A stretch of DNA of 40,478 nt from a virus (Duplodnaviria; Caudoviricetes): positions 1 through 40,478 of the IMG/VR virus record IMGVR_UViG_3300025305_000044; one strand, written 5' to 3'. The translations under genes and the position numbers were made by a program. Positions 1 to 40,478 of this stretch are shown piece after piece. The stretch's first letter is position 1, and each line of letters opens with the position of its first letter. The notes beneath the pieces are model-generated. The model saw only the letters and a program-made list of their open reading frames with translations, did no database searches and was not told the origin of the DNA.

Positions 1-2
1 CA

Positions 3-857
3 TATCTAGTATCTGCTGGTGCATCGACAACGTTTACCGTTCCAGCAGCTATTGCAAAACATTTTAAAATCGGTGATGCAGTTGGAATGAATAACGTTGG
101 TACTGGATTCGACAGGACTTCTGGTTCTGCTGTTTCCGCAGTTAACACTTCTACTGGTGTAGTAACTGTTGCTAGCGGTACTGCCTATGCCGATGGTGAC
201 GTAGCATTCATCTACAGTCGGGCTGGCCTAACTTCCATTGATGACATCGTTATGGAAGACGGAGCGGTTGTGGGTGGTGGTTCTGGTGGGGCCAACGTTA
301 GGGCTTATGACTTAACTCAGGCTGGCAGGACGGCGGGTGATTGGAATGCTGGTGCTAGTGTTTCATATAACTCAGGTACGGGACGAGACTTGTCTCTAAA
401 CCTACTTGACACAGCTATTCAGAAGATTAGGGAGAATGGTGGAGAGCCGAAACTGATTCTTCTTGGGCATGACCAGTACTTTAAGCTAGAGAGGCTTTTG
501 AACTCTAACCAGAGGTACATGGGACAGGAGGAGTATCAGGTAGGTATCGGTTCAGAGCGAACTTTCCCCGGCACTCGAACTGGTCTTGTGTTAGCTACGT
601 ATCAGGGAATTCCAATTCTTCCAGATGCTGATGTGCCGAAGTCGGTTTCGACTGCGGATGCGGTGTTGGGAAGTAACGTCTATGTTTTAGATACAGACTA
701 TCTTGAAATTGCAGTTGCTCAACCTACTCAGTATGTTGAGAACCGTGACTACTTCGCAGCCAATGCGCTAGTGGTTCGTGGTTTGCTATATACCATGGCA
801 GAAATGCGATGCAAGAACATCTTTGTTCAAGCTAAGATTGCAGACTTGAACACTTAA
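3..857 (+). CDS. Major capsid protein, 5'-truncated (HK97-like fold, with an inserted beta-rich domain)
   Basis: Frame is open from position 3, so the gene starts upstream of the window. C-terminus LDTAIQKIRENGGEPKLILLG...YQGIPILPD...YVLDTDYL resembles HK97-fold capsid C-termini; followed by a hairpin and virion genes. Confidence 0.8.
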   Translation, partial: YLVSAGASTTFTVPAAIAKHFKIGDAVGMNNVGTGFDRTSGSAVSAVNTSTGVVTVASGTAYADGDVAFIYSRAGLTSIDDIVMEDGAVVGGGSGGANVRAYDLTQAGRTAGDWNAGASVSYNSGTGRDLSLNLLDTAIQKIRENGGEPKLILLGHDQYFKLERLLNSNQRYMGQEEYQVGIGSERTFPGTRTGLVLATYQGIPILPDADVPKSVSTADAVLGSNVYVLDTDYLEIAVAQPTQYVENRDYFAANALVVRGLLYTMAEMRCKNIFVQAKIADLNT

Positions 858-874
858 TAGACTCTAGGTATAAT

Positions 875-902
875 GGGGCGTAAGCTATAAATCTTACGCC
901 CC
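875..902 (+). terminator. Hairpin after capsid gene (terminator or stabiliser)
   Basis: GGGGCGTAAG/CTTACGCCCC perfect 10-bp stem, weak U-tract. Confidence 0.6.
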
Positions 903-940
903 TAATACCTTTAATAATTTTTGTAATGGAGGATAACAAT

Positions 941-1576
941 ATGGCAAAGCATACATTTAATATGGCCGATGTAACGGGCGATACTAAAGTTATTGCACGA
1001 TCTTCATACGGTTACGATTGGAATTATTTGGCCGATGATGAAACCTTTCTTTTTGGTAGTACGGACGAAACTGCTTTCAGTGTCAAAAATATGATTCCGG
1101 GTACTGGTATTTCTACTGGGTCTGGTACTGTTTGTAAAGGTTCCGTCTTGCGAATGGGGGATGTCATCGAAACAACTATTATTATAGATTTAACAGGTCT
1201 AAACTCAGGTGATGCTGACGGTGATATTATTGGTGTAGCAGCAACGGCAAACTGTCATATTGGACAGATTACCGCTGCTAAGAATGGCACCATTACTCAC
1301 GGCTATATGCAATGTGTGGAAACCCCAGCAGGTGGGGAGCCTGATATTGATTTGTTTTCTGCTACCGAAGCTACTGGTACGGAGGAAGCACTTGTCACTG
1401 GTTTGACCGAAACAGCTTTGTTGGCTACTGCGGTAGATTGGACAGGCATTCTAGCTCCTAAAGGAATTACTGCTGTTCCCGCTGCTAACGAGTATTTGTA
1501 TCTAGCCGCCTCTGGTGGGTCTACAAATGCAACTTATACGGCTGGTAAATTTATCATTAAACTTTATGGGTCTTAA
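941..1576 (+). CDS. Virion structural protein (possible capsid decoration protein)
   Basis: GGAGG SD before ATG 941; Gly/Thr/Ala-rich; directly follows capsid gene. Confidence 0.6.
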   Translation: MAKHTFNMADVTGDTKVIARSSYGYDWNYLADDETFLFGSTDETAFSVKNMIPGTGISTGSGTVCKGSVLRMGDVIETTIIIDLTGLNSGDADGDIIGVAATANCHIGQITAAKNGTITHGYMQCVETPAGGEPDIDLFSATEATGTEEALVTGLTETALLATAVDWTGILAPKGITAVPAANEYLYLAASGGSTNATYTAGKFIIKLYGS

Positions 1577-1582
1577 GTCATT

Positions 1583-1617
1583 AGGTAGCCATTTTCAGAT
1601 AGGGGTGGCTACCTTTT
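1583..1617 (+). terminator. Intrinsic terminator
   Basis: AGGTAGCCAT/GTGGCTACCT stem followed by TTT. Confidence 0.65.
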
Positions 1618-1669
1618 AATGATGGAAACGAGGTTTATATAATGTAAATTTAGAGGAAGGTGTGTATTT

Positions 1670-1942
1670 ATGGCCTCTAGAAAACAACAAGAGTCTCTTT
1701 CTATAGATTTAGCAGTTTATATGGAACGATTAGACACTTATATTTCAACGCAAAGTACTTTAAATGAAACGTTATGTAGAAGTTTAGATAAGGTTAATGA
1801 TGAGCTAGACGATTTAAGGTCATGGAGAAACAAGATGTATGGCGCTAAAGCTGTAGCAATATTTGCAGGAATTCTTTTCGCTCATGCTACAGTAGTTTTA
1901 GGAGCGATATTAGGAATAATACGATTAAGATGGGGAGTGTAA
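1670..1942 (+). CDS. Coiled-coil protein with C-terminal membrane helix (holin/XhlA-like architecture)
   Basis: Heptad-like N-terminus, hydrophobic AVAIFAGILFAHATVVLGAILGII. Confidence 0.5.
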   Translation: MASRKQQESLSIDLAVYMERLDTYISTQSTLNETLCRSLDKVNDELDDLRSWRNKMYGAKAVAIFAGILFAHATVVLGAILGIIRLRWGV

Positions 1943-1945
1943 TTT

Positions 1946-2872
1946 ATGGCAAATGAACGACATACCGATGCGAGGGGTTGGGAAATAGACTTTTCTACTA
2001 GGCAATCTGTCCATCCATATACAAGATACTCACCGTTTAGAGCAGCTACTTCAACTACAGTATCTACCTTATTTACTGTATCTAGAGGAGAAACCGCTAC
2101 TAACTGGGTAACAAATCCTAGAGTTGAGGCTGCAGATGTTACTATGTTCACGGCAACTGGTTCAGCGATATCCAGAGATACTGGGCAAGCTTCATTAGGA
2201 ACAGCTTCTTTACTTGTGAACCCAGCGAACTCCGACGCCGATGAAGGAGTTTATTGGGACTCTCCTTTAATACCTTTCAATATTAATCCTCAACATCTAA
2301 CAGTTCAGGTCGAACATCGAGGCGCATCAGCTTCAGGAGCAGTGACTCTTGAACTAATGGATTCGTCAGGTACAGTTCTTGCAACATCAGGAACAGATAG
2401 TTTAGCAACTTCTTGGAGACGATTAACAGCACAATATACAGTTGCTGGCAGTACTGCAGCCGCGGCCTATAGATTATCTATAACTACTACTGCTCAACAT
2501 AATATAAATTTTTATGTAGATAAGATTATGTTTGAGGTCAGAGAAGATACTACAGCAGTTTCTACTTATATAGATGGTGATAACGGAATTAATTATGAGT
2601 GGACAGGAACAGCTAACGCTTCTACGTCAATTAAGAAACCGGGATTAGCTCTTATTAAAGGAATATTCTTAAAGAATGAATCAGGAACTGCGGCTGATAT
2701 CGTCTATGTAGCTTTTGATACAATAGCTACTTCTACTACTGGCATACCAATATTGGGTGGTGGTACGTTAGATACAAATTGGCCTTTAGGATTTACTAAT
2801 AAGATTACCGTAATAGCTGCCCAAAATACTCCAACAGTTAGCGGAGTTGTTTGGGGAACTCATTACGCCTAG
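1946..2872 (+). CDS. Virion protein with carbohydrate-binding-like beta-sandwich domain
   Basis: Thr/Ala/Ser-rich; NWVTNP...WRRLT...FYVDKIMFE pattern typical of CBM-like phage domains. Confidence 0.55.
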   Translation: MANERHTDARGWEIDFSTRQSVHPYTRYSPFRAATSTTVSTLFTVSRGETATNWVTNPRVEAADVTMFTATGSAISRDTGQASLGTASLLVNPANSDADEGVYWDSPLIPFNINPQHLTVQVEHRGASASGAVTLELMDSSGTVLATSGTDSLATSWRRLTAQYTVAGSTAAAAYRLSITTTAQHNINFYVDKIMFEVREDTTAVSTYIDGDNGINYEWTGTANASTSIKKPGLALIKGIFLKNESGTAADIVYVAFDTIATSTTGIPILGGGTLDTNWPLGFTNKITVIAAQNTPTVSGVVWGTHYA

Positions 2873-2884
2873 GAAGAGAATATA

Positions 2885-4507
2885 ATGAGTATTGATCTCT
2901 ATTCATGGGCATCAGATGATGCTGAAATAATGCTATTAGAAAAAGCTCAAAACGGTAGAACTACTGTTGAGGATATTCAAGGTGCATTAGAGGAATATCA
3001 AAAATTGTGGAAAGCTGGAATAGCTTCTAAAGCTGAGGTTTTAACACTCTCTCGTGCCTTTCCCGATGCTCCTGAATATACAGAAGCTGCTCAAGAATTT
3101 AATATTTCTGAACCATTAGTTATCGGTGGCCCAGCCTCTGTAGAATTAATTGATAGAGAAGGTCATATGATAACAACCGATGCTTTGGAACGGGCCTTTA
3201 AACGCTATATGGCTAACTTTCGTACTCGTAATGCTATGGTACTCCATAGTGATGTTCAAGTAGGTTGGGCATTACCAGCTTATATAAGTAAAGGTGGACA
3301 GATTTTTAAGTCTGGTGTAGACGATAAAGGACTATATTTTATTTGTGAAATCAGAGATGACACTCGTATAGCGCAAAGAGTTATAGATCAAATAAATGAC
3401 GGTAAGCTTAAAAGTTATTCTATTGCTGGATCAGCCACTAAGACTCAAAACATGCAGAAAGGCTTAATGCCTTATATGCAAGTAGATGAAATGGAACTTG
3501 CAGAAGTAACTGTATGTGAAAAGGGAGTCAATCAGGGGGCTGGGTTTGACTTATTAAAGAGTCTGTCTACACCACAAGGTTCTTGTATTGATGGAAGTTG
3601 TTTGATTAAACTGGAGAAACGTGATGGTCAACTCAGTCCCGTAGAAGCAGGATTACGACAAGCCACTCCACCAGAATTAGAGGTTGGTATTAAATGTGAA
3701 TCATGTCAGTATTTTATACGAACCGCTGAGGATGAGGTTGGAACGTGTGAATTGGTCATGGGTGATATACATTCTGAGGATTGGTGTAAATTGTATAGTC
3801 CTAATTTATCTTCTGAAGGAGGTGATCCAACATCTAGCGTAGGAAATAAACTTAATGTATTGGAGATAGTACTTATGGAAAATAAAAAAGGAAACATAGA
3901 TTTTATTAAATCATTTGGTAAATGGCAGGAATTACAAAAATCTGAGGATTGTGCATGTATTGTAGTTGGTCATGATACTATATCTGTCTTTACAGATATA
4001 TTAGCTAAAGCAGATAAAGACCCCTTGAATAATGGCAAATCTTTCAATACCTTACATAACTATGCTGCACGAGATGCGGAACATCATCAACTACTAAGAG
4101 AATATGGTTTTCCTTCGGAGCAACCCCTTGAAGGAATGAGGTATACACCTGTTGTAGAAGTGGAAACTAATGATTGGGGAATACCAATAAATCATAAACC
4201 TCCATGGACAGTTAATGAAGCTGGTCAAGAACTAGGAGATAAGTTAGATGAAGACTCTCCTGATTATCATAAGTCTGCAGCAGCTAAGGCTAGAAAGGCT
4301 GCAGCAGAATCTGATCATCCATGGTATTCACCAGAGATAAGTATAACTAAACAATTTCTAAACTATATGGATTTATTTAAAGCGGAGAATAATCCGTTTG
4401 CGATAGCTACTTCCCAAGCTAAAAAGCAGGGACATAGCAATTTTAAAGAAGGAAGTGTTGGGGATTCCCAAAGGAAGAAAATTGCTGAAGCAATAAAAAG
4501 AAATTAA
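2885..4507 (+). CDS. HK97-family prohead protease with long C-terminal extension
   Basis: VIGGPASVELIDREGH, MVLH (His), YSIAG (Ser), LAEVTVCEKGVNQGA motifs. Confidence 0.8.
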   Translation: MSIDLYSWASDDAEIMLLEKAQNGRTTVEDIQGALEEYQKLWKAGIASKAEVLTLSRAFPDAPEYTEAAQEFNISEPLVIGGPASVELIDREGHMITTDALERAFKRYMANFRTRNAMVLHSDVQVGWALPAYISKGGQIFKSGVDDKGLYFICEIRDDTRIAQRVIDQINDGKLKSYSIAGSATKTQNMQKGLMPYMQVDEMELAEVTVCEKGVNQGAGFDLLKSLSTPQGSCIDGSCLIKLEKRDGQLSPVEAGLRQATPPELEVGIKCESCQYFIRTAEDEVGTCELVMGDIHSEDWCKLYSPNLSSEGGDPTSSVGNKLNVLEIVLMENKKGNIDFIKSFGKWQELQKSEDCACIVVGHDTISVFTDILAKADKDPLNNGKSFNTLHNYAARDAEHHQLLREYGFPSEQPLEGMRYTPVVEVETNDWGIPINHKPPWTVNEAGQELGDKLDEDSPDYHKSAAAKARKAAAESDHPWYSPEISITKQFLNYMDLFKAENNPFAIATSQAKKQGHSNFKEGSVGDSQRKKIAEAIKRN

Positions 4508-4525
4508 GAACTAGAGGAGGTTTAT

Positions 4526-4768
4526 ATGTTTGGTTTTATATCGAACTTTCTAAGAGCGTTGGCACATCGGGAAGAGAATACTAGAGCTTTAGATAATTAT
4601 TATCGCATAGAATACGCAAATGAGCTTGATAAACTTCCTCCATCTGTTAAATTGCTCAGGATTCAAGACCTGTGGGGAAACTATACTTATGAATATAAAA
4701 TCATAAGTAATCAGCATATTAAGAAATACAGCACAGCCTTAAAAAATTATAGGGGGTTGAAAAGATAA
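4526..4768 (+). CDS. Hypothetical protein
   Basis: GAGGAGG SD, 80 aa. Confidence 0.6.
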   Translation: MFGFISNFLRALAHREENTRALDNYYRIEYANELDKLPPSVKLLRIQDLWGNYTYEYKIISNQHIKKYSTALKNYRGLKR

Positions 4769-4917
4769 TGGGTAAAGTAAGACCGCAAATATTTTTAGCG
4801 ATTCTTGTGCTAGGAATTTTAGCTGGAATAGGCGCTATGAATGGAGTACCTGAGCTTGCAACCGCAACAATTGGTGGAATCATAGCTTTGGGTATGAAAG
4901 TACTAGAAAATGAGTAA
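4768..4917 (+). CDS. Small two-helix membrane protein, 49 aa (not in ORF track)
   Basis: MGKVRPQIFLAILVLGILAGIGAMNGVPELATATIGGIIALGMKVLENE; TAATG stop/start coupling. Confidence 0.7.
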   Translation: MGKVRPQIFLAILVLGILAGIGAMNGVPELATATIGGIIALGMKVLENE

Positions 4918-4932
4918 AGGGGGATCATATTC

Positions 4933-5154
4933 ATGGTATATGTATACGAAGCTGAATTAACTAGTTGTTCTTGTATAGAAACAGGAAATTGTAGTTGTCT
5001 TGAAAATTATGGAGCAGAATGTGATTGTGAGTGTGATTGTGTTCTATGCATAATGAACGAGAACAAAGAATATAATAGTTGTGGTTGTGGTGGAAATTGT
5101 TCTTGTGGAAAATATTCTGAAGAGAATTATTTAAATGAACTTGGTGATGATTAA
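4933..5154 (+). CDS. Cys-rich metallothionein-like protein
   Basis: 13 Cys in 73 aa, mostly CxC (CSC, CDCECDC, CGCGGNCSC). Confidence 0.6.
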   Translation: MVYVYEAELTSCSCIETGNCSCLENYGAECDCECDCVLCIMNENKEYNSCGCGGNCSCGKYSEENYLNELGDD

Positions 5155-5191
5155 TGAGCGGTTTCCATAGTCATTTAAGGACTAAAACACT

Positions 5192-5485
5192 ATGACTTAT
5201 ATAGTTACTTCAACTTGTGTAGATGTATTAGATAAAGCATGTTTAGATGTTTGTCCAGTGGACTGTATTTACCTTGAGGAGGGTGTAGACCGTATGGTGT
5301 ACATTGCTCCTGATGAATGTATAGATTGTGCTGCATGTGAGCCTGTATGCCCAGTAAATTCAATTTTTGCTGAAGATAGTGTACCCGAAGCTGAAAAAGC
5401 TTATATTCCCCTCAATTATGATTACTTTGAAAAAGATAAAGATACAGTAAGAGCAACACTAAATGAAATGGTTCCTGTAAAATAA
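5192..5485 (+). CDS. fdxA: 7Fe ([3Fe-4S]+[4Fe-4S]) ferredoxin
   Basis: MTYIV..CVDVLDKACLDVCPVDCIY and CIDCAACEPVCPV motifs. Confidence 0.9.
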   Translation: MTYIVTSTCVDVLDKACLDVCPVDCIYLEEGVDRMVYIAPDECIDCAACEPVCPVNSIFAEDSVPEAEKAYIPLNYDYFEKDKDTVRATLNEMVPVK

Positions 5486-5656
5486 AAGGAGATTATGCCT
5501 TTCAAAACAGGGCTTTTAAACTCTTGGGTAATGGTATAGGTCATCTTTTATCTTTAAAGCCCCTCTACGGGCTTCCTAGAGCGCCTTAGCTTTGGCAAAA
5601 CATGTAGAAATTAGGAAAAACGCCTAAAAACTCCTTATTTAGTATAAAAATAGCAA

Positions 5657-6013
5657 ATGACTACAGAAATAATAATCGACTTACCATACTCCCCATTACC
5701 TAATCAAGTCGAAATTAAAAATTCGTCGATACATGGTTTAGGTTTGTTTTCTGTGAAAGACATTCCACAAGGAATAGAGCTTGGAATAACACATATTAAA
5801 CATAAGTTATTTCCAAATGGATGGATAAGAACTCCGTTAGGTGGATTTTACAATCATTATGAAAAACCTAACTGTTTTATCACAGATAAATTATTAATAG
5901 ATAATACAGCAGTCAAAATATTGGTAACACTAGAACACATTCCAACGGATACAGAATTAACTTGTAAGTATTCTTTGTGGAATATTGATGTTTTATTAAA
6001 GCATATAGTTTAG
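5657..6013 (+). CDS. SET-domain protein (putative lysine methyltransferase)
   Basis: SSIHGLGLF, GGFYNH...PNC, ELTCKY. Confidence 0.8.
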   Translation: MTTEIIIDLPYSPLPNQVEIKNSSIHGLGLFSVKDIPQGIELGITHIKHKLFPNGWIRTPLGGFYNHYEKPNCFITDKLLIDNTAVKILVTLEHIPTDTELTCKYSLWNIDVLLKHIV

Positions 6014-6489
6014 TTATAATATTTTACATGCTTTCTATCAAAAGAATCTTGAAGGTCTTGTCTCGCTTTCTCATTAATAAACTTTCCAACTAGTTGTAAA
6101 TAAGTTTTAGTGAAATTTGGCCCATGATGATCTGCTGGGCCTTTCTGATAATTAATTACATGAGCCATCTCATGACAGATAAATGGAATCCTTTTTACTA
6201 CATTAGATGGAATGGCTACATAAGTGGGGGTAGCATAAGCAATATGTTTTGCAAGCCTTCTTCTAATGCTAGTTGGAATGGTTTTCTTGTTACCGGTATA
6301 GAGAATAGGCTTCTCAATATTTGCCCATGTAGAAACAGAATGAATTAGTTGTTCTGCCTTTGTTTGAGATGTCTGAGGATGTATATGCCAGAACATACAT
6401 TGTTCTTCCGCATCATACACTTTCTGTCTTTGAAAATCTCTTATATGGATGTTTGGAATAGAATCACTATCTATAGCTCTCATCAACAT
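6010..6489 (-). CDS. HExxH zinc metallohydrolase (Rv0185/SprT-like)
   Basis: RDFQRQKVYDAE, CHEMAH, HHGPNF. Confidence 0.7.
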   Translation of the reverse strand: MLMRAIDSDSIPNIHIRDFQRQKVYDAEEQCMFWHIHPQTSQTKAEQLIHSVSTWANIEKPILYTGNKKTIPTSIRRRLAKHIAYATPTYVAIPSNVVKRIPFICHEMAHVINYQKGPADHHGPNFTKTYLQLVGKFINEKARQDLQDSFDRKHVKYYN

Positions 6490-6501
6490 ATTTCCTGCTG
6501 T

Positions 6502-7338
6502 TTAAGCATTTTCGGACTGTGGAGATAATCCTTCCCCTTCCAACAAAACAGATTTAAGAGCGTCCTTTCGTCTAGCATCCCTACGTTCCATAGCAGAATA
6601 ATAATTATCTGAATCATCGTAAAGGAACTTTAATTCCTGATGGTCTATAAATTCATAGATACGTTCTGGATGTGTAGAAAAGCCCATCCAAGTCATTACA
6701 TCTACCCCGAAACCTAATTGAATGGCTGTGATACGGCTAGTTAACCCAAGTAAATATCCACTACCGTGGAACAATCCACCCCCCGAATTACCAAAAATAC
6801 TGGGAGCGTTGGTCATAAGATAGGACTTTTGCTCAATCATCTCTCGTAGATATGTTAAAGAACCTTGAGAAGAGAATGGGTCATGGAGCAATGAACATCC
6901 AGATACCCATACATCATCAAACAGCTTTAAATTCTCAAGTTCGCCTTTAGGATAGAGAGTTGCTACATAAGGCATCTGTCTAGGATTATTTAATCTAATA
7001 GCCGCTACATCATGATTTTTATCATAGGCAATAATCTTTCCTGTAGTCGAATTTGCAGATACTACTTTAGAACCTTCATAATCAAATACTTCTACAGTAA
7101 CTTCTTCAAGAATATCTTTCTTGACTTGACGTTTTAATACTGCATCCCACTCATCAATTATTTTAATATTCCCATCTATAACATGCTCACAGGTTAGAGC
7201 AATATTTATAAAGTTACCCTCATGTTTAAGGTCTGGAGCAGAATAAATTAATACTCCACTTCCACCTGCTTGTCCAGCCCTAACTCTTGTAACTGGATAT
7301 AAAATACGTTCGTGTAGTTCTTGTTGTGTTAAGCTCAT
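6502..7338 (-). CDS. Trypsin-like serine protease
   Basis: GSGVL, TCEHV (His), HDVA (Asp), GNSGG (Ser). Confidence 0.85.
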   Translation of the reverse strand: MSLTQQELHERILYPVTRVRAGQAGGSGVLIYSAPDLKHEGNFINIALTCEHVIDGNIKIIDEWDAVLKRQVKKDILEEVTVEVFDYEGSKVVSANSTTGKIIAYDKNHDVAAIRLNNPRQMPYVATLYPKGELENLKLFDDVWVSGCSLLHDPFSSQGSLTYLREMIEQKSYLMTNAPSIFGNSGGGLFHGSGYLLGLTSRITAIQLGFGVDVMTWMGFSTHPERIYEFIDHQELKFLYDDSDNYYSAMERRDARRKDALKSVLLEGEGLSPQSENA

Positions 7339-7348
7339 TTCAAGCCCC

Positions 7349-7582
7349 CTATTCGGGAATGATAAGGTTGTCCAATGCTTTAATTGTAGCAGTACTGAAC
7401 TCTTTGAGTTCTTTGACCAATGCTTTCTTTTCAGCCATAGTAATTTTTTTGTCTTTCATGGCTTTTCCAAGAGATTGTACCACATCAAGGGCTTCCTTAA
7501 TAATGTTTTTAGCTGCAGCCGACTGTCCCGCATTTAATTGGATAAATGTTATGGCTAGGTTTATAATTGCCAGTGGATTCAT
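7349..7582 (-). CDS. Hypothetical protein
   Basis: AAGGAG SD, same orientation as flanking minus-strand genes. Confidence 0.65.
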   Translation of the reverse strand: MNPLAIINLAITFIQLNAGQSAAAKNIIKEALDVVQSLGKAMKDKKITMAEKKALVKELKEFSTATIKALDNLIIPE

Positions 7583-7632
7583 GTTTTTTTTCTCCTTACT
7601 TTTAGACTTGATAAGAACCTTATTGAAATGGA

Positions 7633-8052
7633 TTATGCTCTATTGGAGTCTTCTTTATCCTTATTGGAATAAGTTTCTCCCTTAAACTCATCTTTCAATC
7701 TGTATTGAGGTGTCTGTGCATGACAGTTAGGACATAAGAGTCTTAGATTATTTAATCTATTATCCTCATTGTTTCCATTAATGTGATCTAACTGTAACGG
7801 AATGGTTTCTCCTACCCAGAACACACGTAAACAAATAGCACATTGTGGTTCCAAATAACCTTCATTTAGTAGACGTACCTTAAGTTTATCTGATTGCATA
7901 GGCACTTTATTATTCAAGTACTCTTTCATCTCTCTAGTTTTCAGTAACATCTGAGGATAGATGTCTAGCTCACTAGTCTTCATGGCTTTCTGAACATCCC
8001 ATTTAGTTCTAAATGGTCGTACACCCTCTGCTATAAATCGTTTACGAATCAT
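7633..8052 (-). CDS. HNH endonuclease
   Basis: CAIC...LDHINGNNEDNRLNNLRLLCPNCH; AGGAGG SD. Confidence 0.9.
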   Translation of the reverse strand: MIRKRFIAEGVRPFRTKWDVQKAMKTSELDIYPQMLLKTREMKEYLNNKVPMQSDKLKVRLLNEGYLEPQCAICLRVFWVGETIPLQLDHINGNNEDNRLNNLRLLCPNCHAQTPQYRLKDEFKGETYSNKDKEDSNRA

Positions 8053-8099
8053 AAGTATACCTCCTATTTTATTATACTATATTGAGATAAAAAGTCGAG

Positions 8100-8128
8100 T
8101 TGCGTCCAAACGAAAATTGTGCTAAACT
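8100..8128 (+). promoter_or_regulatory. sigma70-type early promoter
   Basis: TTGCGT-17-TAAACT with extended -10 TG. Confidence 0.65.
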
Positions 8129-8269
8129 TGAAAACATCCAACGAAAAAGGAGGCACGAAACGCTTATGATGATAGTTAACCCAATAAAGTTTTGGTTATT
8201 TTTGATGGTGGGAGGTATGTTTTCAATGGCATTTTGCGGAATGTGATTAGTTTAGAGAGAGGAGGAAAG

Positions 8270-8554
8270 GTGCTAATAGATAAAGAAACGGCTATTCAAA
8301 TGATTAAATATAGTAAAGGAAAGATTTTTGGAGTGACCTTTGTAAAGCGTACCACAGGAGATATAAGAAACATGTCAGCAAGGCTAGGAGTTTCTAAAAG
8401 TGTTACTGGTGAAGGACTAAGATATGACCCTGAAAGTAAACAACTTATGACTGTGTATGATATGCACAAGAAACAATATAGAATGTTAAATACAGAAACT
8501 CTGTACAAATTGAATATGAAAGGTCATGAATACTCTATAGCTCAAGTAGTATAG
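8270..8554 (+). CDS. SH3-like beta-barrel phage protein (DUF2693/WYL_2-like)
   Basis: GGAGG then GTG 8270; FGVTFVKRTTGDIRNM...YDMHKKQYR. Confidence 0.6.
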   Translation: MLIDKETAIQMIKYSKGKIFGVTFVKRTTGDIRNMSARLGVSKSVTGEGLRYDPESKQLMTVYDMHKKQYRMLNTETLYKLNMKGHEYSIAQVV

Positions 8555-8561
8555 AGAAAAT

Positions 8562-8591
8562 TTGACAAAGTATCAAGTTTTGTGGTAAACT
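8562..8591 (+). promoter_or_regulatory. sigma70-type early promoter
   Basis: TTGACA-18-TAAACT, extended -10 TG. Confidence 0.75.
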
Positions 8592-8632
8592 TGAATCAAG
8601 CGAAAACGCTACATTTTAGGAGGTTACATATT

Positions 8633-8920
8633 ATGCAGATACAGAATGAATCCAAAGAGAAGTTTGTGTTGAGGGTGGAGAATACTTTCAAGGGTAATCA
8701 GTTTATTAAGAGTTTGAAGAAGCATCTTAATAAGAATACTTATGATATACGAGTTCGTTATTCTGGTAAGCGTCCAAAGGGTACTCCCCAAGCGTCTACT
8801 CGTAAAGAGAATGCTACTTCTATGCGAGTATACATTACTGATACTGAGCGTGAACAAGATACACAGATTCGATATTATGACTTACTTAGGGCTTACAAAG
8901 ACCTAGCTAAGTTAGTATAA
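8633..8920 (+). CDS. Hypothetical early protein
   Basis: AGGAGG SD, ATG 8633 downstream of promoter. Confidence 0.7.
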   Translation: MQIQNESKEKFVLRVENTFKGNQFIKSLKKHLNKNTYDIRVRYSGKRPKGTPQASTRKENATSMRVYITDTEREQDTQIRYYDLLRAYKDLAKLV

Positions 8921-8942
8921 TAGAATAAACCTACACTGAAGT

Positions 8943-8970
8943 AGACCTGAGCATGTCTTTAAACTGCTCA
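8943..8970 (+). ncRNA. Repeated H-type pseudoknot motif, copy 1
   Basis: AGAC-CTGAGCAT-GTCT-TTAAAC-TGCTCA. Confidence 0.65.
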
Positions 8971-8996
8971 ATTTTTATTATGTAAGGATGTGAATA

Positions 8997-9182
8997 ATGC
9001 CAATCTTTGAAATCGTTTCTCTAGAAGAGGCTTTGGAGGCAACTAAAGTTGATAGGTGGTTGTCCGAAAAGTTTGGGGACGAATATGAATATGAGCTACC
9101 TCACTGTCCAGAATGTAATGGCACTAATCTGAATGATGCAGTAACCCTATGTTGGGATTGTCTTGCATCAGACTATCAATAA
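8997..9182 (+). CDS. Small zinc-ribbon protein
   Basis: CPEC...CWDC. Confidence 0.65.
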   Translation: MPIFEIVSLEEALEATKVDRWLSEKFGDEYEYELPHCPECNGTNLNDAVTLCWDCLASDYQ

Positions 9183-9196
9183 GGAGGACAATACGC

Positions 9197-9439
9197 ATGG
9201 ATCATGAAATGCAATGGACAGACATGGATTTATTGTTGCAAACAAATGAAGAACATAGAAAGTTAAATGGTGAACTAAGAGTAGAGAATAAGTTACTTAG
9301 AGAAACTGTAGAAGAACTTTATGATGTAATGTCTAATATAGATTTTTCTAGCCAACCTCTCTTAAAGTATAACGATATGCCATGGAAGAAATGGGAAGCT
9401 GTAGTTGAGAAAGAACCTGTTCAATTAAAGTTATTTTAA
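9197..9439 (+). CDS. Hypothetical protein (coiled coil, C-terminal QLKLF)
   Basis: AGGAGG SD before ATG 9197; QLKLF resembles a beta-clamp-binding motif. Confidence 0.6.
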   Translation: MDHEMQWTDMDLLLQTNEEHRKLNGELRVENKLLRETVEELYDVMSNIDFSSQPLLKYNDMPWKKWEAVVEKEPVQLKLF

Positions 9440-9663
9440 TGACTATAGATATATGGAGCTTAACAGTATGGGATTCAGATACAGGACAGATTTATACACT
9501 AGGTGCTGACTTTGATGTTAGTCACATTGCTGATATCCTAAATGATATGATCCATATAATAGGTTTGGAGATAGCCATTAAAAATGGATTATTGATAAAA
9601 AGTGTATTAAATGATGGGAAGCCTGTGGCAAATAAAGATTGGTTAAACTGGAGAAAGAGGTAG
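9439..9663 (+). CDS. Hypothetical protein
   Basis: TAATG coupling. Confidence 0.55.
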   Translation: MTIDIWSLTVWDSDTGQIYTLGADFDVSHIADILNDMIHIIGLEIAIKNGLLIKSVLNDGKPVANKDWLNWRKR

Positions 9664-9775
9664 TTATAGAGAAAAGAACCTGAAGTATACCAATGTGGAA
9701 ACTAGTTACAGGGAAGGTTTCAAAACGAAAAAAATAAAGTAGGTCAGTTTTAAATAGTATAATAAGGAGAGAGAA

Positions 9776-9949
9776 ATGAGTGGCGTAACAGAACAGATGT
9801 TGATTCATACACAGGAGTTTAATATAAGATTAGACAGTACTGAAAGACTCATGCATGAAACACATCAGGAGGTAATGCAAAAATTGATAGACATTCAAGA
9901 TAAGATTGATTTACTAGAGTTTCGACTAAAAGAAAAGAATTATGGATAA
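9776..9949 (+). CDS. Hypothetical coiled-coil protein, 57 aa (not in ORF track)
   Basis: AAGGAG SD; MSGVTEQMLIHTQEFN... Confidence 0.6.
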   Translation: MSGVTEQMLIHTQEFNIRLDSTERLMHETHQEVMQKLIDIQDKIDLLEFRLKEKNYG

Positions 9950-10121
9950 TCATAATTGGTCAAGTCGAGAGAGAAAAACAACATCTAAACGGTATCTGAA
10001 AAACTTAAGTAAGCCGTTTCGTAAAACCCTTCAAAAAGATTCTAAACAATCTCGTGAGTGGTCTAAACTAAAAAAGAAGTTGCGAAGGCTTGAAGACTAC
10101 GAAGCTGAGGAAGTAACTTAA
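9942..10121 (+). CDS. Small basic protein, 59 aa (not in ORF track)
   Basis: MDNHNWSSRERKTTSKRYLKNL...; overlaps previous stop. Confidence 0.55.
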   Translation: MDNHNWSSRERKTTSKRYLKNLSKPFRKTLQKDSKQSREWSKLKKKLRRLEDYEAEEVT

Positions 10122-10254
10122 TAATGCGTATGTTAAAGAAATTTATATGTAGACGAAGGGGTCATTCAAATAATGTATTAGAAGTATATATACTTAAAGA
10201 TATTATTAGATGTTCCCGCTGTAATCAAATACAGGAGACCTTTTATAAAAGGTA

Positions 10255-10779
10255 ATGAAGGAGGAGTATATGGTAGAAGAAAATAATACTCCCTTAGAGG
10301 AACATGATTATGAAGAACTGGAAAAAGAATTATCGTTCAGTTTATCTAGAAATGAAGCATTGTTTTTAGATGATAGTCTGACTTTAATGGTTGAACGAGA
10401 AGGAGATGAACAGCGAGTATTTTCTATGCGACCTGTACAAATGACTGCAGGACTAGCCGTACCATTGGACTTAATGGACAAGATTGGTAAAGCTGTGGTC
10501 TATACTACAAAACAGGAAAATCAAGGTAAAGAGTATACGTTTGAGATAGATATTACAGAACTCTTTATGATTAGGGAGGTAGCATCATCGTTTATTAAAA
10601 TTGGAGATGAACCTGTAGGCTATAATTTAAAACGTAAAGTTTGTGCATTACTGTATGCTGATGAGCTTGAACAAGAGAGTAGAGATGTGCAGATAGATTA
10701 CCTACTTAAAGATGTTCAAGTTAATTTTGATACGGTAATTTCGGATGAAATTGATATCACTATAGATGTAAATAAGTAA
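10255..10779 (+). CDS. Acidic hypothetical protein
   Basis: 174 aa ORF; alternative start 10270 with GGAGGAG SD. Confidence 0.7.
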   Translation: MKEEYMVEENNTPLEEHDYEELEKELSFSLSRNEALFLDDSLTLMVEREGDEQRVFSMRPVQMTAGLAVPLDLMDKIGKAVVYTTKQENQGKEYTFEIDITELFMIREVASSFIKIGDEPVGYNLKRKVCALLYADELEQESRDVQIDYLLKDVQVNFDTVISDEIDITIDVNK

Positions 10780-10811
10780 ATAATACACATCATTCGTAGG
10801 TATATATATAT

Positions 10812-10844
10812 GGGGGGGATATAAAAATCCCCCCCCTATTTTTT
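10812..10844 (+). terminator. Intrinsic terminator-like hairpin
   Basis: GGGGGGGAT/ATCCCCCCC stem then TATTTTTT. Confidence 0.7.
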
Positions 10845-10847
10845 AAA

Positions 10848-10931
10848 GCCTCTGTGGTGGAACGGTAGACACGCTTGGTTTAAGCCCAAGTGCCAAAAGG
10901 CGTGAAGGTTCGATTCCTTCCAGAGGCACCA
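10848..10931 (+). tRNA. tRNA-Leu(TAA)
   Basis: GCCTCTG/CAGAGGC acceptor, CTTGG-TTTAAGC-CCAAG anticodon arm, long variable arm, GGTTCGATTCC T arm, encoded CCA. Confidence 0.95.
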
Positions 10932-10957
10932 AAAAGAAGTATAAGGGGGACATAGAT

Positions 10958-11242
10958 ATGAGTATAGATATTTACCATTATTCTCTACTACCTGAAGGTT
11001 TGCAGGGCAGTATGCAACAATATGTTGAAAGGGGTATTGAGGCAGGTGGCTTTCTTATGGCCTGTCTTGAAAATGATTTAGTGGGAGCTTTTGCCAGAGC
11101 AGATAGTAAGAACCTTCCACGTTTACAGGAAATTGTGAAATGGATTTACTGGGAAGCTCCAACTGGATGTTGGGGAAGTAAAGAGAAAGTTAATAGTTGG
11201 TGCAAAGTTGGGGGAATTCAGTCTCCTCTATATTTGCGCTAA
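10958..11242 (+). CDS. Conserved phage hypothetical protein
   Basis: GGFL..CLENDL..AF.RAD..N...APxxCWGS pattern. Confidence 0.7.
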   Translation: MSIDIYHYSLLPEGLQGSMQQYVERGIEAGGFLMACLENDLVGAFARADSKNLPRLQEIVKWIYWEAPTGCWGSKEKVNSWCKVGGIQSPLYLR

Positions 11243-11255
11243 GGAGAGTATAACG

Positions 11256-11456
11256 ATGACAATTATAACTGGTGACCTAATTCCTTTATTTAGATTACAT
11301 ACATTGCTTAGTGGTTTAAAGTTAGAGTTAAAAGGTATACGAATGACTAATAAAGGACGTAGCTGTTATGCAATTATTAAATCTGAACTAGGTTTTACGG
11401 GAAGCAAACAAAATGTTTATAATCAACTAGAGAGCTACTTAAATGCCAAACTATAA
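11256..11456 (+). CDS. Hypothetical protein
   Basis: AAGGAG SD, ATG 11256. Confidence 0.65.
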   Translation: MTIITGDLIPLFRLHTLLSGLKLELKGIRMTNKGRSCYAIIKSELGFTGSKQNVYNQLESYLNAKL

Positions 11457-11640
11457 AGTATATTGGAGCAAGAGATATCATGTTTCTGGTATTGCTAAAA
11501 TAGAAGCAGATAGTGTTACAGAAGCCGAAGAAATTGTACGAGAGCATATAGGAGACTATGAAGGCCCTATGCAATATGATCCTCATGGAGATACGGTGAG
11601 TACCTTATATGAGGTTGAAACCTATAAAAGAGGAGAGTAA
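11443..11640 (+). CDS. Hypothetical protein
   Basis: IEADSVTEAEE motif common in small phage proteins. Confidence 0.6.
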   Translation: MPNYKVYWSKRYHVSGIAKIEADSVTEAEEIVREHIGDYEGPMQYDPHGDTVSTLYEVETYKRGE

Positions 11641-11641
11641 G

Positions 11642-11863
11642 ATGAGACTTGTTTTAGACCCAAGAAGAAAAGAGGATACGGTACTAGGGTTCGAGTGGCT
11701 TGAGCCAGTGAGTTATGGATATGACAAAGAGGGCATACTTCAAACCATACTGTGTAAAGGACTCATGTCTGACAATTCAGTAAGTCTGATTGATATCCAA
11801 GAGCCAGAACTTTCAGAAGACTTAATGATGAATTACACTGTATGGGATAACACTAATGTGTAA
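11642..11863 (+). CDS. Hypothetical protein
   Basis: GAGGAG SD, ATG 11642. Confidence 0.55.
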   Translation: MRLVLDPRRKEDTVLGFEWLEPVSYGYDKEGILQTILCKGLMSDNSVSLIDIQEPELSEDLMMNYTVWDNTNV

Positions 11864-12521
11864 GCCTATAGTTAGAAAGATAACAAAGAAGGAAGCAGAA
11901 TCATTACTTCATCCCTATCATTATTTGACAAAGGAAAGCAAAGGTTTTAGGACAGGCTATAATTATGGTGCATTCATTGATGATGTTTTACAGGCTGTCT
12001 GTATATTTCATAATCCTTCTGTTCCTGAGTTGGTGAAGGGGTGCTTCGGTTTGACACGAACCGATCAACGTGGTATACTTGAACTTGGGCGATTAGTAAA
12101 ACATCCGTCTGCCAACGGCAGTTTAATACTGTCTCAATTTGTAGCAATGGCTATGAAAGAGGTACGTAAGGAACTGGACGTTAGAGCTATTCTTAGCTAT
12201 GCAGATTCTCGCTACCACGCAGGGTATATATATCAATCTTTAAACTTTATGTATTATGGACTCACAGACCCTAAAAGCGATTGGTGGTTTGAACAAGAGG
12301 ATGGCACTTTTCTTAAACATACTAGAGGCAAGGTAAAAGGTAGTAAAGGAGAATGGAGACACCGACCAAGAAAACATAGATATTTATTAGTTTTTGACAA
12401 GACTCTTCAAACGAAGTGGCTTCCAAAAGTCTATCCTAAAAAAGATAATAAGGAGTATACGTATTATGATTGCAGTAAAGAACAAGTTGATTATCGAATC
12501 AAAATATCTAGCACAGTTTGA
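11856..12521 (+). CDS. Mom-like (GNAT-fold) putative DNA-modification enzyme
   Basis: HYL, ELGRL, SQFVA, ILSYADSRYHAGYIYQSLNFMYYG, KHRY motifs. Confidence 0.65.
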   Translation: MCKPIVRKITKKEAESLLHPYHYLTKESKGFRTGYNYGAFIDDVLQAVCIFHNPSVPELVKGCFGLTRTDQRGILELGRLVKHPSANGSLILSQFVAMAMKEVRKELDVRAILSYADSRYHAGYIYQSLNFMYYGLTDPKSDWWFEQEDGTFLKHTRGKVKGSKGEWRHRPRKHRYLLVFDKTLQTKWLPKVYPKKDNKEYTYYDCSKEQVDYRIKISSTV

Positions 12522-12792
12522 AGAGTTGTGTAATAAATTATCGCCGGAAAATCTTGCTTGTGATGGAGAATTTAATATGCTTGAAACTAGGAGAAAGGAA
12601 AAGAAACTTCTGAAAGTTTGGAAACGATTAGAAAAGAAAATTGGGCGTACTGTAACTGAACAGGAAATATGGGATACTGTTTTGGAAACATATAGACAGA
12701 ATAGAATAGCTTCAATCCCTAAGAACAGAGTGTGGAAAAATTATGTAGAAGAACCAGATTTAGATGATTATGATTATGAGGCTAGAGACTAA
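12466..12792 (+). CDS. Conserved phage protein (LSPENLxCDGE)
   Basis: AAGGAG SD before ATG 12466. Confidence 0.65.
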   Translation: MIAVKNKLIIESKYLAQFEELCNKLSPENLACDGEFNMLETRRKEKKLLKVWKRLEKKIGRTVTEQEIWDTVLETYRQNRIASIPKNRVWKNYVEEPDLDDYDYEARD

Positions 12793-13046
12793 TGACAATG
12801 GGATATTTTATAATTCTATCGGTTATAGGTATGGGAATTGTGGGTATACTTAATATCTATATTGCCTATCTTTCCTTTAGATTAGTAGGTTTAACTAAAT
12901 CTATTCTACAGGAAACTATTACTATTAGGAACGATACGAAAGGTATCTTAGCAGAAACTATTATTATTCGGAAAGATACAGAATGTATCAGAGATGAGAA
13001 TATTCGTATACGAAAAATTAGTGAAGAAGTTAGAGATAAGTTATAG
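12792..13046 (+). CDS. Membrane-anchored protein with 14-aa repeats
   Basis: N-terminal TM helix; ILQETITIRNDTKG / ILAETIIIRKDTEC repeats. Confidence 0.6.
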   Translation: MTMGYFIILSVIGMGIVGILNIYIAYLSFRLVGLTKSILQETITIRNDTKGILAETIIIRKDTECIRDENIRIRKISEEVRDKL

Positions 13047-13049
13047 AGA

Positions 13050-13307
13050 ATGGAGGGAAGGATAATGGACGTTTACACAACAACAGTTAAAACAGTAGGG
13101 AATGTAGATAAACAACAGTATACGCCTATCACAGACCCTGAAGATTTTTGGGGAATTACAATAGATGAAGTCCGTGATAAGATTTCTAAGTGGCAAAGTT
13201 TCTGGATGGTTGGTGGCGGCAATTGGACAAATCCTGTACTCTATAGAAATGGTGAAGCCTTTGGTTATTTCTCATATAATCTACGATTATGGGATTCCCT
13301 GCTCTAG
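13050..13307 (+). CDS. Hypothetical protein
   Basis: GN.D..Q...GGGNW...FSYN.RLW pattern; start may be 13065. Confidence 0.65.
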   Translation: MEGRIMDVYTTTVKTVGNVDKQQYTPITDPEDFWGITIDEVRDKISKWQSFWMVGGGNWTNPVLYRNGEAFGYFSYNLRLWDSLL

Positions 13308-13311
13308 GGAT

Positions 13312-13341
13312 TTGACAAAAGTTTTACGCTTGTGTTAAACT
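13312..13341 (+). promoter_or_regulatory. sigma70-type early promoter
   Basis: GGGAT-TTGACA-18-TAAACT. Confidence 0.75.
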
Positions 13342-13444
13342 AAGGTTGCGTTGAAAAAACCGATTCGCTTTTGCGGAGGTGTAGATATGTAATTATCGAG
13401 GATGTTCAATATCAAAGTATGTTTAGTACATAAAGGAGTAAATC

Positions 13445-13666
13445 GTGGGTATACAAGAAATAGTAAAAAGCATACAGGATAGTGTAAGCAACTTAGAGGA
13501 CGTACAGCTAAAGGTTGAAGATATAATGGCTACGGCAGAGGATGTAAGAGATAGAGCCGTAAGCACACTAGAAGCTCTCCAAGAGGATATAGAACTTCTC
13601 TATAGAATAGAAACAAATCTATATGAAGCAGAGAGTATAGAAGACGACTCAAATAATATAATTTAG
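13445..13666 (+). CDS. Acidic coiled-coil protein
   Basis: AAGGAG SD, GTG start. Confidence 0.65.
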   Translation: MGIQEIVKSIQDSVSNLEDVQLKVEDIMATAEDVRDRAVSTLEALQEDIELLYRIETNLYEAESIEDDSNNII

Positions 13667-13684
13667 TATAAAGGAGCTAATATA

Positions 13685-14743
13685 ATGTCAGCATCGATTT
13701 TTGGTGATAGATTTCTAGGAAGGCGCACACCTGCATGGCATAGGATTGGACAAGTATTTGAAGAGCCTATGTCTATGAGTCAGGCTATTCGTAAAGCAGG
13801 TATTGATTTTCATATTGCAAAACATCCTGTAGTAGTTCAGATAGATAAAGGAGAGACTATAGACCTTGTACCTACTAATAATTTTGCAGTTGTGCGAGAA
13901 CCTGTAAAAGACGACGATGAATATAGAGTATTGTCTATAGTAGGAAAAGAGTGGACTCCTATTCAAGCTGTGGATTTGGGTAGGATGTTAGACCCTGTAA
14001 CAGAAAAGTATCCTGTGGAAACCATAGGTGCAATAGGTTATGGAGAGAAAATCTTCATGACCTTAGATGCAGGGGATAGTAAGATTTGTGGTGAAGACCA
14101 TAAACTATACTTCCTCGTTACTGACCATCGTGATGGTATGGGTGCATTGCAAATTGCTTTTACTCCTGTACGAGTTGTGTGTCAGAATACACTTACGGCG
14201 GGGTTGGCAAATGCTAAGATTTCAGTAAGGCTTACCCATACTAGGAGAATTGAATCGGATACAGAGTGGTACATAGGATTGTTTAATCAAATGAGTTCAG
14301 CAAAGGATGAAGCTATTGCTGTTATGAACACTCTTAATACAACTACTATAGAGGACACAGATGTGGAGAGAGTTTTGAAGTCTGCATATCCTGACGCTTC
14401 TCAGCCCAGACGATTATCTCTTTCAAAGGATATCACTGCTGATGATGTCCCTACTGGTGTGTGGATGAAACTTCTTGGTGACAAGAAAGAATTGCAAGAA
14501 GAATATGAGAAACGAGTAGAGAGAATAGAATTGATTCGTAATGGAGCAAGGGAACGTTATACTGCTTTCAACGATGAGTTTAGTAATCTTGCTCGTACTC
14601 CTTGGGCTATATGGCAAGCGATTGTAGAAACAGAAGACTATAGGAAGGGCCACGCTAATTCTGCTACCGCATTGTTTGGCTCTAGGGCAGATGCTAAGGC
14701 TAGGGCTTTTTCAACTGCTAGACAATTAGTAACTAATAGTTAG
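13685..14743 (+). CDS. DUF932/DUF945-family protein
   Basis: PAWHRIG, HRDG, TPVRVVCQNTL motifs. Confidence 0.85.
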   Translation: MSASIFGDRFLGRRTPAWHRIGQVFEEPMSMSQAIRKAGIDFHIAKHPVVVQIDKGETIDLVPTNNFAVVREPVKDDDEYRVLSIVGKEWTPIQAVDLGRMLDPVTEKYPVETIGAIGYGEKIFMTLDAGDSKICGEDHKLYFLVTDHRDGMGALQIAFTPVRVVCQNTLTAGLANAKISVRLTHTRRIESDTEWYIGLFNQMSSAKDEAIAVMNTLNTTTIEDTDVERVLKSAYPDASQPRRLSLSKDITADDVPTGVWMKLLGDKKELQEEYEKRVERIELIRNGARERYTAFNDEFSNLARTPWAIWQAIVETEDYRKGHANSATALFGSRADAKARAFSTARQLVTNS

Positions 14744-14770
14744 TATAATAGAAAGAGCAAGGTGAGGGTG

Positions 14771-14798
14771 CTGTCCTGAGCATGACAGAAAACTGCTC
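14771..14798 (+). ncRNA. Repeated H-type pseudoknot motif, copy 2
   Basis: CTGTC-CTGAGCAT-GACAG-AAAAC-TGCTC. Confidence 0.65.
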
Positions 14799-14830
14799 TA
14801 TTTTATAGACTATAAACGCTGCAGGAATAT

Positions 14831-15106
14831 ATGGATACTAAGGACGCTGAACAATTGATGTTACCTTTTTTCCCTCATGATCCGTACTTAGCAGTACAGT
14901 CATTATCTAAAGCGATGTATGATTATGCGGGAGTGCTGTTACCTAATTGGATATGGGAAACGATAGTACAACAATACTTCACGTTCCTACACCTTCAAGT
15001 ACTGCACATGAAACAAGAACATTTACGTGAGCAAATAATATCTGAAGACCCTTTTCACATGAATACTATACCCTATCTTATACCCGACCATCCTCTATCG
15101 AATTAG
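14831..15106 (+). CDS. Hypothetical protein
   Basis: 91 aa ORF, AGGA SD. Confidence 0.55.
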   Translation: MDTKDAEQLMLPFFPHDPYLAVQSLSKAMYDYAGVLLPNWIWETIVQQYFTFLHLQVLHMKQEHLREQIISEDPFHMNTIPYLIPDHPLSN

Positions 15107-15118
15107 AGCAGTGGGGAT

Positions 15119-15147
15119 TTGCCACAAACGTCGAAACATGCTAAACT
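15119..15147 (+). promoter_or_regulatory. sigma70-type early promoter
   Basis: GGGGAT-TTGCCA-17-TAAACT, extended -10 TG. Confidence 0.7.
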
Positions 15148-15194
15148 AATGAAGCGGTCGAAAAACGGCATTTTGTGGAGGTGTGAGATGTAAT

Positions 15195-15635
15195 TATATA
15201 TTCGTAATAAACCAGTATTGAGAGATAAGCTACTAGGCTAAGAACGTTATTAGAATAGTCGTAAAATCTAAACCTTGACGAAGGCAAGGATAAATGCTTA
15301 CTCTCTAATAGCTAATACGTGAAAGCATAGCCTCCCTGCATAATCGAATATTATTTAGGTGCAGGGATAGGTTAGGGGGATGTATAGCTTGTGGATTGTA
15401 TTATACCTATATCCATACTGATTTTACTACTGTTGTATCCAGTGTACCGTGCATACGTTGTATCACAAAGTACGAAGGACGGATAAATCTAGAACGCAGA
15501 ACTGTTAATGTCTTAGGCAATTCTAGGTTCACGTTTACTTGCGTACCGCTTGTTGACCGTCAATCCGTCTGTATCCAGAGAGCCAGTATGAACAGTCCCT
15601 GTGCGGTTGTCAACCACAGGCTATGCATTCCCTGC
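15195..15635 (+). ncRNA. Candidate large structured ncRNA of unknown family
   Basis: 19-bp long-range helix 15376-15394/15614-15632 with three G.U pairs, nested helices, no convincing ORF, downstream of a promoter. Confidence 0.6.
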
Positions 15636-15666
15636 TAATAAAATATAAAAGAGGAAACATCAACAC

Positions 15667-15921
15667 ATGGAAACTGAAGCAGTATTTATTGCACAGCCAA
15701 AGGGAACATGGACACACGACAACATTGTTATAGAGCATGATGGGTCTAGTGCCTACACAGTATATATTACATGGAAAGGTACTCAAGGGGGTTGGGAAGA
15801 GGCCAATACAACAGTCTGTAAAGTTCCACACCAGATGGCTATGATATCCTTATTATCCGACCTAACTGGTAAGCGTCCTTTATTTACTACTCTTGCTGGT
15901 GAATCTATTTTATACCATTAG
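15667..15921 (+). CDS. Hypothetical protein
   Basis: GAGG SD. Confidence 0.6.
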   Translation: METEAVFIAQPKGTWTHDNIVIEHDGSSAYTVYITWKGTQGGWEEANTTVCKVPHQMAMISLLSDLTGKRPLFTTLAGESILYH

Positions 15922-15937
15922 GAAAGAGGAAAGAGTA

Positions 15938-16126
15938 ATGGCTAGAAATGTAGAACATATCTGTGACATCAGGGATAAGTGGTGTCAAGAAGGAGCCAAT
16001 CCTTATAGACATCCAGATCATAATAGTCATAAGGGTGGATGTATTTGTCCACTAGAAGAGGACGATTTGACGAATGTCATAAAATCTGCTAAACTTGAAG
16101 CAAGTCGAAAAATAATTAGATTGTAA
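15938..16126 (+). CDS. Small Cys/His-rich protein
   Basis: GAGG SD, ATG 15938; 3' end overlaps next promoter. Confidence 0.5.
   Translation: MARNVEHICDIRDKWCQEGANPYRHPDHNSHKGGCICPLEEDDLTNVIKSAKLEASRKIIRL
16067..16095 (+). promoter_or_regulatory. sigma70-type early promoter
   Basis: TTGACG-17-TAAACT, then CAAGTCGAAAAA. Confidence 0.7.
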
Positions 16127-16138
16127 AGGAGATTAACT

Positions 16139-16639
16139 ATGCCTAACTGGTGTCAGAATGAAGTAACTGTAACAGCAGATACTAAAGGGACATTACAGAA
16201 TTTTATAAATTTTGTAAAAAGTTCGGATGTAGAGTTTTCTTTTCAGAGTATAATGCCCATGCCTTCTGAACTCACAGGTACTTGTTCTCCTGTGCAAATA
16301 TGTACAGTGGAAGAATATCATGATTGGATTAGGAAACACCAACCTACATATGATTTTGAAGGTAGGCCCATTACTAAACAGATGAGTGTTAGATTCAAGA
16401 AACAGTATGGGACAGATAATTGGTACGATTGGTGTAATAATAATTGGGGAACTAAGTGGGACACAGCTTCTGTCTATGTAGACAAATTTGCTGATACAAC
16501 AATACACTATAGTTTTGATACTGCTTGGTTGCCTCCTGTAGGAGTCTACTCAGCATTAGTAAAACTATTTCCTGATCTGCACTTTTCTTGGTTTTATAGA
16601 GAAGAGGGGATGGCAATTGCAGGATACTTACCTAATTGA
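16139..16639 (+). CDS. DUF1281/Api92-like (YubB ferredoxin-like fold) protein
   Basis: MPNWC, NWYDWC..NWGTKW, FDTAW.PP. Confidence 0.85.
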   Translation: MPNWCQNEVTVTADTKGTLQNFINFVKSSDVEFSFQSIMPMPSELTGTCSPVQICTVEEYHDWIRKHQPTYDFEGRPITKQMSVRFKKQYGTDNWYDWCNNNWGTKWDTASVYVDKFADTTIHYSFDTAWLPPVGVYSALVKLFPDLHFSWFYREEGMAIAGYLPN

Positions 16640-16682
16640 CAAGCGAACTAAGTCGAGAGAAGTTGAAGTAGGAGAGTGAGAT

Positions 16683-16892
16683 ATGGCAAAGCACGAATGT
16701 AACTACTTGAGTAGCTGTTGTTATTATGGAGTAATTTATGGCACAGAAATAGATTTTGATGAGAGTGGCGCATTTGGTGTTTGTAGTAGCTGTCATGACT
16801 ATGTGCCTTTTTATGATGAAGGCCATTCCCCTTGGGATGATGATGTTTCTACAAAATCCTTTACGCCAGTTATAAATCATAATTATGATTAA
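16683..16892 (+). CDS. Small zinc-binding protein
   Basis: SSCC...CSSCHD; AGGAG SD. Confidence 0.6.
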   Translation: MAKHECNYLSSCCYYGVIYGTEIDFDESGAFGVCSSCHDYVPFYDEGHSPWDDDVSTKSFTPVINHNYD

Positions 16893-17169
16893 TCCATCTA
16901 ACATATTATGGACAGATTCTAATCAAACTATTCGTAAGTGGATAGACCAAAGAACTGGTTATGGTATGGAGCATGACCAATGGGCAGAAGACCACGGTAT
17001 CCATGTAGGTTATTGTAATCGTCATAAGGTAAAGGTATGGGATGAAACTTGTGACGAATGTGAAAACGAAGATAATGGATGGTTGCTCTGTGGGGAATGT
17101 GAAGAGTATAGATATGAAGATGCTAGAGTAGAAGGTGGTCTGAAGTGCGGAGTGTGTGCTTATGGTTAA
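16885..17169 (+). CDS. Cys-rich hypothetical protein
   Basis: CNRH, CDEC, CGEC, CGVC. Confidence 0.65.
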   Translation: MINPSNILWTDSNQTIRKWIDQRTGYGMEHDQWAEDHGIHVGYCNRHKVKVWDETCDECENEDNGWLLCGECEEYRYEDARVEGGLKCGVCAYG

Positions 17170-17211
17170 GTTGATGATGTTGGAAAGTATAATTATTAGG
17201 AGAGGTATACT

Positions 17212-17487
17212 ATGACTAAAGAAGAGAATTTGGAAATAGCTGGAGAGTTTGCTTCCTCTATGAGAGGAAGGTTTATTATAGCCAAGGCATTACACTACGG
17301 TATACAGGAACTCGAAAAGGTTGAGGGGGTGCATAAAGAAGTATCTGATATAGACGATATGCATTATCTAAAAGAGACTGTATTTAATTTTCCTGTAGAG
17401 GTACTAGCACCTAGAAAGGCTGCGTACCCTCGGACTAAAAGTACACTAGAAGATTTGCGCTTATCGCAAAAAAGTGATAGACTTTAA
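17212..17487 (+). CDS. Hypothetical protein
   Basis: GGAGAGG SD. Confidence 0.65.
   Translation: MTKEENLEIAGEFASSMRGRFIIAKALHYGIQELEKVEGVHKEVSDIDDMHYLKETVFNFPVEVLAPRKAAYPRTKSTLEDLRLSQKSDRL
17455..17483 (+). promoter_or_regulatory. sigma70-type early promoter
   Basis: TTGCGC-17-TAGACT with TG, then GAGTCGAAAAA. Confidence 0.6.
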
Positions 17488-17540
17488 GCGAGTCGAAAAA
17501 TAACTCGTGACCTGAGCAGTAATTGCATTAGGAGTATATA

Positions 17541-17747
17541 ATGAAGTACGTTGTTTTAATGCCTGAGTATCATCTAGAGAAAGATTCAAAATGGAGTAGA
17601 CGAGACTCTAAGAAGATCACTAAGAAACGGTTTACTCCTGACAATAGAAGAAGTGTACGATGGCTCCTGAAAAAATCAGGGGAAGAAGCTAAAAGAATAC
17701 AAAAAGCTAGAGAGCAAAAGGAGAAGGAGACATGGCAACAGAGTTGA
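17541..17747 (+). CDS. Small basic protein
   Basis: AGGAG SD; Lys/Arg-rich. Confidence 0.6.
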   Translation: MKYVVLMPEYHLEKDSKWSRRDSKKITKKRFTPDNRRSVRWLLKKSGEEAKRIQKAREQKEKETWQQS

Positions 17748-18076
17748 GCAGAAATGTGCTAGACCAAGCTCTTGTAGTTAGTGGACACCATTCTATAAAT
17801 ATTGGAGCGTATACTCAGGATATGCTTGGACAGTTAGATGGTGACCAGAGGAGGTGTTTAGGACTATTGGAAGCCATAGATTTTGGATGCTTTGAACGAA
17901 CTTCAGCTAAAGACCCTAAAGGTATCTATTGCATAGACTTAGGAATTAATACTACAGAGGATGTAGAGCAGTATCTTATAAAGCATATGACAACAGTGAA
18001 TAGCTTACCTGTTGCTCCTTCTATGCTTGGCTTCTTCTCAGGAACCTTTGAGTTTTTATCTAACGGAGTTAAGTAA
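17732..18076 (+). CDS. Hypothetical protein
   Basis: AAGGAG SD. Confidence 0.6.
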   Translation: MATELSRNVLDQALVVSGHHSINIGAYTQDMLGQLDGDQRRCLGLLEAIDFGCFERTSAKDPKGIYCIDLGINTTEDVEQYLIKHMTTVNSLPVAPSMLGFFSGTFEFLSNGVK

Positions 18077-18519
18077 TGTCATTAAATTGGGATATAACAG
18101 CAGTACAAAATACTAAAGAATTATGTTGGTTTTCCTCTGAAGAGGAATCGGAAAAGGTAGAACTTCATCCTGTAACCCACACATTGATATGGGCTACAAT
18201 GCTTATAGGTTTCAATAAGATCACAGGAAAGAATTATAAAGACTTTTATCGTAGACTAATAGAGTTTGAAATTATTGTAGGGTATGGTATGCTTGATTAT
18301 TTTGTAGATGGGAAAAGGGAAAGTAGGATGCCTTTTCTACAGGAAGTACAAAATCATATAGGTTTATTGACTAATGCTACTGTAATGGATAATAGAAAAT
18401 GGACTAAAAATTTGGCTAGATTAGTTCATGAAAAGGCTGCCGATAGAATACGTTTTATGGCTGAACAAGAAACAGAGCAGACCAATGTAGAATCAGCCCT
18501 CTATAGGGTTGTTCTGTAA
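18076..18519 (+). CDS. Conserved phage hypothetical protein
   Basis: MSLNWD...LIWATM.IG..IT..N...FY.R...HIGL.TN pattern. Confidence 0.7.
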   Translation: MSLNWDITAVQNTKELCWFSSEEESEKVELHPVTHTLIWATMLIGFNKITGKNYKDFYRRLIEFEIIVGYGMLDYFVDGKRESRMPFLQEVQNHIGLLTNATVMDNRKWTKNLARLVHEKAADRIRFMAEQETEQTNVESALYRVVL

Positions 18520-18545
18520 GATGACAGTATAACTGCACTAGGGAT

Positions 18546-18574
18546 TTGACACCAACTTGTCGCCGTGGTAAACT
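18546..18574 (+). promoter_or_regulatory. sigma70-type early promoter
   Basis: GGGAT-TTGACA-17-TAAACT, TG. Confidence 0.8.
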
Positions 18575-18610
18575 TTAAGCAAGTCGGAAAACGAAGCAAA
18601 GGAGTGTACT

Positions 18611-18826
18611 ATGGTATCGAACAGCGACGTTATCCAAGCATGGCTCTCTGGGAGAGTCACCAAAGCTAGGCACTTATCTACTGATGGTTATAATCTTTAT
18701 TCCTATGCTCTGTTGATTGGACAGGGTAGGGAAGTATATGATTATACTAGTAGAGGGTTGGGGTTCACATCTCAAACAACTAGTTGCCATGTTGGATTAG
18801 CAAAGGTAGGTATATCTAATGGCTAA
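18611..18826 (+). CDS. Conserved phage hypothetical protein
   Basis: STDG..LYSY...SQTTS.HV pattern; AAGGAG SD. Confidence 0.7.
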   Translation: MVSNSDVIQAWLSGRVTKARHLSTDGYNLYSYALLIGQGREVYDYTSRGLGFTSQTTSCHVGLAKVGISNG

Positions 18827-19433
18827 AGCAGAGAATGTAGTCAAGGGTTCTTACCAGAATATAGTAGAGGCTTATAACAGGGCTTCAGCGGATAGTTTAG
18901 TTGAAGGGCAATACTGGTACACGGATGCTAATAACATAGCAATGCAAGTAAGTAAACTGCTAGGCACTGAAGATATACGAGTAGGTGCAGGTATCTTAGC
19001 AGCCTTATCGCCTCAGACAGATTGGGGAGATAATGTAGCTGAAGCATTGAAGTTTACTTCACTAGGCTACAGTACAAAGCAGACCAGTGCAAACAATGCA
19101 AAGGCTAAGAGGATTAGTGAAGGGGAAGACCCTGACACTGTATTGGGTGGAAACAAAGTTGTTCCTTTCTACCATGCAATAGTAGAGCCTTATGGAAACT
19201 ATCTACCTGTAGTAGACAGCCATGCTCAGACTATATATTATGGGAAGCCTGTTTCTAAGCGTGACAAAAGCAGAGCCTTTAGTAGTCCTAAAGTAATGAG
19301 AAGGATGCAGACTTCCTATAAACTAGCAAGCAAGAAACTTGGTGTACACTACAATGTAGTACAAGCAGTGACATGGGTACAGCATAGGAAAAATAAAGGC
19401 TATACTAAAGTGAGAGCATGGGAGGAACAATGA
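18819..19433 (+). CDS. Conserved phage protein, possibly HhH DNA-glycosylase-like fold
   Basis: WY, AALSPQ..W..N, KV..FY, VVDSHA, QAVTWV. Confidence 0.55.
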   Translation: MAKAENVVKGSYQNIVEAYNRASADSLVEGQYWYTDANNIAMQVSKLLGTEDIRVGAGILAALSPQTDWGDNVAEALKFTSLGYSTKQTSANNAKAKRISEGEDPDTVLGGNKVVPFYHAIVEPYGNYLPVVDSHAQTIYYGKPVSKRDKSRAFSSPKVMRRMQTSYKLASKKLGVHYNVVQAVTWVQHRKNKGYTKVRAWEEQ

Positions 19434-19651
19434 GTACTAAAGAAAGTATGTATAATCGACCTAGTTATGTATACGTTATGTATAACAAACTGCTGACACA
19501 TTCTGAATGTACTATAGAATTAGAGTCAACTATTCAGAGTAGTGCAATAGAGATTGCTAATTATGGCAATGGTGAAACTGTAGCTGTTGAGTGTGTGAAG
19601 TGTAATGAAGTAATTATAGACTTTGATAGACCTATCTACGGAGGAGAGTAA
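19430..19651 (+). CDS. Small zinc-binding protein
   Basis: GGAGG SD; YG...VAVECVKCNEVIIDF. Confidence 0.6.
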   Translation: MSTKESMYNRPSYVYVMYNKLLTHSECTIELESTIQSSAIEIANYGNGETVAVECVKCNEVIIDFDRPIYGGE

Positions 19652-19654
19652 CTA

Positions 19655-19864
19655 ATGGCAAGAGTACAGTATCAAGGATTACAGGAACTGTTCTCTCATG
19701 ATGAGAGAGAAGATGTAGAATTTGCAATACTAAATGCTTTACGGGAACAGGTAAATGTAACTACTACTGGTGATTTTGCTTATACGATTGATGTTTACTA
19801 TGATAGTGAGGAGAGTACAGCAGAATCAGAGATTACAGAAAAGAATCTTTCATGGTATCTGTAG
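19655..19864 (+). CDS. Acidic hypothetical protein
   Basis: GGAGGAG SD. Confidence 0.65.
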   Translation: MARVQYQGLQELFSHDEREDVEFAILNALREQVNVTTTGDFAYTIDVYYDSEESTAESEITEKNLSWYL

Positions 19865-19871
19865 TAGGGAT

Positions 19872-19900
19872 TTGCCAAGCGATTTGTTTTGTGTTATGCT
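19872..19900 (+). promoter_or_regulatory. sigma70-type early promoter
   Basis: GGGAT-TTGCCA-17-TATGCT, TG. Confidence 0.7.
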
Positions 19901-19925
19901 TTAGCTAAGTCGAAACAAGTGAGGT

Positions 19926-20252
19926 ATGAAAATGAGCATATCCGTATATACACAATACATGGAGAACTATGGGGAAGCGGAAGGTGCTAACTACTGGAAG
20001 TTTAAGTTTGGAAGCAAGTATGTAGTAGAGGGAACAGATGAAAGACCTGCCAATGCAGTAGCAACAGTAATGCACTACTTGGCAAGGTACAACACTAACC
20101 CTAACTATTCTATAGAGTATGTTCAAAGATGGGTTCATACTGCTGAGGAATATGGAGTAGACGATAATGATGATTTAGGACAGTACACTACACTACTGTA
20201 CAATCGTTACTTTGATGATTCAAATGGTGCAAAAGTATTAGTTCCTGTTTAG
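19926..20252 (+). CDS. Conserved phage protein (TQY.ENYG...YWKFK.G)
   Basis: Motif pattern; GAGGT SD; start may be 19932. Confidence 0.7.
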   Translation: MKMSISVYTQYMENYGEAEGANYWKFKFGSKYVVEGTDERPANAVATVMHYLARYNTNPNYSIEYVQRWVHTAEEYGVDDNDDLGQYTTLLYNRYFDDSNGAKVLVPV

Positions 20253-20262
20253 TGCAGGGGAT

Positions 20263-20292
20263 TTGACAATAGTTTCGTTTTCATGTTATACT
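20263..20292 (+). promoter_or_regulatory. sigma70-type early promoter
   Basis: GGGGAT-TTGACA-18-TATACT, TG. Confidence 0.8.
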
Positions 20293-20323
20293 TTTGAGGA
20301 AGTGAAAAAACGAAGGAGTTGTT

Positions 20324-20509
20324 ATGCTGTATGTGAATGGTAGTGATATTGATGAGGGGGAACTGCTAGAGTATTGGCATATGAGTAGAGCATTCAAAGT
20401 CAGTAGGTATGACAGAATGCTTTGGACAGCAGAGCGATACTCTAGTCGGTATTTTACAGTACCTAGTGTAAGAGTGTTCAAAGCATTGGATAGAGTCCTA
20501 CAAGTATAG
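20324..20509 (+). CDS. Hypothetical protein
   Basis: AAGGAG SD; single-gene unit between two promoters. Confidence 0.7.
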   Translation: MLYVNGSDIDEGELLEYWHMSRAFKVSRYDRMLWTAERYSSRYFTVPSVRVFKALDRVLQV

Positions 20510-20515
20510 AGGGAT

Positions 20516-20545
20516 TTGACACAAGTTTTGTTTTCGTGTTATACT
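20516..20545 (+). promoter_or_regulatory. sigma70-type early promoter
   Basis: GGGAT-TTGACA-18-TATACT, TG. Confidence 0.8.
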
Positions 20546-20586
20546 ATTTGAAGTGAGGAAAAACGAATCACCAAGGAGATACTGAT

Positions 20587-20673
20587 ATGTGTAACTCATG
20601 TGGGATGGCCTACTCCTTCTATTTCAGAATCCAATTCCATAAGCAAGACTGTCCTAGTCAGAAGGGGGGGTAA
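20587..20673 (+). CDS. 28-aa Cys/His peptide (not in ORF track)
   Basis: AAGGAG SD; MCNSCGMAYSFYFRIQFHKQDCPSQKGG. Confidence 0.5.
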   Translation: MCNSCGMAYSFYFRIQFHKQDCPSQKGG

Positions 20674-20825
20674 TGGTAAACATATACAATGACTCTACAG
20701 GTGGAATTGCTACAGCCAAGTACAATGCAAAGTCAGTACAGAAAGCGATTGATAGAGATAAGACTATAGGAAGCAAGGAAGCGAAACTTATTCATGCCCT
20801 ACTGAAGGGGTGGAGAAAAGAATGA
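20673..20825 (+). CDS. 50-aa protein (not in ORF track)
   Basis: TAATG coupling; YNAKSVQKAI...IGSKEAKLIHALLKG. Confidence 0.65.
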   Translation: MVNIYNDSTGGIATAKYNAKSVQKAIDRDKTIGSKEAKLIHALLKGWRKE

Positions 20826-20983
20826 TATCTGAACTGAAAGCATTCATAATAGAGTATCAAAAGTTCTATGACTTAGAGACTATAAAGGAAGCAAGGAAGT
20901 ACATTAGGAAAGACCTAAAGTATATAGATGAACAGGAAATCAGAAGGAAGAAGTTATATTATAATCAAGACAGGAAAGAGTAA
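20822..20983 (+). CDS. 53-aa protein (not in ORF track)
   Basis: ATGA overlap, GGAG SD. Confidence 0.5.
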   Translation: MISELKAFIIEYQKFYDLETIKEARKYIRKDLKYIDEQEIRRKKLYYNQDRKE

Positions 20984-21107
20984 TAGCAGAACAGAACAGA
21001 GTATAACAGTACAGTAGAAATAGCTACTAGAGATTTACAAAGATAAAAGAGTATAGTATATAACTATCACACACAGAGTAAGACAGTCTGTAAATGCTCT
21101 AGGAAAT

Positions 21108-21136
21108 TTGCTATTTGGTTTTAACGATGTTATACT
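21108..21136 (+). promoter_or_regulatory. sigma70-type early promoter
   Basis: TTGCTA-17-TATACT, TG, then AAGTCGAGAAAACG. Confidence 0.7.
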
Positions 21137-21178
21137 TTTGGCAAGTCGAGAAAACGCCAAGCATAGAAGGAGTACAAC

Positions 21179-21652
21179 ATGAGTAGCTTTTGGGATAACA
21201 TTCTCAAGTCTTACGAGACAGTAACAGATACTATAGTGGTGAATGGTTGCGCTGTCGTAATTACATCGGACTTCTGGGCGAGTATAGGATTAGGTGTAGA
21301 GACTAAGCCTGTAAAGCAGAGCAAGCCTAAGGCAGTGAAGAAGACTGCTAAGAAGAGCAAAGCAGTAGCACAGGCTGAGAGAGTATACGAGACTATAGAG
21401 GGATTGGTAGTACCTGCAGAAGACTGTACGCACTACTGGATAATACCTTCAGAGACTGCATGGGCTATAGGTGTATGCAAGAACTGTAGTGGAGAAAAGT
21501 GGTTCAGTAACAGATGGGATGAGCAGAGTATCTTCAATGCTACTCTAGTCCCACCCACAGTACAGACAGACTCTATTGCAGAGGACGCAGACATTCGAGA
21601 TATTACGACAGTCTACAATGCAACACAGGACAGTATAGAGGAGAGCGAATAA
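21179..21652 (+). CDS. Zinc-binding early protein (N-terminal FWDNI)
   Basis: AAGGAG SD; CTHYWII...CKNC. Confidence 0.7.
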   Translation: MSSFWDNILKSYETVTDTIVVNGCAVVITSDFWASIGLGVETKPVKQSKPKAVKKTAKKSKAVAQAERVYETIEGLVVPAEDCTHYWIIPSETAWAIGVCKNCSGEKWFSNRWDEQSIFNATLVPPTVQTDSIAEDADIRDITTVYNATQDSIEESE

Positions 21653-21859
21653 ATGAAACGCTATATAGTATCTGATAGACCTAGACTAGCACAGACAGGA
21701 GAGTATGTAAATATTGTGAGAAAGAGTAACAGAAAAGCAGTAAAGACTTGGAAGACAGTCTTGAAAGAGCATGTGAAGGGAAGAACCATAGCAGTACAGG
21801 AGAGAGCAATGCCTCTACCTGCAGAACTGATAAGGTGGGTACAGAGTATAACAGAGTAG
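21653..21859 (+). CDS. Small basic protein
   Basis: GAGGAG SD, abuts previous gene. Confidence 0.6.
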   Translation: MKRYIVSDRPRLAQTGEYVNIVRKSNRKAVKTWKTVLKEHVKGRTIAVQERAMPLPAELIRWVQSITE

Positions 21860-21957
21860 GCCAATACCCTACAGAATAATGCAATACACTGCATAGCTCT
21901 ACACTGTAGAGCATCACAGAGCAGGACAGACTCCCTGAGTTTGTTCCTGTTTTTTGT

Positions 21958-22107
21958 GACATGATAATTTTTTATCATGTCGAATAGGAACAAGGTCGGA
22001 AGCGGAAAGGATAGGAAAGGGAAAGGAAAAACAATCCCTATACTATAGGGCAGGGCAGATACCTGCAGTACTCTACAGAGTGTAGGGCAGAGTAGAGTTA
22101 TCATGTC
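21958..22107. repeat. Palindrome/polypurine intergenic block 1
   Basis: GACATGATAA-TTTT-TTATCATGTC, GGAA-rich tract, TTATCATGTC at 22098. Confidence 0.75.
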
Positions 22108-22157
22108 CCCATTTTTTTTATAGATTCTCTATAGAGTAGCTAGTGTTAGGCACAAAT

Positions 22158-22186
22158 TTGACAACAGTTGCGAACGGTGATAGTCT
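22158..22186 (+). promoter_or_regulatory. sigma70-type early promoter
   Basis: TTGACA-17-TAGTCT, TG. Confidence 0.7.
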
Positions 22187-22248
22187 GGTCATGTGCCAAG
22201 CGAGACGGCTCCGCTGAAACCGTACACTATAGTACAGGATGGTGACTA

Positions 22249-22479
22249 ATGGCTAATCAGCCCAAAAACCCAGCCGATAAGTATACAGTTGAGAATGGCG
22301 AAATTGTAATGCGCTTTCCGATACTGCCTACGCTCAGTAAGAAAGGGATTTCAATGCTTCTAGCTACTACTAGGGGTGCCGAAACCTTCACCTATGAAGG
22401 CATGGAGATAAAGGCCAATGTCAATCTCTATGTTCCTATTGAGGAATGGGAAGCTAAGGCCAAGAAATCCAAGAAATAG
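22249..22479 (+). CDS. Small beta-rich protein (LLATTxG family), paralogue of 23313-23513
   Basis: SKKGISMLLATTRG...NVNLYVP. Confidence 0.75.
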   Translation: MANQPKNPADKYTVENGEIVMRFPILPTLSKKGISMLLATTRGAETFTYEGMEIKANVNLYVPIEEWEAKAKKSKK

Positions 22480-22493
22480 GCTAGCTAGGAATC

Positions 22494-22525
22494 GGGCAGG
22501 TTTGGCACACCTGCCCTATTTCTTT
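22494..22525 (+). terminator. Intrinsic terminator ending rightward early transcription
   Basis: GGGCAGGT/ACCTGCCC then TATTTCTTT. Confidence 0.75.
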
Positions 22526-22536
22526 GCCCAAAATTA

Positions 22537-22666
22537 GACATGATAGCTTTTATATAGAGAGGGATATATTCTTATCATGTCTACCCTCCTCTCCCATAGA
22601 GGAAGGGAACAGGAAAGGAAGGAAGGGAATCAGGAATGGAAAGAGACTTGATAAGTTTATCAACTC
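22537..22666. repeat. Palindrome/polypurine intergenic block 2
   Basis: GACATGATAG...TTATCATGTC, GGAA tract, GACTTGATAAGTTTATCAACTC. Confidence 0.75.
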
Positions 22667-22685
22667 ACTTTTGTCAAGTGAGCGG

Positions 22686-22708
22686 TGGGCAGTTTTTCGA
22701 CCTGCCCA
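22686..22708 (-). terminator. Hairpin at end of leftward transcription
   Basis: TGGGCAG/CTGCCCA stem just 3' of ORF 22720-22989; no clear U-tract. Confidence 0.45.
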
Positions 22709-22719
22709 GGTCGCCAAAG

Positions 22720-22989
22720 CTACACCTCACTTTCTACAATTTCGACTGTAAGTAAGTCGCCATGATCGGATTCACAATACCAACCCAATTCCTCACGCAT
22801 AGCGGTAATAGAGAAACACGACAAACCCGAAATAAATTCTACCGCTTTGCGTACCGCATCCCAGTGACTATAGCGAATCCTATCAGAAGGGTATACAACG
22901 CTAGGAGAAGAATCATTCCACGTAATTTCCCGTACTTCGACTCGATACTTTCGATCACTAGGCACATAGGTAGGGGCGTAGGTAATCAT
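22720..22989 (-). CDS. Hypothetical early protein
   Basis: GGGAGG SD, own promoter. Confidence 0.7.
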   Translation of the reverse strand: MITYAPTYVPSDRKYRVEVREITWNDSSPSVVYPSDRIRYSHWDAVRKAVEFISGLSCFSITAMREELGWYCESDHGDLLTVEIVESEV

Positions 22990-23033
22990 TCGAGCCTCCC
23001 GATAGAGTGTTCAAGGTTTCCCTTGACTTCTCT

Positions 23034-23061
23034 ATAGTACCACATTTAGAGGTATTGTCAA
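23034..23061 (-). promoter_or_regulatory. sigma70-type early promoter (leftward)
   Basis: TTGACA-16-TACTAT with TG. Confidence 0.65.
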
Positions 23062-23070
23062 ATAAAACAG

Positions 23071-23174
23071 GACTTGATAATTACCATGTCTAAAAAAGAG
23101 GGGACACAAGGAAGGAACAGGGAATAGGGAATGGAAGGAACGGAAAGACTCTTATCAAATCTATTTATCAAATC
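23071..23174. repeat. Palindrome/polypurine intergenic block 3
   Basis: GACTTGATAATTACCATGTC, GGAA tract, TTATCAAATC x2. Confidence 0.7.
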
Positions 23175-23193
23175 GAAAAATGGCAAAACTAAA

Positions 23194-23221
23194 GAGCAGT
23201 TTAATGACTTGCTCAGGTCAT
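23194..23221 (-). ncRNA. Repeated H-type pseudoknot motif, copy 3
   Basis: Minus strand ATGAC-CTGAGCAA-GTCAT-TAAAC-TGCTC. Confidence 0.65.
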
Positions 23222-23312
23222 AGAATCGGGGGCGGCATATGCTAACTCCTATGCTTTGAATTTGGTGGGGTAGCTTTCGTAGTGTACCAAGCTACTTGCT
23301 ACCCCCTGTGCC

Positions 23313-23513
23313 TTAACCTTTCGCTACATGAGGAACGTAGACGTTCAAATTGACTTGAACGTTCTTGTCTTCATGAATGAATGACTCGGTTCCCGAGGTT
23401 GTGGCAAGCAACACAGACTTGCCGGATTTCGCGGGCCGAGGCGCAATCTTCTTGACGATAACCACAAAGCCATCTTCAATGTACATCGCTTCTCTGAGTG
23501 CCTTGTTAACCAT
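23313..23513 (-). CDS. Small beta-rich protein (LLATTxG family), paralogue of 22249-22479
   Basis: AKSGKSVLLATTSG...NLNVYVP; AAGGAG SD. Confidence 0.75.
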   Translation of the reverse strand: MVNKALREAMYIEDGFVVIVKKIAPRPAKSGKSVLLATTSGTESFIHEDKNVQVNLNVYVPHVAKG

Positions 23514-23573
23514 AATTCACACGCTCCTTATTCTAAATATTTTGTCGGGAGTGGTACTTCTCCCAACATCAAT

Positions 23574-23602
23574 ATAGTAGCACAGTCGTACCCCCTTGTC
23601 AA
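23574..23602 (-). promoter_or_regulatory. sigma70-type early promoter (leftward)
   Basis: TTGACA-17-TACTAT with TG. Confidence 0.75.
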
Positions 23603-23634
23603 ATTTATGACTATAGTGAAAACCAAAAAAACGG

Positions 23635-23757
23635 GAGTTGATAATTATTATGTCTAATATATAGAGAGAGCAGGAAAGGGAAAGGAAGGTGGAAGGAAAG
23701 GAACGTGGAAGGAAAGGAACGTGGAAGGAACGAGAGTTGATAATTCTATCAAGTCTA
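23635..23757. repeat. Palindrome/polypurine intergenic block 4
   Basis: GAGTTGATAATTATTATGTCTA, tandem GTGGAAGGAAAGGAAC, GAGTTGATAATTCTATCAAGTCTA. Confidence 0.75.
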
Positions 23758-23775
23758 GTTTTTTGTCAATCCCTT

Positions 23776-23803
23776 TGAGCAGTTTATACACTTGCTCAGG
23801 TGT
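23776..23803 (-). ncRNA. Repeated H-type pseudoknot motif, copy 4
   Basis: Minus strand ACAC-CTGAGCAA-GTGT-ATAAAC-TGCTCA. Confidence 0.65.
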
Positions 23804-23810
23804 TTTATGA

Positions 23811-24155
23811 CTAGCCTAGGTTTAACCTCGCTTGGTAAATGGTTTCGTACTGGGTGGCATCAGGCCAAATTTTGCTGTTAGCGGATGAGAAGTTTACCAC
23901 ATAATCCCAACACTTGGCACAAATTCCATTTCCTAATCCCTCAGCATATGAGCCACAAGTTTCGCAATTTCCGTTTGAATCCGAGATTTTATCTTTGGGT
24001 AGATTCCTGACTGATGCTTCAAATTCCGCCCTAATGATATCGTCCTGAGTCTTATCGACATTTCGATCTACTTGGTCAGCGCTATCGTTAGCTATTGCAC
24101 TTTTTCCTTCGACGACGTTAGCTCGCAGGAGGGTGATGTTATCCCAAAATCCCAT
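23811..24155 (-). CDS. Zinc-binding early protein (N-terminal FWDNI)
   Basis: Likely start MGFWDNI at 24155; CETC...CAKC. Confidence 0.65.
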   Translation of the reverse strand: MGFWDNITLLRANVVEGKSAIANDSADQVDRNVDKTQDDIIRAEFEASVRNLPKDKISDSNGNCETCGSYAEGLGNGICAKCWDYVVNFSSANSKIWPDATQYETIYQARLNLG

Positions 24156-24219
24156 TTTGTTCACTCTCAGCCTTTCGGCTGTCCTTTGTAATGTTAGAGG
24201 TGTCATCCCCTACACAAGG

Positions 24220-24247
24220 AGTATAGCAGAATGACATGTAGTGTCAA
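24220..24247 (-). promoter_or_regulatory. sigma70-type early promoter (leftward)
   Basis: TTGACA-16-TATACT with TG. Confidence 0.65.
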
Positions 24248-24268
24248 TAGCCTCTATGAAGATTTTGG

Positions 24269-24290
24269 GAGTTGATAATTATTATGTCTA
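24269..24290. repeat. Fifth copy of block boundary site
   Basis: GAGTTGATAATTATTATGTCTA identical to 23635-23656. Confidence 0.75.
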
Positions 24291-24494
24291 AATATATATA
24301 AATAAGTATATAAAATATTCTAACCGTTTCTGACTAGGTTATTTCATTTCAGTCTGTTAGTATACTCCAAACTATTAATCCTATTGATCCAATAAAGATT
24401 CCTGTTAATAATATTTCTACCATTTTATTTCACTCCAGCCCAGCTTTTAATACTATTTTTGTTATTTCTTTTACTAAATTTTCAGCTTTCATTA

Positions 24495-24683
24495 CTATTT
24501 CAAATCTCCACCGTAACGTATCAAAAAATATAGTTGTTTTAACCAATTTGGTTTTGCTGTATTTTTCGGGTTGCATATTGAATGATAAGCTATAAAATCT
24601 TCTGTTCCATTTGAATTAAAAACTCGTTTTAAAGTTATCGCCCAATTGTTTAATATTTCTTCATTACATTTATTACATTTCAT
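24495..24683 (-). CDS. Small zinc-binding protein
   Basis: MKCNKC...YHSIC; GGAG SD before 24683. Confidence 0.55.
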   Translation of the reverse strand: MKCNKCNEEILNNWAITLKRVFNSNGTEDFIAYHSICNPKNTAKPNWLKQLYFLIRYGGDLK

Positions 24684-24963
24684 TTTCAATGCTCCACATA
24701 CTATCAAGTTTTTCTGTATCAATTAGAATTAGCCTCTGTTTTAAATATCCTAAATGTTTACAATTACATTGCGCTACTTGTCCACATACACATGTATAAC
24801 AATCTTCTGTTTCTTGTACCTCTATAATTTTGTTATATTTTGTTTGTAAGATATTTAGTTGTTTTAATAGTTTAGTGTTTTCATTTTGTAAACTTTCTAT
24901 TTCATTAATTAAATAATATTTATATTGTTTTTTATCTGCCACATGGGTTTTCTGTTTCTTCAT
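24673..24963 (-). CDS. Hypothetical coiled-coil/Cys protein
   Basis: Overlapping minus-strand operon. Confidence 0.5.
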   Translation of the reverse strand: MKKQKTHVADKKQYKYYLINEIESLQNENTKLLKQLNILQTKYNKIIEVQETEDCYTCVCGQVAQCNCKHLGYLKQRLILIDTEKLDSMWSIENEM

Positions 24964-25264
24964 TGTCGTTTTCCTTTCCTTCTAGTTTTAATATAGATTG
25001 TTTAAATATAGATATCAAGCATTTTGTTGGTATTATCTGTACCATTACTTCTAGCCAGTTTACATCATCCAGATTCTTTTTTTCTGGCGTAGTTTTTCCC
25101 CAAAATATTTTAAGTAAGCCACTAAGTTTTTCAGTATATTCTTCTACTGTTTTACATGAATGTAGCATGTCATGTACTAAACGATCTATATTTTTGTTAG
25201 TTTCTATACAGTATACAGCGCTGGCTGTAGCGTCTCTATCCTGTTTAGATATATCAGTTGTCAT
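24932..25264 (-). CDS. Hypothetical protein
   Basis: AAAGGA SD; TPE...LDDVNWLEV. Confidence 0.65.
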   Translation of the reverse strand: MTTDISKQDRDATASAVYCIETNKNIDRLVHDMLHSCKTVEEYTEKLSGLLKIFWGKTTPEKKNLDDVNWLEVMVQIIPTKCLISIFKQSILKLEGKENDNEETENPCGR

Positions 25265-25286
25265 CAGGGTATCCTTTCTTTATACC

Positions 25287-26687
25287 GTTTCAAATCAACC
25301 TCTCTAACTGAGCCTGTCTGATCACACAGATTAGTATATTTCTAGATGTAGTTTACTTATTTAGCTGCTGCATCCTACATCTTTGTGTTGCTCTTACTTA
25401 AACCTTCTAATAGATTTTACTAACCTGTTTAACTCTTCTGATTCCTGCAACTTCTGTAGCCTGTACTAAGCTTTTACGAATCTTTATAACTAGTTCTATA
25501 GTCTAGATTTTACGTAGTTTACTTATTACTTTAACTTATATATATAGATAGTTAATCTCATTTCGTTTCAAGTCCAGCCCTCTCAGCACCACCACCATGC
25601 TTACTGGACATGGTGTGTCTAGTCTCTTAGCTACTTGTCTAGCTGCTTAGTCTACACTCTCCACACCTCTTACTTATATACTCTAGTAAAATTCTGTCTA
25701 TGTACATACTTATTCTCTGATCCCTGTGGTCTCTACATCTTATCCTAGTCTGTCTCTAGTCTCTATAACTAGTTATCTAGCCTAGACTTTACTTAACTTA
25801 TCTATTACCTTACCTTATATACATAGCTAGTTAATCCTATTTCATTTCAAGTCAGTCACTCTAGCTGACATCTCTTGTACACTCTGGTCACCATGCTCCT
25901 AGACTCTCTAGCTATCTAGCTTGCTAGGCTCTAGACTCTCTACCTCCTGTGCCTAGACTCTCTAGTGACCTCTGGCTATCTGTCTAGCTCCCACCGATCT
26001 CTGTAGTCTCTGTAGCTCGTCCTAGCCACTCTCTAGGCTATCTGTAGATAGCTCTCAGGCTCCTGTACCCTCCTGTAGCTAGTCCTACGCTGGGCTGTTC
26101 TTATCTTTACTAACTCTATTTCGGTTTCAAGTTGACGCTCTAGACGACCATGCCTGACCACCTGACAGCTAGCCTCTGTGTCCACCTAGCTAGACAGTCA
26201 GCCTCAGTCTCTACACACTGAGACCCTGATGTCTGTGACCGTGACCCTGCTGTAGATGTACACGCCTACACCCACATCTCCTGTGTCCACTAGTCACTAG
26301 CCTACTTACTTGTAGCTGACATAGCTTAATCTCTACAGTGTACACCAAGCTCCTAGCTCTTGTCAACTTGGCCTAGACTCGTCTTATCTTAGCTATTTCG
26401 GTTTCACTGCCCTGCCTCTCAGCAGCCTCACAGACACCTCTACACACCACACTCTGCACTCAAGGCTCTACACTCTGTCTACATGCTCTACACACTGCCT
26501 ACACACCCTACACAGCACACCCACAGCAGCCTAGCTACCTGCCTGACACCTCTACCTGACAGGCTAGTCAGCCCTCACTCTGCCAGCAGCACCTCTAGGC
26601 TAGGCTCTCTAGCTGGCCCTGACCCTCCACAGGCTCCCTGTCCACAACACCCTCTTGAAGGGGGTGGGGGTGAACTGGTTTCAAGTC
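25287..26687. repeat. Degenerate tandem array, five units of about 278 bp
   Basis: (G/A)TTTCA anchor at 25287, 25565, 25844, 26124, 26401, 26678; units 1 and 2 visibly alignable. Confidence 0.8.
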
Positions 26688-26940
26688 AACCTCTAAAACT
26701 GACTCAAGCCTGTAAATATACCCCCGTGGGTCTAGACGATTAAATAACTTTAACTAGTTATAGTTTCAACTAATAATTATTTCTTTCTAACTAATAACTA
26801 ACTAATTAATAATAAGTAAGTAACTAATTAAATAACTAAAAAACTTATTCGTTTAATAATATATTATAATCTATTACGATGAAGGGGGGTGTCTTAAAAA
26901 GTTAGCTTGTTCCTTTATATAGACCCCCCGGTTATACTAT
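26650..26940. other. G/C-run-flanked AT-rich segment (candidate origin, pac or terminus element)
   Basis: GGGGGTGGGGG, ACCCCC, about 140 bp almost pure A/T, GGGGGGT...ACCCCCC; lies at the divergence of early and late genes. Confidence 0.4.
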
Positions 26941-27086
26941 TATGTTTCCTTGTAGGTAACCATTAATCTAGGGTACTATTTACCAAGACTATTTTTTCAA
27001 AACGTCCTAGCTAAATTTTTGTAATTATAAAATAAAACCCTATTTGAAGAGTATAATGTAGTAAGAATCTTGCGAAAGGATAGATT

Positions 27087-27365
27087 ATGATGAGTAAAGG
27101 TAGTAGGATCAGAGAAGTTTTGACAGACGAGGAAAATGGTGGTATTCTGTATGAGGATATGGATGATGCTTTAATCGGCATTTATAGAACTCAATATGGG
27201 GCATCATTAGGAATATACTCGTATGTTAAGTATACAGAACTTCTTATTAATAATAAGGGGCTGTCAGAAGAGGACGCAGTAGAATACGCTGATTCTCATG
27301 TATATAAAGGTATAGTTTCTTATGATTCCTATCATCCATTAATTATTGATGACACTGGCGTTTAA
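27087..27365 (+). CDS. Conserved phage hypothetical protein
   Basis: DDALIG...LSEEDAVEY pattern. Confidence 0.7.
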   Translation: MMSKGSRIREVLTDEENGGILYEDMDDALIGIYRTQYGASLGIYSYVKYTELLINNKGLSEEDAVEYADSHVYKGIVSYDSYHPLIIDDTGV

Positions 27366-27377
27366 AGGAGGTTATAT

Positions 27378-27665
27378 ATGAGTACATGGGAATGGTTTCT
27401 AATCTTTTTTGCGGGATCAATGGTTGCAAATATTTTACTTCGTTTATTATTGGGTAAAGCTTACTTTTTACATAGGGTTTTAATTGAGCAGGGTTATGAA
27501 AAGGGGTATGATATTGGTTATTGGGATGGTTGTACAAACATCAAGATGTACCACGCCTTAATGAACAAGAAGGTTCCTCCCGCTGATTGGTTAAAAAATA
27601 CCATGGGTTCACGCCTCGATACACGGGATAAGGCGATAAAAGTTCTTAATAAAATACCTAATTAA
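27378..27665 (+). CDS. Membrane-anchored hypothetical protein
   Basis: AGGAGG SD; N-terminal TM helix, GYEKGYDIGY. Confidence 0.7.
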   Translation: MSTWEWFLIFFAGSMVANILLRLLLGKAYFLHRVLIEQGYEKGYDIGYWDGCTNIKMYHALMNKKVPPADWLKNTMGSRLDTRDKAIKVLNKIPN

Positions 27666-27727
27666 AGTAGTATAATATAGTAGTGCTGTTGATTCAGCAT
27701 ATAGCTGATCTATGTTTAGGAGATACT

Positions 27728-30700
27728 ATGTCGCGACTTACAGACATTTATAATAGTCTTATGGATGATCCAGATATCGTTCCACCAGCTAAAATATCCA
27801 AAGATGAATATGTTTTGAATATGGCTCGACAACGTATTCAACAGAGTGAAAATAATGCTGAAGCGTTGGAGATGGGTTTTGTTAAGACTAATGGTCATTT
27901 TTCTAATGGATATTCCAACAATGGTGGCTCTCAGTCTGCTGTAAATAAGCTTGCCGCTTTTGTGAACCTGCCGGAGGCTTCGCCTGATACAGATATATTA
28001 TTGGAAAAGGCGAAAGAACCACAACATTTCCACGAGGATGCTTTACAATATCTTCTAGACAGGAACTATTCAAACGCAGTTATAGAGCAACTTCGTAAAG
28101 ATCATCCACCTATGGCGACTTCTTCGGGTAAACCTATTCTGGAAATAAGTCTTAAGGATATAGCAAGTATTATCCCAGATAGGATGGCAGTAAGTGACGA
28201 TGCACGAATAGCTGGAGAGGAGCGACCTACGGCTAAATCGCATCCAGCCATGTTTAAACCTGCGGCTAAGCCTAAGACCGCCACATCTGATGTTCCAGAG
28301 AAAGTTACATCTAAGAAAAAAGATGGGGTAAAAAGTATATTCCCAATAAAATGGGAAAGTGGTAATAAGTATAATACTGATTTGAAGCTTGGAAGCCTTG
28401 TACGAAATGAACAAGGTGACTTATTTAAAGTAAATCGTCTCAATGGTTATAATGTAGAACTTGATGGCATTAATGAGAAGGGCCAATCCAGAGGATCAAC
28501 GAGTAATATTACTATTAATGTAGACCCTTCTGTCCGTAAACAAGGAGACCCTTTCTATTATCCTCATAAAATAGGAAATATAGATAATCATAATGATTTA
28601 TTAGATGTAGGAACTCAAGCTAGGGTGGATACGGACACATCCCCTACAGAGCAGGAGTCTACTCAACCTGAAGTTACGCCTGATAAAGGGGAAGACACCG
28701 ATGAAGGAATTGAGCCTCTAGATGCAGATAGTACACTTCCTCAAATCCAGACTTTGGAGGAGATTGCGGAACTTAATACCACTCAATTAGAGGCTGCACT
28801 GGTAGCTAAAGGGTTTGATAGAAATCAAATCGGTAAAATAGCAAAGATGAAAGGGCTTCAAACGGATGGCTTGCTTGACCAAGAGAAATATAGGCAATAT
28901 TTACAGGAAACACTTGCAAAAACTGTTAAAACAGCACAAGAAGAAGCAGAAGAAGCAGTGGTAACTGAGGCTAAACCTGAATCTGCTCTTGATGCTAGAT
29001 TAAAAGAGATTGACCCTGCCTATAATAAAGCAACGGTTATAACCAGATTGAGCAGCTTGTATGGAGGTGGGTATAGACTTTCCGAGTTAGAGGGTATGTC
29101 TGATGATGAGTTAGTAGCTAGGGTTAAGATAAGTTCGGAAGATATTTCTCATAGCAGAAATGACATTGAACAGGTGGTCAGCCGACAAAAAAGTGGAGAC
29201 AGGCGGCTTAGGGCTGCTGGATATACTCAAGAAAATATAACTGAAATGTCAGATAATATGAAAAATACGCTGCTTAATCACCTTGATGAAAACCCAACTT
29301 GGAAAAGAGGCGACATTGATGCTGCCATTAAGAGAGAGGGGGTCGCTGCGGCTGCAGAGGGGGCCGCTGCGGATGCAGAGAGGGCCGCTGCGGCTGAATC
29401 ATCTGCAGGGGAAAAGACACCAGCTACTATTGAAGGCCCACTTGAGCCAGAAGACCCAAAGAAACAACTGTCAGACAAGGCTAAAGAAGAGCTTTCTAGA
29501 ACGATTTCTGATACTGGTTTAGAAGCTCTTTTAGGTAAACTTGGAAAAGGTAGGGAGCAACTTTTTGACCCTATGGGAACGCCCATGCTTGAAAGTAAGA
29601 AGAATGACAAAGGTAAGGTCATAAAAGGTACGTGGGTAGATAGGGATGGAAATGAATATAGTAAGATAAAAGGCAAATACATTGACTCGCAAGGAAACGA
29701 ACCGAAAGATGGTGAATATGTAGGCACTGTGGCGCAAGCTCAGGACTATATAACGCATCTTAAAGAGTCAGGTCATCCACATCATGAACATTTTAGTGAA
29801 ATAAGAAATATGGATATCCTTGATAAGGATGGTAAACCTACTGGAGAAAAAGTCGGGCAACATATAGACATAATGGAACCAGAGCTTGGTACTGTAATAA
29901 ATAAACCACTTGTTGTAGAAACTCCTGTGGTTGAAACTCCTGTTGTAGAAACTCCTGAAGCAGATGCTGATGCAAAAAAGGCAGAAGAGTCAGGCGACAC
30001 ACCAGAACCAGAAGTGTTAGAAGCAGCAGAAAATATCTCTCCAGAGGTAGAGGCCATAGCTAAAACGCTGTTGAAAAGTGGTTTTGCAAAAAGAGTGGCT
30101 TGTGAGCGTGGGCTGACAGATAAAGATGGTAATCCTACAGAAATGGGTAAAGCCTTCTTTGAACAAATTGGGCCAATGGTTAACGAAGCAGTTGATCATT
30201 TTGAAAAACATAAAGACACGATTGCTACAAAGTTTAATAGGCGTCGTGGAATGAACTTCAGAGATAAAGAGGGTAATATTGTAGGTATAGGTAACAGTGG
30301 TACGTTCCTTAATCATCTAATAGATGACATGAATAAGGTTGCTGTAGCGAAAGGTCTTCCTACATTAGAAAAAACGCATAATGATCGTACTGGAGAAGCT
30401 CTGACAGATAATGGAGTTCCTGTAGAGCCTAATCAAGCACCCGATCTTTCTGTAGTAAATGGAGAGATGGTTAGGAATAGACTTCTTACTAGTCGAATTG
30501 GTAATGATTTTTCGAGCGACCACGGAGAGTTTATTGCAGGACTTGGTGGTATACAACAAATTGAACAAAGCATACTTGAAAATAAAGGAATGAATCCTGA
30601 TACAGCAAAGAAAATTACCGAAGAAAAACTTAAGGAGGTTAAGAGTGGTATAGAATCTGATGAGATTAAGGTTGCTGACGCTGGCGAAAAAATTCATAAC

Positions 30701-33700
30701 TCAATAAATGAAACTGTAGCAACTGATTATCCAGACATTGCTGAAACTCCTCCAGATTATGGGAAACAGCTACCTCTGTTTGAAGATATGGGTTTTGAGC
30801 CTATGTCTACACCTGAACCTACTTCTGCGGCTGACGCTGTGGCAAAGAAAGGAGTAAAAGCTAGGCAACGAAGAGCCAATTTGGATGAGGAAATCCATAT
30901 TCCTAGTAAAGTTAGTGATCAAATAAAACCGCTTTTAGCTCATCTAGGACATGACGTAGATGCAATGACATCAAGTGATGTTATGAACACATTTAGAGAA
31001 GTCTTGACAGACCCAGATAAATTTGGTGAACTGGAGATAGCTCTTAAGGAGAATGAGGAGGTTAGGAATCAGTTCGTTCAGGCACATGTTGCAATGGAGC
31101 AAGCGGAAGAAGAAGACCCTAGACTAGCTCATGCAGGACTACCGGGTTTTGGTGCCGAGGTCGAAGATTGGGGAAAGATACCAGATAGAGCAGCAGAAGC
31201 TACACAGAAAATACACGAGAGATATAGAAGGAAAAATCTTTCACCACGAAAACGTCAGGTAGAAGACTTAAAGAACGTTATGCATGGAGACTTCCATGAA
31301 CATCTAGATAATCCTGATGATATGTCAGATAAAGAAATAAAGGAGATGTGGAATAAAGAGGTACGTGATCCGAAAGCTCGGACTGCTTCCTCAGCATCTG
31401 CAGGAGCAAAGCCTACAGAAAAAGATAAACCGAATCGTACTGCGGCTTTGGAACGATTAGCTCGATTACAGAATCCTGATTTGATTGGTGATGATGACGA
31501 GGTTCTTGATCAGGATGCAATGACCAGAGCCACTACAAAACTTGAGAGGCATTATGATCCGTCCGTTGGCTTTACTCTTAAAGATATTACAGATGCTGTA
31601 AAAGCTCAAACTAATTTAGTAGCTAACCAAGAAGCTCAACAAAAGCAAGAAAAACAGAATAGGGCTAGAGGAGTCGATCAAATAAGGGCTGTCGCTGAGT
31701 TCGAGGACAACTTTCCAGACCCAGATAAGTGGGCTAAGGAACATGATGGTGAAAAAATGAGTCCTGAAATGGCTAAAGAACATTTTAGAGAGTTAATAGA
31801 CTTTCAACATCGAAAAGAAAATTTCCAGCATTTCGACCCGAAATCCGGAGACCCAGAAAATTTTAAAGCTTTAAGAGAGCGAGTACATGAGTATGCTAAT
31901 CTGAATCCTTCGGCTGCTAGAGAGATTGCCGAGGAAATTAAGTCAGCACAACGTAATGGTATTGACTTAGGGTCAGATGAATTTCTAGCTCATGCTAAAG
32001 AATTAAAGGAGACTGTGGAACGTGACGAAAGAACCGCTTTTGCTAAGGCTAATCATAAAAATGAAAAACTTGCCCATGCCTTAGAGAATGGTAATTTCTC
32101 TAGAGGTTATGATAAAGATGGTAATGATGGGCATCGTGGGCTAGATCATAATGGTGATCCTGAACATGATACCTCAGAGATAAAGCATGAAGATGCTAAA
32201 GCTCCATTAGTTCATGCTGTGGATGAAAATGGGTATCCTGATGATAAATTACAACAACTAGTTAATGAAATACATGACGCTGAATTAGCTATACCTAAAG
32301 GTGATAGAGAACATCATGAAGCGGAAAGTAGTTTACGTGCGGCCCATGAGGCAGCTAAAGTGGATGAACATAAAAAAACTACAGATGCTCATACTGCAAA
32401 TACTGCTGGACGAGATCGGAACTATGATGAGAATGACGCTAAATTTGATGCTGATATAGAGAATTCACATCAACGTCAGCGTGATGCGAATTATGCACGA
32501 GTAAGTGGTGAAGGGGACAGACAGAAAGTATTACTAGATAATCATAAGAAGCTTATAAATGAAGCTGTTGATGCTCATGAGCGTCAGTTGGCGCAACACG
32601 ATGGCAAGATAAAAAAGAAACAAGATGAATATAATGCTTATCATCAAGATATTGATAAAGCAAATAAACAGCATAAAAAAAATGTTGGTGACGCTTCTGC
32701 AGATAGGATGAATGCTATTTATGAGGCAGAACAAAAAGCTAAAAAAGCGAGGTCTACAGCTAACGATCAACTTAATTCGATACTAGCCGAGCAGATAAAA
32801 CAACATAATGAAGAAGTTGAACAGCATAACCAGCAAGGTATGGACATAGTTGTTAATGCAGACGCTAGTTTCGCTGATTTGGCAAAACAGCAGACAGGTC
32901 AACTTGCAAACTTAAGGAATAAGCTATCAAAAACTTCGGAACAATTCTATCAGAAGCAGCAAGATGATTCGAATGTTGCTGCAGCTAGGGGGGCTAGTCC
33001 GGAGTATTTAGGTAATTTGACGCAGCAACATAAACAAGAAGCTGCTGAATTTGATCGGGGTTCGCAGCAACAGGTAGCAGATTTACATCAGAGTCATCAA
33101 ACTGAAATAGAAAAACATGCTAACAATCTTGGTCAAGAAGGTAAGGAGTGGACTCAAGCAGGAACTGATCTTCTTCTTAACCAGGCTGAAGAGAGACAGA
33201 AGTTAACAGATGATGGTCATGCTAGGATGGAACGTATAGATGCTGCCGTAGCACATACGGACGCTACAGCACGAAAAACTGAGAACGATGCTATTAATCA
33301 GTCTAGAGACATTCGTAACAAATCATTGCAAGAAGTTGCGGATGCGGCTGGACTTGAAGCTTTTATAGAAGACGATGGTGACGCTACAAGATTCGCAGAT
33401 CAAATGAGACAAGAGCAAAGTTCTCATGAGACAGACTCAGCGATTATTCGTGAGCAAATTCAAACCGACCATGGAGATTATGTTGAAAGTAAACGGCGTG
33501 GTTTTAAGAGTGAACAAGGAAAAATGTTTGCCCAAGCGACTAGGGCTGGAGATGCATCCAATGAAGAGTTTGAAAAGGAACGTGAAGGTCATATAGTACG
33601 TAGACAACGAGAAAATCTGTATGTTACTAATGACTTTGAAATACTCAGAGATAAGATAGATAACTTACATGGTAAGCTTAAACGAGACGCTAAAAAGAAT

Positions 33701-34939
33701 TTTAATGTTCAGAAGAAACGACTTGGTACAGATAAAAAAGTCTCAGATCAAGCCGCTTTAGAGAGAAAAGAGAGGGCACATGCCACATTAGACGAATATT
33801 TAAAGGATGATCCAGAGAAATTAGCGGCTATTAAAAAGAATCCTCAGCTAGGAGAGCATCAGGATAAAGTTCAGCAAGCCCATGAAGAGGCTGGCTCAGG
33901 GCCAACTGGCGAAAAAGATGCTAAGGGTGAAGATAAGAAGCCAGAAAAAACTCGTATGGTTAAAGACCCCAAAACAGAGGAGATGAAAAAGCAGTATTGG
34001 ATTCCAGGTAGAGGTAAAGGTTGGGTAGACGAAGATACCTATAGGGCCTCTCATGGTCAGAATGCTGCTGCAGCTAAAAATAATAAACTGGTTATTTATC
34101 CTCAAGGCCACTTTGATGCAGGTCATGGACAAGAAGGTGATGAGGATTATAGGCCAATGTCACCACCAATGGCTGGACATGGTGCAAACATGTTCTCCAT
34201 CCACACTCCTGATCATCCTGACGCAGGATTACATGATGATGAATTAGATCATGAAGGTGTTATGGGCAGCCATTTAGGTAATCAGCCCGGTATAACTGAT
34301 CACGAAAACTTTACAGCAAATGGCGCACCATTTGAGGTAGACCTTGATTCTGTGGGTCTACGGGGTATGGCTGAAGCTGCTGGTAAAGGTAAGGGACAGG
34401 CCCGTGATCCTGAAAGTAAAAGAGAAAAAATTGGAAGACAGTTTGGTGGAGTAGAAGCCCAACGAAGGGCAGGAACTGGAGAATTTGCTGCATATGGACA
34501 AGCAGCCAAAGCAGTTGGAAGAAAATTTACGGGTGCTTTGGATTATGTAAATAGTTTACGTGGAGAACAAGGACAACGACAATCTGCTGTTCAACAGTTT
34601 GCATCCCGAATGGGAAGTGGTGATGGAGGTGACATAGGACAACATGTCGCAAATGCACTAAGAGGAGCTAGACAAAGAGGTAGAAAGGCACTGGGTGGAG
34701 TTTATTCCGGGGGATTCGCGCCTAAAAATGAACGCCAGGCAAAAGCAAAAGTAGAGCTATGGCGTAGACTACCAGGCTTTCTTAGAGAGATATATAGCCT
34801 AAGAAATCAAGAACATGCAAGACAACTTGATCATATAAGGGATATAGAAGATAGAAACGAACGAAAAAGTTCTATGGATCAATGGAGGGAATGGAGCAAA
34901 GGAATACATAGCGAGATAGAATCTAGACCAAAAATGTAG
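27728..34939 (+). CDS. Giant hydrophilic protein, 2403 aa (possible internal head/ejection protein)
   Basis: AGGAG SD before ATG 27728; charged, His-rich, long coiled coil; no recognised catalytic motif. Confidence 0.75.
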   Translation: MSRLTDIYNSLMDDPDIVPPAKISKDEYVLNMARQRIQQSENNAEALEMGFVKTNGHFSNGYSNNGGSQSAVNKLAAFVNLPEASPDTDILLEKAKEPQHFHEDALQYLLDRNYSNAVIEQLRKDHPPMATSSGKPILEISLKDIASIIPDRMAVSDDARIAGEERPTAKSHPAMFKPAAKPKTATSDVPEKVTSKKKDGVKSIFPIKWESGNKYNTDLKLGSLVRNEQGDLFKVNRLNGYNVELDGINEKGQSRGSTSNITINVDPSVRKQGDPFYYPHKIGNIDNHNDLLDVGTQARVDTDTSPTEQESTQPEVTPDKGEDTDEGIEPLDADSTLPQIQTLEEIAELNTTQLEAALVAKGFDRNQIGKIAKMKGLQTDGLLDQEKYRQYLQETLAKTVKTAQEEAEEAVVTEAKPESALDARLKEIDPAYNKATVITRLSSLYGGGYRLSELEGMSDDELVARVKISSEDISHSRNDIEQVVSRQKSGDRRLRAAGYTQENITEMSDNMKNTLLNHLDENPTWKRGDIDAAIKREGVAAAAEGAAADAERAAAAESSAGEKTPATIEGPLEPEDPKKQLSDKAKEELSRTISDTGLEALLGKLGKGREQLFDPMGTPMLESKKNDKGKVIKGTWVDRDGNEYSKIKGKYIDSQGNEPKDGEYVGTVAQAQDYITHLKESGHPHHEHFSEIRNMDILDKDGKPTGEKVGQHIDIMEPELGTVINKPLVVETPVVETPVVETPEADADAKKAEESGDTPEPEVLEAAENISPEVEAIAKTLLKSGFAKRVACERGLTDKDGNPTEMGKAFFEQIGPMVNEAVDHFEKHKDTIATKFNRRRGMNFRDKEGNIVGIGNSGTFLNHLIDDMNKVAVAKGLPTLEKTHNDRTGEALTDNGVPVEPNQAPDLSVVNGEMVRNRLLTSRIGNDFSSDHGEFIAGLGGIQQIEQSILENKGMNPDTAKKITEEKLKEVKSGIESDEIKVADAGEKIHNSINETVATDYPDIAETPPDYGKQLPLFEDMGFEPMSTPEPTSAADAVAKKGVKARQRRANLDEEIHIPSKVSDQIKPLLAHLGHDVDAMTSSDVMNTFREVLTDPDKFGELEIALKENEEVRNQFVQAHVAMEQAEEEDPRLAHAGLPGFGAEVEDWGKIPDRAAEATQKIHERYRRKNLSPRKRQVEDLKNVMHGDFHEHLDNPDDMSDKEIKEMWNKEVRDPKARTASSASAGAKPTEKDKPNRTAALERLARLQNPDLIGDDDEVLDQDAMTRATTKLERHYDPSVGFTLKDITDAVKAQTNLVANQEAQQKQEKQNRARGVDQIRAVAEFEDNFPDPDKWAKEHDGEKMSPEMAKEHFRELIDFQHRKENFQHFDPKSGDPENFKALRERVHEYANLNPSAAREIAEEIKSAQRNGIDLGSDEFLAHAKELKETVERDERTAFAKANHKNEKLAHALENGNFSRGYDKDGNDGHRGLDHNGDPEHDTSEIKHEDAKAPLVHAVDENGYPDDKLQQLVNEIHDAELAIPKGDREHHEAESSLRAAHEAAKVDEHKKTTDAHTANTAGRDRNYDENDAKFDADIENSHQRQRDANYARVSGEGDRQKVLLDNHKKLINEAVDAHERQLAQHDGKIKKKQDEYNAYHQDIDKANKQHKKNVGDASADRMNAIYEAEQKAKKARSTANDQLNSILAEQIKQHNEEVEQHNQQGMDIVVNADASFADLAKQQTGQLANLRNKLSKTSEQFYQKQQDDSNVAAARGASPEYLGNLTQQHKQEAAEFDRGSQQQVADLHQSHQTEIEKHANNLGQEGKEWTQAGTDLLLNQAEERQKLTDDGHARMERIDAAVAHTDATARKTENDAINQSRDIRNKSLQEVADAAGLEAFIEDDGDATRFADQMRQEQSSHETDSAIIREQIQTDHGDYVESKRRGFKSEQGKMFAQATRAGDASNEEFEKEREGHIVRRQRENLYVTNDFEILRDKIDNLHGKLKRDAKKNFNVQKKRLGTDKKVSDQAALERKERAHATLDEYLKDDPEKLAAIKKNPQLGEHQDKVQQAHEEAGSGPTGEKDAKGEDKKPEKTRMVKDPKTEEMKKQYWIPGRGKGWVDEDTYRASHGQNAAAAKNNKLVIYPQGHFDAGHGQEGDEDYRPMSPPMAGHGANMFSIHTPDHPDAGLHDDELDHEGVMGSHLGNQPGITDHENFTANGAPFEVDLDSVGLRGMAEAAGKGKGQARDPESKREKIGRQFGGVEAQRRAGTGEFAAYGQAAKAVGRKFTGALDYVNSLRGEQGQRQSAVQQFASRMGSGDGGDIGQHVANALRGARQRGRKALGGVYSGGFAPKNERQAKAKVELWRRLPGFLREIYSLRNQEHARQLDHIRDIEDRNERKSSMDQWREWSKGIHSEIESRPKM

Positions 34940-35001
34940 TTTGATTTTAATTTTTCTAAATAGTATAATAATATATAAGGATTCATTTCTGGAGAATCAA
35001 T

Positions 35002-36054
35002 ATGGGTTTAGTTGACATACAACAATATTATAAGCAACGACTTTTAAAAGAAGTTTCTATTGAAGAGAAGGCTGAACGAGAAGCTCGTGAAGAGGGCTTT
35101 GATGATTTCTCTGATGATAAAGCTTCAGGAATGCGTCGTGCCAGAAAGATTATGGAAGCTATTCAACGCAAAGAATCTTATACTGAGGCTTTAGATGAGA
35201 AATTTGAAGAGTCTATTGAAAAAGGAACTTATGCACGAAGAGATACAGCGGCTGTAGCTACCGCTATTGCTCAACGACAGGGAGAGACTGATTTTAGCAC
35301 TGGGAATAAGAAAACTGGTAAAGCGGTAGGACGAGGAGCTAGAGTACGTGATACTATTGCTGCTGCTATAGATGCTAAACATGGGCCGGGAAGTTACCCC
35401 GGTACAGCTAATTGGAAATATGATGAAGGAAAAGACTCTGGTAAAGGTAAAAAAGAAAAAGCTATACAAAGTATGTTGAAGGCTTTTCCTCCAGAATTAG
35501 CTTCTTTAATGTCTGCTGCTGCAGGATGGGCATTAAGTAGTGATGTTGGTAGAGTAGGTCAAATGACTCCCGAACAAACTAGTGAATGGGAAAGAACCTT
35601 ATCTGCTGCGGAAAGGAGAAATTTAGAACGAACCTTAAGAAGTAAAATGCGGAGGAAATCTGCAGATACATCTTTAAATAAAGATGCATTTGAGTCCTTA
35701 CAGTCTCGTTATGAGGATTCTACAGATACTTATATTAAAAGAACTCCTCTAATTAATATGTTAGAGAAAGACCATTCTACTATTCCTCCACGACAGGGTT
35801 TACAGTGGGATGCTGTAAAACACAGATGGACACGACCTGAAAATATAGGCCATACAGTTATTGAAGTTCAGGGTAAGAAACGTATACGAGGGACAGGTAC
35901 AGGGGCACACGAGAGAACTGTGGGTGGTCATGGATCAGGAAAAGTACGGCGAGTGGAATTTGGACGACGGTTTAAGGGAGCCTCAGATGCCGGTGTCATT
36001 AGACCACATGAGAGTAAAGGAACATCTAAGTATATAAAGCCGAGAAAGAGGTAA
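35002..36054 (+). CDS. Hypothetical virion (internal head) protein
   Basis: GGAG SD; shares a motif with the prohead protease C-terminus. Confidence 0.65.
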   Translation: MGLVDIQQYYKQRLLKEVSIEEKAEREAREEGFDDFSDDKASGMRRARKIMEAIQRKESYTEALDEKFEESIEKGTYARRDTAAVATAIAQRQGETDFSTGNKKTGKAVGRGARVRDTIAAAIDAKHGPGSYPGTANWKYDEGKDSGKGKKEKAIQSMLKAFPPELASLMSAAAGWALSSDVGRVGQMTPEQTSEWERTLSAAERRNLERTLRSKMRRKSADTSLNKDAFESLQSRYEDSTDTYIKRTPLINMLEKDHSTIPPRQGLQWDAVKHRWTRPENIGHTVIEVQGKKRIRGTGTGAHERTVGGHGSGKVRRVEFGRRFKGASDAGVIRPHESKGTSKYIKPRKR

Positions 36055-36064
36055 GGAGGATGTA

Positions 36065-36469
36065 ATGGTTAGAAAAGCCGTAACAACTACAAAGACAGTA
36101 AAAAAGAAGATGGCGCAACAGCCTGTAGAAGTTTTTAATGAAAAACCTATTGAAAAGAATAGCGATATACCTAAACGATATTATATACAGGTTTGGAAAA
36201 AGATACAGCCTAGCGATGTTCGTTTCGATGAGGTTGTTGGTACCCTTTATTGGTCTGATGTTAAACAAGATATCATAATAGAGAGTCTACATAATAATTA
36301 TTCTTCAGAAATTGAAGATTTGTTGAAAGGAGATTTAGCTTTATCTAATGGAGTGTTCGTTTCTCGTAATGAAGCTCCAAAAGAATGGGTTAAGAATGTT
36401 CCAAAAGCAGCCTTGGGTTATGGTTTTTATGCTACTTCGTATATGGAGATAGTTGATGAAACTGAATAA
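36065..36469 (+). CDS. Hypothetical protein
   Basis: AAGGAGG SD. Confidence 0.75.
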   Translation: MVRKAVTTTKTVKKKMAQQPVEVFNEKPIEKNSDIPKRYYIQVWKKIQPSDVRFDEVVGTLYWSDVKQDIIIESLHNNYSSEIEDLLKGDLALSNGVFVSRNEAPKEWVKNVPKAALGYGFYATSYMEIVDETE

Positions 36470-37469
36470 TTTTTTTAATAAGTCTAATAAACAAAATAAG
36501 TCTAATTCTAAAGTAATTTCGTTTGTTAATGAAACTCAAAACAATGCTTGGAGGGCTGAAGTACAAAGATTACAAGATGAATTAGATAGATTAAAGACTG
36601 TGGATGAAGAACGATCTCTTTTTAACCAGAGAATGCAAGCCGCAGAGATTCAACTTCATGAGACACTGGAACGAGAGATCGTTGGACAAGCGCATAAAAC
36701 TTTATTAGAGGAGGAAGTTAAACAAGGGGGAGTTTTAAAAACTAGAAACTACGAGTTGGAAAATGAGTTAAGAGATATTAAAGGACAACTTGGTATCAAA
36801 GAAAGTTATTTAGAACAAGCTGCACATAATAATCTAGAATTAAATAATCGAGTTGGTGTATTAACAGAGCAAGTTGAGGAAAGTTCACAGATAGAAAGAG
36901 GTTTAATACGAGGATTGGAAGAAACTATTCAGGGATCAGCAGCGAATAAACACGAACTTCAAGAAACTCAGAGCAGGTTTTCGGCAAGTGAAGTAAAATT
37001 AAGTGAGGTTACAGAAAATTATGTTAACCTAAAGACTGATTACAGTAAACTTAATACGGTTGCGGAATATTGGAGAAGGGTTTCAGAAACCGTGCAAGCT
37101 GAAAATGATGATTTAGAACAGACAAGTGCGATATTACAACAATTGCAAAAAGATGTTAAAGTGGAAAGAACTCAACAAAAAGGTATAACTAAGATACAAA
37201 AAGGTGCAGTAGAAAAACTACAGGGACAATTAACTGTTGTGACTGAAGCATTAGAACATTTAACTTTTAAAAATAGGTATTTATTGAGTTTGGTTTCTTC
37301 TTTGCGTAAAGAAGCAGCAAAACCTCGATATTTATCTATGAGTTCTATAGCTCAGAAGGAAGGATTTAAGATGCCTTTTGGAAAGGACAATATAAGAAAA
37401 CAATTTTTGGGTACTTCTTCCCCTACATTATTGAAGTTTAAAGTAAAGGAGGACGGAAATGACAACTAG
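36456..37469 (+). CDS. Long coiled-coil protein
   Basis: Heptad-rich E/L/Q composition; GGAG SD. Confidence 0.7.
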   Translation: MKLNNFFNKSNKQNKSNSKVISFVNETQNNAWRAEVQRLQDELDRLKTVDEERSLFNQRMQAAEIQLHETLEREIVGQAHKTLLEEEVKQGGVLKTRNYELENELRDIKGQLGIKESYLEQAAHNNLELNNRVGVLTEQVEESSQIERGLIRGLEETIQGSAANKHELQETQSRFSASEVKLSEVTENYVNLKTDYSKLNTVAEYWRRVSETVQAENDDLEQTSAILQQLQKDVKVERTQQKGITKIQKGAVEKLQGQLTVVTEALEHLTFKNRYLLSLVSSLRKEAAKPRYLSMSSIAQKEGFKMPFGKDNIRKQFLGTSSPTLLKFKVKEDGNDN

Positions 37470-37782
37470 ACCGTGGAGACAAGAGATAGAATTGTTACAG
37501 AATTATCCAAGACATAAGACATTTACATATACAACTAGTAGTTCAAGTGCTGAAACTGCTGTAGATGTTTCAGCGTCAATGGAAGAATGTAACAAAGTAT
37601 CTTTTATTGTGGAAACAGCGGATGCTTACATCGAATTTGATGGAGATGCTACAACATCATCTATGTTAATTCCTGCTAACGAAGGGTATTTTGATGATTC
37701 TGTTTATGTAGGATCAAAAATAAGTATTATTCGTTCTGGTAGTACGAATGCTCGAATTCGAGGAATTATTTGGGGGAGGTAA
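37459..37782 (+). CDS. Small virion structural protein
   Basis: AGGAGG SD; beta-rich; precedes fibre gene. Confidence 0.65.
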   Translation: MTTRPWRQEIELLQNYPRHKTFTYTTSSSSAETAVDVSASMEECNKVSFIVETADAYIEFDGDATTSSMLIPANEGYFDDSVYVGSKISIIRSGSTNARIRGIIWGR

Positions 37783-37786
37783 CTAA

Positions 37787-40478
37787 ATGCCTATTACTGG
37801 GTTAGACCGAATGCCGGGTTCTGGCTTAGCTCGTGGAACCCTATTTGATAAAGAATTAAATACTCCTGCCATCGAAGTTATAACTGCAACCGTTACTGGT
37901 TCTATTGTTCTTGAGAAGGATGGCGAGAATAGCTATACGATTGCTTGGACACAACCAAGTGGTGCGGATAGAATTTTGTCTATTCCAGCATTAGGTGCTG
38001 CTGATACATTTGTCTTTCTTACAGCTACTCAAACGATAACTAATAAAGCATTTACAGGCGTAACCGACTTTGATATGACCTCTGGTGATAAAACTATTTT
38101 AGATACTATTGGTTCTAATAGTCTTACAATAGGTGCTGGCGGTACAACTGTTATTATTGCCGGCAATCTAACTGTTTCAGGAACAACTACGACTGTTAAT
38201 ACGACAACCTTAAATATAGCTGATTCGCTGTATGCACTAAATACGGACGAAACTGGAACTCCATCACAAGATGCTGGGTTTGTGGTTGAAAGAGGTACGT
38301 CAGCTAATGTCGGTTTTATGTGGGATGAATCAGCAGATGAATTTGTTATTATAAATACCGCTGAGACAGGATCAACTGCAGGTAACGTTACTATTTCCAG
38401 CTATGCAAATTTTCAAGCTGCTAATATAGCAGGAACTTTAACTACGGCGGCACAAGGAAATGTGACTTCTCTGGGAACCTTGACAGCCCTTACCGTTGAT
38501 GATGTTAGTGTGGATGGTAAAGTAGTAACTATGACAGGTTCTTCTGGAGATACTGCGGTATTTACAGTTGGGACTAATGGAACTCTTTCTATAGTCACTA
38601 CGGACACAGCCGCAGCCGCAGCTAATTTACAGATAACTGCTGATGGAACAGTTGACATAGATTCTGTAGGAGTCTTAACTCTTGATTCTGGTGCCGCAAT
38701 AAATCTAGAGCCGGCAGCAGGATCAGCTATCTTATTGGACGGTACTATAAGTGTAGATGCTGGAGTAATTACTGGAGCAACTTCTATTACATCTACAGCA
38801 TTTGTTGGAACGTTATCAACCGCAGCGCAGGGAAATGTAACTTCTCTTGGAACGCTGACAACTCTTACTATCGATAATATTAATATTAATGGGAATACTA
38901 TTATTAGCACAGACAGTAATGGTGATATTACATTAACTCCAGATGGAAGTGGTGAAGTAAATATAGCGGCCGGTAATTTAAATTATGCTGGAACCGCCAT
39001 AACCGCTACTGGAGCAGAGCTTAACTTACTTGATGGTGGTACAGTTAGAGGAACGACTGCTGTTGCTAGTGGCGATGGTATTGTGATTAACGATGGTGGC
39101 ACAATGAATATGACCAACGTAGATACTGTTTCTACGTATTTTGCAAGCCATAGCGTTGGCGGTACTAATATTGTCACAACTGGAGCATTAGATGCTGGCT
39201 CAATTACTTCAGGATTTGGGGCAATTAATACTGGGTCTAGCAATATCACCACAACTGGTACAATTACATACGGAAATTTGTCTGACGGGTCTATTTCAGT
39301 GACGGCGTGGGTAGATGAAGATGATATGAGTTCTAATTCAGCTACTCTTATACCTACACAACAGTCTGTAAAAGCCTATGTTGACGGTTCTGCTCAAACT
39401 ATGGGAGACGGCTTTGTAATTGAAGACGATGATGGAACAGAAGTTACTATAACTGAAAATAAAGAGATGAAAATAATAGGGTCTGGTGTAACTATTAACT
39501 GGACAGATACCAGTACTGGTAGTGATGGTGACCCCTATGACCTCACAATTACAGTGGATGCAGCCCAAGGTAATATCACCTCGCTGGGTACGCTAACAGC
39601 CCTAACCGTTGATGATGTAGTTGTTGACGGCAAAGTCATTACGATGACAGGCGATACTAGTGATACCGTTGTGTTTACTGCTGGAACGAACGGCACTCTT
39701 TCGATAGTCACTACAGATGCAGGAGGAGCCGCTGGAAACATCCAGATCACTGCTGACGGTACGGCGGAACTAGCTGGGACAACGGTCACGCTGGACTCAG
39801 CGGCGGACATTGAACTAGAGGCCACCGATGACATCAATGTTCCTTCGGCTGTTGGCCTAACCTTCGCGGACGACGGCCAGAAAATTGAGAGCGATGGCAC
39901 CGATTTCACGATAGCGTCAGGGGCCAAGTTGAACCTGACTGCCACGAGCGATGTGCATGTTGCCAACGGCACGGGCGTTGTGGTCGGTCACACGGCGCAG
40001 GTTTCTAGTGGTGGCGGTGGGGACGCTCCAGAGGTGCAGATTCTGGGCACGGCTGGGCCGGACTCCTCCTTGCAGATAGGCAGGTGGAGTGCCAACGCAT
40101 CAGGCCCATCGTTGAGGTTCATCAAAAGCCGTGACCCAGCAATCGCTGACGGCTCTTTTGCCATCGTCATTGATGGTGACGATTGTGGGCAAATCGCCTT
40201 CCTCGCTGATGATGGCACCGATTTTGGCTCTACCGTAGCGGACATTCTGGCTGAGATAGACGGGACGCCAGGGGAGAATGACACCCCTGGACGTATACTT
40301 TTCCGCACAACTTCGGATGGGCAGCAGGGAGTCACCGAGCGGATGCGTCTCGACAACGGCGGTGTCCTGCTACTTAACGATACAGCCACAGCAGACGTAA
40401 CCACCGGTATCTGCATCAACCAGGCAAGCGCCGACGATGGGATGCTCGTCTTTAAGTCTTCCGATATCAACCATGCGT
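37787..40478 (+). CDS. Tail fibre / receptor-binding protein, 3'-truncated (absent from ORF track because no stop in window)
   Basis: GGAGG SD, ATG 37787, same frame at the window end; GNLTVSGTTTTVNT, WDESAD, repeated AAQGNVTSLGTLT. Confidence 0.85.
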   Translation, partial: MPITGLDRMPGSGLARGTLFDKELNTPAIEVITATVTGSIVLEKDGENSYTIAWTQPSGADRILSIPALGAADTFVFLTATQTITNKAFTGVTDFDMTSGDKTILDTIGSNSLTIGAGGTTVIIAGNLTVSGTTTTVNTTTLNIADSLYALNTDETGTPSQDAGFVVERGTSANVGFMWDESADEFVIINTAETGSTAGNVTISSYANFQAANIAGTLTTAAQGNVTSLGTLTALTVDDVSVDGKVVTMTGSSGDTAVFTVGTNGTLSIVTTDTAAAAANLQITADGTVDIDSVGVLTLDSGAAINLEPAAGSAILLDGTISVDAGVITGATSITSTAFVGTLSTAAQGNVTSLGTLTTLTIDNININGNTIISTDSNGDITLTPDGSGEVNIAAGNLNYAGTAITATGAELNLLDGGTVRGTTAVASGDGIVINDGGTMNMTNVDTVSTYFASHSVGGTNIVTTGALDAGSITSGFGAINTGSSNITTTGTITYGNLSDGSISVTAWVDEDDMSSNSATLIPTQQSVKAYVDGSAQTMGDGFVIEDDDGTEVTITENKEMKIIGSGVTINWTDTSTGSDGDPYDLTITVDAAQGNITSLGTLTALTVDDVVVDGKVITMTGDTSDTVVFTAGTNGTLSIVTTDAGGAAGNIQITADGTAELAGTTVTLDSAADIELEATDDINVPSAVGLTFADDGQKIESDGTDFTIASGAKLNLTATSDVHVANGTGVVVGHTAQVSSGGGGDAPEVQILGTAGPDSSLQIGRWSANASGPSLRFIKSRDPAIADGSFAIVIDGDDCGQIAFLADDGTDFGSTVADILAEIDGTPGENDTPGRILFRTTSDGQQGVTERMRLDNGGVLLLNDTATADVTTGICINQASADDGMLVFKSSDINHA

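Follow-up and report, generated by a model that had tools for sequence, protein, structure and literature searches.

The window, by which we mean the whole stretch of DNA that was analysed, is a virus record of 40,478 bases, the completeness of which is estimated at about half. It comes from a tailed phage that encodes an SU10-type capsid protein and a prohead protease. Two small genes of this phage, coding for proteins of 91 and 84 amino acids (p91 and p84), are separated by a non-coding stretch (15148-15632) located behind a promoter. This stretch can be described as composed of a leader, a 5' domain that contains helices P1 to P4, a hairpin P5, and a 3' domain that contains helices P6 to P10 (Table 1). 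All the helices that a preliminary description of this DNA had listed are present where it had placed them. One metatranscriptome, from the same study, contained next to none of the sequence words of window positions 14700-16200.

The promoter scores 9/12 with TG. It had been marked earlier, at 15119-15147, as an early promoter, and it proves to be a member of a sigma-70-like family that is repeated within the same phage. Nine copies are found in the window, the others at 8559, 13309, 16064, 17452, 18543, 20260, 20513 and 21105. The family motif consists of ATTTGACA or ATTTGCCA, a 17-nt spacer and a TG-extended TAnACT, followed by a leader with a GTCGAAAAA-like run. Each of the eight other promoters lies 30-110 nt upstream of a gene led by a Shine-Dalgarno sequence (SD). 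From its sigma-70-like form, the promoter at 15116-15147 would be expected to fire, and to fire early. The near-identical promoters share a transcribed leader (GAAGCnAGTCGAAAAA-like), each heading a small gene, and the layout of the family resembles the mobile early cassettes of T4-type phages.

In the leader of the element, the SD GGAGGTG (15177-83) is followed by an ATG (15188-90) and, directly after it, by a TAA (15191-93). The leaders behind promoters 13309 and 15116 share this SD+ATG+TAA word. The pattern of SD, ATG and stop occurs twice in the window (13375 and 15177) against a simulated mean of 0.06, with none of 300 simulations having two; it is absent from the leaders of three relatives (L024, L016 and L015). 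As a start-stop mini-ORF, with the SD GGnGGTG located 3-9 nt before the ATG and TAA or TAG following (13375-13392 and 15177-15193 in the window), it recurs in promoter-proximal leaders of other relatives, at 1927 in L041, 2322 and 3538 in L045, 2483 in L047 and 2072 in L039, where the start is GTG. A terminator scan found no terminator-like site after P6 in the window, so the transcript probably continues into p84, which is compatible with a leader role.

Table 1 Features of the element and its flanks in the window; helices are given by the positions of their two arms.
Feature	Positions	Strand	Description
p91 gene, upstream	14831-15106	+	left neighbour, kept in group A relatives
Promoter	15116-15147	+	GATTTGCCA -35 region, 17-nt spacer, TG-extended TAAACT -10
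Predicted transcript leader	15148-15219	+	conserved GAAGCGGTCGAAAAA run of the family, strong SD, ATG-TAA
5' domain	15220-15326	+	P1-P4, covariation in relatives
P1	15220-24 and 15226-30 with 15296-15305	+	GAGAGATAAGC (15220-30) / GCTTACTCTC; 10-bp helix with conserved bulged A15225
P2	15232-35/56-59 and 15238-41/50-53	+	hairpin with 2x2 internal loop, inside P1
P3	15273-84	+	hairpin CCTT-GACG-AAGG, inside P1
P4	15311-13/24-26	+	hairpin, 10-nt loop AAnnnnTGAA in 12 of 12 sequences
P5 hairpin	15333-15367	+	TCCCTGCA (15333-40) / TGCAGGGA (15360-67); length varies among relatives
3' domain	15376-15632	+	closed by the 19-bp helix P6
P6	15376-15394/15614-15632	+	GGGGATGTATAGCTTGTGG / CCACAGGCTATGCATTCCC; 19 bp, three G.U, no mismatch
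P7	15414-20/15584-90	+	CATACTG/CAGTATG
P8	15449-56/15460-66	+	GTGCATAC/GTATCAC
P9	15478-84/15563-69	+	GACGGAT/ATCCGTC
P10	15489-94/15531-36	+	CTAGAA/TTCTAG; compensatory changes
Conserved blocks in 3' domain	15413-18; 15595-15605	+	CCATAC; GTCCCTGTGCG
UGUAUC copy 1	15434-15449	+	TGTATCCAGTGTACCG
UGUAUC copy 2	15459-15466	+	TGTATCAC, 3' strand of P8
UGUAUC copy 3	15570-15585	+	TGTATCCAGAGAGCCA
p84 gene, downstream	15667-15921	+	adjoins the p91 homologue in L005, without the RNA there

Several other features are found in the window. A hairpin repeat of 25-28 nt (GAGCA...TGCTC, 11-nt loop) is found in both orientations, at 8944-8971, at 14772-14799 just upstream of the p91 gene, and at 22687-22711, 23194-23220 and 23777-23821; it is a candidate terminator or regulatory site. 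The region 22000-26500 is gene-poor, with a reversed GC skew and several repeat families. The 25-nt GGGAGTTGATAATTATTATGTCTAA occurs three times, at a spacing of about 564-634 nt, short tandem units of the GGAAAGGAA type are found at 23679-23730, and a 147-nt direct repeat is located at 25437 and 25716. Additional RNAs, an origin or a regulatory array may lie in this region. The ORF at 27683-34939, of 2418 amino acids, has no Pfam or PHROG match.

Relatives were gathered by a metagenome scan with the neighbouring DUF932 protein, which gave 56 loci, and the element was located in those loci by nhmmer and two covariance models of the 5' domain. All relatives were reached through this one anchor protein in one collection, and the sequences are few and related. 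Covariance model R2 matched 12 times, in 11 of 48 sources; many of those without a match are short fragments. There are nine distinct full-length forms, all from related marine metagenome phages, and they can be divided into two groups. In group A (the window, L024 with its duplicate L023, L016, L015 and L028), the element lies 3' of a p91 homologue. In group B (L041 with L042, L044 and L080; L039 with L040; L045; L047 with L048), it lies upstream of the DUF932 gene. Two further loci have the 5' domain alone. In L043 it is immediately followed by an SD-led gene; in L018 it is followed by a short ORF and by another, differing folded stretch. This latter stretch (L018 3943-4079), which is ORF-free and located 3' of the 5'-domain copy, has a perfect 14-bp closing helix (AGAATAGTAGTGTA / TACACTACTATTCT); near position 4200 of the same locus there is a T-arm-like GTTCGAATC, where ARAGORN calls no tRNA. 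The relatives' elements start behind a TTGACA-type promoter in all copies except L043. In L030, L032, L033 and L035, in which the anchor protein has 67% identity and the same interval is covered, the element was unmatched.

The surroundings of the element are variable. Homologues of p91, with 40-54% identity by tblastn, are found in L024, L016, L015, L028 and L018. Downstream of the element lie p84 in the window, a 79-aa ORF in L024, an Api92-like gene in L016 and a 64-aa ORF in L015; in group B there is a tRNA-Leu in L041 and other ORFs in L039, L045 and L047. According to ARAGORN, a tRNA is adjacent only in L041 and its duplicates, and in none of the eight other full-length members. The tRNA-Leu(UAA) is common to the phage lineage and its position varies (10848-10931 in the window, 2294-2379 in L041, 7553-7639 in L043); in the window it is 4.3 kb upstream of the element. 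None of the neighbouring genes co-occurs strictly with the RNA.

No match to the element was found by blastn in 50,697 phage records, and no cultured phage exceeded 27% identity in tblastn with the DUF932 neighbour. Among IMG/VR records, the locus was found in the same phage only and in one 70% relative, L005. The 5' domain occurs once in each of three of the four viral records and is absent from the fourth, that of L005, in which the homologues of p91 and p84 abut and the element is absent. Scanning viral contigs with a pattern of the 5' domain returned only three records, all of the same phage. A pattern of the 3' domain matched 13 viral and 21 genome stretches; blastn shows homology for only four viral stretches (three from the same phage, and L080, the duplicate of L041), and the remainder, including all 21 genome matches, are chance matches.

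Across these related marine phages, the predicted helices are kept by compensatory change. For the 5' domain, a plain MAFFT alignment of five sequences (A8) has 96.7% of its cells paired, compared with 27-45% in slid controls. Seven of its pairs have changed on both sides, including six of the ten in P1, and none of 500 shuffles scored as high. In A11, an alignment of 12 sequences whose model fitting leans toward structure and with which the unfitted A8 agrees, 92.8% of the cells are paired (26-42% in slid controls), and 12 of 22 pairs have changed on both sides, in 31 cells. None of 500 shuffles of A11 was as high on any of the five measures; because the sequences are few and related, shuffle controls overstate significance here.

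The 5' domain has about 80% nucleotide identity, and its unpaired bases are invariant where the p91 protein is 40-54% identical. Inside P1, the preliminary description had paired CCTTG with CAAGG; the relatives favour the hairpin CCTT-GACG-AAGG (P3) instead. P2 is missing in L041, L039 and L043, and P3 is missing in L018, so that either can be dispensed with and the constant core consists of P1, one inner hairpin and P4. The stem of P4 has 3 bp in group A and 5-6 bp, of differing sequence, in L041, L047, L018 and L043. The loop of P2 has a self-complementary 6-mer, AACGTT in the window and TACGTA in L016 and L015; in L024 it is only ACGT. A candidate pseudoknot, in which loop positions 3-6 of P4 would pair with the 4 nt that follow the inner hairpin, has seven complementary versions when compared by eye; in the fixed columns of A11 it is 75% paired, with 29 of 500 shuffles as high. 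In L028, the 5' domain is present as a tandem double copy.

The stem of P5 differs in sequence and yet pairs in several relatives (TCCCTCAC/GTGGGGGA in L024, GCCTC/GAGGC in L028, TCCC/GGGA in L041 and TTCC/GGAA in L045), and it is missing in L015. P6, which closes the 3' domain, is present in all nine full-length forms, with 159 Watson-Crick and 31 G.U predicted pairs. Its arms have at least four unrelated sequences (the window and L024, L016 and L015, L028, and group B). Since MAFFT (A5, A6, A7 and A13) misaligns the arms of this closing helix, P6 was counted from its outer ends by a script. The 13 outer pairs in the nine members make 117 cells, of which 89 are Watson-Crick, 20 are G.U, 2 are A.C and 6 are other. 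Between the window and L024, both sides differ at 8 of these 13 pairs with the pairing kept.

Several helices inside P6 also covary. For five group A sequences, RNAalifold predicts 44 pairs inside P6, 19 of which, including P10, have changes on both sides with pairing kept; for four group B sequences it gives 60 pairs, of which 7 have such changes. Read from the alignment rows, P7 is CATACTG/CAGTATG in the window and CATACTA/TAGTGTG in L024, while P9 is GGACGGAT/ATCCGTC in the window and GGGGGGAT/ATCCCTCC in L024. Local duplications rearrange the interior of the 3' domain between the groups, and therefore no single consensus is offered.

The strand from which the RNA is read can be deduced from the same data. 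The preliminary description had taken the G.U pairs of P6 as a sign of selection at the RNA level, and this argument extends to the relatives, where 20 G.U stand against 2 A.C. In 9 of 9 members, the fold is also more stable on the + strand than on the - strand, for the whole element as well as for P6. Taken together, the excess of G.U and the strand stability fix the sense of the RNA as +. Folding of the + strand has a z-score of -2.16, none of 100 shuffles being as good, and that of the - strand has a z-score of -2.15, with 2 of 100 shuffles as good. The folding energy by itself is weak evidence, and the case for more structure than expected by chance rests on the comparative data.

The element has no match among known RNA families. 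In Rfam 15, the whole window gave only the tRNA at 10848 at the gathering score, 15000-15800 gave no match at E up to 10, and at E up to 1 ten related loci had no match within their elements. The preliminary description had recognised no signature of a tmRNA, RNase P RNA, SRP RNA or intron, and this was borne out; more widely, the element matched no Rfam 15 family, including riboswitches, ROOL and GOLLD. A tRNA-like or tmRNA-like domain was considered and rejected, as ARAGORN finds none in the element or its homologues. As far as general paper searches reached, the element is undescribed in print; the check at the level of sequence was that against Rfam.

The longest open frame of the stretch (15312-15638) has 107/108 codons, 80 of them led by a TTG, and has neither an SD nor an ATG start. 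The earlier statement that the stretch carries no SD-led ORF holds for this frame; it has to be amended for the leader, in which a strong SD does lead an ATG that is stopped directly. No homologue of the frame was found among 5.8 billion proteins, and in viral contigs the frame is confined to three records, all from the same phage. Open frames on the + strand of the eight other full-length members reach a maximum of 34-62 codons, and ORF maps of L016, L024 and L015 have nothing conserved. Variable columns in the best-conserved block are distributed 11/10/11 over the three codon positions, so there is no codon periodicity. Of the outcomes that the preliminary description had named as counting against a novel RNA, an Rfam hit was not found, the homologues keep the helices while the reading frame is broken, and folding is better than in shuffles, only modestly so.

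The 3' domain contains a repeated word, UGUAUC. A 16-nt form of the motif occurs twice in the window, where 0.18 are expected. On the + strand of the nine 3' domains there are 27 exact copies of UGUAUC, 1-6 in each against 0.04-0.16 expected, the expectation being computed from the rest of each source. L016 and L015 each have one exact copy and two copies with one mismatch. The number of copies shifts through local duplications (L028 and L041). Some copies are located in a 7-nt hairpin loop, CTG-TTGTATC-CAG (window, L041 and L045), and others in a helix strand or a junction. Copies of the long motif are 136, 119 and 115 nt apart in the window, L024 and L016, respectively. A mimic of a CRISPR array was also considered and rejected: the motifs match none of the CRISPR-repeat models of Rfam, and their copies are short and lie at irregular distances.

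That the element is a functional structured RNA is, in our judgement, very probable. The evidence supports the core of the preliminary description, namely a multi-domain structured RNA that belongs to no Rfam family, is read from the + strand and lies behind a phage promoter of the sigma-70 type. Since the stretch is non-coding and has a two-domain fold behind a promoter, a discrete RNA of about 480 nt is predicted, which would be transcribed from its own promoter. In L041, an RNase P cut at the 5' end of the following tRNA would free the RNA. The downstream neighbours vary, and include a tRNA, which makes a discrete RNA gene more likely than a gene-specific leader. The RNA would act in trans, as a multi-site scaffold or decoy that shows its UGUAUC copies to a putative partner; the binding of this partner, and any effect on the host, are presumed steps. 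This reading is suggested because UGUAUC is enriched, has a single orientation and changes in copy number. Counting against it, L016 and L015 have only one exact copy each, and the setting of the motif is not uniform (loop or strand). A trans-acting scaffold or decoy with UGUAUC sites is therefore to be regarded as possible but somewhat doubtful. The best explanation overall, which we hold tentatively, is a promoter-driven two-domain RNA acting as the predicted scaffold or decoy.

The element could instead be a self-assembling architectural RNA of the ROOL/GOLLD kind, in which loop-loop contacts between copies would give an RNA-only particle. The RNA is large, ornate and encoded by a phage, and no conserved protein partner lies nearby; a tRNA-Leu is directly 3' of it in L041, and the same tRNA is 4.3 kb upstream in the window. 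Moreover, the 6-mer of the P2 loop stays self-complementary in three of four close relatives though its sequence changes. However, this loop is reduced to ACGT in L024 and P2 is lost from L041, L039 and L043, the element is smaller, with about 415 nt from P1 to P6, and no Rfam model matches it, the window having been searched at E up to 10 and the relatives at E up to 1. We consider this alternative rather unlikely.

A similarly low probability is given to a cis-acting leader, the fold of which would protect the message, hold an RNase III or RNase E site, or make the polymerase resistant to termination. The put RNAs of phage HK022 reportedly render RNA polymerase resistant to termination. The element begins about 70 nt behind the promoter, the next gene is not separated from it by a terminator-like site, the same SD+ATG+stop leader precedes an ordinary gene at 13309-13445, and the 19-bp P6 would be long enough for an RNase III substrate. 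In L043 and L018 the 5' domain occurs by itself, with an SD-led gene directly after it in the former and a short ORF after it in the latter. In contrast, nearly every lineage has its own downstream unit, which in L041 is a tRNA, and the other eight family promoters of the window have no such fold behind them. The invariance of unpaired bases in the 5' domain, despite 40-54% identity in p91, likewise exceeds the needs of a stabilising hairpin.

A more specific version of the decoy, which we regard as improbable, is a new class of takeover RNA, modular, early and built of two domains, whose UGUAUC array would titrate an RNA-binding protein of the host or a sequence-specific nuclease of its defence. 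If true, it would be an RNA-only factor of counter-defence or host shutoff, resized by phages through duplication of sites. Far less probable is an element acting at the DNA level, as a replication origin or a protein-binding array, with TGTATC iterons and with inverted repeats that form DNA hairpins. Transcription-linked origins exist in other phages, one short word is directly repeated here in one orientation, and long inverted repeats are present; but double-stranded DNA would not select for 20 G.U against 2 A.C on the + strand, and the 136, 119 and 115 nt between long motif copies are not a helical repeat. The + strand also folds better in 9 of 9 members. A fold of the single-stranded + DNA would be compatible with these data taken alone. 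A decayed or unconventional protein gene, either the open frame 15312-15638 or one once begun at ATG 15188, is scarcely credible: the 107/108-codon frame exists in the window and the leader has a strong SD and ATG, as in the gene-bearing cassettes, but the ATG is stopped directly by TAA, and the frame lacks an SD, an ATG start and a homologue beyond the same phage, is broken in the relatives and has no codon periodicity.

The predicted scaffold or decoy can be compared with several known systems. CsrB and RsmZ are protein-sponge RNAs that display copies of the word GGA. Like them, the element is a structured scaffold with several copies of one word, the number of which varies by local duplication; it differs in that the word is UGUAUC, the RNA is phage-encoded, Rfam is unmatched and the binding is only putative. 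Phage T4 has stable small RNAs that lie beside its tRNA genes, are co-transcribed with the tRNA cluster and are freed by tRNA processing. Both these and the packaging RNA of phi29 are phage-encoded non-coding RNAs made from early-type promoters, as is predicted for the element. Adjacency to a tRNA, and release by tRNA processing, would apply to the form in L041. In sequence, model, size and architecture, the element differs from both the T4 small RNAs and the phi29 packaging RNA, and it has no link to packaging genes.

In kind, the closest systems are the ROOL and GOLLD RNAs. According to the available part of a recent report, these RNAs come from phages and prophages, where tRNA islands are often close by, and they form nanocages via kissing loops and A-minor contacts (10.1101/2024.12.08.627333). 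Like them, as far as this part of the report describes them, the element has several hundred nucleotides and many covarying helices, is phage-encoded, and has no known protein partner (10.1101/2024.12.08.627333). In L041 and its duplicates, it lies beside a tRNA gene. Unlike them, it is shorter (about 415 nt), it leaves their Rfam models unmatched, and self-assembly is only hypothetical for it. It further differs in its architecture, with two domains that can be separated and a single long helix closing the second, and in its repeated UGUAUC words, and it is found so far in one lineage of uncultivated marine phages. The element is a new family by sequence and by model, and it belongs in kind to the large phage-encoded structured RNAs of no known function. 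Large covarying RNAs without a known job are rare, and each so far has led to new biology or a new RNA architecture. Because its promoter is of the ordinary sigma-70 type, this RNA lends itself to production in vitro or in a laboratory strain, which makes its fold, oligomer state and partners directly testable.

The genomic setting of the element resembles that of the promoter-early stem-loop (PeSL) cassettes of T4-type phages, in so far as the available part of the original account describes them (Arbiol et al. 2010, PMC2839356). As in that account, a strong sigma-70-like promoter cassette is repeated among small, non-essential genes (nine copies in the window), and what lies between cassettes is replaced, lost or duplicated among close relatives. 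Such exchange is seen in L005, which lacks the element and has p91 and p84 side by side, and in the other neighbours found in L016, L015, L024 and L028; it would be explained by recombination between cassettes. A repeated hairpin family is likewise present in the window, with a putative role as terminator; after the element, the terminator scan finds no terminator. Unlike the PeSL cassettes, as that part of the account presents them, one cassette here holds a conserved RNA fold of 400 nt and not an ORF. The small-gene early cassettes of marine phages can thus hold an RNA in place of a protein.
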